Shown: piece by piece, positions 1 to 64,000 of the stretch | Numbering within the stretch: the first letter of the stretch is position 1 | How the letters are laid out: every line of letters starts with the position of its first letter | NCBI GenBank assembly: GCA_032718475.1 | Contig: JAUCBJ010000603.1 | Location: 1 to 64,000 of the forward strand | DNA: 64,000 nt | Direction: 5' to 3' | Source: Nemertoderma westbladi | Lineage: Eukaryota > Animalia > Xenacoelomorpha | Made by a program: the position numbers and the translations under genes | The notes under the pieces: generated by a model | Told to the model about the DNA's origin: nothing | Database searches by the model: none | Seen by the model: only the letters and a program-made list of their open reading frames with translations

Positions 1-1181
1 AACTGTGATTTTGTATATTTTATAGACTTAAATCCCATTTTCTGGGAGCGGTGTAAAAGCTTCTGTGGGATATAACTGGCCCCTTTTGCTTCGCAATCCA
101 GTTTCCCCCCAGGCGCTGGAATACTCTAAAAAGGTTCTCTAACTGTATATATATTCCCCTCGCCCGCAAGGTACCGTTACAGGTGTTTTAACGGACATAA
201 AAGTCATTCTGCTATATACGTGTTTTGGCGGACATGGTAAGGCAAAAAACCTGTAATGCACCAACTACCTTTCACAGCTTAGCCGTGATGATTCATATTA
301 CGACATCTAACAGCTGGTTGCTGACATGGAAACAGCCATTGGACGCATGGTTCTTTGTTTGGCTTGAGCCAATCAGAGCGATTTTTCCTGTCGACGTGTA
401 GCTTTTCAGCCGATCATAAGGAGAGTGTTCAGTCTTACTGTTTTTACTTGATACTTTGTTGTTATTGCTGTCTAAGCCAGAAACACCGGCCTTTTGGGAA
501 GAACTCTAGTAAAACTGCTTAAATTATCGAAAGTATAAACTGTTACCTAATTAATCAATCGAATCGAAAGAACTCACTAGCTCACTTAATTTAATTGCAT
601 TAATCATATTGTTTGTACTGTTATTTTACCGTCAGTTATTAATTGTACCTATTTGTTGATGGAAATATTGCTCTTTGGATAATACGGATAAATCACCCAA
701 ATTCCCAATTTTCTTGATACACTACAGGTTAGAGAGACCGGCTATACATAACAATTGCGATTTATATTAATGTGGTGTGTATTGAATCCAATGTTATTTA
801 GCAGACCCTACGTGAGTCAATTGCTGCTCTCTTTATGTGTGATCAAATATACTGACGGTCGGCAGAATAGTGTGTATGATTGTGATTGGTAACAAAGTAT
901 TTCCTAAAGAATACGCTTTATACTTCAATCATAAGCAGTATCGTTGCGTTTTAGTATAAGCCTTAGTTCTGTTTAAATAGATAAAGCGCCACGTCCTAAA
1001 GGAACTGTTAATATTTCCCGAAAGCCAATAATATCTGTCAGAGATTAATTATTAACGATCTATCGAATAATACAGTAGGTATACACTGCAACCTTACACT
1101 GCAATAATAAAATTTAAGCATCCGAATTCAGTCTCCCGGGTGTAGATCCATCGGGTGAATGATCGCGCATGGGCTGACTTC
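1..1181 (+). mobile_element. 3' end of a BEL/Pao LTR retrotransposon related to element A (3' UTR, PPT and truncated 3' LTR starting TGTAAAAGC at 52)
   Basis: Bases 1-60 are nearly the exact reverse complement of 3205-3263. 52-1181 aligns, with divergence, to the reverse complement of the element A LTR. It stops about 100 bp short of the LTR end where the satellite begins. Confidence 0.85.
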
Positions 1182-2021
1182 AGCCACTGTGATATTAGAC
1201 TATAGGCGTTTCAGCAACTGTAATAGTGGACTACTGTATATGTGTTTCAGCCACTTTAATACTTGTCTATATGCGTTTCAGCAGCTGCAATAGTGGATTA
1301 TATGCATTTCAGCCACTGTAATATTAGACTATAGGCGTTTCAGCAACTGTAATAGTGTACTACTATATGTGTTTCAGCCACTGTAATACTTGTCTATATG
1401 CGTTTCAGCCACTGTAATATTATACTATAGGCGTTTCAGCAACTGTAATAGTGTACTACTGTATATGTGTTTCAGCCACTATGTAATACTTGTCTATATG
1501 CGTTTCAGCAGCTGTAATAGTGGACTATATGCGTTTCAGCCACAGTAATATTAGACTAAGACTATAGGCGTTTCAGCAACTGTAATAGTGTACTACTGTA
1601 TATGTGTTTCAGCCACTATGTAATACTTGTCTATATGCGTTTCAGCAGCTGTAATAGTGAATTATATGCGTTTCAGCTACTGTAATATTATAGGCGTTTC
1701 AGCAACTGTAATAGTGGACTACTGTATGTGTTTCAGCCACTGTAATACTTGTCTATATGCTTTTCAGCAGCTGTAATAGTGGACTATATGCATTTCAGCA
1801 ACTGTAATAGTGTACTACTGTATATGTGTTTCAGCCACTATGTAATACATTGTATATATGCGTTTCAGCAGCTGTAATAGTGGACTATATGCGTTCCAGC
1901 AACTGTAATAGTGGACTACTGTATATTCGTTTAGCCAGTGTCATAAGTGGACTACGTGTTTCAGCCAGTGTAATACTTGTCTATATGCGTTTCAGCCACT
2001 GTGATATTAGACTATAGGCGT
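1179..2021 (+). repeat. Satellite array, ~30-bp monomer (GCGTTTCAGC[C/A]ACTGTAATAGTGGACTATAT and variants)
   Basis: Directly visible tandem repeat. Confidence 0.95.
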
Positions 2022-3213
2022 TGTTCGTGCTTTTAGACCTTTAGCAGTTTAACCCGCTAATTTTAGGTGTCTTTTAGTTTGTAAATCGACTTTAGCCTAT
2101 GACGAGTATTGGATACACTACATTAGCCAAAGCCAGCCTATGCGCGACCACTCACCCGCTGGATTTACCTGGGAGACTGGATTCGGGGGCTCTGACCTTA
2201 TTGCGGTGTATGCCTTCTGTATTATTCGATTGATCGTTAATATATAATCTCTGACAAATATTATTCACTTTCGGGAAATATTAACAGTTCCCTTTGGACG
2301 TGGCGCTCTAAATATATAAACAGAGCTATGACTTACACTAAACACAACGGGATGGCTAATGATTCACGTATAAGGCGCATTCTTTAGGAGATGCTTTGTT
2401 ATCTGTCACAGTCATGCACACTACCGGTACCGCACAATACTGCACACTGATCTGCCGACCTTCACTAATTTTAGTCACATATAAAGAGAACAGCAATTGA
2501 CCCATGTAGTACCTATGAAATAGCATTAGATTCACTTCAAAACCACTTTAATGTAAGTCGCAATCGTTATATGTAACCGGTCTCTCTTACCTTCAGTATA
2601 TCAAGAAGATTGAGGGTTTGTAATTATTTATCGGTATTCCAAATATAATAATATTCCATCAACAGATATAATGAATAACCGACAGTAAATAGCAGTAAAA
2701 ATGTTAAGGCATAAATTGTTATGATATGTGATTTGGTATGGTATGATTAGTTAAGTAAGATAACAGATATACGTTCTATAATTAAGCCTACTAATGTTGG
2801 GCTAAAGACTGAAAACACAGAGATTCCAAAAGCCGGTCTTCTGGGCTCAGGACAAAATGTAAACATTGACCCATAATGCATTGCGCGATTTCCCGGAGGT
2901 TTCTGTACAAAAAGCAGGAGAATCGCTCTGATTGGTTGACCGAACAAAGAAACACCAGAGAACAAGGGAAAAGCTACACGTGTACAGCTCAGCTGTTAGC
3001 TGTCGTCATAGTAACTACACTGTTTCAAGAGGATCTAGCGCATTGCGTCATAGAATTGCTAATTATATCCGCTAAAGTACACATACAGAAGAAATGGCTT
3101 TTATGTCCTCTAAAACACCAGTACAGTAAGGACACGGCCTTTTATGCCTGTTAAACCAACTACAGAGTACTTTGCGGGGAAAATAACCGGCTAATTCCGC
3201 AAAAGCTTTTACA
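2022..3213 (-). repeat. 3' LTR of element A
   Basis: Direct repeat of 13951-15142, preceded on the minus strand by the PPT-like TTTTCTGGGAGCGG (3214-3227). Confidence 0.95.
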
Positions 3214-3290
3214 CCGCTCCCAGAAAATGGGATTTAAGTCCATAAAATATAAAAATCACAGTTTCTAAAATATAAAAATACTCTAAACAG

Positions 3291-4931
3291 TTAGTCTTTC
3301 TTACGCGGACGGCGTTTACGCAGTTTTTTGACGCTAGCAAGAGTCCTTTTCTCTTTGGGGCGAGCCACTTTACTAGGAGGGCTGTAACTCCTGGGTGAAG
3401 GGTGCAATACAATTGCATCAGAAGGTTTAGGATTACGATCGGTGTATCCGCCGGTCGAGGTACCTGGTTGATCGATATCAACTTCAGTGGAGCGAGGTCT
3501 AACGGCCTTTAGGGCGCGTCTTAGGACAGCAGCTCCTACGGGTCCTTGACGGGTCGTCTGGACAATGGCGGTAGGTGGACCGTGAGTGGTGAGAAACTTC
3601 CTCGGTTTAATGGTTCTTTCCAGCTCGCGTTCTCGGGCTCGATATTCGTAGGGCCGTCGAGATACTTCCTGTAATTCAGGGTGCGAGTTGATAAATAAAT
3701 CGCCATACTCAGGGTCTTGACGGATGAAATTGATCAACTGATATGAAGTAATATCGTTAGGATTGACGTTCCTGAGATATTTTCGAACAAATTTGGTGGA
3801 AATACACTCACCAACACGCTTCATTAGTTCGTAACTCGGTGTGCGTGTTTTTTGTTCAACAGACGCGAATAAATAAGGATGGAACGCGTAAACTCCCTCG
3901 TAAGAGCGTCCAGGGTAATAGCGATGGCGGGACTCACAATGTAAATCCGCGTTCGCTTCCCAAGCTCGGATGTAGCGCAGGGTAATCATCTCATCTACGC
4001 TTTCTAAATCGCGGTTAAAGGGGCAATTATAACTGGCATGTCCTTTAAGTTGACAGTGGTGGCATTGAGTCATAAATTGGGGGCAGACTGCAAAAATGTG
4101 CGAGTTATTAAGTCTGCAATACGCACAATAGATCTCCATCATCAGTTGTTTGTGGAAATAGGAGCAGGGTATGTCTGAGTCGAACGAGCGTAGGTGATAC
4201 GTCAAACAAATTTCGCTCGAAACTCCCGTAAGTATAGCGAGTAAAACCGTGTTTAGTGCAACGTCTCCGCGGATGTTTAGGTCTTTCCGTTTGTTGGTTG
4301 GGTCTAGGGCACCCATCGCAATAATACCAAAGACGCACGTCTTGTAGGGGAAACGCGAGTGATCTCTCTCCAGTTCACAACACTCCCCCATCTGCTCGAA
4401 GCCATCCGGTACAACAGGTAGCGGTCGATCGGCGGTAAGATACATCATAGTGGAACAGAGCCGCTTGAGTTCCACCATGCGGTCATGATGTATACCTTGA
4501 GGATATCGAGTTTCTAGATTCTGTTGACTGGTAATATTGAGATATGTTTCTCTCAAGAATTCAAGATATTTGTTGAAGTCACTGCGTTTATCCGGCTCTT
4601 CAACATCTTCACTTTCGAGTCGGTTTCGAATAGAATTTTCGTGTTCGAGTCTCAGTTTATCGTTCCGCTTCCGCTGGGTATGATATTTAAATAAAACCAT
4701 TTCCCTTTCGGTGTCTATATCGTCCGTATCGTGTAGGTCGATAGGATGACCAGTAGTTAAGAAGTCCATATACGTACCATTACGATGCGTATAGCGAGCG
4801 GTGAATTTTCTATAGTCCAACTCAAGCGTGAGCTGCTCTTGGGACATTGGCGGTTTGATATAACGACCATCGTCCTCCGCAGCAGTTGGACCAGCATCGC
4901 CGCGTATTAAGCTATCAACAAACGCCTGCAA
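3291..4931 (-). CDS. Extra 3' ORF of element A: 546-aa tandem CCHC zinc-knuckle protein with a basic C-terminus, probably expressed by splicing
   Basis: Uninterrupted ORF containing CAYCRLNNSHIFAVC-PQFMTQ-CHHCQLKGHASYNC and ending KKLRKRRPRKKD. It starts at TTG inside an acceptor-like CTCTACTGTTGCAG|G (AG at 4927-4926). Confidence 0.8.
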   Translation of the reverse strand: MQAFVDSLIRGDAGPTAAEDDGRYIKPPMSQEQLTLELDYRKFTARYTHRNGTYMDFLTTGHPIDLHDTDDIDTEREMVLFKYHTQRKRNDKLRLEHENSIRNRLESEDVEEPDKRSDFNKYLEFLRETYLNITSQQNLETRYPQGIHHDRMVELKRLCSTMMYLTADRPLPVVPDGFEQMGECCELERDHSRFPYKTCVFGIIAMGALDPTNKRKDLNIRGDVALNTVLLAILTGVSSEICLTYHLRSFDSDIPCSYFHKQLMMEIYCAYCRLNNSHIFAVCPQFMTQCHHCQLKGHASYNCPFNRDLESVDEMITLRYIRAWEANADLHCESRHRYYPGRSYEGVYAFHPYLFASVEQKTRTPSYELMKRVGECISTKFVRKYLRNVNPNDITSYQLINFIRQDPEYGDLFINSHPELQEVSRRPYEYRARERELERTIKPRKFLTTHGPPTAIVQTTRQGPVGAAVLRRALKAVRPRSTEVDIDQPGTSTGGYTDRNPKPSDAIVLHPSPRSYSPPSKVARPKEKRTLASVKKLRKRRPRKKD

Positions 4932-5794
4932 CAGTAGAGTATATCTCCCCTGACACCAAGATCATCTTCTATCAACTCAGTCATATCTGCTATATGAGTT
5001 TATTAATATTATAATGAGTTTATATTTAGGCTAGCGGGCGTCGCTGCCTACCCCTCTCTGCCCCCGGACAGTGCAAGATCCTCAGCGCTGGTGTACTTTC
5101 GCCGATGTGCCTATCACCAACGTCGTAGCTGCACAACGACCACAACAAGTCACTCCACCGTCCGTCCCAAAGGCTTAGATATACTTCAGGTTCTTACTGG
5201 AGAGTTAGGGCTACTTTCACAATTGCGACTCGCTACTGTAAACACACTTTAGTCGTAACATTCACCTATAAACGCACAAATTCCACACAACTGTCACAAA
5301 CTGTACACATTCGGGCAATTTGTCCGTTAGTCAGTGCCTTCCAGAATGTCACTTTATTATTATGTATCCTTGGATACTAACAGTGCGCTATTTATTCCCT
5401 ATGCTATTCAATGGGACAAGCTTTCTATTGCTCTTTTAACTTACTTCTAATTCTAGCGTGGTTGTTGCCATGGTGACATTATGGAAAGCTAGCGGTAGAA
5501 TTAGGGTAATTCTCATGCATACAGATCTGGGATGCTATTTAATAGTAATTCTTTAATTGTCAATATCCTCTCTATACATGATTTTATGAATTTTATCGGC
5601 TATTGACTATATATTGGAGATTCTCGCACACTAATACACTTAATAGAGTGAATCTCCGCTCCCATGATCTATTAATTAAAGGAATTTTGGGAATATTATA
5701 AATTGCATGAAAATGACAATTTATTAAATTCATTAAAAATATGAATTTAAATTTATTCCCGTAAATTTTATTATTTAATATTAAATAGACACAA

Positions 5795-6075
5795 TTTTAT
5801 TCCAGAACATGTCTGGGGACTAGGATCCTTGATTCTAGGAAATTGGTCTTTTTAAGAATATCGGTAAGTGCTACGATATCTTAATAGACTAGGATTTTGA
5901 AGGATCTAAAATTTGACAGATTTTGTAAATATTAATAATTAATATTTAGGATGGGCACCAGTTTATTCCAGAACTTGTCTGGGGACGTTAACCACTGATT
6001 CTAGAATTTTGTCTTTCAAGTATATCAGTGGGTGCCGCGATATCTTAATCGACTAGAATTACAGATGGTCAAAGG
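5795..6075. repeat. Diverged ~165-bp direct duplication in the spacer between pol and the extra ORF of A
   Basis: TTTATTCCAGAAC(A/T)TGTCTGGGGAC...GATTCTAG...GATATCTTAAT occurs twice. Confidence 0.7.
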
Positions 6076-6608
6076 GTTTAACAGATTTATTTTGCGTTAT
6101 ACGCTACTGTTAAAGGGACATCACGCTACTATATGTATTATTTAATATACGGTATGAGAGCAATATCGCACGAAGCAATGTCAGTGAGAAGAGGCAAGTC
6201 GTTTCCAAGGTCTACCCAGAGCTTGGTTTAGCCGAGACACGAGGATCTGAATTTTGCATTCCTAATACTCTACTTTACCAATAATACTTGAATATAGTAG
6301 GAGCTTTATTGTACTTTAATAAGTACGGATATTTCATCTTACTGTAGTTACGTATTTGTAATGTAATACGGACAGTAAGGAAAGAGAAAAATAATTATTT
6401 CTTGCCGTCGCACTAAATATATAATATATAAGTAATTAAGTAATAAATGCGAATATATATTGCACTAATAATAATCGCTAAAATAACATTCTACTAAATA
6501 AAATTAAAGAAAACGATTATAATAAAATTACATAATACTACATACATAAATATAAAATAATAAAAACAAATATAAAATAATATAGTCACACACCCACTCC
6601 AGACGCTG

Positions 6609-9600
6609 TTACGTTGGGGAGTCCCTAGATGTTTGTTGGATTAGGGAGGTGGTCGTGGGAAGAGTATCTTGCCTTCCATAGTTTCCGGACAGTTCTCGGT
6701 CTCTTTCCAGTAAACATAAACGACCAACTGGGCGATTGAGCTGCTGTGTCTCGAAGACAATTCCAGGTTTCCTCTTCGTCCTGGAATAGTGACGATAGAA
6801 ACATCGCTTCAAATACACGACGGCCTTACAAAGCCGATTCCAGGATCTATAGTGGTCCATCGCTCCCGGCAGGAGAGGTGAGAGTCCCGGCGAGACGTCT
6901 GGTATTCCAGATCTCCAGTCTCTCTCTCTGATCTCCACAACAGATCGGTTCGCGGTGGGGGAGTTTAGATCCACAGCGTCGTCCCTGGCAATGTGTAATA
7001 CAGACAGATCTATCACGGGTTTAAATAACCTTGATTTACTCGTCCGGGTTTTAGGTTTGACTTTCTCCGCTCCCTTGGCTTGTCTAATCTCAGCCGTGGT
7101 AAGATGGGGAGGCCATTCATCTTCTTTACATAGGAAGTCGGGTCCACCTAACCAGTCTGGAGAATCTGTCAGTTCTTGATGAGTTGCTCCTCTGGAAGCG
7201 ATGTCGGCTAGATTAATCGTCTCGGGGCAATGTCTCCATTGATCTACATTGGAGTTAATATCGTCATTATCTGAGGAGTATGGTGTTCCCTCAGTTGGGT
7301 CGTCTAACTCACTGCTCTCCGCTTCCCATTCACTTACTTGGTATACCCGTTCTTTTGGTAACCTTTCTATGAGAGTTCTACGGGAAGGGCCAGTAAGGTA
7401 CCAACCTACTCTAGTTCTTCCCGCATAGGCTTGTAGTGGTTGCGGTTGAGCAGGCCGTTTCTCCAATGTCTCAAGCGCCTCATGCGCATTTTGGCCGATG
7501 AGTATTTGCACTCCAGGGTAGTCTGTGTTGAATCTAGGTATATTAAGCTGCTGGGTGGAATCGTCCTCATCCCAGTTATAAGGTTCTACTTGGCTGGTAG
7601 CGAAGTTCTTTATCGCCACCATTTTTACTGACCTTATGCTGTGTTCTCCTAGTTCATCCTGGGGGGTGGACAACGCACCTACATAATAATCCGTTATTAC
7701 TGTAGATTTCCAAACCTGCATAATTCCTGACATGTTTAACTTAGTTCGGAACTTGGGTTGTCCAGCAAAGATGTCTTCGGCTAGTTCTTTGTCGATGAAT
7801 GTTCCTGTGCTACCGGAGTCAAGGAGGACGTTCACTGTATAACTCCTTTTAAGTCCGTGGACCCTTAACTGTACTACTGGAAATTCTCGGATTCCTACAT
7901 TGGAAGTTGGTGCTTTCCAAGATGGTTGTCGGTCAGAAGTAGTTAGGGGGAGCTCGCTGTCGGTGTCCTTTCCATACGTAAGTGCTCGATACACTGCGGT
8001 ATTTATCAGGTAACAGGATTCGTTTTCGTCGGAGAATTCGTCCGTATAGAATCCTTCCATCTCAGAACTTTGGTCAGTGTCGTTCACATCACTGAATTGG
8101 ACATGTAGTTCGGACTCACTTACCTGACTCGGGCTGTTTCGATCGAATTCAGTGTGCAACAAGATATGATGTTTTACGCCGCACTTTGCACACCTTGCGT
8201 CGGAATAACAGGTTCGCCGTTGGTGTCCTCGTCTGAGGCAATTATAACACAACCGCTTATCCCACATGACCTCACGTCTGTCCTTTAGTGATTTCCTCAG
8301 GAATTCATCACACGCATTTAAACGGTGGGGCCCGTCACACAGCACACATTTTGGTTTGATGTTACTTACCTTACTTTGGGTAACGTTGTGCACACTCGTT
8401 CTTTCCTTGGGCTTTCTTACATGAATTCTCTTAGGAGACGTAGGAGGAGTTTTTCTTACCTGTTTTCTCCTGTCATTGGTTCGAGACTTGAATTTACTTA
8501 CGTCCTTCGGCGCTTTGTTGTCATAGTGAGATCTTTCAGTGTCTTTCCCGCTGTCTTCCTCTTGAGAAGCCTGGCTTTCGCCGTCATCTGTATAACACAC
8601 TGGTATTACCGTTCTCATAGAAACGGGTTTCTCACTTACCTTGTCTTCCGGTGTCTTCTCTCTGGACTGCCTTAGGAGCTGTAATTTTACCTCTCCATCT
8701 AAGAATGACATGAGATCAGCCATGGTATGGTCTCGTCGTTGTTGTTCCATCATATATAACACTTTCTTGTCCCAGCGTGTACCTACTCCACCCTTGGGCA
8801 AAGTAGATGCTAAGGCTCCTACAACCATAGAATTCTGGTATTCATGAGACTTACCTAACCAATCTAGTTGTCTACAGATCTCCTGAATCTCGTCGGAAAA
8901 CTCTATAATCCCGCTGCTAAGAAACTTTCGGGGCGCCATTAATTTCGCATATAAATACCTAGCTATGTTAGTCCTATTACTATACCTGATGTTCAGTGTA
9001 TCCCAAACTTGTCTTAATCCATCTGGATGTCCAATAAACTTTAACGCCATTAACTTGGGAGATCCTTCCAAGCACTTGATGAGGAATCTAAGTTTCTCTC
9101 CATTAGATAGCACAGAGTTCTGTATGTTATCTTTGTAATATTCATTAAAAGGTAACCATTTCATCTCATCTCCATTGAACTTGACTATCTCTCCCACCTT
9201 TACCGCTTGACGGGCTTCGGTTCTAGCCATTTGACGCGTAAAACTTTCTTGGGCCATCGTGTTATTTAATATCGAGTTATCGGTATATAAATTTCTCGGA
9301 TTATGATCAGGTCTATATGGAATATCATTGTCAACAGGTTTATAATTACCCTTAATAGGGTTTACTATAGGAGTTTCCACTTCGCTAGCAGTATAGATGC
9401 GTGTAGGCTCCACACCTTGCGCATGAAATACTTCAGACCTAACAGGTTGACACATTGTTACAGGGGGTGGTGGTATACCCCTTTGTGTATTTACTAATTT
9501 ATCGCGTTCTAACGCGATACTTTGCTGCACTTCTTGCAACTCTAACCTACTTTCCCTTACTGTGCCCTTGAACTGCTTAACAGTCTCCTGCATCTGCCCG

Positions 9601-10943
9601 AGCAGGAGATCCATCCCCCGCCGTCTCTCATCCACCCACTCGACCGCCGAAGCGGGAGCCGCCAACGTTGTAGCGGGCGGACGAGGGACAACGGGCGACA
9701 AATTATTAATATTTCGCTCGGAGTCCAGAACATGAACTGTCTCCTGGGCTGTTCTGCTGGGCACAGGTAGCTTAGTGCTCAAAGGGAATCTAGAGGTAGG
9801 TTCTGGGAGTACAGGTGTCTCTATCACCGAAGGGGTGGATTCGAGAACAGGCCTAATTATTTCAGGCTCATCTACTATAGTAGGGAGTCTGTCTATTTTA
9901 ATAATTTGGTCTAGGGGTTCTGTACTACCTAAGTCTGTGCTAGCTAGTTGTTTTCGAACAGTTGGGGGCAAATCAAGCAATTTCTGACGTTGGGACATTC
10001 TTCTACGTCTGCTGAGACGAGATCTATTTCCTCCACCTTCAGTATCGGTGGTATCGCCTTCCTCAGATGATGTATATCCTTGTCGTTTGGGAGTAGATCG
10101 ACTCATCATCTGCATTTGACTAGCTGTTAACTGTTTATTGAAGTTGTCCTGCCTCTCTTGAAGATTTTCCAACTCTAGTTGGGTTGTCTCTTCAGATGCC
10201 CTCCGTTCTGCCTCTGCCACTGCCGCTTTTCTTTCTGCTTCGGCCGATGCCACTGCCGCCTTTCTTTCCGCTTCGGCCGCTTTTCTTTCCGCTTCTACTT
10301 CTGCCGCTGCCGCTGCTGCTGTCTTTCTGTCTTCTATACGTTTTTTCCTTACTTGCTCCTCTTGAACCTTAGTGATGCGGATGCTTTCATTGAATTTAGC
10401 TTGGTTCGCAGCTAACCTATCCATATCGATTGCGTCCAACACAAGCTTGGCTCCTTCACTATTAGGGCTAAGTCCATCTAGCCTTCTCCTCAACTCTTCA
10501 TCTCCTACAAAACGTTGATAGTCCGACAGATAGATGTCAATAGCATCCCTCTTATGCGGTTTCTCCACCGTAGCTTCACTTTCCACTTGGGAAAATGTAG
10601 CGTCTGTGGATTCTCCATGGGTTGAGCACTCAGCTAACTGAGATTTCCACGGGGCAGTTCTTTGAACTTGGAGACTCACCCGCTGTAACCAAGTCTTTAC
10701 GGCAACTTGCAACGACGTGTCTTGTTTTCTTTTCGAAGCCTCCTCAAAGGCCGATAGGATTAGTCTGATTCTTAGAATTCTTTCTCGAACTTGATAAAGC
10801 AGCTCTCCCTGCTCTTGAGGTCCTTCTGGTTGTCTAAACAATTGTTCTTCTAATCGCTCCATGGAGCTGAAGAATCCCTGTACGTATCCGGCTGCGGACC
10901 TCTTCCACACAGCTGGATCGATGGTTTCCTTGGTTACTCCCAT
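6609..10943 (-). CDS. gag-pol: BEL/Pao Gag-protease polyprotein with an in-frame deletion of RT and most of RNase H; no integrase
   Basis: DUF1759-like Gag (KFNGDEMKWLPF...EKLRFLIKCLEG), three Cys/His knuckles, protease LLDSGS, then directly the distal RNase H motif QWRHCPETINLADIASRG...WLGGPDFL. Confidence 0.9.
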   Translation of the reverse strand: MGVTKETIDPAVWKRSAAGYVQGFFSSMERLEEQLFRQPEGPQEQGELLYQVRERILRIRLILSAFEEASKRKQDTSLQVAVKTWLQRVSLQVQRTAPWKSQLAECSTHGESTDATFSQVESEATVEKPHKRDAIDIYLSDYQRFVGDEELRRRLDGLSPNSEGAKLVLDAIDMDRLAANQAKFNESIRITKVQEEQVRKKRIEDRKTAAAAAAEVEAERKAAEAERKAAVASAEAERKAAVAEAERRASEETTQLELENLQERQDNFNKQLTASQMQMMSRSTPKRQGYTSSEEGDTTDTEGGGNRSRLSRRRRMSQRQKLLDLPPTVRKQLASTDLGSTEPLDQIIKIDRLPTIVDEPEIIRPVLESTPSVIETPVLPEPTSRFPLSTKLPVPSRTAQETVHVLDSERNINNLSPVVPRPPATTLAAPASAVEWVDERRRGMDLLLGQMQETVKQFKGTVRESRLELQEVQQSIALERDKLVNTQRGIPPPPVTMCQPVRSEVFHAQGVEPTRIYTASEVETPIVNPIKGNYKPVDNDIPYRPDHNPRNLYTDNSILNNTMAQESFTRQMARTEARQAVKVGEIVKFNGDEMKWLPFNEYYKDNIQNSVLSNGEKLRFLIKCLEGSPKLMALKFIGHPDGLRQVWDTLNIRYSNRTNIARYLYAKLMAPRKFLSSGIIEFSDEIQEICRQLDWLGKSHEYQNSMVVGALASTLPKGGVGTRWDKKVLYMMEQQRRDHTMADLMSFLDGEVKLQLLRQSREKTPEDKVSEKPVSMRTVIPVCYTDDGESQASQEEDSGKDTERSHYDNKAPKDVSKFKSRTNDRRKQVRKTPPTSPKRIHVRKPKERTSVHNVTQSKVSNIKPKCVLCDGPHRLNACDEFLRKSLKDRREVMWDKRLCYNCLRRGHQRRTCYSDARCAKCGVKHHILLHTEFDRNSPSQVSESELHVQFSDVNDTDQSSEMEGFYTDEFSDENESCYLINTAVYRALTYGKDTDSELPLTTSDRQPSWKAPTSNVGIREFPVVQLRVHGLKRSYTVNVLLDSGSTGTFIDKELAEDIFAGQPKFRTKLNMSGIMQVWKSTVITDYYVGALSTPQDELGEHSIRSVKMVAIKNFATSQVEPYNWDEDDSTQQLNIPRFNTDYPGVQILIGQNAHEALETLEKRPAQPQPLQAYAGRTRVGWYLTGPSRRTLIERLPKERVYQVSEWEAESSELDDPTEGTPYSSDNDDINSNVDQWRHCPETINLADIASRGATHQELTDSPDWLGGPDFLCKEDEWPPHLTTAEIRQAKGAEKVKPKTRTSKSRLFKPVIDLSVLHIARDDAVDLNSPTANRSVVEIRERDWRSGIPDVSPGLSPLLPGAMDHYRSWNRLCKAVVYLKRCFYRHYSRTKRKPGIVFETQQLNRPVGRLCLLERDRELSGNYGRQDTLPTTTSLIQQTSRDSPT

Positions 10944-11072
10944 CCTGTGTATGTCTTCCCAGGCAGCTTCCGATAAGTCAAACGGGAGTCCGGGTCTGGG
11001 GAAGTTCCATTGCGACTCGACGATAGACTTCAGTTCTTCCCTTGTGTATCCCGCATAACTATCCTTAGTCGA

Positions 11073-11498
11073 TCACCCACTTCTCGCCCAATCAATCTGG
11101 TGTTCCTCCACTGCAATCAATAACCTAGTGAGTATGGCTGCAGGAAGGATGAGAAGGGGATCCGAATAAACCGCATCTGTCATCTTTGCTCCGTGCTCGG
11201 GTGTCAGCTCTACAGTATCCGCACTACTGGAGCTGTCGGGCCGCTGAGAAATAAGTTCTCGGCTCGCGGGTTGTTGCTGTTCCGCTGCTTCTTGGTCCCG
11301 CTTGACCTGAGCTCGAGTGCCTATGATAGACCTACGGTGTTGGACCAGCCTAGGGTCTGATATTACTACTGGGGGAATGATCTTTCTTACAGTAGGAGGT
11401 GAGTTGAACTTCGGTCTCACAAGTTTCACACTCCTGTCTGGGTCACAGATGGTGGTATCTAGGAGACTGTCTGACAGGTTTTGCTTTGTGTCAGACAT
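11073..11498 (-). CDS. N-terminal part of the element A Gag ORF, separated from the rest by one in-frame TGA
   Basis: Same frame as 6609-10943, and 11072-10944 is open, giving ~1629 codons with one stop. Confidence 0.7.
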   Translation of the reverse strand: MSDTKQNLSDSLLDTTICDPDRSVKLVRPKFNSPPTVRKIIPPVVISDPRLVQHRRSIIGTRAQVKRDQEAAEQQQPASRELISQRPDSSSSADTVELTPEHGAKMTDAVYSDPLLILPAAILTRLLIAVEEHQIDWARSG

Positions 11499-11629
11499 GT
11501 TTGTTGGTAGAGTTGAATGCCTACTGCTATGTTACAGTTAAAGCAAATCTAGTAAATCAGTATCAACTGATAGCCTAGTAATTAATTACCGATATCGTCA
11601 CTGAATGTAACTTGATATATATATAATAT

Positions 11630-12005
11630 ATTAGAATACCGGTATGCTTATAGTATATATAAGTATTATTACAGACTAGGTTTGTCACAGAATACCGGTA
11701 TGTAATTTCAGCACAAATATATAAATATATAATAGGCCTATCGTGAATACCGGTATACAGCTTACACTTATAGTATATATATAAGTATAATTATGAACTA
11801 GAATTAATTACAGAATACCGGTATGATTTCAGCCTAAATTTATAAATATATAATAGGCGGCCTATCGTGAATACCGGTACACAGCTTACACTTATAGTAT
11901 ATATAAGTATAATTACGAACTAGAATTAATTACAGAATACCGGTACGATTTCAGCCTAAATTTATAGAAATAAATATAATAAGCCTATGGTAAATACCGG
12001 TATGT
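11630..12005. repeat. Tandem ~120-bp repeats (GAATACCGGTA core) in the long 5' leader of A
   Basis: Visible repeats. Confidence 0.8.
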
Positions 12006-13033
12006 CAATTATTTTGGAATAATTGAATTTCTGAATTTTAGGGGTTACTTGGTTACTTTACTTACTTTATTACCGTTATTTGAGCAGTAGTCCAACTGAT
12101 ATTGAGACCTAATTGATGTAAGACAGGCCTACTGTTTATAAATCGTTTGAGTTGATTTATAATATATATACCCGTTTAATGGGTTTTTGTCAATATTTGA
12201 AATAAATGTTATTATTTCTGGGGGGAGTCACTACACAGAGACAGAAGCTGTGCGCTCTCAGTGAAGTGCTACTTGTTGGACACTAAAACAAATAATTCTA
12301 ATTTACCTAAGTTACTTAATACTACAAATTACGTACAATTCGGGGTGAGATTACAATCTCTAAATAAACACAAAAATTACACGTACAAATTTTTTAGGGT
12401 AATTTTACAAGAAGTCTACAAACCAGCCTAACAAAGGGTTAGAATATCTGGTTATTACAACGGACAGGGTACTACGGTATTTGAAAATAATAAGTAGTAG
12501 TAAATACACTGCGTTGTCCAGATAGGAAAAATACCACCATCTGACGACTTATAGCCGTATCGCTATAAGTACTACGTTATGTATCACGGAGTGTTCCTAC
12601 CTAGAAGTTAATTACCGCGGTCTACCAGAACCAACGTGCCTATTAACCACTTTACAACACAAATATACTGCCTACACACTAATCACCTTCGGAAAGCACT
12701 GTACACTAAACCCTAAATTAGGTACAAGTACTTATACAACCAATAATCAGTAGTTAAAAATAGTAGCCTACCTACATTACATAAGCAGACTGTCTGATGT
12801 GTATGTTATTATTGTGTTTTTTCATTTAGTTAAAAATACTTGAACAGCTAAAAGAACCACGGTATCTGCTGGAGTGACCGGGGCACAAATCACCAGTCTC
12901 TACCTACGCCAAGCAGCCCTGATGTAGTACCGGGGTTAGTTTAACTATAACAGTATATATAACAAGCACAATTACTGTAGGAATTAACTTGGGGATATGA
13001 ATGTTGCGAATAATCGCATAAACTCTGAATAAT

Positions 13034-13606
13034 AAATATTACGCTACGCATACAGACTACTCAAACAAAATGCAGACCAAATGCTGACAGACTACTATCA
13101 AGCCTAAACAAACTACGGTATATGCAGACTCCGAAATGGTTAGTTAGTATGCGTTCTAACCGAGTAGTACGACTTATTCTTTCGAGGGGGTTTACCTCAC
13201 AGCACTGGAAGCCCCTACGTTCCCAACTGGCACTTTATCGGACATACACTCTACAAACACCGCAATCTCTTCCGACCTAACAACAGCTAGGCAACAATCC
13301 AGCCTACAAATTATCTAAATAAGAAATATTACGCTACCCGTACAGACTACACAAACAAAGTACAGACCAAACGCTGGCAGACTACTATCAAGCCTAAATA
13401 CACTACAGTATATGCAGACTCCGAAATGGTTAGTTAGTATGCGTTCTAACCGAGTAGTACGACTTATTCTTTCGAGGGGGTTTACCTCACAGCACTGGAA
13501 GCCCCTACTTTCCTAACTAGTACTTTTTCGGACATACGCTCTATACACACTACAGTCCCTTCAGACTTAACAACAGTCAGACAACAGTCCAGCCTACAAA
13601 TTATCT
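13034..13606. repeat. ~290-bp tandem duplication in the 5' leader of A
   Basis: AAATATTACGCTAC...CAGCCTACAAATTATCT occurs twice. Confidence 0.85.
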
Positions 13607-13950
13607 GTACAATCTGAGCAGGCTTACACGCCTTCTGCTCAATATTGGCCTACAAATAAATAAAACTGACAGAAATAAGTAAGCTCCAAAAGAAACAAGG
13701 GGTGTACAGTCCCTAATCTCTTAAACAGCCTACCGGTATACAATATCACAATCGAATAATACTGCTGTACCTGTACTGCTGTAGGTACTGGTCCGGGTGG
13801 TTAGGTAGTCAGGCCTACTAGGTACCGGTTAACCGGTACTTCAGCTTTATTGCCTACTGCAATACAGAAGCAATATCTGTTATTGTTCTTACCAGAACAA
13901 TAGTAAACTGTATTTATTGCCTACACTGCAATCAGAATCATAACTGTTAT

Positions 13951-15142
13951 TGTTCGCGCTTTTAGACCTTTAGCAGTTTAACCCGCTAATTTTAGGTGTC
14001 TTTTAGTTTGTAAATCGACTTTAGCCTATGACGAGTATTGGATACACTACATTAGCCGAAGCCAGCCTATGCGCGACCATTCACCCGCTGGATATACCCG
14101 GGAGACTGGATTCGGGGGCTCTGACCTTATTGCGGTGTAGGCCTACTGTATTATTCGATTGATCGTTAATATATAATCTCTGACAAATATTATTCACTTT
14201 CGGGAAATATTAACAGTTCCCTTTGGACGTGGCGCTCTAAATATATAAACAGAGCTATGACTAACACTAAACACAACGGGATGGCTAATGATTCACGTAT
14301 AAGGCGCATTCTTTAGGAGATGCTTTGTTATCTGTCACAGTCATGCACACTACCGGTACCGCACAATACTGCACACTGATCTGCCGACCTTCACTAATTT
14401 TAGTCACATATAAAGAGAACAGCAATTGACCCATGTAGTACCTATGAAATAGCATTAGATTCACTTCAAAACCACTTTAATGTAAGTCGCAATCGTTATA
14501 TGTAACCGGTCTCTCTTACCTTCAGTATATCAAGAAGATTGAGGGTTTGTAATTATTTATCGGTATTCAAAATATAATAATATTCCATCAACAGATATAA
14601 TGAATAACCGACAGTAAATAGCAGTAAAAATGTTAAGGCATAAATTGTTATGATATGTGATTTGGTATGGTATGATTAGTTAAGTAAGATAACAGATATA
14701 CGTTCTATAATTAAGCCTACTAATGTTGGGCTAAAGACTGAAAACACAGAGATTCCAAAAGCCGGTCTTCTGGGCTCAGGACAAAATGTAAACATTGACC
14801 CATAATGCATTGCGCGATTTCCCGGAGGTTTCTGTACAAAAAGCAGGAGAATCGCTCTGATTGGTTGACCGAACAAAGAAACACCAGAGAACAAGGGAAA
14901 AGCTACACGTGTACAGCTCAGCTGTTAGCTGTCGTCATAGTAACTACACTGTTTCAAGAGGATCTAGCGCATTGCGTCATAGAATTGCTAATTATGTCCG
15001 CTAAAGTACACATACTGAAGAAATGGCTTTTATGTCCTCTAAAACACCAGTACAGTAAGGACACGGCCTTTTATGCCTGTTAAACCAACTACAGAGTACT
15101 TTGCGGGGAAAATAACCGGCTAATTCCGCAAAAGCTTTTACA
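13951..15142 (-). repeat. 5' LTR of element A
   Basis: Direct repeat of 2022-3213. It is not followed by a TGG tRNA PBS. Confidence 0.95.
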
Positions 15143-18100
15143 GGCGTTTCAGCAACTGTAATAGTGGACTACTGTATATGTGTTTCAGCCACTTTAATAC
15201 TTGTCTATATGCGTTTCAGCAGCTGCAATAGTGGATTATATGCGTTTCAGCCACTGTAATATTAGACTATAGGCGTTTCAGCAACTGTAATAGTGTACTA
15301 CTGTATGTGTTTCAGCCACTGTAATACTTGTCTATATGCGTTTCAGCCACTGTAATATTAGACTATAGGCGTTTCAGCAACTGTAATAGTGGACTATAGG
15401 CGTTTCAGCAACTGTAATAGTGTACTACTTTATATGTGTTTCAGCCACTATGTAATACTTGTCTATATGTGTTTCAGCCACTGTCATAGTTGTCTATATG
15501 CGTTTCAGCAGCTGTAATAATGGACTATATGCGTTTCAGCCACTGTAATATTAGACTATAGGCGTTTCAGCAACTGTAATAGTGGACTACGTGTTTCAGC
15601 CACTGTAAGTGGTCTATATGCGTTTCAGCCACTGTAATATTGGTCTATATGCGTTTCAGCAACTATAATAGTGGACTATATGCGTTTCAGCCACTGTAAT
15701 ATTAGACTATAGGCGTTTCAGCAACTGTAATAGTGGACTACGTGTTTCAGCCACTGTAATAGTGGCCTATATGCGTTTCAGCAGCTGTAATAATGGTCTA
15801 TATGCGTTTCAGCAGCTGTAATAGTGGTCTATATGCGTTTCAGCCACTGTAATAGTGGTCTATATGCGTTTCAGCAGCTGTAACAGTGGTCTATATGCGT
15901 TTCAGCAGCTGTAATAGTGGTCTATATGCGTTTCAGCCACTGTAATAGTGGTCTATATGTGTTTCAGCAGCTGTAATAGTGGTCTATATGCGTTTCAGCA
16001 GCTGTAATAGTGGTCTATATGCGTTTCAGCCACTGTAATAGTGGTCTATATGCGTTTCAGCAGCTGTAACAGTGGTCTATATGCGTTTCAGCAGCTGTAA
16101 TAGTGGTCTATATGCGTTTCAGCCACTGTAATAGTGGTCTATATGTGTTTCAGCAGCTGTAATAGTGGTCTATATGCGTTTCAGCCACTGTAATAGTGGT
16201 CTATATGCGTTTCAGCAGCTGTAATAGTGGTCTATATACGTTTCAGCCACTGTAATGGCGGTCTATATGCGTTTCAGCCACTGTAATATTAGACTATAGG
16301 CGTTTCAGCAACTGTAATAGTGGACTACGTGTTTCAGCCACTGAAATAGTGGCCTATATGCGTTTCAGCAGCTGTAATAATGGTCTTTATGCGTTTCAGC
16401 CACTGTAATAGTGGTCTATATGCGTTTCAGCAGCTGTAACAGTGGTATATATGCGTTTCAGCAGCTGTAATAGTGGTCTATATAAGTTTCAGCCACTGTA
16501 ATAGTGGTCTATATGTGTTTCAGCAGCTGTAATAGTGTTCTATATGCGTTTCAGCCACTGTAATAGTGGTCTATATGCGTTTCAGCAGCTGTAATAGTGG
16601 TCTATATACGTTTCAGCCACTGTAATGATGGCGGTCTATATGCGTTTCAGCAGCTGTAATAGTGGACTATATGCGCTTCAGCCACTGTAATATTAGACTA
16701 TGGGCGTTTCAGCAACTGTAATAGTGTACTACTGTATATGTGTTTCAGCCACTATGTAATACTTGTCTATATGCGTTTCAGCAACTGTAATAGTGGACTA
16801 CTTAATAGTGGACTACTCTATATGCGTTTAGCCAGTGTCATAAGTGGACTACGTGTTTCAGCCACTGTAATAGTGGTCTATATGCGTTTCAGCAGCTGTA
16901 ATAGTGGACTATATGCGTTTCAGCCACTGTAATATTATACTATAGGCGTTTCAGCAACTGTAATAGTGGACTACTCTACATGCGTTTAGCCAGTGTCATA
17001 AGTGGACTACGTGTTTCAGCCACTGTAATAGTGGTCTATATGCGTTTCAGCAGCTGTAATAGTGGACTATATGCGTTTCAGCCACTGTGATATTAGACTA
17101 TAGGCGTTTCAGCAACTGTAATAGTGTACTACTGTATATGTGTTTCACCCACTATGTAATACTTGTCTATATGCGTTTCAGCAGCTGTAATAGTGGACTA
17201 TATGCGTTTCAGCCACTGTAATATTATACTATAGGCGTTTCAGCAACTGTAATAGTGGACTACTCTACATGCGTTTAGCCAGTGTCATAAGTGGACTACG
17301 TGTTTCAGCCACTGTAATAGTGGTCTATATGCGTTTCAGCAGCTGTAATAGTGGACTATATGCGTTTCAGCCACTGTGATATTAGACTATAGGCGTTTCA
17401 GCAACTGTAATAGTGTACTACTGTATATGTGTTTCAGCCACTATGTAATACTTGTCAATATGCGTTTCAGCAGCTGTAATAGTGGACTATATGCGTTTCA
17501 GCTACATTAATATTAGACTAAGACTATAGGCGTTTCAGCAACTGTAATAGTGTACTACTGTATATGCGTTTCAGCAGCTGTAATAGTGGATTATATGAGT
17601 TTCAGCTACTGTAATATTATAGGCGTTTCAGCAACTGTAATAGTGGACTACTGTATGTGTTTCAGCCACTGTAATACTTGTCTATATGCGTTTCAGCAGC
17701 TGTAATAGTGGACTATATGCGTTTCAGCAACTGTAATAGTGTACTACTGTATATGTGTTTCAGCCACTATGTAATACATTGTATATATGCGTTTCAGCAG
17801 CTGTAATAGTGGACTATATGCGTTCCAGCAACTGTAATAGTGGACTACTGTATATTCGTTTAGCCAGTGTCATAAGTGGACTACGTGTTTCAGCCAGTGT
17901 AATACTTGTCTATATGCGTTTCAGCCACTGTGATATTAGACTATAGGCGTTTCAGCAACTGTAATAGTGGACTACTGTATATGTGTTTCAGCCACTTTAA
18001 TACTTGTCTATATGCGTTTCAGCAGCTGCAATAGTGGATTATATGCATTTCAGCCACTGTAATATTAGACTATAGGCGTTTCAGCAACTGTAATAGTGTA

Positions 18101-19240
18101 CTACTATATGTGTTTCAGCCACTGTAATACTTGTCTATATGCGTTTCAGCCACTGTAATATTATACTATAGGCGTTTCAGCAACTGTAATAGTGTACTAC
18201 TGTATATGTGTTTCAGCCACTATGTAATACATTGTATATATGCGTTTCAGCAGCTGTAATAGTGGACTATATGCGTTCCAGCAACTGTAATAGTGGACTA
18301 CTGTATATGCGTTTAGCCAGTGTCATAAGTGGACTATGTGTTTCAGCCAGTGTAATACTTGTCTATATGCGTTTCAGCCACTGTGATATTAGACTATAGG
18401 CGTTTCAGCAACTGTAATAGTGGACTACTGTATATGTGTTTCAGCCACTTTAATTCTTGTCTATATGCGTTTCAGCAGCTGTAATAGTGGATTATATGCG
18501 TTTCAGCCACTGTAATATTAGACTATAGGCGTTTCAGCAACTGTAATAGTGTACTACTATATGTGTTTCAGCCACTGTAATACTTGTCTATATGCGTTTC
18601 AGCCACTGTAATATTATACTATAGGCGTTTCAGCAACTGTAATAGTGGGCTACTGTATATGTGTTTCAGCCACTGTAATACTTGTCTATATGCGTTTCAG
18701 CCACTGTAATATTAGACTATAGGCGTTTCAGCAACTGTAATAGTGGACTATAGGCGTTTCAGCAACTGTAATAGTGTACTACTGTATATGTGTTTCAGCC
18801 ACTATGTAATACTTGTCTATATGTGTTTCAGCCACTGTCATAGTGGTCTATATGCGTTTCAGCAGCTGTAATAGTGGACTATATGCGTTTCAGCCACAGT
18901 AATATTAGACTAAGACTATAGGCGTTTCAGCAACTGTAATAGTGTACTACTGTATATGTGTTTCCACCACTGTGTAATACTTGTCTATATGCGTTTCAGC
19001 AGCTGTAATAGTGGACTATATGCGTTTCAGCCACAGTAATATTAGACTAAGACTATAGGCGTTTCAGCAACTGTAATAGTGTACTACTGTATATGTGTTT
19101 CAGCCACTGTGTAATACTTGTCTATATGCGTTTCAGCAGCTGTAATAGTGGACTACTGTATATGCGTTTCAGCCACTGTAATACTTGTCTATTTGCGTTT
19201 CAGCAGCTGTAATAGTGGATAATATGCGTTTCAGCCTTGT
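15143..19240 (+). repeat. Satellite array (~30-bp monomer with higher-order blocks, e.g. ~450 bp)
   Basis: Visible; near-identical spurious ORFs recur at 17755 and 18208. Confidence 0.95.
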
Positions 19241-20140
19241 GCTAGACTATATACTCAAGAAGGACACGCGCACATAAGGTCATGCATGATATGCTGTACA
19301 GTATATCCTGCTTTACTCGCTGAGTTACCGGAGTTGTAGAATATTACAATTTTCGTATAATAATGACTATTTATTGTACGTTAAATAAAATATGCTTTAT
19401 TTACCGTTCCTCCCGAGATCAGTTATCTACCGACAGAGCGCCGCGAGAGAGGTTGACAAGTCTGACCGAGGTGCGAAATCGTAATCAGCGTGTTTTATTT
19501 ATCGTAAAATATGTAATTTTATTGTTAAATTCATCTTTATTATTATAATTATTAAAAGATATCATTGTTTAATAAGTAATTAAACATTGCACCAGTCACA
19601 CCGCAATTATTCAACGTCCTTATTTGTTGATACCAATGGAAGTTAGTCGTTGTAAGGATTTTAAATTTGTAAATAACTGTTAATGTCGTTCAGAAATAGC
19701 TGAGATATCGGCATTCAAACAGTACAGAACTTTGCATCCGATACAGCCTGCAGGGCAGGCCATTTATTATATTTAATAAATACACAATATCCTGGAGGAA
19801 CATATGTATTTGAAGATTATTAATTACTTGATGTCATTTTACTAGTCGTAGCTAGTCATTAAATAAATAAAATGCACCAGAATAGTATTTATTACAGAAC
19901 GAAGTTGACTGTTTGATCTGCAGTAATCCCCATTTATTTAACTAGGTGAATAATGCAAATCTTATTTACCGTTAGCCCATTGACTGAGCGGTAAATATCG
20001 TAAATTTTAACAATAAATTCAATTTTTGTACAGCCAACTCTTAGCCTATGTGAATCAACATGACAGTTATCACGTGATAAACTATATGTTATATATTTAT
20101 TTTTTGTTTTTTGCGCAGCAAGAGGCATTACTAACTGTAA
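19241..20140. repeat. ~900-bp non-satellite block, copy 1
   Basis: Near-identical to 29735-30634. Confidence 0.9.
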
Positions 20141-23100
20141 TAGTGGACTACTGTATACTGTATGTGTTTCAGCCACTTTAATACTTGTCTATATGCGTTT
20201 CAGCAGCTGCAATAGTGGATTATATGCGTTTCAGCCACTGTAATATTAGACAATAGGCGTTTCAGCAACTGTAATAGTGTACTACTGTATGTGTTTCAGC
20301 CACTGTAATACTTGTCTATATGCGTTTCAGCCACTGTAATATTAGACTATAGGCGTTTCAGCAACTGTAATAGTGGACTATAGGCGTTTCAGCAACTGTA
20401 ATAGTGTACTACTGTATATGTGTTTCAGCCACTATGTAATACTTATCTATATGTGTTTCAGCCACTGTCATAGTGGTCTATATGCGTTTCAGCAGCTGTA
20501 ATAATGGACTATATGCGTTTCAGCCACTGTAATATTAGACTATAGGCGTTTCAGCAACTGTAATAGTGGACTACGTGTTTCAGCCACTGTAATAGTGGTC
20601 TATATGCGTTTCAGCCACTGTAATATTGGTCTATATGCGTTTCAGCAACTATAATAGTGGACTATATGCGTTTCAGCCACTGTAATATTAGACTATAGGC
20701 GTTTCAGCAACTGTAATAGTGGACTACGTGTTTCAGCCACTGTAATAGTGGCCTATATGCGTTTCAGCAGCTGTAATAATGGTCTATATGCGTTTCAGCA
20801 GCTGTAATAGTGGTCTATATGCGTTTCAGCCACTGTAATAGTGGTCTATATGCGTTTCAGCAGCTGTAACAGTGGTCTATATGCGTTTCAGCAGCTGTAA
20901 TAGTGGTCTATATGCGTTTCAGCCACTGTAATAGTGGTCTATATGTGTTTCAGCAGCTGTTAGTGGTCTATATGCGTTTCAGCAGCTGTAATAGTGGTCT
21001 ATATGCGTTTGAGTCACTGTAATAGTGGTCTATATGCGTTTCAGCAGCTGTAACAGTGGTCTATATGCGTTTCAGCAGCTGTAATAGTGGTCTATATGCG
21101 TTTCAGCCACTGTAATAGTGGTCTATATGTGTTTCAGCAGCTGTAATAGTGGTCTATATGCATTTCAGCCACTGTAATAGTGGTCTATATGCGTTTCAGC
21201 AGCTGTAATAGTGGTCTATATACGTTTCAGCCACTGTAATGGCAGTCTATATGCGTTTCAGCCACTGTAATATTAGACTATAGGCGTTTCAGCAACTGTA
21301 ATAGTGGACTACGTGTTTCAGCCACTGAAATAGTGGCCTATATGCGTTTCAGCAGCTGTAATAATGGTCTATATGCGTTTCAGCAGCAGTAATAGTGGTC
21401 TATATGCATTTCAGCCACTGTAATAGTGGTCTATATGCGTTTCAGCAGCTGTAACAGTGGTCTATATGCGTTTCAGCAGCTGTAATAGTGGTCTATATGC
21501 GTTTCAGCCACTGTAATAGTGGTCTATATGTGTTTCAGCAGCTGTAATAGTGTTCTATATGCGTTTCAGCCACTGTAATAGTGGTCTATATGCGTTTCAG
21601 CAGCTGTAATAGTGGTCTATATACGTTTCAGCCACTGTAATGATGGCGGTCTATATGCGTTTCAGTAGCTGTAATAGTGGACTATATGCGCTTCAGCCAC
21701 TGTAATATTAGACTATAGGCGTTTCAGCAACTGTAATAGTGTACTACTGTATATGTGTTTCAGCCACTATGTAATACTTGTCTATATGCGTTTCAGCAAC
21801 TGTAATAGTGGACTACTTAATAGTGGACTACTCTATATGCGTTTAGCCAGTGTCATAAGTGGACTACGTGTTTCAGCCACTGTAATAGTGGTCTATATGC
21901 GTTTCAGCAGCTGTAATAGTGGACTATATGCGTTTCAGCCACTGTAATATTATACTATAGGCGTTTCAGCAACTGTAATAGTGGACTACTCTATATGCGT
22001 TTAGCCAGTGTCATAAGTGGACTACGTGTTTCAGCCACTGTAATAGTGGTCTATATGCGTTTCAGCAGCTGTAATAGTGGACTATATGCGTTTCAGCCAC
22101 TGTGATATTAGACTATAGGCGTTTCAGCAACTGTAGTAGTGTACTACTGTATATGTGTTTCACCCACTATGTAATACTTGTCTATATGCGTTTCAGCAGC
22201 TGTAATAGTGGACTATATGCGTTTCAGCCACAGTAATATTAGACTAAGACTATAGGCGTTTCAGCAACTGTAATAGTGTACTACTGTATATGTGTTTCAG
22301 CCACTATGTAATACTTGTCTACATGCGTTTCAGCAGCTGTAATAGTGGACTATATGCGTTTCAGCCACAGTAATATTAGACTAAGACTATAGGCGTTTCA
22401 GCAACTGTAATAGTGTACTACTGTATATGCGTTTCAGCAGCTGTAATAGTGGATTATATGAGTTTCAGCTACTGTAATATTATAGGCGTTTCAGCAACTG
22501 TAATAGTGGACTACTGTATGTGTTTCAGCCACTGTAATACTTGTCTATATGCGTTTCAGCAGCTGTAATAGTGGACTATATGCGTTTCAGCAACTGTAAT
22601 AGTGTACTACTGTATATGTGTTTCAGCCACTATGTAATACATTGTATATATGCGTTTCAGCAGCTGTAATAGTGGACTATATGCGTTCCAGCAACTGTAA
22701 TAGTGGACTACTGTATATTCGTTTAGCCAGTGTCATAAGTGGACTACGTGTTTCAGCCAGTGTAATACTTGTCTATATGCGTTTCAGCCACTGTGATATT
22801 AGACTATAGGCGTTTCAGCAACTGTAATAGTGGACTACTGTATATGTGTTTCAGCCACTTTAATACTTGTCTATATGCGTTTCAGCAGCTGCAATAGTGG
22901 ATTATATGCGTTTCAGCCACTGTAATATTAGACTATAGGCGTTTCAGCAACTGTAATAGTGTACTACTATATGTGTTTCAGCCACTGTAATACTTGTCTA
23001 TATGCGTTTCAGCCACTGTAATATTATACTATAGGCGTTTCAGCAACTGTAATAGTGTACTACTGTATATGTGTTTCAGCCACTATGTAATACTTGTCTA

Positions 23101-23345
23101 TATGCGTTTCAGCAGCTGTAATAGTGGACTATATGCGTTTCAGCCACTGTAATAGTGACTAAGACTATAGGCGTTTCAGCAACTGTAATAGTGTACTACT
23201 GTATATGTGTTTCAGCCACTATGTAATACTTGTCTATATGCGTTTCAGCCAGCTGTAATAGTGGATCTATATGCGTTTCAGCTACTGTAATAGTGGACTA
23301 TAGGCGTTTCAGCAACTGTAATAGTGGACTAAGACTATAGGCGTT
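20133..23345 (+). repeat. Satellite array, second copy of the ~5-kb duplicated unit
   Basis: Monomer variant order mirrors 15150 onward (e.g. 16738 vs 21753). Confidence 0.95.
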
Positions 23346-24590
23346 AGTAGTAGGGTCTTGGGCGGCTCTGCGACAGTTAGACCCAACTGACACCCATTGG
23401 GTGTCATATGACACCCAATTATCACCCTATGGGTGTCATTGGGTGTCATTGGCGCCAGACTGTCTGGGTGACACCTCCCAATTAGGCTAATTAGACCCTA
23501 ATTGACAGGTGTCATCAATTAATTAGTACAATTAAACCCTAACAGGTGTCATATGACTCCTAATTAGGGTTTAATTGATTATCCTAATTAATCAGACTGA
23601 TTAGCGCCCTGACACACAATGGGTCATCAGTGTTGTCTAACTGTCGCAGAGCCGGCTCAAGAGGGTGTCATAAGTGACACCGCAGCCCTTTTTTCATTAA
23701 TACTTATTTATTTAGATTTAATTTTAATTAATTAATTGTATTCTATTTTACTTTATTTATTCATTTGTACTTTATTTTAAATTAATTAATTGTATTACTT
23801 TTACTTTATACATTGATTTTTATTTTTAGAATAATTAGTTTTTGCCAATGAGATCACTATGACATAATGTCTATTTTTAACTTTATAATGGCTATGGTAT
23901 ACGGCTCCCTACTGGCAACTATCAACTACGTTCATCGGCGGGGACCCCTCCTCTATCCTCATTATTCATTAACTAGATACAACAGGCAGTGAATCTATAC
24001 GTATACCCCCAAGGCAAATATAAATCAGCGGTCCCGGCTGTTAGCAGCCCCCTCGATGACTCACTAATAATCCCAATGCGGCCTTGACTACACCAAATCC
24101 GTATATCGCTCAAGGCTAATGCTCTAGCGGCCCTCCTTTGTTCTCACTATGGCATCACTTGGGTCCTTTCCTATATCCAGGCAGCCGGTATCATAACAAT
24201 GAAGCGCCTCTAAACATGCATTCCTCTCTACTAATCCCTTTCCTTTGCACCAGACCTGCTTCTGTTATACAGTCAACTCAACATAATTAGTCAAGTTGCC
24301 TACAGGAGTTTTCTAATATAGATTCATCAACACGAGAAGTTGCCCTGGTTACCGCTTATGCATGAACAGCCAATCAGCGGGGATCATTTCTACTGCTGCG
24401 CTCTGATTGGCTCATTTAAGAGACAAGGGCCTCCCTTAATAACCGAATTGCTATTTAATACATCCCCACCAATATATTAGGTCATTATTTCAATTGCAAG
24501 TTACGATTAACATCATTTACCATTATTTTGTTTTCGAATTTAATATTATTTATTAAGAATATTTATTTGTTATCATCAGTCAACAACCCA

Positions 24591-24975
24591 TTGGGCGGCT
24601 CTGCGACAGTTAGACCCACACTGACACCCATTGGGTGTCATATGACACCCAATTATCACCCTATGGGTGTCATTGGGTGTCATTGGCGCCAGACTGTCTG
24701 GGTGACACCTCCCAATTAGGCTAATTAGACCCTAATTGACAGGTGTCATCAATTAATTAGTACAATTAAACCCTAACAGGTGTCATATGACTCCTAATTA
24801 GGGTTTAATTGATTATCCTAATTAATCAGACTGATTAGCGCCCTGACACACAATGGGTCATCAGTGTTGTCTAACTGTCGCAGAGCCGGCTCAAGAGGGT
24901 GTCATAAGTGACACCGCAGCTCTTTTATTCATTAATACTTATTTATTTATATTTAATTTTAAATTAATTAATTGT
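24591..24975 (+). repeat. Internal third copy of the TIR, direct to the left TIR and lacking the terminal ~13 bp
   Basis: TTGGGCGGCTCTGCGACAGTTAGACCC... near-identical to 23358 onward. Confidence 0.9.
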
Positions 24976-25354
24976 ACTTTATTTTAGATTTACCAATAAT
25001 TAGTTTTATATATTGGTTTCTATATGACCTCATTGACTTTCATCTCGTTATACTTAGCCATAGGGTATACAGCTCCCTTACTGGTAACTAATTACTCTTA
25101 TCTATATCAAGACAGCTTTATCGTTGACCTTTGACCTTTGACCCCCAATTAGCTTTAACCAAGCAACAGCTTATTAATAATAGTTGTATCCAAGCGCCCC
25201 ACCCCCCCACCCCGTGACAGCTCTGATTACTAATTACTCTTACCTATATCCAGCCGTCTGCAGTTCCATAGTCTGCCGCTAGAGGGCATATGATCTGAAA
25301 TTAACATCTTCTCTAACTTTGCTATTTTCATTCCGAATGGGTTTAAACTCGGTA

Positions 25355-25900
25355 GGCATCTACTACGGCATAGGCCATATCTTTTGCGGAGCCATAGAGT
25401 AGTCTGAAGTTCCCCTGTCTACCGCTAGAGGGCGTATTATTTAAAAATTAACATCTTCTCTAGCTTTGTTATTTACAATCCGCAAAACTATGAAGTTATA
25501 TTGCTTAAGGGTTCTAAGGGGCGAGCCATGAGGCAAGATGTTTGAGGCTTATTTAGATATATTATTACTTAATTTGACCCCCCAATCGGCATCTACTACG
25601 GCATAGGCTATATATTTTGCGGAGACATAGAGTAGTCTGAAGTTCCCCTGTCTGCCGCTAGAGGGTGTATTATTTGAAAATTAACATCTTCTCTAGCTTT
25701 GTTATTTACAATCCGCAAAACTATGAAGTTATATTGCTTAAGAGTTCTAAGGGGCGAGCCATGAGGCAAGATGTTTGAGACTTATTTAGATATATTATTA
25801 CTTAATTTTGACCCCCCAAACGGCATCTACTACGGCATAGGCTATATCTTTTGCAGAGTCACAGAGTAGTATGAAGTTCCCCAGTCTGCCGCTAGAGGAC
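25355..25900. repeat. ~234-bp tandem repeat, about 2.3 copies
   Basis: GGCATCTACTACGGCATAGG recurs at ~25355, 25589 and 25822. Confidence 0.85.
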
Positions 25901-25996
25901 GAAATGTCTCAAAGTGAAAACCATACGGTAGCCATGAATTGGTTACTAGGCAATAATACTGCATTTTGCAACGTTAGGCCTATTGCTGACCGAACG

Positions 25997-26078
25997 AAAA
26001 CTGCCCTGGTTCATGCAGGGGTCGAACCCATGACATACGAGAGATGTGAATTCTACGCAACCACTACACCAAGGTGGA
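25997..26078 (-). ncRNA. Possible Pol III (tRNA-derived) transcription unit
   Basis: Minus strand has A box TGGTGTAGTGG (26071-26061), B box GGTTCGACCCC (26028-26018) and a TTTT terminator; no full cloverleaf. Confidence 0.45.
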
Positions 26079-26142
26079 ACAGTAACCTTCGAATTTGTTC
26101 GTTGACGTTCGAATTTGTAAGACTCTCATTTAAGACTTGACA

Positions 26143-26885
26143 CAGACTATGCCTCACTGAGGCATAGACTATGATCTCACTGAGGCATAGACTATGCCTC
26201 ACTGAGGCACTGAGGCATAGACTATGCCTCACTGAGGCATAGACTATGACTCACTGAGGCACTGAGGCATAGACTATGCCTCACTGAGGCATAGACTATG
26301 CCTCACTGAGGCATAGACTATGACTCACTGAGGCACTGAGGCATAGACTATGACTCACTGAGGCATAGATTATGCCTCACTGAGGCACTGAGGCATAGAC
26401 TATGCCTCACTGAGGCACTGAGGCATAGACTATGACTCACTGAGGGATAGACTATGCCTCATTGAGGCGTAGACTATGCCTCACTGAGGCACTGAGGCAT
26501 AGACTATGCCTCACTGAGGCATAGACTATGACTCACTGAGGCATAGGCTATGCCTCACTGAGGCATAGACTATGACTCACTGAGGCACTGAGGCATAGAA
26601 TATGACTCACTGAGGCATAGACTATGCCTCACTGAGGCATAGACTATGTCTCACTGAGGCATAGACTATGCCTCACTGAGGCACTGAGGCATAGACTATG
26701 CCTCACTGAGGCATAGACTATGCCGCACTGAGGCACTGAGGCATAGACTATGACTCACTGAGGCATAGACTATGCCTCACTGAGGCACTGAGGCATAGAC
26801 TATGACTCATTGAGGCATAGACTATGCCTCACTGAGGCACTGAGGCATAGACTATGCCTCAGTGAGGCATAGTCTATGCCTCACT
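26143..26885. repeat. Palindromic minisatellite, 22/30-bp unit CTATGCCTCA-C-TGAGGCATAG
   Basis: Visible, about 30 units; short inverted copy at 28960-29012. Confidence 0.95.
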
Positions 26886-27094
26886 TCAATATACGAGCAC
26901 AAAAAAGTTTACAAGCACAGGTTCAAATCCAACTAAAGCTCTATATATTTTGCATTGAAGTGGAATACTTTAGATGCTGGGGGGGAATCTGGTTTGCGAG
27001 GGATATTTGAATGGTGAGTATAACTATCCTTGAGAGTTAGTGTGACGTTATCTCACTATGGATGGGCTTTACCACTGTACTCGCATCTACTCTC

Positions 27095-27222
27095 TCATTG
27101 GCTGTCTAACTTTCCTCCCTCGAGTCCTGATTGGCTGCCTAACTCACCCTCGCACTCTGATTGGATAATCCATTCTAGCCTCCCTCTATAATAACCCCCG
27201 TTCAACGCATTCCCAGTCATTC
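27095..27222 (+). promoter_or_regulatory. Probable Pol II promoter of the 350-aa ORF
   Basis: Three ATTGG (inverted CCAAT) boxes, TATAATAA at ~27187 and an initiator-like CAGTCATT about 27 nt downstream. Confidence 0.5.
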
Positions 27223-27334
27223 TCTAAGTTTTATATTAAAAAGTTTTATTTATTTTCATAAAAGTTTAATTTATTTAAAATTTTGTAAAATCATTTAGCT
27301 AAAATTCAATATTATCAATTGACATTGCTATATA

Positions 27335-28387
27335 ATGCATAGACATGAAAGTTGTTTGGTTTGTAATAAAGAAATGAGACAAGACAATTTATCTCGTCAT
27401 ATGGAAACACATGGAAAGGAAAAACTAATGGCTCCATTACCAAAAAAATTTAAAAAATCCGAAGATATTTTTAGTGAAGATGAAAAGAAAAAGAGAGATG
27501 AGCGTGATATATTAAATATAAAACAGACAATGGAAAGTAAATTTCATAAAGTTATGAATATTTTGAAAGGGATACAAAAACAGTTACCCCTAGAAAATGA
27601 GGAAAATTTGAGTGAGAAAGATGGAGAAGAAGAGGATGATGAGATGGAGAATGAAAATAGTGAGGGTCAGGATGAAGTTGAAGAGAGTGAAGTTGAGAAC
27701 GAAGAAAGTGAAGATCAGGATGATGATGAAGAAAGTGAAGGTCAAGAAGAGGGTGAAGATAGCGAAGGTCAGGAAGAGAATGAAGAAAGTGAAGAACAGG
27801 AAGAGGATGAAGAAAGTGAAGAACAGGAAGAGGATGAAGAAAGTGAAGGCGGGGAAGAGGATGAAGAAAGTGAAGGTCAGAAAGAGGGTGAAGAAAGTGA
27901 AGATCAGGAAAGTGGAGAAGAGGATGAAAATGATGATAATGAGGAAATAAAGAGGCAATTACTTGGAAATAAGAATCAATTGCGGAAAATTATTAAACAT
28001 TTGAAGGAAAATGAAGAAAATAAAGAGGCGACATTGACCCAAGTCCTAGGAAGTAAAATTAAATTACAGAAATTTATTAAACATTTAGAAGAGAATGATG
28101 AAAATAAAGAAGAGATATTGAGACAAATATTAGGAAACAAAAATCAAATGCGGAAATTTATTAAACAAATGGAAGAAAATGAGGAAAATAGAGAAGAGAT
28201 ATTAAGACAGGTTCTGGGAAATAAAAGTAAATTACTGAAAATTAATGAACAATTGAATAAAATTAAGAAACAGTTGGGTAATGAGGAAGATGAAAGTAAA
28301 GTAAATCAACCAGCTTTTACTAATTTTCGAAGACCTATGATAAAAAACTCTCGTTCAGTATATGCCCGCGCAGGACGACGCTATTGA
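27335..28387 (+). CDS. 350-aa protein: N-terminal C2H2 zinc finger, basic NLS-like motif, long Glu/Asp tract and ~27-aa helical repeats
   Basis: Intact ATG ORF with CLVCNKEMRQDNLSRHMETH, PKKFKK, (EEQEEDEESE)n and about four EEILRQILGNKNQ-type repeats. Confidence 0.8.
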   Translation: MHRHESCLVCNKEMRQDNLSRHMETHGKEKLMAPLPKKFKKSEDIFSEDEKKKRDERDILNIKQTMESKFHKVMNILKGIQKQLPLENEENLSEKDGEEEDDEMENENSEGQDEVEESEVENEESEDQDDDEESEGQEEGEDSEGQEENEESEEQEEDEESEEQEEDEESEGGEEDEESEGQKEGEESEDQESGEEDENDDNEEIKRQLLGNKNQLRKIIKHLKENEENKEATLTQVLGSKIKLQKFIKHLEENDENKEEILRQILGNKNQMRKFIKQMEENEENREEILRQVLGNKSKLLKINEQLNKIKKQLGNEEDESKVNQPAFTNFRRPMIKNSRSVYARAGRRY

Positions 28388-29414
28388 CATTTGTTTGTTT
28401 GAGTTCCTTTCATAATAGTGTTAGGGCTATTTATCCAAAACAATTATATTAGTATTAGGACTATTTATCCATAACAATTATAATAGTATTAGGACTATTT
28501 ATCCATAATAATTATATTAGTATTATAAATGTATTTACCCCACAATATTTATTACTATTAGGTCTATTTATTCAAGAAATTATATGTTTTTATAATATAC
28601 TTTGGAAAATTGGTCGACTAAGTCATAATTTTTAAAACTTTAAATACGGGTTGAGTTATTTTATAAAGTTAAGAAGAATGAACCAATAGAGGCAACCTGA
28701 AGTCTAATCTCTTGGCCTTTACTCACATTAACTCCCAAGGTTGCATACTATCACTATAGCTGGGAGAGTCAAAGCTAGTGGTCACTAGAGTCAGCCGAGT
28801 GCTAGGAAAAAGAATAATGCTCTTCTAGGGTTCGAACTCACGACCTTCTAATTAGAAAACTAAGCAAATGGTCAGCTTGAAGACCTTAGACCCTTAATCT
28901 GAGGCATCGAGCAGCCAATGAGACAGCAGATGCGAGTACAGTGGTAAAGCCCATCCATGGTGAGGCATAGTCTATGCCTCAATGAGGCATAGTCTATGCC
29001 TCAGTGAGTCATATTCTATACAAATAATTAATTAAAATTAAATATAAATAAATAAGTATTAATGAAAAAAAGAGCTGCGGTGTCACTTATGACACCCTCT
29101 TGAGCCGGCTCTGCGACAGTTAGACAACACTGATGACCCATTGTGTGTCAGGGCGCTAATCAGTCTGATTAATTAGGATAATCAATTAAACCCTAATTAG
29201 GAGTCATATGACACCTGTTAGGGTTTAATTGTACTAATTAATTGATGACACCTGTCAATTAGGGTCTAATTAGCCTAATTGGGAGGTGTCACCCAGACAG
29301 TCTGGCGCCAATGACACCCAATGACACCCATAGGGTGATAATTGGGTGTCATATGACACCCAATGGGTGTCAGTTGGGTCTAACTGTCGCAGAGCCGCCC
29401 AAGACCCTACTACT

Positions 29415-29734
29415 GGCGTTTCAGCAACTGTAATAGTGTACTACTGTATATGTGTTTCCACCACTGTGTAATACTTGTCTATATGCGTTTCAGCAGCTGT
29501 AATAGTGGACTATATGCGTTTCAGCCACAGTAATATTAGACTAAGACTATAGGCGTTTCAGCAACTGTAATAGTGTACTACTGTATATGTGTTTCAGCCA
29601 CTGTGTAATACTTGTCTATATGCGTTTCAGCAGCTGTAATAGTGGACTACTGTATATGCGTTTCAGCCACTGTAATACTTGTCTATTTGCGTTTCAGCAG
29701 CTGTAATAGTGGATAATATGCGTTTCAGCCTTGT
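29415..29734 (+). repeat. Satellite remainder right of the Polinton-like insertion
   Basis: Matches 18920-19240. Confidence 0.95.
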
Positions 29735-30634
29735 GCTAGACTATATACTCAAGAAGGACACGCGCACATAAGGTCATGCATGATATGCTGTACAGTATAT
29801 CCTGCTTTACTCGCTGAGTTACCGGAGTTGTAGAATATTACAATTTTCGTATAATAATGACTATTTATTGTACGTTAAATAAAATATGCTTTATTTACCG
29901 TTCCTCCCGAGATCAGTTATCTACCGACAGAGCGCCGCGAGAGAGGTTGACAAGTCTGACCGAGGTGCGAAATCGTAATCAGCGTGTTTTATTTATCGTA
30001 AAATATGTAATTTTATTGTTAAATTCATCATTATTATTATAATTATTAAAAGATATCATTGTTTAATAAGTAATTAAACATTGCACCAGTCACACCGCAA
30101 TTATTCAACGTCCTTATTTGTTGATACCAATGGAAGTTTGTCGTTGTAAGGATTTTAAATTTGTAAATAACTGTTAATGTCGTTCAGAAATAGCTGAGAT
30201 GTCGGCATTCAAACAGTCCAGAACTTTGCATCCGATACAGCCTGCAGGGCAGGCCATTTATTATATTTAATAAATACACAATATCCTGGAGGAACATATG
30301 TATTTGAAGATTATTAATTACTTGATGTCATTTTACTAGTCGTAGCTAGTCATTAAATAAATAAAATGCACCAGAATAGTATTTATTACAGAACGAAGTT
30401 GACTGTTTGATCTGCAGTAATCCCCATTTATTTAACTAGGTGAATAATGCAAATCTTATTTACCGTTAGCCCATTGACTGAGCGGTAAATATCGTAAATT
30501 TTAACAATAAATTCAATTTTTGTACAGCCAACTCTTAGCCTATGTAAATCAACATGACAGTTATCACGTGATAAACTATATGTTATATATTTATTTTTTG
30601 TTTTTTGCGCAGCAAGAGGCATTACTAACTGTAA
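29735..30634. repeat. ~900-bp non-satellite block, copy 2
   Basis: Near-identical to 19241-20140. Confidence 0.9.
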
Positions 30635-31537
30635 CAGTATACCACGTATTGTAATGATTTATTGTAATTGTATAGGGTTTTCGGAAAAAATAAACTCACC
30701 CTAATAATATTATTGACCCTACAAATAATGTCCATCCATAATGAAATGTACTTTACGTACTGTACACTACCGTACCTTTACGTAATCCGTAATTGCGTAA
30801 TTATTCTGGTCAAAGTATATGGTAAATAAACAATATGATTAAACAAAGCTTTTGATAAAATTGATAAAAACATTTTACACCTGCGCGCACAGGCCTTAAA
30901 TCAAAATATATAATACATGTAATACACACTATTTTTCTCGTATACATGCAATAATTCGTAATGCGTAGGATATTGTAGAATTACAAACTCCGTAGTACAA
31001 ATGGAACTAGTGGCAATCGTCACTACTAATTTACCTAAATTGCCATGGGAAAAGGAAAATCGTAATTTAGGTCGAGCCATGATTCCTACCGGAATGATAT
31101 TGTTTGTACTTTACGAGGTTGGAAGCGGTCGAGGTTGCTACAGAATGAATTCATGGTGCGGTGTGTGTCTGTCTGGGGTGGTATAGGACTATTTGTAGCC
31201 GGGGTTATGGCCATCGTTCTTAGCAAGTTTTCCCCAAGAAGGGACAACAACAGCTAAGTGTTTAAAGGGTCTACATAATATTGTCATAGTATGTTTCGAC
31301 TTCGCGTGTCTTATACAAGCTTCAATTCGCGGCATTACTGAATGTAGTCGATTCATCTCGCAGGAAACAACATACGAGGAATGCAAATCAATATTTCTTA
31401 TAAGTTTGTGTTTTTGGATATCTGTGGTGTTTATGGCGGTGACGCAACTTGTATTCATTTACTGTAGACTTTGTTCGTGCAAGGCGGCCAATGTGATTGC
31501 GGTTAAAGATAATACGTCATATATGGAACGTCATATA

Positions 31538-31839
31538 TTAGTTCGTGGGGCCTTCGCGCAGCACGGAGTGCGCAAAGCCATTAGCATATGGGCAGCATTA
31601 ACGAGTTGTCTGCTGTTAGTCAGAAGTCTTCAACACAATACTCGTCCTCCTCTTGTGCCCTGTTGCGTTCGTTCGATTCTTTCTAACCTTTTGACGGACT
31701 ACATACATACCAAGTTTCGTTTAATTTCATCAAGGAATAACCGAGTTATTAGCGATCAAAAATTGACGATGATGACGACATATGACGATGACGATGACAG
31801 ACGACGACGACAGACTGACGGCACCAATGGCACCCATAT
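31538..31839. mobile_element. Small Helentron/HINE- or MITE-like element interrupted by element B (continues at 59182-59220)
   Basis: ATACCAAGTTTCGT motif and a GAC/GACA microsatellite. The rejoined right end CCCATATGCTAA-GGCTTCGC...GCCCCAC is an inverted repeat of GTGGGGC...GCAAAGCC-A-TTAGCATATGGG (31545-31592). Confidence 0.6.
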
Positions 31840-32888
31840 TGTTCGCGCTTTTAGACCTTTAACAGTTTAACCTGCTAATTTATGTGTCTTATAATGTCTG
31901 ACAGCCTGTACAAAATATGACCACAGTAGAAGCCAGTCTAGCGCGGCGTATGACCCTCTGTGTGTGGGAGACTGGATTCTATGGCAGAGAGAGGAGTAGA
32001 CTAATTTGTATTATTCGATTGGTTTCTACTATATAATCTCCAAAAACTACGTTTATTTTCAGGGAAATACCAACAGTTCCTTTCAGGTGCTGCGCTTTAA
32101 GTATCACGCAGAGTTATGACTTATACTAATTACAATGGATGGGCATGAGATAACGCAAATGTTTACATTCTTTATGAATGTATTATTAATCGTACACACT
32201 CACGCAACTGACAATAGTACTGAAACACACCAATTTGCCGACTGTTACCAATTTTACTCATATATAAGGGGAAATTTAGCTCACCTACATTGGGGACTAT
32301 GAAACAGCATTAACTCCTACAAACCACTGTTATTTGAGCTAGGCAATTGTGACTAGTCTTCCCCTCCGCTTACCTCAGTAATCAAGAAAACCAAGAGAGT
32401 TATTCGTGAGTATTCTCCAAACATTAGCATTAATCAAATTCGGTTACAAACCACAATATATTATATCAGCATAAAACAGTATATAGTATCAGTATACAGT
32501 GTCAACAGTCAGACAGTGCAAGTTTGATAATCAGTGAGAGCAAGTAAGTAAGTTAAGTTAGATTTGCGTTCTAAGATCTCTCTGGCCACTGATGTTTCTG
32601 GGCAAAGTCAGAAAGTCAGAGTGTGACAGAAAGTCACAGGAAGTGAAGATTTGCCGTATTGCATCATTTTATATATATCACCATGGCATGAATTCGAAAA
32701 TCGCGCTGATTGCCCGAAATATAACATGAGCTCTACGCATAACGAAACAGCTGAAGATTTCGTCATTTGCAACTCAATACCAAAACAGACGATAGAGGGC
32801 ATAAACCTATAAATTCTATAGTGCTATAAAATAATTCTGGCACATTTAGAGTAGTTCGCGAATTGCACAAAAATGCCACATTTTTGCC
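31840..32888 (-). repeat. 3' LTR of B (first ~15 bp deleted)
   Basis: Homologous to the A LTR; 32327-32888 matches 58597-59161. Confidence 0.9.
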
Positions 32889-33077
32889 CCAATCTCCCTC
32901 CAACACATATTAGCCCATCAAACATCATTCATTTCAAACATTTAATTCCTTCTAGAGTTTCGACCCTCAAATAGGCTACTATACCTATTCCAATATCGCT
33001 GGCGTCTCCAAAAACATGGAGTTGATAGGAATAATTGGGGAGAACGTGACCAAAATACGAGTGGGAAATCTTAAAGT
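32889..33077 (-). pseudogene. pol: B pol fragment: RNase H start joined by deletion to the pre-integrase motif
   Basis: Translates FKISHSYFGHVLPNYSYQLHVFGDASDIGIGIVAYLRV...DGLICVGGRLG, in frame with ...WEDSLPAIEN at 40210 once the Gypsy and one TSD copy are removed. Confidence 0.85.
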
Positions 33078-33494
33078 TGTGATATTGTATTATGGCATGG
33101 TGTATTATTGGACTGATTAGTATGTATTGTATAGGTTAGGTAGGTATGATATAGTAGTATCTTGTTAGCACCTAGGGTGTGAACAGTCGGTTGTACGATA
33201 GCTGTCAGGGATATAGTCCTGGGGGCAGGGCGCAGTCAGTAGTTATCATTCAGTTTAGTTATTGCGATGACTTACCGGTGTAGGGTTGTCAGTCATGTTT
33301 TGTAGGTAGTTCGTTATTAGTTTCATTGTCTGATTGTATCACATCATTATTTGTTATTCATGTATCTCAATACACAATATACTGATATACTGCAGCTGGT
33401 TTCCTAGTTTTACTTCAGTCTTCTCCAGCTCACCCCTCGAGCGGGATAGTGCGTGGCCGTGGATCCGGGACCGGGCGCAGATAGCGCTTCCACA

Positions 33495-33511
33495 TGGGGG
33501 CTCGTCCGGGA
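33495..33511 (+). other. Primer-binding site for tRNA-Pro
   Basis: TGGGGGCTCGTCCGGGA, 17 of the 18 nt of the classical MLV tRNA-Pro PBS. Confidence 0.93.
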
Positions 33512-33927
33512 GAAGAGAAACTGACAGTCTGACAGGCCTACTGCGCTACCCGCTACCGGAAACAGGTACTCTAACTCTGTCTGGCCTACCAGGCTATCGC
33601 TACCACGACCAACTACCGTACCCATCACTGCATCAGGCAGTCAGACTGTCGGTGGCGGGTCTCTGCAGCTCTGACGATTATTCCACTGTATGCCTGCGCG
33701 TCGACCCGAGCGCAAACGAGCTGGAAGCGTTAACTTTCCCACGGGTAAGCCTTCCTATCGGCAGAAACTGCGTTCCGCTTCTGGTTCTCCTCATCCAGAC
33801 AGCACGGACGAACATTCGTTCCTCTACAAGTCATCGGGAGCTGCTTCAAAGTTGTGTCGTGGTTCTCTCTCGCCCTCGTTACACGGATCGCGACAGCAAT
33901 GGGGATCCTTGAACCGATCAATTTCAG

Positions 33928-34232
33928 GGCCGCCGACTACTCGACGACGAGATTCGCCAACGGTTGCTCCGCCGACTACTCGATGACGGGATTCTCCAAC
34001 AGTTGCTCCGCCGACTACTCACGACGAGATTCTCCAACGGTTGCTCCGCCGACTACTCGACGACAGGATTCTCCAACAGTTGCTCCGCCGACTACTCGAC
34101 GACGAGATTCTCCAACGGTTGCTCCGCCGACTACTAGACGACGGGATTCTCTGACGGTTGCTCCGCCGACTACTCTATGACGAGATTCTCCAACAGTTGC
34201 TCCGCCGACTACTCGACGACGAGATCCGACTA
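33928..34232 (+). repeat. 39-bp tandem repeat (~8 copies) in the Gypsy 5' UTR
   Basis: CCGCCGACTACTCGACGACGAGATTCTCCAACGGTTGCT. Confidence 0.93.
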
Positions 34233-35683
34233 TGGAAAGCATCCGCAAGGAACCGGACTGCTTTGATGGTTCTGGTGATTTCGAGGCGTGGAACAGATCG
34301 GTGCAACGGATCGCCAGACTCAGGGGGCGGAAGAACGACGCTCTCGGTAAGATTGTGCCTGTTTATTTAACCGGTAGGGCTGCACGTGTCCTTGATGAAC
34401 TGGCTGAACACGAACAGGAAAACTATGATGCAATTCGTGATATTTTACGTGCCCGTTTTTGCCCCCAGGATACTAGTTTTGTGTACAATGAATTACTAGA
34501 TCGTAAACAGAAGGTGGGGGAAACTATTTATGAATTTTCCGATATTATAACTAGTTTAGGGGTACAATCTTTTCCGGGAATGAGCACTGAGCGACGGGAA
34601 CTTTTACTTTTGCCAATATTTTATAGAGGGATTTCCCCTGAATTAGCGAGAAGTATACGGTTAACAGAACCGCGCAATTTTGGGGAGGCAGTTCACCGTG
34701 CTAGGCGCGAGGAACTTTATTTAAGACAGGAAAATAATGGTATATTTGGCTGTGAATTGGGCGATCGTAGGGACCAGAGTAATAGGCCCAGGGAACCGCC
34801 TCCCAGTCCCAGACAAACTTCATACAGGAAGGTTAGTTTTTCAGAACAGTCCCCAAAACAGACTGATATGAGTTATCCAGAAAGACAACTGAAGGACTTA
34901 CAACTGAAACTGTCCAATCAGACACCAAATACCAGTAGCTACCCACGCGCCAATTATAATAATAATTATAGCCGCGATAATCACGGTCGGGGACAGAATA
35001 ACTGGTTTGACCCCAACGCAAGGTGGACTGGTACTAGCGGTATGGGCAACTCACGGGACAGCAGTAACAGAGGGTTTACACTACGATCTAATAACTACAG
35101 TAGCAACAGTTCGGTTACTTGCTACAACTGTGGGGAACCGGGACATTATAACCGAAATTGCACTAGACCAGGTACGAATACCAACTCAAATCCTAACAGG
35201 CAATACTCTAACCCGAATTACAACCCTAACCCTACTTATAACCCTAACCCTAATTTTAACCCTAATCCCAATCCTAACACAAACCGGGATTTAAATCCCA
35301 ATCCAGCTTCAATGTACACAGCTGTAGTGTCCAATAAACTAGACATGCATTTACCAGTAAGAATCGAAAATGAGGATGGTGAAGCATTTTTAGATAGTGG
35401 CTCACATTATTCCCTGATAGATGTTAGGAAACTCCCATCCGGTGTGCAGTTGCGTGCCCTTTATTTACCACCTATTAGCGGTATAGGGGGACAGGTTAAA
35501 CCTATGGGATTGGCTACTTTACAAATATCAGTTACAAGCAATTTTTCGGTTTCCCTCGAGGTCCACGTAGCAGACTTATCTTGTGTTGGGATTCCCCCAT
35601 TTCTGTTAGGGTTAGATTTCGTAAGTATTGCTTGTGCGTCCATAGATTTTCTAGACAGATGTTTGGTTCTAACCAACCAGTAA
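34232..35683 (+). CDS. gag: Gypsy Gag with CCHC knuckle and aspartic protease
   Basis: PDCFDGSGDFEAW, CYNCGEPGHYNRNC, AFLDSGS, FLLGLDF. Confidence 0.92.
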   Translation: MESIRKEPDCFDGSGDFEAWNRSVQRIARLRGRKNDALGKIVPVYLTGRAARVLDELAEHEQENYDAIRDILRARFCPQDTSFVYNELLDRKQKVGETIYEFSDIITSLGVQSFPGMSTERRELLLLPIFYRGISPELARSIRLTEPRNFGEAVHRARREELYLRQENNGIFGCELGDRRDQSNRPREPPPSPRQTSYRKVSFSEQSPKQTDMSYPERQLKDLQLKLSNQTPNTSSYPRANYNNNYSRDNHGRGQNNWFDPNARWTGTSGMGNSRDSSNRGFTLRSNNYSSNSSVTCYNCGEPGHYNRNCTRPGTNTNSNPNRQYSNPNYNPNPTYNPNPNFNPNPNPNTNRDLNPNPASMYTAVVSNKLDMHLPVRIENEDGEAFLDSGSHYSLIDVRKLPSGVQLRALYLPPISGIGGQVKPMGLATLQISVTSNFSVSLEVHVADLSCVGIPPFLLGLDFVSIACASIDFLDRCLVLTNQ

Positions 35684-38600
35684 AGAGTGTACTTTGCGAG
35701 GTTAAACACGCCCAGCAACGCTGGTAACGGTAAGTGTACAAACCCTTTTTGTTGTTTTGTTTCTGCGATAGATAAGACTACGATCCCAGCAGGGACACAG
35801 GTGAGACTGGCAGGGAAATTGTATGATAATGGATTATTAGCAGAGTCGGTAATGATAGAGCCGTTAGTAAAATCAAGGGGTTCATATCTAACTGCGCGAA
35901 GTGTAGTTTCTAACCCATTGGATGGATCAGGTAAGGTCCCAGTGCAGTTATTAAATCCGAATAACTACCCCGTTACAATATATCGCAATCAGAAAATTGC
36001 ATTATATTGTACAGTAGATAATGATAGCTTCAATAAAGAAGTTAAACAAGACTCAGTAGAGCGCGACATACAAAGGGAGTATTTAGCTAAGGAATTACCG
36101 TTAGATCATTTGGAGCCTCAGCAGAGGACCCAGTTAATAGATATTGCTACTCAACATGCTGCGGCGTTTTCCTTTGGAGATTGCGATATAGGTAAGACTG
36201 ACCTATTAGAACATAGACTCCCACTTAAACCAGAGGCTAAGCCCTTTTACACGAGACCACGTACAGTACCTATGGGGCTTAGGAAAGAGATTGACAAACA
36301 GGTAGGCAATATGTTAGCCGCAGGTGATATTCAACCTAGCAACAGTGAGTGGGGGGCACCAATAATATTAAGTAAAAAAAAAGATGGTAAGTGGCGGTTT
36401 TGCGTTGATCTTCGCCGCCTTAACGCTGCGGCTGTGCCACAATTTTGGCCTTTGCCGCGCATAGACGAAATGTTGTCGGAAATTGGCACAGCACGGCCCA
36501 AATATTTTACGACACTCGATTTTAAATCGATGTTTTGGCAGGTACCCTTAGCCGCTGAAGATACACATAAAACCGCTTTCGTAACACATAGTGGCCATTA
36601 CGAATTTGTTAGAATGCCCTTTGGCCTCCAGTCCAGCCCTTCTGGCTGCCAGAATCTTATGCAATTAGCATTGCATGGTATCGAGTACGTTCTCGTTTAC
36701 CTCGATGACGTCATACTGTATACCCGGGAATGGGACACCCACGTAAGTACTATTATCATTCTATTACGTAGAATTATCGATCTCGGCTTGAAGCTCAAAC
36801 TAAGTAAGTGCATGTTCGGGGCGACATCTGTAAAATTCCTAGGCCATGTGATAGATAGCTCAGGGCAGCATATGGACAAGGATAAGGTTCAAGCCATGGT
36901 TGATTTTCCGCGACCGGCCAATGCAAAGCAACTTTATAGCTTCCTAGGATTATGTGGCTACTATAGGAAATTTATTAAGGATTATGGTAAGATTGTAGCT
37001 CCCTTGAACGTGTTGCTAAGGAAAAACCAAGAGTTCGTATGGACAAGCGATTGTGAGCAGGCCTTTACATTCCTTAAGAAATGCCTAATTAATAACCCTA
37101 TTCTAGAACACCCTGATTTCGACCAGCCATTTTACCTAGAGACTGACGCTAGCGGTATAGCTTTAGGAGCTGTTTTATATCAGGATGCGGGCGTAATCGC
37201 TTACTCATCGAGGTCGCTAAGCAACGCTGAGAGAAAGTGGTCCATTACGGAGCTAGAGGCTTTAGCCGTGGTCTGGGCAATGCAGAAACACAGGTTTTAC
37301 CTCATTGGCCACGCATTTACGTTAGTTTCGGATCATAAACCACTCAGTTGTTTACAGACCAAACTCGAACTTCCAGGACGTTTGCAGCGATGGGCCGTTA
37401 AACTGTCTGAATTTAATTTCAATTTTGTTTACAGGCCAGGCCGACTTAACCGCGCTGATTGTCTTTCTAGAATACCATTACAGGTAACCCCTGGCAACCA
37501 ACGAGATGAAACCGTTTCTAATGAACCGGTTGCCATGGATACGTTACTTCCCCCTATGCATAATGACCCAGTCTCGTCAGATAATTATTGCTTCATAGGA
37601 CTAGCCAATTTAGACCTACATAATGATAGCGATAGACCAAACGCTGTTGAGGTGGACCTAGACAATGGCGTGCAGCCGCCAAAACCTAATCCATGTGACA
37701 TTCTAAGTTCCCCAGACAGACCCAACCACGATAGTGACGTCACATACATTATCAATAATGACAATAATAATAATTGGACACTTCCAGGCGGCCAACAGTA
37801 CTGCACATTAACTGCCTTGCGTAAGTTACAATCAGAAGACAATAACTTACAGCCTATGATTGATACATTACTGGACACAGCTGTTACAATAGCCGATGCC
37901 GATGTGCGCAAATCGCTACACGAGTATCGTTACATGCTCAAGTTTAGAGCACAATATGTTATGGTTGACAATATACTCTGCCATTTATCAACAAGTAACG
38001 GGAAATCGAAGGTACAGATTGTAGTTCCTAAGTTACTAAGGCAACAAATTATATCCATGTGTCACGATGAAAAGTCTCACATGGGTATTGATAAAACGGT
38101 AGGTGCTATCCATATGAAGTATTATTGGGTAGGTATAAAGGATAATGTTAAGCAGCACATTCGTGAATGTGACCCATGCCAGCGTAGGAAGGGCGTCCCT
38201 CAGACCCAACCACTGTCACCTCTCCCAGTCGTTGAACGTGTCTTGCAACACCTTTCAATTGATATCGTTAAAGGTTTCCAGACGTCATCTAAAGGTAACA
38301 AGGTTATCCTTACAGTAGTTGATCATCTTACTCGTTACGCTTCCCTCCTCCCGTTACCAAATGAAGAAGCCGCTACCGTTGCCAGGGCTTTAGTGGATGG
38401 TATTTTTCTTATATACGGCGCCCCCGAGAGTTTATTAAGCGATAGGGGTAGTAATTTCACGTCTAATTTATTCAAGGAATTAACTGCAATGTTTGGTATT
38501 GTTTCCGTATTTATGTCGGTATACCACCCAGCTTGCAATGGTCTTACAGAACGCATTAACCAGTTAGCTGTAAACATGTTATCGTTGACAGCTACCAACC

Positions 38601-39196
38601 CGCATAATTGGGACGAGTTTATTCCCGCTGTTGCGTTTAATTATAATACTTCGATTCAGAGTACACTTAAGGAAACTCCTTTCTCTTTAATGTATGGGCG
38701 ACAGGCGACAACTCAAGTAGACACGCAGATAGCCCGGCCATACAGCTTGCTAGCAGATGAAGCAACATTCGCAAACGAATTAAGGTTTCGTTTGGAGCGG
38801 GCCCATGGGATAGCCAGGGAAGCTCTTAGGCTTACACAGGTGAAACAGAAACAATACCACGATGGTAAGCTGGGGAAGCGCCAACGCAGTAACATTCGAA
38901 CCTACACTAAGGGGCAGTCTGTATTATACTATGATAGGACGACCAAAGGTAAGAATACGAAGCTGAGCTTCAGGTTTAGGGGTCCTTATGCTATTGTTGA
39001 TCAGGTTGGTAAATCAAGTTATGCCATTAAACTGTTGGGAAAATCGGGAAAACCAAATCCACGTTCTCGACTTATTACTGTAAATGTGAAGGACTTAAAA
39101 CCATACTATAGGGAAGAAAGTAACTCCACGGGAGATGATACAGGTAGGGGGAATGACAGTGGGGACGTCTACGACGGTGACGATAGCGACTGTTGA
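35684..39196 (+). CDS. pol: Gypsy Pol (RT, RNase H, integrase), in frame with gag-pro after one TAA
   Basis: WRFCVDLRRLN, RMPFGL, YLDD, ETDAS, HHCC zinc motif, SIDIV / SDRG / TER catalytic triad, RGPY. Confidence 0.95.
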   Translation, partial: RVYFARLNTPSNAGNGKCTNPFCCFVSAIDKTTIPAGTQVRLAGKLYDNGLLAESVMIEPLVKSRGSYLTARSVVSNPLDGSGKVPVQLLNPNNYPVTIYRNQKIALYCTVDNDSFNKEVKQDSVERDIQREYLAKELPLDHLEPQQRTQLIDIATQHAAAFSFGDCDIGKTDLLEHRLPLKPEAKPFYTRPRTVPMGLRKEIDKQVGNMLAAGDIQPSNSEWGAPIILSKKKDGKWRFCVDLRRLNAAAVPQFWPLPRIDEMLSEIGTARPKYFTTLDFKSMFWQVPLAAEDTHKTAFVTHSGHYEFVRMPFGLQSSPSGCQNLMQLALHGIEYVLVYLDDVILYTREWDTHVSTIIILLRRIIDLGLKLKLSKCMFGATSVKFLGHVIDSSGQHMDKDKVQAMVDFPRPANAKQLYSFLGLCGYYRKFIKDYGKIVAPLNVLLRKNQEFVWTSDCEQAFTFLKKCLINNPILEHPDFDQPFYLETDASGIALGAVLYQDAGVIAYSSRSLSNAERKWSITELEALAVVWAMQKHRFYLIGHAFTLVSDHKPLSCLQTKLELPGRLQRWAVKLSEFNFNFVYRPGRLNRADCLSRIPLQVTPGNQRDETVSNEPVAMDTLLPPMHNDPVSSDNYCFIGLANLDLHNDSDRPNAVEVDLDNGVQPPKPNPCDILSSPDRPNHDSDVTYIINNDNNNNWTLPGGQQYCTLTALRKLQSEDNNLQPMIDTLLDTAVTIADADVRKSLHEYRYMLKFRAQYVMVDNILCHLSTSNGKSKVQIVVPKLLRQQIISMCHDEKSHMGIDKTVGAIHMKYYWVGIKDNVKQHIRECDPCQRRKGVPQTQPLSPLPVVERVLQHLSIDIVKGFQTSSKGNKVILTVVDHLTRYASLLPLPNEEAATVARALVDGIFLIYGAPESLLSDRGSNFTSNLFKELTAMFGIVSVFMSVYHPACNGLTERINQLAVNMLSLTATNPHNWDEFIPAVAFNYNTSIQSTLKETPFSLMYGRQATTQVDTQIARPYSLLADEATFANELRFRLERAHGIAREALRLTQVKQKQYHDGKLGKRQRSNIRTYTKGQSVLYYDRTTKGKNTKLSFRFRGPYAIVDQVGKSSYAIKLLGKSGKPNPRSRLITVNVKDLKPYYREESNSTGDDTGRGNDSGDVYDGDDSDC

Positions 39197-40209
39197 CCAT
39201 TGACGCAAATTATGAGACGTAGTCGATGTGACTTGACTGTTTGCTGGTTACCATGGCTACATAGATAAATTGGATTTATTAACAATGAATAACTTTTGTT
39301 TGGAAAAAAAAAATTGTTATCCTGAAATATTTAGATATTGTGATTTTTTTAAATGGATGGATACATGTTTATGATAGATACTGTATGGATACATTTTCAT
39401 GTGATAGATACATGTATTAATTATTTACTTATAGCCTTTATTTATTGTGGCAGTGACACATTTTATGGATTGTACTATGGTCGGTTACTTACGGTGCGAT
39501 TTATAGATTGCAATTATGCTTGATATAGTGTTATTTGGTTACTCATTGTTGTACTCTCGTTGTACGTGTTATTCTTTAGTCATACTGGCGTACGATACAT
39601 GCAGTACGAAATTTCGATTTAGATATTATTGGCCTTAGGCTAGTTGAATGTATTGTTGGTATCGTGCTTCATATACAGTATCTTTATACTGCCGTTGAGG
39701 TAGACTTTACTTGTCGATGTAGTCATTAGACTTGGGGTTTGTAGTTTGTGCGTTCTAGAAACTCGTGGGCGAGTTTTTTTTAGGAAGGGGGATGTGATAT
39801 TGTATTAAGGGATGGTGTATTATTGGACTGATTAGTATGTATTGTATAGGTTAGGTAGGTATGATATAGTAGTATCTTGTTAGCACCTAGGGTGTGAACA
39901 GCAGGTTGTACGGTAGCTGTCAGGGATATAGTCCTGGGGGCAGGGCGCAGTCAGTAGTTATCATTCAGTTTAGTTATTGAGATGACTTACCGGTGTAGGG
40001 TTGTCAGTCATGTTTTGTAGGTAGTTCGTTATTAGTTTCATTGTCTGATTGTATCACATCATTATTTGTTATTCATGTATCTCAATACACAATATACTGA
40101 TATACTGCAGCTGGTTTCCTAGTTTTACTTCAGTCTTCTCCAGCTCACCCCTCGAGCGGGATAGTGCGTGGCCGTGGATCCGGGACCGGGCGCTGATAGC
40201 GCTTCCACA

Positions 40210-43200
40210 AAGTTCTCAATAGCTGGTAAAGAGTCTTCCCACTTCATCCACTTCTTTAACAGTTCTCCCTTAAGTGGATCATCCCAAGAGTGGTTTTCAA
40301 GCCTCATTTGTAGGACTAGACTCCGAGCAACTGGGATTACAGGACTAATAAATCCCAATGGATCGAAATACGTGCTCAGAATACTCAGGCAAATCCTCTT
40401 AGTTCAAACAGGATTATCGCGTTGTTTTAATTGGGAGAACAAAATATCCCTCTCTGTATCCCACTTTAATCTGAGGGTTTTAGTTTCTGGGAGGTCGTCT
40501 TTAATGAGGTCGAGATCTTTAGCACCTCGTCCTTCTTCTGGGATTGCCTCCAGAACCTCGCGGGAGTTGCTGGTGAATTTAGTTAACCGGAATCCACCGC
40601 GTTGAAGACACTTTACAGTTCCCTTGGCAACCTCGATGGCTTCTTCCACCGTAGGCAGGGATTTGAGGTTGTCGTCCATGTAGATGTCACATTTGATGTT
40701 ATTGATTACCGCTTTGGGGAAGGCATCTCGATTTTCATCAGCAGTGGTACACACTACCAAGCAAGTGTTAGATGGACTTGAGATAATGCCGAAGGAATAG
40801 TCATCCAGTACTCCACCGGTTCTTTGTCAAAGTCACTATAAGGCCACCATAAGAACCGTAAGCTATCTCGGTCTCGTTGGAATGCTTTCACCTGTAGAAA
40901 CATGCCTTCAATATCGGAGGCAAATGCGATGGAATACTGCCGGAGTCGTAGTAGTATTCCCAACAGCGATTGGAGTAAGTTAGGTTCTGGCAATAATTCT
41001 GAGTTCAGGGATTGTCCTTTATATAACGCAGAGCCGTCGAACACCACCCGGACTTTGTTGGGTTTACCGGGTTTGGGAACGTAGACGTGTATTAGATAAT
41101 ACATTCTCTCTGTTATGGGTGTTTCTATCAGAACTCGCTCTGCGTATCCCCTATCGATGAACTTCTTTAACTGTGTCTTGTACATTTCCTTAGCTTTATC
41201 ATTCGATGATAAGCATCGGTGCAGTTGTTCAATTCTTTTGATGGCCAATGGTCGGTTATTGATGAAGCTGGGTTCTCGCTTCAGGAAAGGTAAACCAATC
41301 TCGTAACGACCCTCCTCCTTGATGTAAAGAGTAGTCATTGCTTGGATTTGTTTAGCTTTCTCCTCCTCTACAGATAGGGCTCTATCGTAAGAGTTAGGTT
41401 CCACAGCCTCTTGGCTAAAGAATAGCACTGTGTGTTCTGTTCATCTCTCAGTTTAGAATTATATCTCTCCACTACCTTGTTTAGCTCGTCATCCTCGTAA
41501 GCCAACAGTTTGTTGTTCTGTTGCAATAAATTACACAGTTTGGTTTGGTTTGTCCAAGTTTGATTCACGGTGAGGGATTCAATCACATTGTCCTCATCGT
41601 AGAGTATTTGGATGTCGTCGTTATTCGAGGAGCATGGAGTTTCCTCACCTGAGATATTCTCGTCATTCACGGCTTCTATACTCTCACATACCTGGTTAAT
41701 GCGTTCATTCTCTCCTCTTTCTGGGAGAGTGCGTCCAGGTGGTCCCATGAAATACCAACCCACCCTAGTTCGTCCTGTGTAAGTTTGTAAAGGCTGCGGT
41801 CGAGTAGGTCGCTTTTCTAATGTTTCTAGCGCTTCATGTGAGTTCTGCTCAAGTAGCATCTGGACTCCAGGATAATCAGTCTTGAATCTGGGGACTCTGT
41901 ACCGTTGGACAAAGGTGTCCTCGTCCCAGTAATAAGGTTCTACCTGAGTAGCTGCAAAGTTCTTAATAACTACCAATTTTATACTCTCCTTACCAGATTT
42001 ATCCTGTGGGGTGGATAGTGATCTCATATAGAAGTCCGTCGATATTGTAGATTTCCATACCTGCATGATCCCGGAGAGGTTGAGTTTAGTTTGGAATTTC
42101 TCCTGACCTGCAAATATGTCCTCGGCTAAGTCCTTGTCAATAAAGGTACCTGTACTACCTGAATCAAGGAGGGTGTTAAATTAAACTCTTACCTTGTCCA
42201 TGTATACTGAGCTGCATCACTGGGAATTCTCTTATGCCACTAGATGGTTGCGAGACCTTCCACGAGAGATGTTTATCTGGAATGGATAGTTGGATTTCCT
42301 CTCTGTCTGTTGTCGCTTCATGGGTAAGGGCTCGATACACGATTGTGTTGATCATATAGCAGGATTCGTTTTCATTGGAAAACTCGTCCGTATAAAATCC
42401 TTCCATCTCCGATCTCTGGTCGGTGTCATTCACGTTGCCAAACTGGACATGCAACTCTGGTTCACTCACCTTATCGAACTCGCTATGTAATAACGAGTGA
42501 TGTTTAGCTCCATATTTAGCACACATAGCATCTGAATAGCAAGTCTTCCCTGGTGTCCTCTCCTCAGATAATTGTAACATAACCTCTTATCCCAAGTTAC
42601 ACTATGCCTGTCCCTGAGGTCTTTCTTCAAGAATTCTTCACACTTACTTAGATGATGGGGCCCTTCGCATGACACACACTTAGGCTTAAAGTTGGTTACC
42701 TTTGGTTGGACTGTGTTCTGCACACGAGTTCTTTCTTCGGGCTTCTTATTAGGAATCCTCTTAGGTGACGTTGCAGGAGTCTTACATTGTTCTATCAAAT
42801 TTACTATCATTCTGCCAAATCTTGGGTTTTCCCATGTCCTTACTGTGTAATAAAAATTGGCAGTGTCTGGTCCACTATCCTCATTATGTGAAGTTTGACT
42901 CTCATACTCAGTGTAACATACAGGAGTTACTCTTTTCCTAGCGACTGGTTTCTCGCTTACCTTAGTTTTCTCTCTAGACTGTTTAATTAACTGTATTCTT
43001 ACCTCTCCTGTTAGGAAGGACATAAAGGTCCGCCATTGTAGTATCTCTCCAATGCTGGTCCTCAAAGTATAACACCCTTTTGTCCCAACGAGTACCCACT
43101 CCGCCCTTTGGCAAAGATGCTGCTACAGCTCCTACTACCATAGAACTTTGGTACTCATGAGATTTACCTAACCAGTCTAACTGTCTACAGATCTCCTGAA

Positions 43201-43677
43201 CCTCATTGGAAAACTCTATGATTTCATTACTAGGGAATTATTATTATTACCATTACTAAAATTTAATTAACCTAGTAATCTAGTATGTAACCTAGTAATA
43301 AACCTAGTAATTATCATTACTAGGGCTACTAATTTCGCATACAAGTATCTAGCTATGTTAGTCCTATTACCACACCTGTTGTTTAGTGTATCCCAAACTT
43401 GTCTTAGTCCGTCAGTATGTCCGATGAACTTTAATGCCATCAATTTGCGGGGACCTTCCAAGCACTCGATGAGGAATCGTAACTTTTCTCTGTTTGATAA
43501 TACATAGTTTTGTATGTTGTCCTTATAAATATTCATTAAAAGGCAGCCACTTCAACTCATCTCAGTTAAACTTGATGACCTCTCCCATCGTTCTAGCCAT
43601 CTGACTCGTAAAACTCTCCTGAGCCATCGTATTATTCAATATCAAATTATCCGAATATACATTTCTAGGATTATTGT
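40210..43677 (-). pseudogene. gag-pol: B gag-pro-RT, frameshifted
   Basis: Fragments KVRVVFDGSA, SDIEGMFLQV, IYMDDNL, GGFRLTKFTSN; Gag and PR fragments closely similar to A. Confidence 0.92.
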
Positions 43678-44951
43678 TGTGATGGGATCAGTGGATCCCG
43701 ACCGGTATGTTGTTTATGTACGCGTCCCCGCCGTGTGAATGAAAAAGGGTTCGTTGTTGTTCCGATAATGTTGATGAATATAAAATATAGTATATAATGA
43801 GCAAACAGATAGCACAGTTGAAGTACAGAATGATCGGTAATATTGAATGTGATGGTGATGGCGATTACGGTAATAGAATGTTACCGTACTGCCCTAACTG
43901 ACTGAGCAACTGAGTAAACTGAATGTGTGATGAAACACCGACCGGTAATATACTACACTACATTGGCCTGTTACTTAGCTGATGCCTTCCTGTCCCCCCA
44001 TTGGTTGATAACCCAATTCTCGGCTCCCACCTCTGTGGGAGTGTTTCCCCCTGGCTACTGTTACTTTCTCTCTCCCGGAGGCTTAACCTCTGACCTCCAT
44101 TGTATACGGCCCTTTGGGGGTTCGTTGCCCCCGTTTATTGGGGGTGGTACGAGGTTGATTGGCAATCAACCTCGTGCTTCCCAATATTGCTTAAAGGCAC
44201 CGTCTCCCAACTTTATGGGGTGGTTAGCGGAATTGAATCCGCTACCACTCCCCCTCATGCTATCTTCCCGGTGAGAAGATAGCATCAACCTCTAGTGCGC
44301 TTCAATTCCGCTGGAACCTGATCTACTATCAGGTGTGGGGTGGAGTTATTTTCTTTTCAGAGCCGGCTTTCCAGGCCGCTCCCTATGGGTGTGATGTCGC
44401 TACCCCCTCTTGGTGCAATTTCGTCTACCTTGCACCAAGACATCTGACGTCCCGTGTTGGGCTGATTGTGGGTTTCTGTCACACAATTTTTGTTTCCCCA
44501 ACACTCCCTCCACTCTAACTCCACACTAACTAACTCTAACTTCTCCCCCACTCTAGCTCTCGGACCTTCTTCTCCCTCACTCTACCTCTCACTCCTCCCC
44601 CCCACACACTTGAATTGCACTCGCACTCTCTCCGCGCGTTCTATACTCGACCTTCACCCCCAACGCTCTCGCTCCTGACGGGCCTCACCCTCCCTTCCTG
44701 TGCCGTCGCACTCAAGAAGTGTGAAGTCGTCTAGTGTCCTGTTCCGCCATAGTCAATTGGTTCCCAGTCCCAGTAGATAATTGGAAAAGGTTATATGACT
44801 ATAGTACTTACTTTGATTATATTTGCTTATTTGACTATACTAATGATTATTACATACGTACATACTAATTGCACTTTTAATCAATTAAATTTTTGCACTT
44901 AGGAGTTCGTACTTCTCACGTGGTGCCTTCCAGGCATCCCACATCCAAGTT

Positions 44952-47560
44952 CTAGTTCGTCCCACCTGACTTTGGGAACCATCTCAACTCCTTCCCCCTG
45001 TCGTCCTCCTCCCTCGGTCGTTTCCTGGCCGCTGCCGCTCCCTTGGCCTTATCCCTATTTAAGTTTCTGACCCTCGCTGTTACCTCTCTACTTATTCCCG
45101 TCATCGACTCCTTGGGTGCTGGTGTTATCAGCTCCCGGTATCGCTTCGTGGGTTGCCCCATCGAATGGCCCTGTTGTCTCCCCCTAGTGGCATCCCATAG
45201 GATCACCTTCATCGCCCGCGGCACATGCACTGCCAAGAAATCTCTGAACTCTCCTCGGTTCTGTGGTGTCCACCTGTCCAAATACCTCTGCGTATTTATC
45301 ACCCCGGCATACGACGCCGCCGTTGACACATCCTGCTAGGTAAACGGAAGTCTCCGTCTAATAATCTCCAGGTGGGCCTCCTGGTTGACACCAAAGAAGC
45401 CCCACCGGAACTCCTGGGCCCCCACACGCCGCCGCGTCATGGCACCGACATCGGCCCATTCCTCGAAGATCCTAAACCTCTCCCCGTCGTCCATCCAGTC
45501 GCACTGGCATCCACAGTGCCCCCGGAAGTCGCACTTAGAACACCGGTTGTGCAACCGTGGACACGCCCCCATTCTGTGGCTTGACTCGCGGCGGCAGTAG
45601 AGACAACTAGTCCCTTTCTGGAATCGGTACAAACAGCTCCTTTCCTGGTGAGTTTGCCTCCCGCAGTAATCGCAGCCGAGCACCAATGTCTCCCGCCCCA
45701 CGTCGTCTTTCGTCCCAAGCAATCTCCTCGGTCCGTGGAGTCACTGGTAAGCGAACTTTTGGACGTTAGCATCCCTGTCCACGTCTATCTCCTCGCCCCT
45801 CCCGGGCATCGTCTCTCCGAATACTACTCGTGGTGCCGTTCCTGGTTGCTCGCCCAACCTGATGGTGCTCCCCGCAAAATCCATCGCCGGCTCCTCATGC
45901 ACCCAGCCCGCTTGCCGGATCTATCCCAGAAGGCTCTCGCCCCACTGGCCATCACCACCCTCCCGCCACCCCAGTCCGTGTCCGAGTGGCCGATCCTCCC
46001 GATGGGCGGCATCTCTCCGAACTTGTCGTCATCCTCGTCCTCCTCTGGGAGTGGTTCCAATCCTGGTATCCCGGTGGATCCACTGTGTCCCTTCCCACCT
46101 TGGCTCTCACCCGTGATCTTCCATCCTTCCAGCTCCCCCGGTCTCCTCTGCGCGAAATCGCCCTCTGCGCCCGCTGGTATGGGTGTCGCCTACAATCCCG
46201 ACTGTTTCGGTGACCCTACCGTCCACCCCAACTCTCGCCCTAGAGACTCGCCCGAACTCCCTGATGATGTTCAACGAAGTTCATCTAAGGCCGCCTGTTC
46301 CTCGAACCCGTAGATCTCTGCTCTGGCCGCCTCCTCCCTTTCTTCTGCCTCTCTCCTTTCTTGTCTAGCGATTTCTTCCAATCGCTTCGCTTCTCGTCTA
46401 TCCACCTCTAGCTGCTCCCACCTCTGATATGGCGTATCCACATCCCTGTCTACTAGATGTCGGCAGTTATAATACACCGACTCGCCCTTCAGCCCCGGGT
46501 GGTCTACCAGACCCTCGAAAGCCACTCTGAAGGCTCTTCTGTAGTTCAGGGGTGATCCCGATAGCAAGAATGCTGTTGGTTCTCTCTCGATAACCACGGT
46601 GATGAATAGGTTTAGCAAACCTATCATTATCCAGTCCTCCTGCAGGATATATCGCTTCTTATATACCTTTATTGCTCCTCTCCGGAATTGATACACCTCT
46701 TGCTTCCCCGGCCTTGCTTCCCACTTCAGCAAGTTTGCCAACTCCGCTCCGTACTCCTCCCTGAATTTACCCCAGTCCATTGGTTTGTGGCATATGAGCC
46801 CCATTAGCTGGCCCATTGCCACCGCTCCACAATGGCCGGCATTCTCCACTAGTCCCAACCCGTCTGGCGCTGTCATAGCCATGTAGACCATTTGCGTATC
46901 CAGGAGGTTGGAGGTCTCCGGAGCGATGATCCTCTCCGCATTGTCGCGGATCGCCGATCCCACCTTTATCGTCGACTTCTCCCTTACTAGACTCTGCACC
47001 GCTTTTGGCAGCCGGTTCAATTTTGGCCCGTTCTTCTTCCCATACGTTCCTAGGTCGAATAGGAATATATCCCCATTTGGCGCGGCCAAATGCAGGAGTA
47101 TGGTTCTGGCCGACCCCGCCGACCCTCTTCTCGAACCTTCCTCGTCTTCCACGGTCCCTTCATCGTCTAGGACCATGTACCCTCCCCTGCTGACGGACTC
47201 TACGAACCTCTTCCAATCCTTTCTCGGTGGCTCCTTTGCATACTTCGGTATCCCGAACTTCGCCTCGTCTCCTTTCACCATGTAGTGGAAATGCTCGAAG
47301 ATTGCATTGTCTAGCAACGGTGTCCCGTAGGTCCCGAGAGGTCGCTGTTTGTGCACCTCCCTGAAATGGTCCTGCAGCGCTCGCGCTTTGTGACCCCTCT
47401 CTAACCGCTCGTAGTATCCCCTCGTCTTCTCTTCCGGATGCCTCTCGGTGAAGTCCACCAGTATCTCCTTTCCTCCTAACTCCGCCTTTCTCTTTCTGAC
47501 CAGTCTCTCCGCCATCTCGAACTCTCCCGATCGCTCACCTATAAGGTGGGGCCTTGCCAA
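44952..47560 (-). pseudogene. Extra 3' ORF of C (~870 codons, several stops and a frameshift): DEDDy 3'-5' exonuclease-like domain, acidic linker, three CCHC knuckles and a basic tail
   Basis: 46271-47560: VLDDEG...LLHLAAPNGDIFLFDL...LPKAVQSLVREKSTIKVGSAIRDN...LLDTQ...YILQED. 45336-45722: three knuckles. 44952-45329 is in the same frame as the knuckles after one stop. Confidence 0.75.
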
Positions 47561-48024
47561 GGCACAATATAAATGAGTGATGCAGTTAGGATGGTCTGTG
47601 CAGTTCGATAATGGCCTATCTCACACTATATGTTAGGTTATCGCCTAATTTTCCTACCCTAATTTCCTAAAGTGCCAAATTCTACCAAATTTCGTAATTC
47701 TGTCCGTTACTTAAAATATGTTCTGGAATATTTTTCCCTACTGTTACCATAATTTGTCTAATTTTCTAATTTTATTTATTTTAATATTTAATTTAATCCT
47801 ACTATTGTGCTATCAGTATCTGCCAATGGATTATTCTATTTATAATCCACATTCTGGCCTACTCTGTGGGATGGTGCAGTACAACAGTATGTGTTGCGTG
47901 GCCTACACGATTTATCCAGCTGTACCCACATGCCCCCCTCTCGCTACTCATTACTAACTCTACTAACTTTCCAGCTAATTTCTGCTGACTCTTACTATAT
48001 ACTATATTATACATATCCTCCTAC

Positions 48025-48730
48025 CACTAACTCTTACTGGTAACGGTACTATACGTACCCTCCTACTAACTTCTCTACTAACTCCTACTACCGGTACTAC
48101 GTACCCTCTTACTAACTAGCTCTACAACTAACTCTTACTAACCGGTACTACGTACCCTCTTTCTAACTAGCTCTACAACTAACTCTTACTAACCGGTACT
48201 ACGTACCCTCTTACTAACTAACTAACTCCAACTAACTCTTACTAACTGGTACTACGTACCCTCTTACTAACTTCTAACTCCACTAACTCTTACTAACCGG
48301 TACTACATACCCTCTTACTAACTAACTAACTCCAACTAACGGTACTACGTACCCTCTTACTAACTTCTAACTCCACTAACTCTTACTAACCGGTACTACT
48401 TACCCTCTTACTAACTAACTAACTCCAACTAACGGTACTACGTACCCTCCTACTAACTAACTAACTCCAACTAACGGCACTATGTACCCTCTTACTAACT
48501 TCTAACTCCACTAACTCTTACTAACCGGTACTACGTACCCTCTTACTAACTAACTAACTCCAACTAACGGTACTACGTACCCACTTACTAACTTCTAATT
48601 CTTACTGACTTCTATCTGCCTACTTACTTACTGTGTACTTACTATGTACTACTTTCCTTTCTCTTTCTCTCTTTCTGACTAACTCCAACTAACGGTACTA
48701 CGTACCCTCTTACTAACTTCTAACTCCTAT
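48025..48730. repeat. Minisatellite (ACTAAC-CGGTACTACGTACCCTCTT, ~40-48 bp) between pol and the extra ORF of C
   Basis: Visible tandem array. Confidence 0.92.
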
Positions 48731-48840
48731 CTTTCCACCTATCCGGTCTTCTACCGATCGGACTCTTCTGTCTTCATCGGAGTAAGTGCCCACAACTCTC
48801 GCCAATCTCCATTGGTTGTTGATGATGGTATCGTCCGTGA

Positions 48841-51800
48841 TCACCCTCTGATCACCAGATCACCCTCTTTCAACTCCCTATTTGTATTTCTCCACTTGCT
48901 CCTCCTATGAAGCGTGGGTAGATATTCCTCGACCCACCTCCTCCAGTACTCCGCGCTTATCGCCTTAGCGACTTTCCAACTCTGTCGGGAGTCTATATTG
49001 TCTGGGTCTACACCCCGCATGTCGATTGTCGCCGGCCTCTCCATTAGAAAGTGACTGGGCGTCAGCACATCTAATGATTCTGGGTCATCATTTTCTGGAT
49101 ATAGCGGTCTGCTATTAATGATACCCTCGCACTTTGCTAGTACCGTCCTTAGTACGTCCTCTGTTACCATGTGGGTGTTCATCAACTTCGTCATCAGACG
49201 TTTGGAACTGCCCACGAGTCTCTCGACGCATCCTAGAGTATGCGGAGCATACGGCGTCCTCCTGTCCCACTTCACCTGTCGTCTTCTCATGGCTGCCCTG
49301 ACTTCCTCCCCTTCCAGGATGTCCAAGGCCTCTGCCATCTTGTTCTCCGCCCCCACAAAGTTGGTTCCGTTATCCGAGTATAATACTGCGATTGTCCCAC
49401 CTTTGCGGTTTCTGAACCTCTCTAGGGCATTGATGAATGCCGATGCGGTTGCGTCTTGGGCGTGTTCTATCCCTACCGCCCGCGTGTTATTACATACGAA
49501 GATAATGCCGTAGCGCTTCTCCGTGTGCCGCATCACCTTAATCTTTATCGGCCCGAACATATCTACACCGCAGTGTGTGAATGGCGGGTCATGCTGTCTT
49601 ACTCTATTGGCCGGTAGTGGCGCCATCTCCTGTATGGCTGGCTCCTTCTTCATCCTCCGGCAGGTCTGGCACTGCCCCACTACCGCCTTTACCTTCTTCC
49701 TTAACTGTTTGACCCAAAAGGTCCTCCGTATCTCCGTGAGGGTTCGGTTGGTGCCCCCATGCAGTATCGACTTGTGGGAGTCCCAGATGATCTGGTGCAC
49801 TATCGGCGATCTATTGGGGATGATGATTGGTTTTGGTGGAATGATGATGCTGTTATTGTTGAGCACCCTGGAGTTCTTTATTAAAATCCCATCGTCATTG
49901 AGTTGTTGCAACAGCGCGATCAGCTCGCTGTCCCGTCGGAGATGCTGTTGTTTACTGATGCGTTCCACCTCATCGCCGTAGTTTTTTCTTTGTTCGTAGT
50001 GGATGACGGCCTTGGCCGCCCCCTCCAGATCGACGTTTGGTTTCTTCTTGATGTCTTGGCCAACCCCCTTTAGGAAGTTCCCGAAGACTCTCCAGTACGC
50101 CACTAACTTCTTGGTCTTGTACCAACTTGAGCTGTAGCTGAGGAGTTTGTCCGTCGGGTTATCGCATAGTTCTTCCAGTTTTGGTTGCACGTCCCTTATC
50201 TCCCTCACCATCTGGCTATATATCTCCTCGCCTTCTGAGTCTCCTCCCTCCTCCTCTAGTGCTACTTCCTCTGAGCCCGGGTCCTCCTTCTTCATCGGTG
50301 GCCAGGCTCTCCTGTCGTTCAGGAATTGTGGCCCGTGCTGCCACAATACTTCCTTCTTCAAGAAAGTGTGGCGTGCCACGCCCCTCGATAACAAGTCCGC
50401 TGGGTTCTCGTCCGTTGGGCAGTAGTGCCACCTTTCCAACTCCGTCATCGCTCTTATTTCGTCCACCCTATTTGCGGCGAATATAGGGTATCTCGTCCTT
50501 TCATTGTGTAGCCAACCAAGCACTACCATGGAGTCCGTCCAGTAGTGTGTTTCCACTATGTTGGGAATGGTATCCATCAGATAGGCTGTGGCTCTTACTC
50601 CTAATCTCGCAGCTGTCAACTCGAGTTTCGGGACTGATGCTGAATCCGGTGGCGTTGACTTCGCTTTGCTGAATGCGAGTCTGGGCTTATGAGCCCCCTC
50701 TTGTTGTACTAGGTAGAGTGCCGCTCCGTATGCCTCCAATGATGCATCGGAGAACATGTGTAGGTCCAGATTCGTCATGTCCCCATCCGGGAAATACACG
50801 CGTGGCATGCTGTATATCCCCATCTGTTCTAAACTCTCTGTCCACTTGCACCACTGCTTGCTGATCTCTTCCGGTACTTCTGTATCCCACTCGTCCTTTA
50901 GTTTGTATACTTTCTTAAGTATCTGTTTCCCCGTGACTAATAATGGGGATGCTAGGCCTAGGGGATCATATATCCTCGCTATGTATGACACATAGCCCCT
51001 CTTTGTGTGGATGTCTGCGCCCTCCTGGCTCAATTGGTACTTCAATTCGTCTGTCTCTCGGTTCCACACGATCCCTAGTGCCTTCTGTTGGGACTCTATC
51101 CTCTTGTTCGCCATGTCCTGTCCCTTGGCTGTCGTGGGATTATCCATGGTCGCTTCTGGCCTCCTGTCCTCTATGGCTTTGATAAATTCTTCCGAACTGG
51201 ATTGGAACTTGGTCAGGTTGAACCCGGATCCTTTTAGGATGTCGCGAACCTCGCGCCCCGTATCCAGTAGTTCTTTAACCGTATTTCCAGACTCCATTCC
51301 GTCATCTACATAGAAGCCGCGTCGAATCATATCGACGGCTTTAGCGCTGTATCTCTCCTCTTTACCCTCTACTGTGTTTCTTACAGCCACAGTCGTCGTG
51401 AATGAGGACGACTTGGCACCCATATTCTGCACCACCATCTTGTACATCGGTATTGTCAACGGTTCCTCGTCGCCGTTGTACCATAGGAAGCGCTGACTGT
51501 CGCTATCCTCTTCCGTTACACGGACTTGGTTGAACATGCCTTCGATGTCGCAAGTGAAGGCGTGCTTCCCGTTTCTGAATCTGAGTAAGACCTCGATCCC
51601 TGAGTAATAGATGTTGGGACCCTCCAACAGATAATCGTTTAGGCATTTGCCGTTGGTTTTAGCCGATGCGTCAACTACCATCCGCAGTTTACCTTTCTTC
51701 GGATCTAGAGCCACGTGAAGTGGCAGGTAATAGGTCCTGTCCGTGTTCGGTTCATCGACCGGTAACTCCACGGCCCATCCTTTCTCAACATACTTCCTAA

Positions 51801-53946
51801 TTGTCTTATGAATGTACTCATTCTTTTCGAGGCTCCGCTTTAGCGTTTGCTTCAACTTACGAAGCCTCGTGAGTACCATTCCTTTATTGTCGGGTAGCGG
51901 TAGCTTCGGTAGTTTCCATACCATCCCTATGGTATACCGCCCCTCATCGCATGTCATCGATTCCTTTACGCTTTGTAAAGCCTGCTTATCCTCCACCGAG
52001 GTTCCGACCTCGGTCTCTTTCAATCCCTCAAAATCTTGTCTAAGCAGTCTCCTGAGCTGCTCCTCCACTCCTTCGTCTTCCATCTCCCGCATAGTTCCTG
52101 CGAACATGCACCCTGATGTCTCCGACATCCTAAACGGTATTTTGCTTCTAATTGGGCCGCTCAGCGTCCACCCAAATGGTGTCAAGATCGCCACCGGGTC
52201 ACACTGCCTGTCTTCGCCGAAGACCGTTTGCATTCTCTCGTGGGCCGTCGGGCAGTCCATTCCTACTATAATGGATACCTTCCTAACGTCCACCTCTGGG
52301 ATTGAGAAGTCGATACAGTCCAGGAATTTATATTGTTCGACCTCGATGTTGGTTGGTCGCCTGGCGTTGATATTTATCGACTCTATCACCTGGATGGGGT
52401 TGATCGTCGTCCCATAATCGCATCCCGGTGCTATCGCTGCTATCCCGCACCATCCAGTCCTCATCTCCAGGACCTCATCTTTGCTGGAGATGGTTGTCAC
52501 TGCCATCCTACTTGGCCTCGTCCTCAATCCTATTTCTTCGGCCACCCAATTCTCGACCAACGTGAAGGCTGCTCCACTGTCGACCAGCATCAGCGTGGTT
52601 ACTGATCGATCGCCTTCCCCAATCACCCGCACTGGTACTACCCCGAGTAGTGCCATTCCTCTCTTCTTTGCTCCTACGGTGCTTGTTGCCATCGTCTGTC
52701 CTCTGGCTTGACCAAACTTAATTGGCGTCTCCTTGCATTGGTTGGCTCGATGTCCACCCGTCACACATCGAGAACAAACTTCGTTCCTCCTCGCATATTC
52801 TGTCTGATCTTCTCTGGGTAGTGCTTGCCAATATCTGCAATTCATCGTCTGATGAAGTGCGTTCGTGTGCAATTGGCACTTATTGTTTGGGTTGTAGCCA
52901 TCCTTGTATAGTGCGCTATGTATCGCACTTGCATTCGTACCTAGGACCCTACTGTTCTTATTACTTGGGTTCGGCCTACCGGGCGTGTTAGGGTTATGTT
53001 TATTTGTGTTGTTATTTTTCCCTTGTCCGCTCCATGGTGCAGCCTTACCCCCGGCTATATGTGGACTAGCAGTCCGCTGCGTCGCTGCGTATGGCAGCGA
53101 TTGTCTGAGCTTTGGCAATGCATTCGCCGTGTTGTGTTCTGGTTTCGGCCTATGGTATTCGGTCTTTGGTCCCTTTCCCAGGCTATCCTCGCTATAGATT
53201 GGGTCTGTTATGAGTTCGGCTTCGTAGTTAAGGAAGCTCGACATTTCTTCTAGACCCGGTTCCGCACCCTTCCTATCTCGAGTGGAGAAAGCGATTTTTC
53301 TCCACTTATTGCGCAGCCAAATCGGTAGTGCCTGCGCTATCGTGGTGATGTTATTAGATGCGTTGAGTTCGTATGGCGCATCCAGCATCTTTAACACGAT
53401 TAGCGCTTTCTCGACTTTATTCGCAAATGTCTTTATGCTAATGGGATTATCCTGTAGGCCACCCGATGTTATACCTCTCAGGGTCTGCCGGATGATCTTG
53501 GCCGGGTGCCCGTACTCCCTGTCTAGTGCCCGCCATGCTGTCGTGAAGCCACCCTCGATGCCCTGGTGCTGCCTCACGATGTCGTATGCTGGGCCTCCTG
53601 TATACACCTGTAAATATTTTAGGCACTCCGCCTGCGTCAAGTTCTTTGTTAATATTTCATTGCTATACATGTGCCGAAACTGCAGGTATTCTTCCGGCCT
53701 ACTTCCATCGAATTTAAATGGTTCTATGGGTGGTAACTCGATCATGGTTTTTAATGCATCGATCAATGTAGCCATTCCCATCGCTTGTGCTTCCAATGGG
53801 TTCGATGGATGTTGTATAGATTCTCCTGTTGGGTGCGGTCCGCCCATCCTATCTGCTGTCTTTCTTTGCGTCGGATATATCATAGGGGGTAGCGGCCCCC
53901 TCCATATTTCGGTGTCGCATGATCTGCTCTCGTCCAGGGGGTTCAA
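48841..53946 (-). CDS. gag-pol: BEL/Pao Gag-PR-RT-RNase H-integrase polyprotein (C-terminal tip frameshifted, continuing to ~48745)
   Basis: KFDGSRPEEY, LVDSGA, CDIEGMFNQV, YVDD, LHMFSDAS, WTDS, NPADLLSRG, H-H-C-C motif, GVDMFGP / SDNG / VER, RSKW. Confidence 0.95.
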   Translation of the reverse strand: MNPLDESRSCDTEIWRGPLPPMIYPTQRKTADRMGGPHPTGESIQHPSNPLEAQAMGMATLIDALKTMIELPPIEPFKFDGSRPEEYLQFRHMYSNEILTKNLTQAECLKYLQVYTGGPAYDIVRQHQGIEGGFTTAWRALDREYGHPAKIIRQTLRGITSGGLQDNPISIKTFANKVEKALIVLKMLDAPYELNASNNITTIAQALPIWLRNKWRKIAFSTRDRKGAEPGLEEMSSFLNYEAELITDPIYSEDSLGKGPKTEYHRPKPEHNTANALPKLRQSLPYAATQRTASPHIAGGKAAPWSGQGKNNNTNKHNPNTPGRPNPSNKNSRVLGTNASAIHSALYKDGYNPNNKCQLHTNALHQTMNCRYWQALPREDQTEYARRNEVCSRCVTGGHRANQCKETPIKFGQARGQTMATSTVGAKKRGMALLGVVPVRVIGEGDRSVTTLMLVDSGAAFTLVENWVAEEIGLRTRPSRMAVTTISSKDEVLEMRTGWCGIAAIAPGCDYGTTINPIQVIESININARRPTNIEVEQYKFLDCIDFSIPEVDVRKVSIIVGMDCPTAHERMQTVFGEDRQCDPVAILTPFGWTLSGPIRSKIPFRMSETSGCMFAGTMREMEDEGVEEQLRRLLRQDFEGLKETEVGTSVEDKQALQSVKESMTCDEGRYTIGMVWKLPKLPLPDNKGMVLTRLRKLKQTLKRSLEKNEYIHKTIRKYVEKGWAVELPVDEPNTDRTYYLPLHVALDPKKGKLRMVVDASAKTNGKCLNDYLLEGPNIYYSGIEVLLRFRNGKHAFTCDIEGMFNQVRVTEEDSDSQRFLWYNGDEEPLTIPMYKMVVQNMGAKSSSFTTTVAVRNTVEGKEERYSAKAVDMIRRGFYVDDGMESGNTVKELLDTGREVRDILKGSGFNLTKFQSSSEEFIKAIEDRRPEATMDNPTTAKGQDMANKRIESQQKALGIVWNRETDELKYQLSQEGADIHTKRGYVSYIARIYDPLGLASPLLVTGKQILKKVYKLKDEWDTEVPEEISKQWCKWTESLEQMGIYSMPRVYFPDGDMTNLDLHMFSDASLEAYGAALYLVQQEGAHKPRLAFSKAKSTPPDSASVPKLELTAARLGVRATAYLMDTIPNIVETHYWTDSMVVLGWLHNERTRYPIFAANRVDEIRAMTELERWHYCPTDENPADLLSRGVARHTFLKKEVLWQHGPQFLNDRRAWPPMKKEDPGSEEVALEEEGGDSEGEEIYSQMVREIRDVQPKLEELCDNPTDKLLSYSSSWYKTKKLVAYWRVFGNFLKGVGQDIKKKPNVDLEGAAKAVIHYEQRKNYGDEVERISKQQHLRRDSELIALLQQLNDDGILIKNSRVLNNNSIIIPPKPIIIPNRSPIVHQIIWDSHKSILHGGTNRTLTEIRRTFWVKQLRKKVKAVVGQCQTCRRMKKEPAIQEMAPLPANRVRQHDPPFTHCGVDMFGPIKIKVMRHTEKRYGIIFVCNNTRAVGIEHAQDATASAFINALERFRNRKGGTIAVLYSDNGTNFVGAENKMAEALDILEGEEVRAAMRRRQVKWDRRTPYAPHTLGCVERLVGSSKRLMTKLMNTHMVTEDVLRTVLAKCEGIINSRPLYPENDDPESLDVLTPSHFLMERPATIDMRGVDPDNIDSRQSWKVAKAISAEYWRRWVEEYLPTLHRRSKWRNTNRELKEGDLVIRG

Positions 53947-56877
53947 TGTTCTTGTTCCTATTGGAGTATATTGTTGATATTGCGATGGGGGAATGTCACC
54001 CTGTCCCCCCCCCCACCGGTGTATTTGATACTGGGGTTGATGTTAATATATTGGGGGCCATGCACCTATCCGCAATAACTCTTCCCTCCCCTGGATATAT
54101 GTTATGCCCTTGCATGCTGTAGTCATACTGCTGTGCTGGTACCGGTATAGGCCTATCCACTTCTGGCCTACCTACCGGTATATACTCCGCGACTTCCGGG
54201 TTTAATCCCGCCATCCGTGCTACCCTATCACCTACGTTATCTCTTCCAGCATGGCCTATAGTATGTGCAGTAAGGCCTACAGTATGTCCTGCAATCTGTA
54301 TGTGTCACTCGGGATCGAAGTTTAACCTTCTCGAATAATCCTCCCCGGAGCTACCGTATTCTCGATCAGCAGGTATATCCCGTCGGGAAGTTTCTCTTCG
54401 ATCCCCTCTACTGCTCTCGTCCTCGTACCGGTACACCCTGTACCCCTCTCTTGGCGTGTAGTACGCCTCGTCAGGTCGCATCTCCCCGGGACGACGGCAA
54501 TCTCCCAGAGTTCGACCCCACTGACTCTCCGTCTCCATCTCTACTACCGACAGCTCGCTATCCGTCCTCGCTCTCCTGTCGTTCGCGACGACACTTCTTC
54601 TACTCTCTTCCCTTCTTCTCTCTGCAGTACAGTATCCCCGCTTGTGAGATCTCTCGTCGACCTCCCGGTTAAACTCCACTGTTCTTCTTCCCTCTTCTGA
54701 TTGGGCTCGATGTCTCGTCGCTCGCCCTCTCGCGACGTCAACCTGTCTCTCTCTGCTCGATCGCACGCCGCTGGGGATACTCGTAATCCCCCTACTATTC
54801 TCCATCGCCGGGTGCTGCGGTTCACCTAATTCGCCCCGCGCATTATCCGCCGACGCCTGTGGGGTACTCCCTGCCCCCCCCCCCTCTCGCCGCTAATCCC
54901 TCATTGTGGGGCTCCTGCAGCCCCCCCCCCCCCCCACTCGCCACCTATCACTTCTCTATCTCTTACTTCACTTCTACGCCCCTCTCTAGTCGACGCACTA
55001 ACTCTACCGCGACTGGGTCTATTCACCCCCGCCTCTCCCTCTGTCACTGTGTTGCCTGGTAGGCTCCCGTCGGGTTGACTCAACCCCGCTACTCCCTGCG
55101 CACTAACTACGTGGCCTACCAGGCCCCTGTCGGGCTCTCTCACCCCTGCCACCTCCTGCCTACTGATTACGTGGCCTACCAGGCTCTCATTGGGGTTTCT
55201 CACCCCCGTTACTCCCTGCCTACTGACTACGTGGCCTACCAGGCTCTCATTGGGGTTTCTCACCCCCGTTACTCCCTGCCTACTGACTACGTGGCCTACC
55301 AGGCTCTCATTTGCCGGGCCACCTGCGTCCGCCACGTTTATATTAATCTTCTATATCTTCTTTATCTAATATTCTTATCTTCTAAATCAATTAAATTATT
55401 TTGCACACCTAAATTAGAAACGAGATTATTTTGGTCGTTTGAATTAAGATTGTTATTTGAATTATTTTGCGTAATTATATTATTTGAATTATTTTGTATA
55501 TTCGGATTTAAATTATTATTTAAATTATTCGAATTATTTTGTAAATTTATATTAGGGTCGTTCGGATTTAAATTACTACCATCGGGCAAAATATTATTTC
55601 CTGCAATGAAAGTTTGGTTAGGATTATCCACTACGGTACTATTAATATTAACGTCCTCTGCTGTATTATTATTATTACCCCCCCCCCCCCCCCCCCGCCC
55701 GTACGGTCACACCAGTCTTGGGTCTGTCATCCGGTCCCTGTAAGTGGGATATTGATAAATGTTTCCATAACTTCTGGCTCCTCGTAAACACTACCCGAGC
55801 CAGCCTCGCTCTCTGACAATCCCATCTGCGCCAGTTCCAGTCGGCGCTTCTGTTTGGCCTGATATTGCATAAGCCCCCTTAGCCGGGCATGCATATCATC
55901 CCGCACACGTTTTCCCGCTCTCTCCCTCTCCCTATCCTCTCGTAAACTCTGATAGGCTAACTCTGCCTCTCTCGCAATCCTCTCAAGCCGTCTTGCCTCA
56001 CGCTCTTTTCGCTCACCCTCTTCTCTCGCCTCCCTCGCCGCCTTGCGCTCTTTATGTTCACTCTGCTCTCTTGCCTCACTCGCCTCCCTCGCCGCCTCAC
56101 GCTCTTTACGTTCACTCTGCTCTCTCGCCTCACTCGCCTCCCTCGCCGCCTCACGCTCCTCTCGCTCCTTCCTTTCCCTCGTTTCTATCTCCTCACACTC
56201 CCTAAAATTTCTCGCGACCCTCTCGGCTCGGCCTTCTCTTTGTTCTCTCTAGCCAGTTCTCTCTCCCTTTCCAATAACGCAGTTCCCTCCTCCAACTCCC
56301 TCTCCAACTCCTTTTGGTCTAACGCCACTATATCGAGCTGGCACGCCAGATCGATTTCTAACACCCTTCTTACTTTTGCAGAGGATGTAGCAGACTTGTC
56401 GGTTGCGACGGACTCCCGTCGCCTCCCCGTCCTACTAACTTTCCCCCTCTTTCTGGGGTTCTCAGCGACCGACGAGACCGAATCCTCGGGGTTAACCTCA
56501 GATTCTCGCTCGTGCGGTCCCGCCCAACCCACTAACTTAATTCCCCTGGCATCCACTAAGTATGGCCCTATGTACACTACACCAGGCTCCATACCCCTAG
56601 ACTGCCACAACTCGAACAGTTCGGTGGCGACCCCTCTCGCTCTTTCACCCGCCAACTCTCCTTGCCCAAAGCGAACTAGATAGTTAAAATGTTTGTTCGA
56701 CTCACCTAGTCGCTGATCTAGTTTCACCTGGTCTAGTTTTGCTCCCTCTTTAGCTTCCTTCATCTGCTTCCTCGTCGCGTTGTAGGCCCGTCGGAGCCGG
56801 TCGCTAACTCCGACGTCCTCGTCGCCGACATCCCCTCTTTCTCTCCATGTTCGGCGTCGTACCGGCGGCCCCACCAT
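53947..56877 (-). pseudogene. Long low-complexity/coiled-coil N-terminal Gag extension of C, broken by frameshifts
   Basis: Consecutive ORF pieces (56185-56877, 55362-55631, 54901-55335, 54305-54805, 53996-54214); several breaks lie near C homopolymers; 60-bp and 48-bp coding repeats. Confidence 0.65.
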
Positions 56878-57303
56878 CGCCGTTCCGGTAGGCCGTCCGT
56901 CGCCCTCGGCCTGTGGCTGGCCGGCGACATTGGTACATCGTACGCCCTCGTGCGTCGACTCTTCCTCCCTCTCTGGTAGATGGCCGCCCTCCGCCTGGGC
57001 TATCGGGTCATTCGTGGTCGACGATCCCGGCGTCGTGGGTCGATACCGTCGCGTCGCGGCCTCGCAGATCGTTTAGTCCGTATCGTCCGGGGTCCGTGGC
57101 GGTGTCGTTTCTCCTTCTTGGCTCATCTTTTATCGGTGGCTGGCAGTCACAGTTTTGATAGTAGGGTGGATGGGTAATTCTATTACTGTGACGGGATCAG
57201 TGGATCCCAACCGGTATGTGGTTTATGTACGCGTCCCCGCCGTGTGAATGAAAAAGGGTTTGTTGTTGTTCCGATAATGTTGATGAATATAAAATATAGT
57301 ATA

Positions 57304-57568
57304 CTAGCAGGCAATACCCGAGGCATGTTACCCAGTATTTCCCGCTACCAGCATATGCCTACTGGAGTACTGATACCGGTATAGGCCTACTGACGTACCG
57401 GTACCCAGTACTGGTACCGAACGTGAATTATACTTTTCGAAGAGTGGCCTATAACGACCGCTGGTTAAAGTTATACACACATGCCAAGTCCCAGCGCAAT
57501 CCTTCTGCCCGTTTTGGAGGAGTTCGAACACAGAGAGAGAGAGAGAATTTGATTTTTATAGGTATAGA
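57304..57568 (-). mobile_element. Non-autonomous Helitron-like element (265 bp) in the 5' LTR of C
   Basis: Minus strand runs 5'-TC...CTAG-3', inserted between A and T with no TSD. Removing it exactly restores TATAGTATATAATGAGC, as seen in the other LTR. Confidence 0.88.
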
Positions 57569-58026
57569 TAATGAGCAAACAGATAGCACAGTTGAAGTAC
57601 AGAATGATCGGTAATATTGAATGTGATGGTGATGGCGGTTATGGTAATAGAATGTTACCGTACTGCCCTAACTGACTGAGCAACTGAGTAAACTGAATGT
57701 GTGATGAAACACCGACCGGTAATATACTACACTACATTGGCCTGTTACTTAGCTGATGCCTTCCTGTCCCCCCATTGGTTGATAACCCAATTCTCGGCTC
57801 CCACCTCTGTGGGAGTGTTTCCCCCTGGTTACTGTTACTTTCTCTCTCCCGGAGGCTTAACCTCTGACCTCCATTGTATACGGCCGTTTGGGGGTTCGTT
57901 GCCCCCGTTTATTGGGGGTGGTACGAGGTTGATTGGCAATCAACCTCGTGCTTCCCAATATTGCTCAAAGGCGCCGTCTCCCAACTTTATGGGGTGGTTA
58001 GCGGAATTGAATCCGCTAACAATTGT

Positions 58027-58596
58027 TTTTTTATATTTACTACTTTATCTTCCAAACCCTCAACTGGTCCACGGACCTGGATATATTTTGGGCCAACTGC
58101 CTGAGCAGCTTGCCCATCTCCCACCGCCCTTGCTCCATCCACTCAACCGCTGGTGTGGGAGATGCCAACGGAGTGGCTGGACGGCCCATCGGGCGATGGG
58201 GGACGACCCTTGCCCGAATGATTTATATTCATCGGGCTTACCGCCAACCTGTGATTCAGGGATTTGGCTACTGGTGAAGGGAGTATTTGTACTTCCTAAA
58301 GGAAATCTAGAATCGGGTTCGAACAGTAAGGGAGCCTCCACTAATGGGGTAGACCACCTAGTTATCTCAGGCTCGTCTAGAATAGTGGGAAGCCTATCAG
58401 ATTCGAATACTTGGGTGATTAACTCGGCAGATTTTAAATCTGTGCTCGCCAGTTCTCTTCTCACCGGAGGGGGCAAGTTGGGCAACTTGCGTCCTATGGG
58501 AGCTTGTCTACATCCATTTGAGGTGGATTTGTAACTCCTACATTCTGATTCTGTCGTCGTACCTTCATCTGAGGTGGTAATATTTGACTGAGAAGG
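58027..58596 (-). pseudogene. gag: B gag N-terminal fragment
   Basis: LPPPVRRELASTDL...DRLPTILDEPEI matches A Gag LPPTVRKQLASTDL...DRLPTIVDEPEI. Confidence 0.85.
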
Positions 58597-59176
58597 CTGT
58601 TATTTGAGCTAGGCAATTGTGACTAGTCTTCCCCTCCGCTTACCTCAGTAATCAAGAAAGCCAAGAGAGTTACCGGTTATTCGTAAGTATTCTCCAAACA
58701 TTAGCATTAATCAAATAGGTTACAAACCACAATATATTATAACAGCATAAAACAGTATATAGTATGTAGTGGCAGCAGTGTCAACAGTCAAACAGTGCAA
58801 GTTTGATTATCAGTGAGAGCAAGTAAGTAAGTTATTAGATTGGCGTTCTATGATCTCTCTGGCAGCTGATGTTTCTGGGCAAAGTCAGAAAGTCCGAGTG
58901 TGTCAGGAAGTCACAGGCAGTGAAGATTTGCCGTATTGCGTCATTTTATGTATATCACAAAGGCAGGAAATCGAAAATCGCGCTGATTGGCCGAAATATA
59001 ACATGAGCTCTATGCATAAATAAACAGCTGGCAGATTTCGTCATTTGCAACTCAAAACCAAAACAGACGCTAGAGGGCATAAGCCTATAAATTCTATAGT
59101 GCTATAAAATAATGCTGGCACTTTTAGAGTAGTTCGCGAATTGCACAAAAACATTTTTGCCGCAAAAGCTTTAACA
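58597..59176 (-). repeat. Remaining half of the 5' LTR of B
   Basis: Matches 32327-32888; the leader and PBS are deleted. Confidence 0.9.
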
Positions 59177-59373
59177 CATATGCTAAGGCTTCGCTCACTT
59201 CGTGGCACGCCCCACAATAAATTAATTAGCTGCGTAGCAGTACAAATACATTGGTTTATGATTAAAGTTGATTAGCATTGTATTCACTAACATTTATCAA
59301 TAATGAAAATTAGATACCCAAAATTAGTAAAGAATTAATTGTTGTTAATATCTATGGAACATGTTTTCCTATT

Positions 59374-59497
59374 TTGAGGATCTAACTACAGCTTGGAAGG
59401 AGAGAGATAAACTTGGGTTTGTTTGCAGTAGGACGTTGAGGATCTAACTACAGTTTGGAAGGAGAGAGATAAACTTGGGTTTGTTTGCAGTAGGACG
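59374..59497. repeat. ~62-bp tandem duplication
   Basis: TTGAGGATCTAACTACAG...GCAGTAGGACG occurs twice. Confidence 0.9.
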
Positions 59498-60152
59498 AAT
59501 TTATTAAATGTTGTTGCTCGAGACTGCGAAAAATAGGTAATCCGATAGATAGCCAAGAAAGTAGAGAGTTTCTCAATATCAATCTGAATGGATTTTTAAT
59601 TGAAAAATCCCTTTTACTTGAAACAATTACCTTTTTCTCACTAATATTTTTACAAATGAGTGAATAAATCTAACATTGTTTTACTAATATTCCAGAAATT
59701 AGTTAAAAAAAGTAAAAAATTAGTTAAAAGAGTCTTTTTTTTAACAAATTTTTAAATTAGTTAAAGAAAACTTATTTAAACTAAATAAATAACTAAATAA
59801 CTACATAAATTCGTGTAAAAATCAACCAATCAGATAGAATTAGTTGAATTTCGCTAAACTGAAAATTAGTGAAAAAAGTGATAATAAGTTTATTAATTCA
59901 ATAAAAGATAAATCAATAAAATGTGCAGAGAACGCGGAGCACGGAAGGGAACCCCTTTAAATAATTAAATTAGGGGATATTAATGTAGGGGGTATATCGC
60001 AATGTGGACGCTATGGATAAAATATTATCACAAGCGGCTTAAATTAGTTCTGATCAGTAGAATTCAAGACATTCGAAACAGACTGGTGCTCAATATTCGC
60101 ATGATGGTAGATCAGAGTGCAATCACGATGATATGCGAATAGGTCTGAGACC

Positions 60153-60417
60153 GCAGCACTCCATTTTCTCGGACAGTGCAGCACTCCACTTTCTCGGACA
60201 GTGCGGCAATCCATTTTCTCGGACAGTGCGGCACTCCACTTTCTCGGATATTGCAGTACTCCACTTTCGCGGACAGTGCGGCATTCCACTTTCTCGGAAA
60301 GTGCAGCACTGCCCTGTCCGAGACAGTGCAGCACTCCACTTTCTCGGACAGTTCAGCACTCCACTTTCTCGGACAGTGCAGCACTCCACTTTCTCGGACA
60401 ATGCAGCACTCCACTTT
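60153..60417. repeat. 25-bp minisatellite (CAGTGCAGCACTCCACTTTCTCGGA)
   Basis: About 10 copies. Confidence 0.92.
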
Positions 60418-61502
60418 ATTTTATTACTTCTACTAACAGAAGAACTTCTGATAATTCCAGCACCAATCTCGAAGGAAAAGGGCATTAATTTTGCAATATT
60501 GCATATACTATTACAACTCAGTAAGTTGGCATACAGTTTGTATCATTATACTACTATTGGTTGTATTCTCGAAATTATACACTCCAGCCAATGTTGCTTT
60601 TACAAAGACTACATTAAAGAATATGCACATGCAGTAGCCGAAACAATGTAGTACTGTAATTGGTGATATAAACATTATATTTTACTCTGTCCTGATTTGA
60701 TTTTACCTTTTACTGTGTGGTGTGCATTACTAGCGGTCATATATTGAACTGGTTGTGTAAATATGTTGGTGTTATACGGTTTTAAGAATATTCGATTTGT
60801 AGAATGGTTTTTCCGTACATATTATATTAACTAACATCAATAACAACCATTACCACAAAAAGCGTACACTTTAAATATCCCACCACGTCTCCAAACACCA
60901 ACATAAACAGTGTTAAATTAAATAATAACTTTTATTCCTAAAATTCCATTTCGTTGTTTAGCTGAAGTCAAAGGTATTAAGAGGTCAAATGTACTTTTTC
61001 TTCAGCGGGAGAAAAGGAGTGCCATAGAGACACAAGTTCAAATTTAAACACATTACTTTATTTAGGGAAAATAAACTACTATCCTGTTATTTCACGGGAC
61101 CTCCGCAGGTCGATTGAACCCGGATCAAATATTTAAACTTATACGTTTTTTTTTTGGAAAAGATATGCCATATGAAGACAAAAGAAACAATTCATTAATG
61201 TGTTTGAAGCGAATTTATTATCGCCTTTGTAAAGTTTTATAAACCAGAAACTAGAATATAAATGATAAATTTTCTACAAATTTGTGAGAGAAGTTAGTGA
61301 GAAAATATGAAAATAGAAATTTCTGGTAGAAGGAAATTTAAGAATAAAATTACAAATTACAAGAAAAACAATGTCCTTTTAACACATCAAGGGGTCAGAC
61401 GGAAAAAAGCTATTTGTTATTAATGTAATAAATATGGATGGTATTTTTCTCTGTATTAGCAATAAACACTACCCTGTACTGTCCGTTGTGTACTCCTACC
61501 CA

Positions 61503-62507
61503 CTAACACGCCCTCAACTGTTTGACATAATCGTAAGAAACTCTAGCACCACTGGACGTTTTTTCTATAGTCTGGAACTGGTTAGCTTTGACATTAAATG
61601 GCCCATACTTCCCGACAGCCTGTTGGAGGATAACTTTTGTATGGGGTGGAACCGCAGCGCAAACTTCGATTGTTGTTTCCAGAGACCAGGTCTTAGATGA
61701 GGTTGCTGACCACTCCATACCAATTGAGGAAGTCACACTGGCAGAGAAAACTTTCTTAAACCCACCTTCGACAGTGACTTCGGTACCAATAGATATTGTG
61801 TATGAGTGTTCATTAGTAACACTCGTTCCTACAGTCTCCGAGTACTTGCATGACCCTTCACCTGAGCTTTGCGTGTTGTCGAGGCTGCAAACTGTTACCC
61901 AGAAATCGATGGCACCCCAGTCTTCCTTTGTACCAATCTTCCAACCATGGAACTCAGTGTAGCTGGGATCGTAATGATCAAAGGACGCTACATTCACTTT
62001 CCCTTTTTCGGCCGACGGATGAGCCGTGATGTATTTAAAATGATTTTTCTCCGATTGAATCCATAGTGTGTCTTCATTAACATTGATGTACATTTTCCAT
62101 TTCTGATTATCATTTGTTATAGAAAGAGCGTCTCCCTTCACACAATTGTTGCCATAGACGCATACTATCTCAGGATGGCGTTCCAAATATTTTCCTCGAG
62201 CCGTTTTTATTGATACACGATTATAGCCCTCTGGGAGGAATGTTACTTCGTATCTCTCATATCCCGTCACACAGTTACTACATTTATTATACAGGAACAA
62301 ATCGTCATTTGAGGCGGATACGAGTTTTTCATGGTGGGAGATTAAAATGATTTTATCATCACCAACGTTCAAGGATCCTGAGGCGTCGGCATTCCCAATA
62401 TGGAACCGCCACAGTTGTTTTTGGCTGGTTACTGGAACTGACCCTTGTGGAGCTCCGAATCCAGGCGCAAATAAGCCGATTAGTATGAAAGCAAAAATAT
62501 TGTGCAT
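61503..62507 (-). CDS. Secreted protein with a fascin/ricin-like beta-trefoil and an aerolysin/ETX-MTX2-like beta-pore-forming domain (putative)
   Basis: Intact 334-aa ORF in a good ATG context (ATAAAATG); hydrophobic signal peptide; RVSIKTARGKYL and NDNQKW trefoil-type motifs; Ser/Thr-rich alternating beta-hairpin followed by VPPHTKVILQQ. Confidence 0.72.
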   Translation of the reverse strand: MHNIFAFILIGLFAPGFGAPQGSVPVTSQKQLWRFHIGNADASGSLNVGDDKIILISHHEKLVSASNDDLFLYNKCSNCVTGYERYEVTFLPEGYNRVSIKTARGKYLERHPEIVCVYGNNCVKGDALSITNDNQKWKMYINVNEDTLWIQSEKNHFKYITAHPSAEKGKVNVASFDHYDPSYTEFHGWKIGTKEDWGAIDFWVTVCSLDNTQSSGEGSCKYSETVGTSVTNEHSYTISIGTEVTVEGGFKKVFSASVTSSIGMEWSATSSKTWSLETTIEVCAAVPPHTKVILQQAVGKYGPFNVKANQFQTIEKTSSGARVSYDYVKQLRAC

Positions 62508-62870
62508 TTTATAATATGTGTCGCTGATATGGTTCGTATCTTACGATATGGGTAGTATCTGTGTAAGTCGCTGATATGGTTACTATCCTAAAGTATTTAG
62601 TACTGTAGTAGTTATTGTATGTGATATGGATGGCTTTACAGAGCTGTGGGATGCCACTACTGTCATGGACACAGTGGCATCCCAAGCGAGTAGATAATGG
62701 CGATTCGAAGGTGCTAGGTTCACACCTTCCACACATTTACTGTTGCCCAGTGGTTCCATGGCCGAATGCCTAGCAATTACAGTATATCGTTGACCATAGC
62801 GTGTATGTGATGATGTTTTGCATTATGCTTACAGGGTAGACATCGAAGATTAAGTAAGTCTCAAGATATT

Positions 62871-63291
62871 AGGACAATTGCGACCCGTTCAATTGCGACC
62901 CATGATTTTTATTTCAAAACATGGGTCGCAATTGACCGGGTCGCAATTGTCCGGGTCGCATTTGTCCGGATCCAGATAAAAAGATGTAATGTATATCATT
63001 GATAAATATCATTGTATATCATTGATAAATATCATTGTATATCATTGACAATTGCGACCCGGACAATTGCGACCCATAATTTTTATTTAAAAACATGGGT
63101 CGCAATTGGCCGGGTCGCAATTGTCCGGGTCGCATTTGTCCGGATCCAGATAAAAAGATGTAATGTATATCATTGATAAATATCATTGTATATCATTGAT
63201 AAATATCATTGTATATCATTGACAATTGCGACCCGGACAATTGCGACCCATAATTTTTATTTAAAAACATGGGTCGCAATTGGCCGGACTC
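62871..63291. repeat. MITE-like palindromic repeat, ~174-bp period (GGACAATTGCGACCC / GGGTCGCAATTGTCC) with ATATCATTG subrepeats
   Basis: Visible inverted and tandem structure. Confidence 0.75.
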
Positions 63292-64000
63292 CAAGTCTCA
63301 ACAGGGCTCCACATTGGAATTAGTTTAGGGCTACATAATCATACAATGGTACACGGATTGTTATGGATGAGTGTTGTTGAGCTTCAATCCTAATTGTATA
63401 CAGATATCGGTTTTCAAACTAACAACATGCAAAGCTCTAAAAACACCATTCTGTCCAATTGACTTAATGTCTGTTGATGGCTCTGTAGATGGCTCTGTAA
63501 TTTCTTGGAAACAATCATTGCCCAGGTAGTTTACGTATCATCTTAAAATTCTCCCAGAGTGAGCGAGGCCCCCTCAGGGAATTCTAATAGGATTCCCACT
63601 CGCTGTTATGAGTTTGATTGCATTCCAACGATTCTTGTACAATAGTCCGCTAAAACGAAGTCTAACAGTCACCTAGAAGGGTGATTAATTTGTGCGCTGA
63701 GTGCTGATTAATTATAAAACTGAACACTGAAAACTAAACCCACTGACACAACTTGGATTTTAGTGTATCATTTTCCAATTATGCCCAAAGTATGACGACA
63801 TATTTCTAGTGTGGTCCCCCTAGAATTATCCTCCCCAGCAGAGGAAAATCCAGTACTTATTTAGCTACCACTCAAGGATGCAAGGCAAAGAGATGCACCT
63901 GGTAAGTCCTTTTAAATAAAAAATGTGCCAAAAGTGCCAAAATAAAAATGCCCTTGCCCCCTCTGTAGGAAAACTCATTTTGTGCCCCAGTTGAGACCCT

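Follow-up and report, generated by a model that had tools for sequence, protein, structure and literature searches.

A non-env third gene with a conserved domain in two BEL/Pao retrotransposons of Nemertoderma westbladi

Introduction

In the sections of the BEL/Pao reviews available to us, env is the only extra gene named for these retrotransposons. According to the accessible parts of PMC13524379 and PMC3118150, BEL/Pao env genes are Roo F-like or chuvirus/gB-like, and they occupy the same slot and orientation as the gene described below. Third genes of another kind are known from other elements. The bdelloid rotifer LTR retrotransposons Juno and Vesta carry an ORF3 of the DEDDy type, a gene that the available portion of Rodriguez et al. 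(2017; PMC5408684) presents as common to rotifer LTR and Penelope-like elements. In C. elegans, the Ty3/gypsy element Cer1 encodes CERV after pol and before its 3′ LTR, a non-env protein with a Cys-rich putative zinc loop and a basic nuclear localisation signal, which in the accessible passages of PMC10309623 is reported to be needed for export of the unspliced element RNA.

Here we analyse 64,000 nucleotides of the Nemertoderma westbladi genome (assembly GCA_032718475.1, contig JAUCBJ010000603.1, positions 1 to 64,000; hereafter the window). A first-pass annotation, made from the letters alone, had proposed an intact non-env accessory gene in one BEL/Pao element of the window (element A), homologous to a gene of a second one (element C). 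We compared both genes with each other, with their relatives among known proteins and with sequence variants of the A family.

Results

Element A is a non-autonomous BEL/Pao element with an open third frame

Element A (Table 1) belongs to BEL/Pao by its Gag DUF1759 domain, its protease, its TG...CA LTRs and its 5-bp target duplication (GGCGT), which lies inside a 31-bp satellite. It is not autonomous: a domain search of the window copy matched neither reverse transcriptase (RT) nor integrase, in agreement with the first-pass annotation, and the post-RNase H remnant in its gag-protease frame matches residues 1200-1249 of element C. After the first 152-codon stretch of gag, an in-frame TGA (11075-11073, minus strand) may be a private mutation or a read-through site, and the spacer contains a 164-bp duplication (5761-6060). 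Positions 1-71 and 517-1190 are inverted relatives of the A 3′ end and LTR (93% and 72%), so that a further copy of the family probably has its end where the window starts; a further LTR-like match to A lies at 31837-32273 (67%). The decayed element D, apparently interrupted by elements C and B, has its accessory gene outside the window. Being RT-bearing and A-like, it illustrates what sort of partner might provide RT and integrase.

Table 1. Coordinates of the BEL/Pao elements in the window and of their third genes.
Feature	Position	Strand	Remarks
Element A 3′ LTR	2022-3213	-	TG...CA; 99.1% identity to 5′ LTR
Element A accessory ORF	3291-4961	-	556 codons stop-to-stop; first Met 4847
Basic C-terminal tail of A	3294-3332	-	17 Lys or Arg in last 60 residues
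Conserved family domain in A	3846-4166	-	First-knuckle remnant, two CCHC knuckles, helical tail
N-terminal part of A protein	4167-4847	-	No exonuclease signal; no homologue found
Element A gag-protease frame	6609-11531	-	DUF1759, aspartyl protease, short post-RNase H remnant
Element A 5′ LTR	13951-15142	-	
Element D	40210-43790, continued 58063-58599 beyond C	-	Decayed RT-bearing A relative; 44-70% amino acid identity in Gag/protease
Element C 3′ LTR	43791-44247	-	98.2% identity to 57565-58021
C third gene, basic tail segment	44952-45335	-	Beyond an in-frame stop
C third gene, middle	45339-45740	-	Three CCHC knuckles, helical tail; 91 bits with family profile
C third gene, 5′ part	46271-47515	-	Predicted EXD2/WRN-like DEDDy exonuclease domain, coiled coil
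Element C gag-pol (BEL/Pao)	48841-54042	-	DUF1759, protease, RT, Peptidase_A17, integrase, DUF5641

The accessory frame, first reported as 546 codons at 3291..4931, proved real and somewhat longer, with 556 codons from stop to stop (4961-3291, minus strand); the chance of so many open codons from composition is about 3e-13. It lies 1.65 kb beyond the gag-protease frame, and 78 bp separate its stop from the 3′ LTR. As had been claimed for both A and C, the gene is non-env, occupies the env slot and runs in sense orientation. Pfam and PDB gave no fusogen match to the A protein, and the claimed lack of a signal peptide (judged from hydropathy) and of a transmembrane segment is likely to hold, with one reservation, a borderline hydrophobic stretch at residues 224-242 (mean hydropathy 1.71). 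The protein thus differs from BEL/Pao env in having no signal peptide or clear transmembrane anchor, and its knuckles are of the cytosolic type. Its basic tail suggests a nuclear localisation signal. At the 5′ end of the frame, a pyrimidine tract followed by CAG (4926-4940, minus strand) resembles a phase-0 splice acceptor. A simple splice from gag to the accessory frame was sought by eye and rejected, the phases of the candidate donors near 11075 being unsuitable.

Several searches of the gene were uninformative. AlphaFold models built without alignments were unusable (pLDDT 39 and 36), single-sequence phmmer searches of PDB and Pfam scans of the A and C pieces returned nothing useful, and a weak Pfam match to EAD2 (E 0.005-0.02) lay under the cut-off. 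Word-index searches with the A ORF and the C exonuclease ORF gave zero matches, as did the N-terminal 255 residues of A among 48 proteins compared.

The third genes of elements A and C share a domain

Element C shows all the features by which BEL/Pao elements are recognised (Gag DUF1759, Peptidase_A17/DUF5641 and the order PR-RT-RH-IN), while its target duplication is indistinct, unlike that of A. At E 1e-5 no nucleotide match was found between A and C, in keeping with the reported lack of LTR similarity. A tandem repeat array (48021-48729) lies between pol and the third gene. This gene encodes, in order, an exonuclease, an acidic linker, three knuckles, a helical tail and a basic end; four stops in frame and a single frame change now disrupt it. 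The first-pass annotation, which spoke of an accessory ORF in C, had overlooked both these breaks and the exonuclease domain (47515-46274).

The knuckle spacing Cx2Cx5Hx4C-P-x5-Cx2Cx3GHx4C is identical in A and C, and the motifs quoted for the two proteins are present in both (C: 45740-45339). Taken alone the spacing is not unique, as yeast Air2 has nearly the same (E 0.2). Homology between the two genes was confirmed by tblastn (30% identity over 69 residues, E 2e-6), not over the whole ORF as the annotation implied, but for a domain of about 110 residues in the middle of the protein (approximately residues 256-362 of A). There A retains two knuckles, starting at 4127-4110 and 4064-4047, and a remnant of the first, where C has three; the helical tail that follows carries the motif ExxAD-R-G[VF]. 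The A-C score was reached by 0/1000 plain shuffles, by 1/2000 with Cys and His fixed and by 6/2000 with Cys, His, Gly and Pro fixed. In the domain tree comparison the two are 24% identical, and 12 of the 19 inner branches of the tree are open.

A search of the kind that had been suggested, with a two-sequence profile of the region common to A and C (E<=1e-3) against 1.84 billion proteins, returned 24 matches. Five of them were generic knuckle or low-complexity proteins (P0004, P0009, P0012, P0016 and P0020) and were removed before profile building; the remaining 19 were true members. All 19 are unnamed or "hypothetical" proteins with long single frames, and none matched a Pfam family at the curated cut-off. 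Common to them are C-Y-C, H, CP and C-x2-C-x2-RGH, followed by FExxAD, R and GF, and nine positions are invariant in an alignment of 19 rows (17 of the 19 homologues, A and C). A profile search aimed at longer proteins yielded P0015 alone. In P0003 the knuckle-helix domain is present in two tandem copies, and the exonuclease domain is without one catalytic acidic residue.

Conservation beyond a generic CCHC match is supported by the part of the domain after the last knuckle. A Cys-free profile of this tail scored 15.9 bits with A and 30.0 bits with C (0/500 shuffles as high for each), while all five generic knuckle proteins did no better than shuffles. Together with the Cys/His-fixed shuffles, this upholds the view that the A-C alignment is better than generic CCHC likeness. 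Air2 and LIN-28 (PDB 2lli, 2cqf) gave weak zinc-knuckle matches (E 0.2) with similar spacing, and the helical tail remained unmatched. With the whole family profile, A scored 55 and C 91 bits, values that are partly circular since both sequences seeded the homologue search; the knuckles of BEL Gag reached 5.5 and 13.9 bits, by which an origin of the domain from Gag was ruled out.

Both window copies (2/2) sit in the slot before a BEL 3′ LTR in the same orientation, and the domain is absent from the gypsy element B. A search for the relatives' loci in metagenome and viral contigs found none, and the tie to BEL consists of the two elements of this one window, which leaves the gene a candidate for the clade marker that had been proposed. 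The presence of the domain in C, a distant relative of A in which it follows a nuclease domain of RNA-trimming type, points to an old helper gene. As to the remainder of the window, element B (33078-40209, plus strand) is a young gypsy element with open gag and pol frames, 98.3% identical LTRs and no third gene seen. A 354-residue ORF (27323-28387, plus strand), which has acidic repeats and whose start resembles a zinc finger, is flanked by perfect inverted repeats of 349 nt (23346-23694 and 29066-29414), possibly a DNA transposon. A single-frame ORF of 345 residues (61503-62540, minus strand) has a signal-peptide-like start and a weak Pfam match to the pore-forming ETX/MTX2 domain (E 0.063, under the cut-off).

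The common form of the gene carries an exonuclease domain

The homologues had been chosen on the knuckle domain alone, without regard to their N-termini. Among the 19, seven contain a whole and two a partial exonuclease region; in the remaining ten, inspection by eye revealed none (nor did the profile in the four of them that were scored), and the majority of these ten are short, possibly fragmentary proteins. A profile of the homologue N-termini matched EXD2 (E 1.3e-9), WRN (E 0.005) and Egalitarian (E 0.03) along some 130 positions, the first acidic motif among them (PDB 6k17, 2fbt, 9uju), and Pfam DNA_pol_A_exo1 matched P0017 at E 0.011, under its curated cut-off. With a six-homologue profile containing no window sequence, the upstream ORF of C, which was never part of the search seed, was the best match in the window (E 2e-4 among 621 targets), with 0/500 shuffles as high and 87.8% in hhalign. 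The third gene of C is therefore an exonuclease plus knuckle gene. The A protein scored -1.4 bits with this profile (68/500 shuffles as high; hhalign probability 0.2%).

Judged by eye, the catalytic acidic residues of the DEDDy motifs look complete in five to six of the seven homologues but not in P0003; in C the first motif is retained and the second and third deviate. By these profile matches, a predicted exonuclease domain of EXD2/WRN-like type is part of the family's common form and connects the family with a known kind of gene, the DEDDy ORF3 found in LTR elements of rotifers. EXD2, WRN and Egalitarian themselves are host proteins without the knuckle-helix domain, and the match to them covers C and the homologues, not A. 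As far as the accessible text of the rotifer study goes, the likeness to ORF3 extends to a non-env third ORF past pol, a DEDDy-type 3′-5′ exonuclease (in C and the homologues), the absence of transmembrane or env traits and, in Vesta2/5, a Cys-His-Cys motif. In the same text, however, ORF3 is specific to rotifer lineages, RNase D-like and not reported from BEL/Pao, and its description contains no triple-knuckle-helix arrangement. Element A differs further in missing the nuclease altogether; these comparisons are by description, not by sequence.

Variants of the A family indicate purifying selection

The first-pass annotation had read the open frame of A, in an element that lost RT and integrase, as a sign of selection. 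Approximately 7.6 substitutions are expected in the ORF since insertion, with a chance of 0.71 of acquiring no stop without selection. Because the copy is young (99.1% LTR identity) and would be open in 71% of cases by default, openness as such is weak evidence; the stronger argument comes from variants of the family. These were taken from contigs of four runs, which reached each of the element's 30 bins at varying identities (120,110 contigs matched the A family in run X1; their depth is not a copy number). The ORF has 385 variant sites. Among the 40 best supported in the tool's ranking, each interpreted on its own relative to the codon of the window, 23 were synonymous where 10.7 were expected (p 4e-5) and none was a stop. 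The rough pN/pS over these 40 sites is 0.27, in line with the dN/dS below 1 that had been anticipated. Synonymous changes made up 7/9 variants in the domain and 13/26 of those listed in residues 1-254.

Of the best-supported 12 indels, none fell in the ORFs (p 2e-4), and gaps occurred in 4/16 contig pieces in the ORF versus 9/9 in non-coding DNA. Eight single-base indels are nevertheless listed inside the ORF, each in one or two contigs and some at high depth, so that a fraction of the family may carry a disrupted gene. In a like-for-like list, the gag-protease frame had no excess of synonymous variants (3/18, 4.9 expected), and the accessory gene had 5/9 (Fisher p 0.07). Based on these data, the accessory gene is very probably under purifying selection at the family level, i.e. 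a real selected gene.

Discussion

Tandem CCHC knuckles bind single-stranded RNA, and Air2 and LIN-28 are RNA-binding adaptors for RNA-end-modifying enzymes. From the domain make-up, the accessory protein may be an RNA-binding adaptor with the element's own transcript as its target, ancestrally joined to a nuclease, a reading that we hold to be about equally likely right or wrong. The knuckle-plus-helix domain would bind the element's own RNA, the bound RNA would survive better and leave the nucleus, and the basic tail would provide nuclear import. In the fuller form, of which C and seven homologues of environmental origin are examples, this domain follows a predicted 3′-5′ exonuclease domain that would be aimed at an RNA end. 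The A lineage would have replaced or eroded the nuclease, leaving a protein that acts by binding alone. RT and integrase would come to A from relatives of the D kind, and A itself would contribute Gag, protease and the accessory protein. RNA binding, the nuclear site of action, the preference for own RNA and the mobilisation in trans are steps that we infer. CERV is a possible functional analogue of such an adaptor, with no kinship to the accessory domain detected; as far as described in the accessible part of its report, it differs in its gypsy host, its splicing to gag exons, its C4-type loop, its G-protein-like domain and its lack of homologues outside nematodes.

Alternatively, the protein might antagonise silencing, which we consider rather unlikely. 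The nuclease form would degrade or trim small RNAs or their precursors, the nuclease-less form of A would sequester them or mimic host factors of the EXD1/Egalitarian type, and all copies would be protected in trans. Such a role would agree with the nearest folds by sequence (EXD2, WRN and Egalitarian), with an EXD1-like piRNA cluster among the leads for P0017 (score 0.81, a lead only; all leads for the homologues scored below 0.9), with the abundance and diversity of the A family in the reads, and with the silencing role raised for DEDDy ORF3 in the available portion of Rodriguez et al. (PMC5408684). A public good acting in trans would, however, be harder to keep selected in a non-autonomous family; selection in an RT-less element would rather favour a function on the element's own RNA.

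A second nucleocapsid-like chaperone inside the particle, whose nuclease form would trim the 3′ ends of primers or RNA while reverse transcription takes place, is unlikely. Nucleocapsid is called to mind by the tandem CCHC knuckles and the basic tails, retroviral NC was matched weakly (E 0.3-0.8), and by eye neither A nor C has a clear TGG-type primer site beside its 5′ LTR; Gag, on the other hand, has knuckles of its own, distant from the accessory domain, and 1.2-1.6 kb separate the accessory gene from gag-pol. We regard it as improbable that the domain comes from a family of host genes, or from a pool shared among unrelated mobile elements, and was captured separately by A and C, in which case it would mark no BEL clade. 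The two do not come out as sister sequences, their architectures differ, and DEDDy ORFs of rotifers were swapped between LTR and Penelope-like elements (PMC5408684, accessible portion), but separate capture has to explain the same slot and orientation in two deep BEL lineages (RT of D and C 30-36% identical) and the absence of the domain from gypsy element B, and long single-frame homologues outside any Pfam family would suit mobile elements better than spliced host genes. A chance open frame or generic CCHC likeness, for which the knuckle spacing of Air2 and the default openness of a young copy might speak, has next to no probability in view of the frame probability of 3e-13, the Cys-free tail test and the synonymous excess.

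The claim that the family is undescribed agrees, for BEL/Pao, with the literature as far as accessible, in which we found no description of the gene, although the element sequences accompanying PMC3118150 or entries of Repbase and Dfam may contain the ORF; it needs qualification in that the DEDDy ORF3 kind is known from rotifer elements (PMC5408684, available portion). New here are the BEL/Pao host, the EXD2/WRN-like type of the nuclease, the family of knuckle-helix domains and, in an element without RT, a selected version that has no nuclease.

If the adaptor reading is taken further, the genes may stem from a widespread, undescribed branch of BEL/Pao that carries its own regulator of RNA fate (Rev/CERV-like or anti-silencing) with an optional EXD2-like nuclease, kept by an amplified non-autonomous family that discarded RT and integrase; we put this forward tentatively, as somewhat less probable than not. 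BEL/Pao elements are usually viewed as gag-pol with an occasional env, whereas here a conserved non-env third gene is present in two deep lineages; its domain is not assigned to any Pfam family, and the relatives of this domain, all unnamed, number at least 19. Retention of the gene although the window copy is without RT and integrase points towards a step for which the element has to provide the means itself, and the contrast between A and C, without and with the nuclease, makes the role of retrotransposon DEDDy ORF3 testable.

Follow-up and report, generated by a model that had tools for sequence, protein, structure and literature searches.

Complementarity between the post-LTR site and the LTR suggests self-primed reverse transcription in BEL/Pao elements of Nemertoderma westbladi and their relatives

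Element A and its surroundings

The window, by which we mean the whole stretch of DNA analysed, comprises 64,000 nucleotides of Nemertoderma westbladi (contig JAUCBJ010000603.1 of assembly GCA_032718475.1, positions 1 to 64,000). Element A occupies positions 15142-2022 on the minus strand and has two LTRs of 1192 bp each, which show 11 differences and are 99% identical. The 5' LTR (13951-15142) starts with TG and ends with CA, and the 3' LTR (2022-3213) is preceded by the purine tract GGGAGCGG (3221-3214). The target duplication ACGCC is found at 15147-15143 and 2021-2017. Given this 5-bp duplication and the near-identical LTRs, the element is young and its LTR boundary is certain. The TG...CA LTRs, the 5-bp target duplication and the purine tract are all structural features of BEL/Pao elements.

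ORF1 (1487 codons, 6609-11072, minus strand) encodes a BEL/Pao Gag and a protease-like region and continues in the same frame into what is left of the RNase H end. The Gag matches DUF1759 with an E-value of 1e-11 and contains Cys/His boxes, and the Gag-protease region matches BEL/Pao proteins with an E-value of ~1e-19. All that is left of pol is a 50-residue remnant of the RNase H (Peptidase_A17) end, while the RT, most of the RNase H and the integrase are absent. Judged by this coding content, element A is a non-autonomous BEL/Pao derivative. Another 152 open codons (11531-11073, minus strand) lie in frame upstream of ORF1, separated from it by one TGA, which could be a point mutation or a read-through site.

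ORF2 (556 codons, 3291-4961, minus strand) contains Cys/His motifs and has no family match; a protein database search among proteins of near length returned no homologue. The extra frames found behind pol in element A (4961-3291) and in the distant element C (45740-45339, also on the minus strand) share related Cys/His motifs. Their similarity is 26% over 96 residues (E-value 8e-9), and the frame of element C is broken into pieces. No counterpart of this frame was found in the 100 BEL/Pao loci described below. The 2.4-kb leader of element A contains a 290-bp tandem duplication and a 120-bp repeat (13606-13024 and 12002-11615, minus strand). A 31-bp satellite with higher-order repeats surrounds element A and the sister LTR E (1168-2030 and 15140-23330), and other tandem arrays are located at 26130-26885 (22 bp), 27590-28270 (9/27 bp) and 60120-60440 (25 bp).

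The window holds several further elements. Element C (58021-43678, minus strand, target duplication ACAAT) is a pol-bearing BEL/Pao element whose sequence is distant from that of element A. About 260 bases of its 5' LTR (57564-57304, minus strand), between the segment described below and the LTR end, are missing from its 3' LTR. Element D (59176-31840, minus strand, target duplication ATATG) is a decayed pol-bearing relative of element A with broken RT pieces. It carries nested insertions of element C and of the Gypsy element B (33078-40209), and has lost the end of its 5' LTR together with the PBS. E (52-1190) is a diverged sister LTR, 72% identical to that of element A.

The post-LTR site of element A and its complement in the LTR

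As had been noticed in the initial annotation, the 5' LTR of element A is not followed by TGG. The LTR ends with ...GCGAACA at 13951, and the next bases are ATAACAGTTAT (13950-13940, minus strand), an odd palindrome that we call unit 1. The annotation had also pointed to a duplicated LTR-end/PBS unit 67 nt downstream, and this unit 2 is indeed present, reading GAACA followed by ATAACAGATAT (13888-13873, minus strand). Both units are complementary to a candidate self-primer segment inside the LTR, ATATCTGTTAT (14699-14689, minus strand), which is located 738 nt from the LTR end and recurs in the 3' LTR at 2770-2760. A base-by-base check bore out the reported complementarity of 10/11 for unit 1 and 11/11 for unit 2, for which pairing is predicted on both sides. 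The pairing begins exactly at the LTR boundary, as was claimed, and this boundary is fixed by the LTR pair and the target duplication. A TGG at ~13896 was considered as the PBS of element A and rejected: it is 54 nt away from the LTR, inside a hairpin loop. ARAGORN and Rfam found no tRNA genes or structured RNA in the window.

Of 1000 dinucleotide-shuffled versions of the LTR, 31 contained a site that fits unit 1 with no more than one mismatch, and one contained a perfect site for unit 2. The only LTR site within two mismatches of unit 1 is that at 14699. If only uninterrupted pairing is counted, the run for unit 1 is 7-8 nt long and lacks significance (p 0.12-0.17). A weaker second site (14211-14218, minus strand) is complementary to unit 1 over 8 nt from its base 2 (p 0.12) and is part of a block conserved among A, D and E. 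The pairing in element A taken alone is thus modest and no more than suggestive. The shuffling result for unit 1 alone leaves some room for a match made by chance, or by a one-off inverted duplication at the DNA level in the AT-rich LTR of a decayed element. We give this explanation the least credence of all, since unit 2, element C and 13 loci outside the window also pair.

In element C, the first 10 bases after the LTR, GTAATAGAAT (57177-57186, minus strand), likewise contain no TGG and are complementary at 10/10 positions to the LTR segment ATTCTATTAC (57644-57653, minus strand; shuffling p 0.003). This pairing grows by 4-5 bp past a 2-nt bulge, and a TATA-like motif (57727) and TCAGT (57696) are found upstream of the segment. 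The Gypsy element B served as a control: it has an ordinary TGG-type PBS (33495-33511, plus strand) and its self-pairing is only 3-4 nt. The LTR segment of element D that is homologous to the pairing segment of element A is not conserved, and 8 nt of the homologous segment of E, ATAAACTGTTAC (535-546, plus strand), fit the T allele of unit 1.

The family of element A is very abundant in the contigs of four sequencing runs. The allele at 13943 that makes unit 1 a perfect match accounts for 39%, 33% and 33% of the summed contig depth in runs X1, X2 and X3, where X1 and X2 are one sample (there are two samples in all) and depth is no copy number. The mismatched allele therefore has the larger depth share at this position, with a possible bias from perfect copies being mapped to unit 2. 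A commoner mismatched allele fits poorly with strict copying of a primer into the PBS. In all four runs, the depth of the bin 14692-14743 exceeds that of each adjoining bin by a factor of 10 to 38, a hint that this block varies less. One loose end contains a variant PBS that starts with GT, as in the relatives described below, and the 67-nt duplication is absent from one contig of run X2. Run X5, which is RNA by guess only, yielded three contigs, all at the LTR end.

Two hairpins are predicted in the leader of element A on the minus strand, one of 9 bp (13902-13881), with a 5' arm that could alternatively pair across the junction of the true LTR end and unit 1, and one of 6 bp (13864-13848). 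One leader hairpin recurs in the loose ends of run X5. In the fungal GalEa copia elements, a palindrome and a hairpin, the Conserved Hairpin Site, replace the PBS, as described in excerpts of PMC5445492, and element A similarly has its odd palindrome at the PBS position with hairpins following it. The palindrome and hairpins could do the work in element A, as has been proposed for GalEa, with the LTR match being incidental. However, neither unit 2 nor the perfect-match allele is palindromic, and the sites of element C and the relatives, which match their own LTRs, are not palindromes either. Furthermore, the authors of the GalEa study found no LTR complement, whereas in element A the complement is the main signal. 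We regard this explanation as highly improbable, and hairpin priming or chance, even when counted jointly, as very unlikely.

A promoter-like region of element A (14736-14864, minus strand) contains CCAAT (14864) and the initiator-like motifs TTACATT (14791) and TCAGTC (14741), the latter marking a candidate start site. TCAGTC is the sole TCA[GT]T[CT] in the LTR, which also has 16 looser initiator matches. The initial annotation was right to caution that no TATA box precedes it, and right in placing its TCAGT 53 nt (inclusive) from the segment end at 14689. The identical spacing is found in element C, but C has four TCAGT motifs there, so the spacing was not used as evidence. The promoter-like motifs are 40-165 nt upstream of the pairing segment. 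The sister LTRs place a candidate start near 14800 versus 14739 from TCAGT, and both positions are upstream of the segment.

The LTR also contains a predicted intron of 78 nt (14442-14519, minus strand; AAG/GTAAGA ... TTTCATAG), which lies downstream of the pairing segment; the sister LTRs of D and E have GT..AG ends at the corresponding position. No primer made by splicing was found for element A or C (best matches of 7 and 5 nt). The calculated stability of the pairing is low: the unit-1 duplex has only -6.2 kcal/mol, and a 35-nt duplex of element A has -14.9 versus -14.0 for the best foreign one. In equilibrium folds of 900-1000 nt of 5' RNA, the probability of the unit-1 duplex is ~0 and that of the unit 2 duplex is 0.1-0.3.

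Own-LTR pairing in other BEL/Pao elements

We collected 100 loci in scans with BEL/Pao alignments, the queries being built from the best matches of element C, so that this sample is non-random. The 28 loci with candidate repeats were inspected, nine were dropped because the repeat showed no LTR end, and 19 were kept (the LTR end of L030 was defined via its sister L036). Four of them have a TGG-type PBS (L055, L092, L093 and L097) and 15 do not. Six further loci had LTR ends picked by eye and were therefore not blind.

Plain unspliced pairing of 10-11 nt with the LTR was found in three of the 15 non-tRNA loci. In most of the others, a shorter match starts right behind a pyrimidine tract and AG, and joining an upstream GT donor to such an acceptor results in 10-15 perfect pairs, with the best donor being near-consensus each time. 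The pairing test consisted of a perfect match of at least 10 nt to the own LTR, either unspliced or spliced by donor and acceptor rules that were fixed independently of the PBS. Thirteen of the 15 repeat-defined non-tRNA loci pass (10-15 nt; 12/13 families), and ten of these 13 pair only across a predicted LTR intron, their unspliced matches being 5-9 nt. The two that fail are L030, whose sister L036 passes, and L088 (8 nt). L026 reaches 7-8 nt under the fixed splice rules. Three of the six loci with ends picked by eye passed under the fixed rules, and L012 and L079, which also have by-eye ends, pass under a looser acceptor rule. Counting all non-tRNA rows (the 15, the window's three and the six by-eye loci), 18/24 pass versus 2/546 pairings of an LTR with the PBS of a different family. 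In the five TGG-type rows, own-LTR pairing is only 4-5 nt. A blind scan with the looser acceptor rule gave 10-11 nt in three of 12 fresh loci, with a null of 1 in 256 pairs; the other nine showed no pairing, and many of them may lack an LTR.

Exon 1 ends with CAC in L081 and with TAA in its sister copy L094, and the matching PBS bases are GTG and TTA, respectively, which is a compensatory change. The initial annotation had proposed covariation between PBS position and LTR as a check, and this is what is found: across distant BEL/Pao families the post-LTR site tracks its own LTR, and it does not do so in the tRNA-type elements. A host tRNA would keep the PBS constant, as in the TGG-type loci, whereas here it varies by family with the LTR. 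Such family-specific sequences argue against priming by half-tRNAs as well. Where the PBS matches a junction created only by splicing, the pairing is placed at the RNA level, and a duplication at the DNA level cannot copy such a junction. For the group as a whole, chance and DNA duplication are already largely refuted.

The distance between the LTR end and the start of the pairing core is 0-5 nt throughout, and the core is perfect over 10-15 nt. The segments end with AC at their 3' side in 16 of 18 elements and with AT in element A and L072. Their distance from the LTR end is 738 nt in element A, which is the weakest and least clean case of the set, and 45-193 nt in the other 17. Imperfect pairing often runs on past the 5' side of the segments, an indication that the RNA continues upstream of the core.

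The latter feature would also be expected of a long-range helix between R and leader that functions in packaging, dimerisation or shielding, in which case some host RNA or tRNA fragment would be the primer. On the other hand, a structural helix does not account well for the position of the core next to the LTR end, its perfect pairing and its change between families together with the LTR, and with a host primer the PBS should stay constant, as in the TGG-type loci. We consider a structural role quite unlikely.

A somewhat less remote, though still unlikely, alternative is priming in trans by a short LTR transcript that is distinct from the genomic RNA and ends at the segment. Such a transcript would result from premature termination or processing and could come from solo LTRs as well. 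This would suit the abundance of the family of element A, and the long loop and poor cis fold of element A would not matter. In L081 and L094, AATAAA is found directly after the pairing segment, 45-49 nt from the LTR end, as would suit an RNA ending there. However, the bases behind the segment vary among families, mostly without a poly(A) signal, and the pairing stops at a fixed AC or AT, as expected of a cut made on a duplex.

Proposed mechanism and relation to known systems

The observations described above are best accommodated by self-priming. Element A probably uses part of its own 5' RNA to initiate reverse transcription, with enzymes that would come from a helper element. Transcription would start ~40-100 nt upstream of the segment, which would then be inside R and not at the cap. 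The segment would pair with unit 1, either in cis or from a second RNA copy, and the RNA would be cut just 3' of the duplex, probably by a helper RNase H as in Tf1, leaving a 3'-OH at the LTR boundary. By analogy, the primer may be retained and copied back into the PBS during plus-strand synthesis in each cycle. If so, the PBS would follow its own LTR in each family and equal the predicted exon-exon junction in many relatives.

The end of an LTR is set by the point where minus-strand synthesis begins. Hence, the parent RNA of this copy of element A would have been primed at unit 1. As the LTR pair ends at unit 1, we infer that this unit, and not the perfect unit 2, marks the last start of copying; unit 2 would be a spare duplicate.

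For the group as a whole, we lean towards the view that a large part of BEL/Pao primes with an internal piece of 5' RNA that is cut tens to hundreds of bases from the cap. In many families the spliceosome would join the two halves of the primer, those of elements A and C being unsplit. If this is true, the PBS is a splice junction recorded by reverse transcription, and replication is licensed by splicing. RNA processing would be tied to the start of reverse transcription, and a cut in an RNA duplex away from the cap would be required. The failure of PBS finders on many animal BEL/Pao elements would be explained as well, and a simple rule would be at hand for locating the introns and 5' ends of BEL/Pao LTRs.

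Self-priming is established in one Ty3/gypsy group and predicted in a few plant lineages. The Tf1/sushi elements have no tRNA PBS, and ~11 bases after their LTR are complementary to their own LTR RNA (parts of PMC7175516 and of bioRxiv 10.1101/2022.12.06.519325). The likeness to Tf1 that the initial annotation had drawn is therefore valid for the lack of a tRNA PBS and the own-LTR complementarity of ~11 bases (10/11 and 11/11 in element A), a likeness that extends to Tf2. It probably does not extend to the position of the primer: Tf1 uses its capped first 11 bases, RNase H cutting after base 11 (part of PMC7175516), whereas the candidate starts of element A are ~40-100 nt upstream of the segment. 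Its primer is probably internal, and a predicted intron splits that of many relatives. Furthermore, Tf1/sushi are Ty3/gypsy chromoviruses, whereas A, C and D are BEL/Pao, and the RNase H cleavage and the three-duplex 'pretzel' are features of Tf1.

The Tcn1 chromoviruses and the plant TAR copia elements (Houba, Osr-1) resemble element A in that self-priming was deduced from sequence and a tRNA PBS is lacking, but they are not BEL/Pao, and excerpts of PMC6317226 mention no splice-assembled primer for them. Primer retention figures as a title in the reference list of the same paper. The tRNA-primed BEL/Pao elements (Belpaoviridae) share with element A the DUF1759 Gag, the 5-bp target duplication and the TG...CA LTRs. 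They differ in having a TGG-type PBS, as in the four TGG-type loci named above, while element A is without TGG, RT and integrase.

A full-text literature search, outside the scope of which lie older subscription papers and Repbase reports, found no self-priming in BEL/Pao. The main-text portions of PMC554778, PMC3118150, PMC6238403, PMC8556966, PMC2774666, PMC8220671 and PMC13155389 contained no PBS analysis of such elements. Self-priming of BEL/Pao probably works like that of Tf1/sushi but outside that group, and an earlier mention is possible. A third superfamily would then self-prime, and would do so in another way, with an internal primer often built by splicing.

In a quick tree, element D belongs to a 21-row branch (SH-aLRT 93) with 15 self-type and no tRNA-type rows, while C and L089 are at an open fork outside of it. 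A second quick tree has a 31-row branch (SH-aLRT 95) in which all 22 labelled loci are non-tRNA. The self-type branch includes trematode, fish, mollusc, cnidarian and tunicate proteins. A similar host range is described for the Sinbad/Sailor lineage in parts of PMC8556966 and PMC3118150, and by host range our guess, from a tree without a named reference element, is that the branch is a Sinbad/Sailor-like clade.

Scans of metagenome and viral contigs with the LTR-end pattern, and of viral contigs with BEL/Pao proteins, gave no matches. The loci L080-L100 are BEL/Pao elements, several of them complete with both LTRs, that were found in contigs filed as bacterial genomes (L097 in a Wolbachia chromosome). 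These contigs are likely host DNA in bins or assemblies.

What the first reader, a model, noticed from the sequence alone, without database searches (positions are those of the whole stretch)
44952..47560. BEL/Pao retrotransposon carrying a WRN/EXD/Mut-7-type DEDDy exonuclease fused to zinc knuckles
The motif order matches the WRN-exo/EXD/Mut-7/Nibbler fold: ExoI VLDDE, LLHLA..., IFLFDL, LPKAVQSLV..., KVGSAIRDN (consensus KVGxxIxxD, here N at the ExoII Asp), LLDTQ, and ExoIII-like YILQED (seen; domain call by eye). Host members trim small-RNA 3' ends in piRNA/siRNA pathways (Nibbler, Mut-7; EXD1 is a catalytically inactive piRNA factor) (established). Hypotheses: a counter-defence nuclease or decoy against piRNA silencing; the enzyme that trims a self-primer, given the missing tRNA PBS; or a proofreading aid for RT. 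Element A keeps only the knuckle module, implying a modular accessory gene. Together with the self-complementary PBS, this is the best candidate for an undescribed system in the window.
Basis: partly seen in the sequence, partly recalled or inferred. Interest (0 to 1): 0.88.

Follow-up and report, generated by a model that had tools for sequence, protein, structure and literature searches.

The report
BEL/Pao retrotransposon with extra exonuclease gene
A repeated jumping gene (a BEL/Pao retrotransposon) in an animal genome carries an extra gene, broken in this copy, that likely encodes an RNA-trimming enzyme joined to RNA-gripping zinc knuckles, a cargo already described in another retrotransposon group but not found in print for this one, and it may help the element prepare the primer for copying itself.

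Summary
A full-length BEL/Pao element (43678-58021, minus strand) has a third ORF after pol (47515-44952, about 853 codons, five breaks in this copy). Its first half likely has the DEDDy (RNase D/WRN-like) exonuclease fold: no library or homologue search finds it, but a mixed DEDDy profile aligns ExoI and ExoII in register (1 of 2000 shuffles as good; five narrower profiles not significant). Contigs of other copies cover the domain in four runs, carry Asp at the ExoII place where this copy has Asn, and lack the first stop, so it is not a one-off capture. Three CCHC knuckles follow; fusion is likely but three of five breaks could not be checked. ExoIII has Glu for Asp, and the WRN/EXD/Mut-7 subfamily is unresolved. 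The idea is not new: DEDDy ORF3s are published for bdelloid rotifer LTR elements (PMC5408684), exonuclease plus zinc fingers for trypanosome RNase D (PMC7797062). New here: the BEL/Pao host, the knuckle fusion, and a non-tRNA primer site complementary to the element's own LTR. Function is untested; self-primer trimming is my narrow favourite over piRNA counter-defence. The scan's notes hold no earlier sighting. New variant of a known kind; interest 0.5.

The parts
57187..58021 (-). 5' LTR of the BEL/Pao element (835 bp, TG..CA); TATA-like box at 57726 and initiator-like TCAGT 32 bases on (57694), by eye
57644..57653 (-). 10 bases in the LTR exactly complementary to the first 10 bases behind the 5' LTR; would be bases 42-51 of the predicted transcript; candidate self-primer
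   Evidence: duplex-energy test not significant
57173..57186 (-). primer binding site position; does not begin with the TGG expected for a tRNA primer
   Evidence: TGG rule from general knowledge
48841..54042 (-). uninterrupted gag-pol ORF, 1733 aa (DUF1759, protease, RT, Peptidase_A17/RNase H, integrase, DUF5641)
47520..47600 (-). possible splice acceptor region (CTAAC, pyrimidine run, AG) just before the ORF3 start; by eye, untested
   Evidence: sequence printed
44952..47515 (-). ORF3, about 853 codons when read with X at five breaks: stops at 46271-3, 46190-2, 45741-3, 45336-8 and a frame switch near 45905
46553..47239 (-). likely DEDDy exonuclease domain: ExoI D117/E119 (47167-47159), ExoII place 192 (46942-46940; Asn here, Asp in other copies), W-x-A-R-P (46723-46709), ExoIII-like Y289..E293/D294 (46651-46634); numbering from the Met at 47515
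46290..46430 (-). charged, coiled-coil-like stretch after the exonuclease domain (by eye)
45501..45674 (-). three zinc knuckles (C-x2-C-x4-H-x4-C, C-x2-C-x5-H-x4-C, C-x2-C-x4-H-x4-C), followed by a short motif shared with element A
   Evidence: Pfam zf-CCHC_4 only E 0.065
44248..44290 (-). polypurine tract next to the 3' LTR, preceded by a 13-pair hairpin (-18.7 kcal/mol)
43678..44247 (-). 3' LTR (570 bp; 265-bp internal deletion against the 5' LTR; 11 mismatches in 570 aligned bases); target duplication at 43673-43677 and 58022-58026
3291..4847 (-). extra ORF of element A (518 aa, uninterrupted): shares the knuckle module (4127-3921) but has no exonuclease signal

Best explanation
This is an accessory third gene of a multi-copy BEL/Pao retrotransposon family, broken in this copy, that likely encodes a DEDDy-type 3'-to-5' exonuclease likely joined to three RNA-binding zinc knuckles, and whose predicted job is to trim single-stranded RNA 3' ends back to a paired stem during the element's own replication, most plausibly to finish a self-primer. 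Steps: (1) shown: ORF position, motifs, knuckles, presence in many other copies; (2) inferred, about 0.88: DEDDy fold; (3) inferred, about 0.75: one fused protein in uninterrupted copies, probably made from a spliced sub-genomic RNA; (4) inferred, about 0.6: catalytically active, with Glu standing in at ExoIII; (5) hypothesis: the knuckles hold the protein on the element's RNA, the 5' leader pairs with the non-tRNA primer site as in Tf1, the leader is cut somewhere downstream, and the exonuclease chews the overhang back to the duplex to give reverse transcriptase a paired 3' OH.
For: Fold: hhalign against 25 bacterial PF01612 proteins puts ExoI, the two strands, ExoII and the L-D-T-Q stretch in register (P 0.0028); a 46-sequence mixed profile scores the ORF above 500 of 500 shuffles in hmmsearch, above 600 of 600 shuffles, 400 of 400 block shuffles and 195 of 195 real-protein decoys, and 1 of 2000 fresh shuffles reached it. 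Two predictions of the alignment are met by other copies: the ExoII place is an Asp codon in about 99% and 98% of depth (37 and 55 contigs) and the place three residues before the ExoIII Tyr is the Gln of the family motif in 100% of depth (17 and 40 contigs). By eye the ORF matches EXD2 and WRN chains printed (LLQMASPSG / LPRTLLDILADGTILKVG / EDASKLL against LLHLAAPNG / LPKAVQSLVREKSTIKVG / DNAERII). Family-wide: 2355 and 3782 contig pieces lie on 45300-47250, most 90-95% alike, all 30 bins covered; a third study's run covers three ORF3 stretches at about 81-88% identity. 21 of 40 listed majority differences are synonymous against 34% expected for transitions (p 0.013). Fusion: the first stop is absent from 100% of depth in other copies; loose ends and a joint fall at 45904-45907 where the frame switches. 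Function by analogy: zinc fingers raise RNA binding and trimming by trypanosome RNase D (PMC7797062, section read); 3'-end processing is the role proposed for bdelloid DEDDy ORF3s (PMC5408684). Self-priming: no tRNA-type start, exact 10-base complement in the LTR (11 of 3000); element A shows an 8-base complement 29 bases behind a TATA box; self-priming is known for Tf1-like elements (PMC4600332 passages).
Against: No hit in Pfam, NCBIfam, PHROGs, PDB sequences, two word-based searches or 1.84 billion representatives. Five of six profiles are not significant (149, 1211, 604, 121 and 382 of 2000 shuffles); hhalign probabilities are low (10.8%; 7.4% and 0.2%). The profile does not place ExoIII; by eye it needs about 34 inserted residues and has Glu where all 26 reference rows have Asp. 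Single-sequence folding failed (pLDDT 32). Within the exonuclease region only 4 of 11 listed differences are synonymous (p 0.52). Three of five breaks are not among the 40 of 86 rows shown, two differences (45951, 45969) fit the knuckle frame better than the exonuclease frame so the switch point is not fixed, and no contig spans exonuclease and knuckles. The primer duplex is not significant by energy (p 0.09 for this element, 0.19 for A) and A's 8-mer alone is not significant (324 of 3000). Tf1 self-primes without any such exonuclease (recalled), element A has similar geometry without one, and an ORF3 product need not be packaged.
Confidence: 0.36

Rival explanations
1. Counter-defence nuclease: the protein is an active exonuclease that, guided by its knuckles, over-trims or destroys small silencing RNAs (piRNA precursors, siRNAs) or their target fragments, weakening silencing of the element.
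For: Architecture equals that of trypanosome RNase D, which depletes small guide RNAs (PMC7797062 abstract and one section); host DEDDy proteins Nibbler/Mut-7 act on small RNAs (general knowledge; mentioned in PMC5408684); a separate ORF3 can act in trans; the family is abundant; the same cargo sits in unrelated retroelement classes in rotifers, which suits a role independent of the priming mode.
Against: Mature piRNAs are 2'-O-methylated at the 3' end (PMC11599104 passage), which hinders 3' trimming (inference); no expression or small-RNA data were examined; closeness to Nibbler/Mut-7 is not shown.
Confidence: 0.28
2. Catalytically dead RNA-binding adaptor: like Egalitarian or EXD1 the domain keeps the fold but binds RNA, for packaging, transport to the oocyte or as a decoy for small-RNA factors.
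For: ExoIII acid is Glu, with insertions before it; the alignment-guided model ranks Egalitarian first in Foldseek although no such protein was in the alignment; element A keeps the knuckles without the exonuclease, so RNA binding is the shared core; inactive DEDD derivatives act in piRNA biology (PMC5408684).
Against: ExoI Asp and Glu are present and ExoII is Asp in other copies; dead domains usually lose these. Foldseek and VIA ranks are near ties on a guided model.
Confidence: 0.2
3. The DEDD resemblance is chance; ORF3 is an orphan accessory protein whose only recognisable part is the knuckle module.
For: All library and homologue searches blank; five of six profiles at chance; MAFFT places conserved residues in register as often for shuffled sequence (99 of 268 reach the observed 5 of 13).
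Against: Best profile p about 0.001, about 0.006 after six profiles; correct motif order; two family residues fit the motif better than this copy does.
Confidence: 0.11
4. Proofreader or cDNA end-processor: a DNA exonuclease that removes mispaired bases for reverse transcriptase or tidies cDNA ends before integration.
For: DEDDy enzymes include WRN and polymerase proofreading domains (PMC5408684).
Against: Not fused to pol; the PolA-exonuclease profile scores at chance (604 of 2000); knuckles point to RNA; copies are diverse.
Confidence: 0.05

Closest known systems
DEDDy-exonuclease ORF3 of bdelloid rotifer LTR retrotransposons Juno and Vesta, shared with Athena/Terminon elements (Rodriguez, Kenefick, Arkhipova 2017, PMC5408684; passages and part 2 of 5 of the text read)
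   Same: Enzyme-derived ORF3 downstream of pol in place of env; DEDDy fold detectable only by sensitive profile comparison; a non-canonical acidic set (DEED there); same proposed roles; activity unproven.
   Different: Host element here is BEL/Pao (Juno and Vesta are Ty3/gypsy-like, from recall; they carry dUTPase and GPY/F motifs per the text); three CCHC knuckles and a coiled-coil-like linker follow the domain (the paper notes only a Cys-His-Cys motif in two ORFs and no coiled coil); the variant acid is at ExoIII.
Trypanosoma brucei RNase D, TbRND (Gao et al. 2020, PMC7797062; abstract and one results section read; PDB 7c42, 7c45)
   Same: DEDDy exonuclease with a C-terminal cluster of zinc fingers that boosts RNA binding and trimming; among the top structural neighbours of the guided model.
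   Different: Cellular enzyme acting on guide-RNA tails, four fingers directly behind the domain; here three knuckles about 300 residues away; no sequence similarity detected.
WRN exonuclease, EXD2, Nibbler/Mut-7, EXD1, Egalitarian (PF01612 relatives)
   Same: Motif order and several motif words; fold of the guided model.
   Different: ExoIII Y-x3-E rather than Y-x3-D; longer ExoII-ExoIII spacing; WRN-like profile at chance; no subfamily can be chosen.
Self-priming LTR retrotransposons Tf1/Tj1 (PMC4600332, passages read)
   Same: Primer site complementary to a stretch near the predicted 5' end of the element's RNA instead of a tRNA.
   Different: Those are not BEL/Pao and carry no exonuclease ORF (recall); here the complement would lie at bases 42-51, not at the very start; evidence is sequence only and mixed.

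Membership tests
BEL/Pao LTR retrotransposon | gag-pol with DUF1759, protease, RT, Peptidase_A17/RNase H, integrase, DUF5641 | tested here: met
BEL/Pao LTR retrotransposon | paired TG..CA LTRs, 5-bp target duplication, polypurine tract | tested here: met
BEL/Pao LTR retrotransposon | tRNA primer binding site (usual, PMC11599104 passage) | tested here: not met
   no TGG start behind the 5' LTR; not compared with the host's tRNAs
DEDDy exonuclease (PF01612 group) | score over the Pfam cut-off | tested here: not met
DEDDy exonuclease (PF01612 group) | remote profile match with motifs in order | tested here: met
   (1 of 6 profiles significant; ExoI to ExoII only)
DEDDy exonuclease (PF01612 group) | ExoI D-x-E | tested here: met
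   D117, E119 aligned
DEDDy exonuclease (PF01612 group) | ExoII Asp | tested here: met
   Asn in this copy; Asp codon in about 99% and 98% of depth of other copies
DEDDy exonuclease (PF01612 group) | ExoIII Y-x3-D | tested here: inconclusive
   Y-x3-E with Asp one further, after insertions; not placed by the profile; no majority difference listed there among 40 of 86 rows
DEDDy exonuclease (PF01612 group) | RNase H-like fold from independent structure prediction | tested here: inconclusive
   single sequence failed; model guided by a DEDDy alignment has pLDDT 67 and matches DEDDy folds at Z 10-12, rmsd 3.1-4.0, 152-180 aligned, which is circular
DEDDy exonuclease (PF01612 group) | metal-dependent 3'-5' nuclease activity | not testable with these tools
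   needs an assay
WRN/EXD2/Mut-7 subfamily | closer to WRN-like than to other DEDDy groups | tested here: inconclusive
   by-eye likeness to EXD2 but WRN-like bacterial profile at chance and structural ties; no eukaryotic sequences were available for a profile or tree
Bdelloid retroelement DEDDy ORF pool | groups with Juno/Vesta/Athena ORFs in a tree | not testable with these tools
   sequences not obtainable; no relatives found
Bdelloid retroelement DEDDy ORF pool | separate ORF3 downstream of pol, no membrane anchor | tested here: met
   highest 19-residue hydropathy 1.59, on the ExoIII helix
Self-priming (Tf1-type) elements | primer site complementary to the 5' part of the transcript | tested here: inconclusive
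   exact 10-mer, 11 of 3000; energy p 0.09; start site only predicted

The most novel reading that the evidence does not exclude
A lineage of self-priming BEL/Pao elements that has dropped tRNA priming and captured its own knuckle-guided exonuclease to finish the primer (or to blunt piRNA silencing): a second, independent acquisition of a DEDDy nuclease by LTR retrotransposons, with an ExoIII Glu variant and no detectable relative among 1.84 billion proteins.
Probability: 0.25. Interest if true: 0.8.

Novelty: new variant of a known kind. Interest (0 to 1): 0.5.

Why it matters
The function of enzyme-derived ORF3s in LTR retrotransposons has been open since the rotifer report. A second case in another superfamily, in an abundant family with the ExoI and ExoII acids kept and RNA-binding knuckles attached, suggests repeated selection for a 3' trimming function rather than a rotifer oddity. 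The link to a non-tRNA primer site gives a sharp test (co-occurrence across families; the 5' end of strong-stop cDNA). If it instead acts on small RNAs it would be a rare transposon-encoded enzyme against piRNA silencing.

Tried and rejected
No whole genome is held, so copies could be seen only as short contigs of public runs. No relatives of the exonuclease part: word searches near and longer lengths, 1.84 billion representatives, phage and plasmid records (one E 6 match, ignored), metagenome and viral contigs, 201 bacterial genomes (six of ten loci looked at showed nothing exonuclease-like). No relatives of element A's knuckle region or of pol in viral and metagenome contigs. The protein Atlas gave no answer. 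No RNA holder listed, so expression is unexamined. Single-sequence folding was useless. The alignment-guided model and its three fold searches are circular and were not counted as evidence for the fold. MAFFT's lining up of invariant residues was rejected as evidence after a shuffle control (99 of 268 as good). The four DnaQ-like rows L171-L174 were left out of the profiles; the mixed profile used 11 of 41 NrnC-like, 9 RNase D, 10 PolA and 16 WRN-like sequences. Summed contig depth was not used as copy number. The short local hairpin at the primer site was rejected as too weak. CpG decay as cause of the stops: no CpG depletion in the element. Papers PMC7998251 and PMC7738191 (term searches) held nothing relevant. 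Look-ups in the scan's notes by sequence and words were blank.

Full report
Setting. The window is animal DNA rich in satellites and nested LTR elements (an unchecked note on the same genome, e1-10418371, says the same). The finding lies in a full-length BEL/Pao element on the minus strand: 5' LTR 58021-57187, 3' LTR 44247-43678, a 5-bp target duplication, 11 mismatches in 570 aligned LTR bases, and an uninterrupted 1733-aa gag-pol with Peptidase_A17, DUF1759 and DUF5641. After pol and a C/T-rich array comes ORF3, from the Met at 47515 to 44952, about 853 codons when read with X at four stops and one frame switch.

Observation. Three CCHC-type knuckles lie at residues 614-671. Element A's extra ORF aligns with ORF3 only over the knuckle module (score 98; best of 300 shuffles 75; rest of the protein at background) and shows no exonuclease signal.

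Is it a DEDDy domain? Standard routes say nothing: Pfam, NCBIfam, PHROGs, PDB sequences, word-based searches and phmmer over 1.84 billion proteins are blank, and folding without an alignment failed. I therefore fetched bacterial PF01612 proteins and built six profiles. hhalign against 25 of them aligns ExoI, the following strands, ExoII and L-D-T-Q in register (P 0.0028, probability 10.8%). A mixed profile of 46 sequences gives the ORF 3.8 bits, above 500 of 500 shuffles; aligned over the whole profile it scores -15.9 against -38 +/- 5, above all 600 shuffles, 400 block shuffles and 195 real-protein decoys, and 1 of 2000 fresh shuffles reached it. The five narrower profiles, including the WRN-like one, are at or near chance (121 to 1211 of 2000), so the corrected p is about 0.006. 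The profile does not place ExoIII; MAFFT does, with insertions, giving W-x-A-R-P then Y-I-L-Q-E-D-W against Y-A-A-T-D-A-W, but MAFFT does as well on shuffled sequence, so this placement is by eye. Independent support comes from other copies: at the ExoII place, where this copy has Asn, the Asp codon makes up 15,507 of 15,628 and 14,391 of 14,641 of depth in two runs, and three residues before the ExoIII Tyr other copies have the Gln typical of the motif (100% of depth). With about 86 majority differences in 1951 bases, neither was likely by chance (inference). I put the fold at about 0.88. A model guided by a DEDDy alignment reaches pLDDT 67 and matches RNase D, Nibbler, WRN, EXD1 and Egalitarian about equally; it is circular for the fold and shows that the subfamily is open.

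One-off or family trait? All 30 bins of the element are covered in four runs from at most three studies; 2355 and 3782 contig pieces lie on the ORF3 stretch, mostly 90-95% alike; a diverged run covers three ORF3 stretches at about 81-88%, with 6 of 9 listed differences at 46660-46766 in third codon positions (counted by hand). Of the 40 rows shown (of 86), 21 are synonymous (p 0.013), but only 4 of 11 within the exonuclease region. No contig joins ORF3 to pol or exonuclease to knuckles; linkage is seen only in this copy.

Fusion. The stop at 46271-3 is absent from all listed depth of other copies; loose ends and a joint fall at 45904-45907; differences at 45771-45876 sit in third positions of the knuckle frame and those at 46064-46283 in third positions of the exonuclease frame. 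Two differences (45951, 45969) fit the knuckle frame better, and the other three stops are not among the rows shown. Fusion is likely (about 0.75), not shown.

Priming. The bases behind the 5' LTR do not start with TGG; the first ten are exactly complementary to 57653-57644 in the LTR (11 of 3000 resampled LTRs; extendable by four pairs across a two-base bulge), 42 bases behind a TATA-plus-initiator pair read by eye. By duplex energy the match is not significant (p 0.09). Element A has an 8-base complement 29 bases behind a TATA box, not significant by length alone (324 of 3000). Self-priming is thus plausible, not shown.

Mechanism. DEDDy enzymes trim 3' ends of structured RNA or single-stranded DNA (PMC5408684), and zinc fingers raise binding and trimming in trypanosome RNase D (PMC7797062). 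I favour, narrowly (0.36), a knuckle-guided trimmer acting on the element's own RNA, finishing a self-primer; rivals are counter-defence against small RNAs (0.28), a dead RNA-binding adaptor of the Egalitarian/EXD1 kind (0.2), chance resemblance (0.11) and proofreading (0.05). Shown: position, motifs, knuckles, presence in other copies, the ExoII residue of other copies. Inferred: fold, fusion, activity, splicing. Untested: every function.

Known and new. DEDDy ORF3s in LTR retrotransposons are published for bdelloid rotifers, with the same hypotheses (PMC5408684: passages and part 2 of 5 read; restated in PMC5718144, PMC6431247 and PMC6338049, passages). Six searches of the open-access library listed no report for BEL/Pao; I saw listings only, and subscription journals, repeat databases and supplements were not searched, so a Repbase-type annotation may exist. 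PMC4600332, PMC3601003 and PMC11599104 were seen as passages. The scan's notes hold no earlier sighting.

Noticed in passing
window 61503-62540 (-): Uninterrupted 345-codon frame with a signal-peptide-like start and a weak Pfam ETX_MTX2 match (E 0.063); looks like a host aerolysin-type pore-forming gene.
   Followed up: no
window 2022-15142 (-), element A: BEL/Pao-like element with 99% identical 1192-bp LTRs; its long ORF has gag and protease matches but no RT or integrase match; extra ORF intact; an 8-base complement of its primer site lies 29 bases behind a TATA box.
   Followed up: partly
window 33078-40209 (+), element B: Ty3/gypsy element with gag and pol in one frame split by stops and an ordinary TGG-type primer site read on the minus strand side of the LTR at 33494; orientation of LTR features not worked out.
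   Followed up: no
window 41612-43674 and 58063-58599: The studied element sits inside an older, broken relative of element A (68-78% DNA identity); a nest of at least three elements.
   Followed up: partly
window 44260-44290: A 13-pair hairpin directly before the polypurine tract of the studied element; role unknown.
   Followed up: no
window 54042-57100 (-): About 3 kb ahead of gag-pol hold several broken frames rich in charged, coiled-coil-like sequence and 60-bp repeats; possibly a long gag extension or another accessory ORF; no Pfam match over cut-off.
   Followed up: no
window 1-1190: End of another A-like element in opposite orientation (72% identity to A's LTR).
   Followed up: no
window 1100-2020, 15143-30000, 47950-48730: Tandem arrays (31-bp and 22-bp satellites; a C/T-rich array between pol and ORF3).
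   Followed up: no

Follow-up and report, generated by a model that had tools for sequence, protein, structure and literature searches.

A known self-priming LTR retrotransposon is Tf1, in which the RNA's first 11 bases pair with the primer binding site (PBS) and cleavage by RNase H falls between bases 11 and 12 (PMC7175516); the available text of a further report adds that flanking duplexes make a pretzel of this structure (bioRxiv 2022.12.06.519325). Outside Tf1/sushi, a self-complementary PBS has been predicted from sequence for the TAR lineage, Houba and Osr-1 among plant Ty1/copia elements (PMC6317226, as far as its accessible text goes). The fungal GalEa elements are also LTR elements without a tRNA PBS, and in the part of the source available to us their Conserved Hairpin Site lies wholly past the LTR and had no LTR complement (PMC5445492). 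For the BEL/Pao superfamily, the element Achilles of the olive fly is described as having an 18-nt PBS for tRNA-Tyr (PMC4580426). We found no report of self-priming or of a splice-built primer in BEL/Pao in the main text of the openly accessible full-text literature. The available text of PMC3601003, PMC13524379 and PMC8220671 contained nothing on BEL/Pao self-priming, and word searches of such text returned no PBS, no tRNA and four mentions of PCR primers in the Sinbad paper (PMC554778), and no mention of primer, PBS, tRNA or intron in a BEL/Pao survey (PMC3118150).

Here we describe a BEL/Pao retrotransposon of Nemertoderma westbladi, element C, whose PBS is complementary to its own LTR. C is like Tf1/Tf2 and the Tf1/sushi group in having no tRNA PBS, in that about 11 bases past the 5' LTR pair with RNA derived from its own LTR, and in encoding an RNase H (compared with the available text of PMC7175516 and bioRxiv 2022.12.06.519325). 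Tf1/sushi elements are, however, Ty3/gypsy chromoviruses whereas C carries the BEL/Pao domains Peptidase_A17, DUF1759 and DUF5641; the Tf1 primer is the first 11 nt whereas the RNA of C probably does not begin with its paired segment in this way; and, unlike the Tf1 segment, that of most relatives of C is split by a predicted intron. C resembles the plant copia elements in that the self-complementarity is a prediction from sequence outside Tf1/sushi, but those elements belong to another superfamily and kingdom, and the text of PMC6317226 available to us mentions no splice-built primer. In contrast to the GalEa site, the PBS of C has its partner inside the LTR, and C, although a BEL/Pao element like Achilles, has no TGG-type PBS at its LTR end.

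Results

The window, meaning the whole stretch of 64,000 nucleotides of contig JAUCBJ010000603.1 analysed here, is repeat-rich, with LTR elements nested within one another. C is a young LTR retrotransposon on the minus strand, inserted within the older BEL element D (Table 1). Its TG...CA LTRs, 5-bp target duplication and polypurine tract are those of BEL/Pao elements, as is its domain order of DUF1759, protease, reverse transcriptase (RT), Peptidase_A17 (Pao-type RNase H), integrase and DUF5641 (Belpaoviridae), and on this domain set we assign C to BEL/Pao. The RT motif is YVDD, and C also has four acidic motifs that we take to be those of RNase H. Pfam gave no chromodomain match, and with its BEL/Pao domains the pol of C is not that of the chromoviral Tf1/sushi group. 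Over RT-RNase H, C is 34-39% identical to the best 120 of 1509 homologues; BEL/Pao domains are present in the best ones, and the named relatives among these 120 come from fish, cnidarians and a snail (mollusc). The gag-like frames upstream of the long pol frame are broken, as is the region past the accessory ORF, and G+T-rich imperfect tandem repeats lie between pol and this ORF (47951-48729, minus strand). The 449-aa accessory ORF gave no match in Pfam, PDB or protein searches, its homologue was found in 0/76 of the metagenome BEL loci described below, and its single-sequence structure model had a pLDDT of 33; by eye its acidic motifs are DEDD-like, and DEDDy exonuclease ORFs are known from other, rotifer, LTR retrotransposons (PMC5408684, in the text accessible to us). 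An intron was considered as the cause of the 265-bp difference in length between the two LTRs of C and rejected, as GT-AG ends are absent.

Table 1. Coordinates of features of elements C and A in the window
Feature	Position	Strand	Remarks
C target-site duplication, upstream copy	58022..58026	-	ACAAT
C 5' LTR	57187..58021	-	835 bp, TGT...ACA, ends ..GTCACA at 57187; from LTR-LTR alignment
TATA-like TATATTA	57720..57726	-	motif only
First of four TCAGT initiator-like motifs in C	57692..57696	-	candidate start; others at 57687, 57679, 57675
TAGGG in C LTR	57666..57670	-	predicted extra pairing with CCCTA 57166-57162; five more pairs
C self-complementary leader segment	57644..57659	-	predicted primer 3' end (..AC) at 57644
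265 bp unique to C 5' LTR	57304..57568	-	TATAC microhomology on flanks; GT-AG ends absent
C PBS position	57173..57186	-	GTAATAGAATTACC; directly after LTR, no TGG
C 5' region, broken gag-like frames	54043..57172	-	e.g. 57072-56185, 54892-54305; no Pfam match
C gag-pol frame	48841..54042	-	open, 1733 aa; DUF1759, protease, RT, Peptidase_A17/RNase H, integrase, DUF5641 cut short (Pfam)
C accessory ORF	46271..47620	-	449 aa; no homologue found; DEDD 3'-5' exonuclease resemblance by eye only
C Cys/His-rich frame	45336..45740	-	homologous to A accessory ORF, 26% over 96 aa, E 8e-9
C polypurine tract	44248..44262	-	just before 3' LTR
C 3' LTR	43678..44247	-	570 bp, without 265 bp of 5' LTR; 11 substitutions relative to 5' LTR
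C 3' LTR hairpin	43866..43888	-	8 bp with 7-nt loop; covers segment
C target-site duplication, downstream copy	43673..43677	-	ACAAT
A PBS position	13940..13950	-	10/11 pairs with 14699-14689 in A 5' LTR (15142-13951)
Duplicate of A LTR end and PBS	13873..13883	-	11/11 pairs with 14699-14689 (2/1424 by chance)

The PBS position of C reads GTAATAGAATTACC directly after the 5' LTR end and has no TGG, as the initial annotation had claimed, and its pairing with ATTCTATTAC (57653-57644) in the LTR is indeed complete at 10/10 and grows to 14 bp with a 2-nt bulge. Shuffling, proposed there as a possible refutation, left the match standing: an anchored match of at least 10 was found in a fraction of 0.002 of 5000 shuffled LTRs. 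Among pseudo-PBS positions, an anchored match of at least 10 arose at 63/58,990 and the bulged 14 bp at 2/28,536, and a control, the gypsy element B with its TGG PBS, had a self-complement of at most 4 bp. With the five added pairs of the TAGGG motif the local duplex of C reaches -21.4 kcal/mol; for the best duplex that the whole LTR can form with a 20-nt PBS, however, the energy was equalled by 130/300 shuffles, and as such the signal lies in the perfect anchored pairing and not in energy. Folding of the leader from 57696 to 57100 gave a PBS pairing probability of 0.05-0.10, against approximately 0 from five other starts tried, and a search for a Tf1-like pretzel gave weak U5-leader pairing among suboptimal duplexes, with a global fold that does not favour the central duplex. 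The complementary segment of C is contiguous and contains no GT-AG junction. No tRNA genes were found in the window, an Rfam scan of 57000-58100 gave no match, and a pattern search of viral contigs gave 30 pattern matches of which 0 were confirmed.

The TATATTA and the TCAGT below it lie where they had been reported, and in both C and element A the segment ends at nt 53 counted from a TCAGT. This coincidence carries less weight than had been claimed: C has four TCAGT motifs, for which the offsets, and thus the predicted primer lengths, are 53, 44, 36 or 32 nt, while in A a TATA is missing from the position 30 nt above its TCAGT, and by our estimate a match at one given offset with four TCAGT nearby has a chance of about 1 in 20. 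The proposed capped primer of about 50 nt with a conserved 53-nt offset is therefore not established, as its start is a motif guess and TATA-based estimates for relatives span about 13 to 155 nt. A primer longer than that of Tf1 nevertheless seems plausible for C from its motifs. The reported 8-bp hairpin with a 7-nt loop over the segment was recovered in the 3' LTR only, at -12.5 kcal/mol compared with -8.3 in the 5' copy, which differs at 57642. The 8-bp form is probably the older state, the change in the 5' copy resembling CpG decay. Two-strand pairing with the PBS is stronger than the hairpin by about 8-13 kcal/mol, and the hairpin loop exposes 7/10 of the pairing bases.

Relatives of C were sought in metagenome contigs with a 43-protein alignment, a scan that confirmed 508/596 candidates and returned 76 loci. 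Together with C and A, 14 metagenome families made up a set of 16, of which none (0/16) shows a TGG at up to 7 nt from where the LTR ends. In seven of these families (L001, L019, L041, L043, L046, L060/61 and L068/70) the LTR end was fixed independently by a second copy that continues into other DNA, and all 7/7 lack a TGG and have an 11-15 bp complement to their own LTR, so that the refuting condition set by the initial annotation, ordinary tRNA PBSs or no pairing in related elements, does not hold. That annotation had overlooked, however, a predicted intron junction in the LTR, across which alone the complement forms in most relatives. In L001, L041, L046, L061 and L070 the match without splicing amounts to 6-9 bp, and only across a predicted GT-AG joint, which would remove an intron-like segment of 76-186 nt, does it reach the complete 11-15 bp. 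In these five and in L019, whose 11-bp complement is contiguous as in C, the observed length was reached by 0 of 1289-1619 pseudo-PBS positions. The complement of L043 is also contiguous, with 13 bp at an offset of 6, and is present in the 3' LTR copy only. L016 fails the strict filter (76/1583) and reaches 13 bp only under relaxed splice rules. In total, 12/14 metagenome families have a predicted GT-AG intron inside the complementary segment.

A blind scan for such junctions in the 56 loci whose upstream sequence measured at least 600 bases, 20 loci being excluded as too short, gave matches of at least 10 in 9/56 loci (two of which are one family) compared with 0/56 in antisense, and shuffles attained the observed value in 0-3 of 30. 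The other 47/56 loci had no blind junction match, and many of these seem to be without a full 5' LTR. A screen for tRNA-type PBSs, with a pattern that we take to be typical of them, gave 24 matches in 17/57 loci, none at a defined LTR end. A TATA-like motif lies within 260 nt of the donor in 6/12 junction-type loci, and with a start assumed 30 nt below such a motif the predicted primers are about 13 nt in L041 (Tf1-like), 28 in L016, 117-118 in L070 and L046, 127 in L052 and 155 in L020; as such, 53 nt is not a shared constant. An AATAAA or ATTAAA falls 20-99 nt past the acceptor in 8/12 relatives, and priming by the RNA's own 3' end was rejected on this ground. The GT of the PBS as a splice donor was likewise rejected, the sequence being GTT or GTC in several families. 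At L050:1-13277 a BEL element is repeated head to tail in a perfect tandem array, the period being 6138 bp.

The initial annotation had read the differing sequences of A and C as covariation between families, and this reading gains from the wider set: when the 16 PBS regions were compared with the 16 LTRs, at least 10 pairs were found in 15/16 own combinations and in 3/240 foreign ones, two of these three being between L020 and L070, which have a junction in common. These two families are identical at 20/22 junction-flanking bases compared with 101/164 intron bases. The LTR end is independent of the match in 9/16 families, of which 8/9 reach 10 pairs and A does not; the other 7/16 ends are partly circular, five coming from the blind scan, L050 having been chosen by eye and L016 lying where its contig ends. 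The limit on the offset and the splice rules were relaxed after L016, L043 and L050 had been seen, and L016 and L050 required the relaxed splice rules. The paired region begins with GT, so that the leader side ends in AC, in 12/16 families including C compared with a background of 35/464, and this was not a selection criterion. The pairing has an offset of 1-6 nt in 9/16 families. In a FastTree phylogeny of RT-RNase H with 79 rows, from which 10 loci of short coverage (L068 and L070 among them) were left out, the junction-type loci are scattered over the tree; C forms a long branch that shares no more than 39% identity with any row, and its place among the relatives is therefore unsure.

Discussion

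Since the PBS of C pairs with its own LTR leader and is not of the TGG type, it is likely that C starts reverse transcription on a fragment of its own RNA in the manner of Tf1, with a predicted cut just past the paired segment. Priming from its own leader, the core of the initial annotation, is thus supported, while the primer of about 50 nt at a conserved offset is not established. Transcription would start above 57659 in the 5' LTR, the leader would fold back on the PBS, probably with the help of Gag, and RNase H would, in the way known from Tf1, cut behind the AC at 57644. RT would then extend the fragment across the rest of the LTR and jump to the 3' LTR copy; strong-stop DNA would contain just the part of the LTR below the cut, and the primer sequence would be regained from that 3' copy, for which the hairpin covering the segment may act as a shield. 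Most relatives would assemble the primer by splicing out the LTR intron, while in C, A, L019 and L043 it would be ready-made, possibly after loss of the intron. The position of the AATAAA or ATTAAA past the acceptor would put the primer region in R, in which case the intron can survive only where splicing spares the 3' copy; a spliced 3' copy would give intron-less progeny, a likely origin of forms like C. Judged from its sequence, C is most likely a self-priming BEL/Pao element in the intron-less state.

Three other explanations of the match have to be weighed against self-priming. The stem between leader and PBS could be real but structural, with a role in packaging, dimerisation or translation control, while priming falls to some RNA of the host, for example an internal fragment of a tRNA. 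Half-tRNA priming does occur in Ty1/copia lineages, according to the available text of PMC6317226, and the pairing offsets in nine of the families would suit such a role, but a PBS sequence that varies between nearly all families and follows the LTR of its own family is incompatible with a fixed host RNA as primer, and the location of the pairing at the LTR end, with AC at the leader side in 12 of the families, argues against a purely structural stem; we regard this explanation as unlikely. It is also unlikely, in our judgement, that the primer is instead a separate short LTR transcript that anneals to the PBS in trans and has its tail trimmed as far as the duplex by a 3'-5' exonuclease, possibly the accessory ORF product of C, and not by RNase H in cis. 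The poorly predicted in-cis fold and the DEDD-like motifs of the ORF are consistent with trimming, as is the existence of DEDDy exonuclease ORFs in the other LTR retrotransposons (PMC5408684, accessible text). Against it, searches tied the ORF to no family, its structure model is of low confidence, and many loci show the pairing although none of the 76 has a homologue of the ORF.

The match in C could also be due to chance or be a copying relic, such as a local inverted duplication, with C priming differently from its distant relatives. C is indeed far from all relatives, it has no intron at the segment, and a single copy of its family was read; however, the chance of the match is 0.001 or lower, and it is anchored at the first base past the LTR with the GT start seen in 11 other families, so that we consider this unlikely as well. 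Self-priming from the LTR leader hence remains our preferred reading for C. Whether it extends further is, to us, an evenly balanced matter: in a wide animal branch of BEL/Pao, tRNA priming would have been replaced by a self-primer tens of bases long, cut after a conserved AC of the element's own capped leader, with splicing of an LTR intron building the primer in most families, so that only the 5' copy pairs with the PBS, and with C and A being intron-less forms in which a hairpin may mask the 3' copy instead. If true, this would be a third self-primed LTR superfamily, in animals, beside the Tf1/sushi (gypsy) and predicted plant copia elements of the accessible literature, and it would account for BEL elements without a recognisable PBS and offer a rule for locating the primers they use. 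Should the primer be built by splicing, initiation of reverse transcription would be gated by the spliceosome of the host, and an unspliced 3' LTR copy would have to pass on the intron.

Other elements in the window

Element A (2022-15142, minus strand) is a young BEL derivative with LTRs 99% identical and the target duplication ACGCC. Its gag-protease frame jumps to the RNase H end with no RT or integrase similarity, and A would therefore move in trans. The true PBS of A pairs weakly: it has 7 anchored bp, or 10/11 pairs with one mismatch (by chance 174/11,413), an 8-bp match occurs by chance at 110/1424, and the pairing probability in the leader fold is 0. A tandem duplication (13846-13956, minus strand) comprises the LTR end, the PBS and about 30 next bases of A, and its second copy pairs better with the LTR. 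A and C had been presented as independent cases; their PBS sequences do differ, but the Cys/His-rich accessory piece common to both (Table 1) indicates related lineages that are not fully independent. The LTR of A has a strong splice-donor motif, AG-GTAAG (14519, minus strand), some 170 nt below its complementary segment, and the two LTRs of D have retained this motif (58644 and the 32372 region). The insertion site of A is a 31-bp satellite, which is accompanied by 22-26 bp and 27-bp repeat arrays (1168-2028, 15146-29700), and at about 52-1170 there is a piece of A-like LTR whose end lies in satellite.

Element D (31840-59175, minus strand) is an older, A-related BEL element with the target duplication ATATG and LTRs about 90% identical, and is host to both C and the gypsy element B. 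D was considered as a third self-priming case and rejected, as its PBS is gone through a deletion that joins the 5' LTR to mid-gag. B (33078-40209, plus strand) has a 4-bp target duplication and a TGG PBS, presumably of the tRNA-Pro type. Beyond D, a single 345-aa open frame with a hydrophobic start (61503-62540, minus strand) has an ETX/MTX2 Pfam match in its C-terminal third at E 0.063, below the cut-off, and may encode a secreted host protein of the aerolysin-type pore-forming class.
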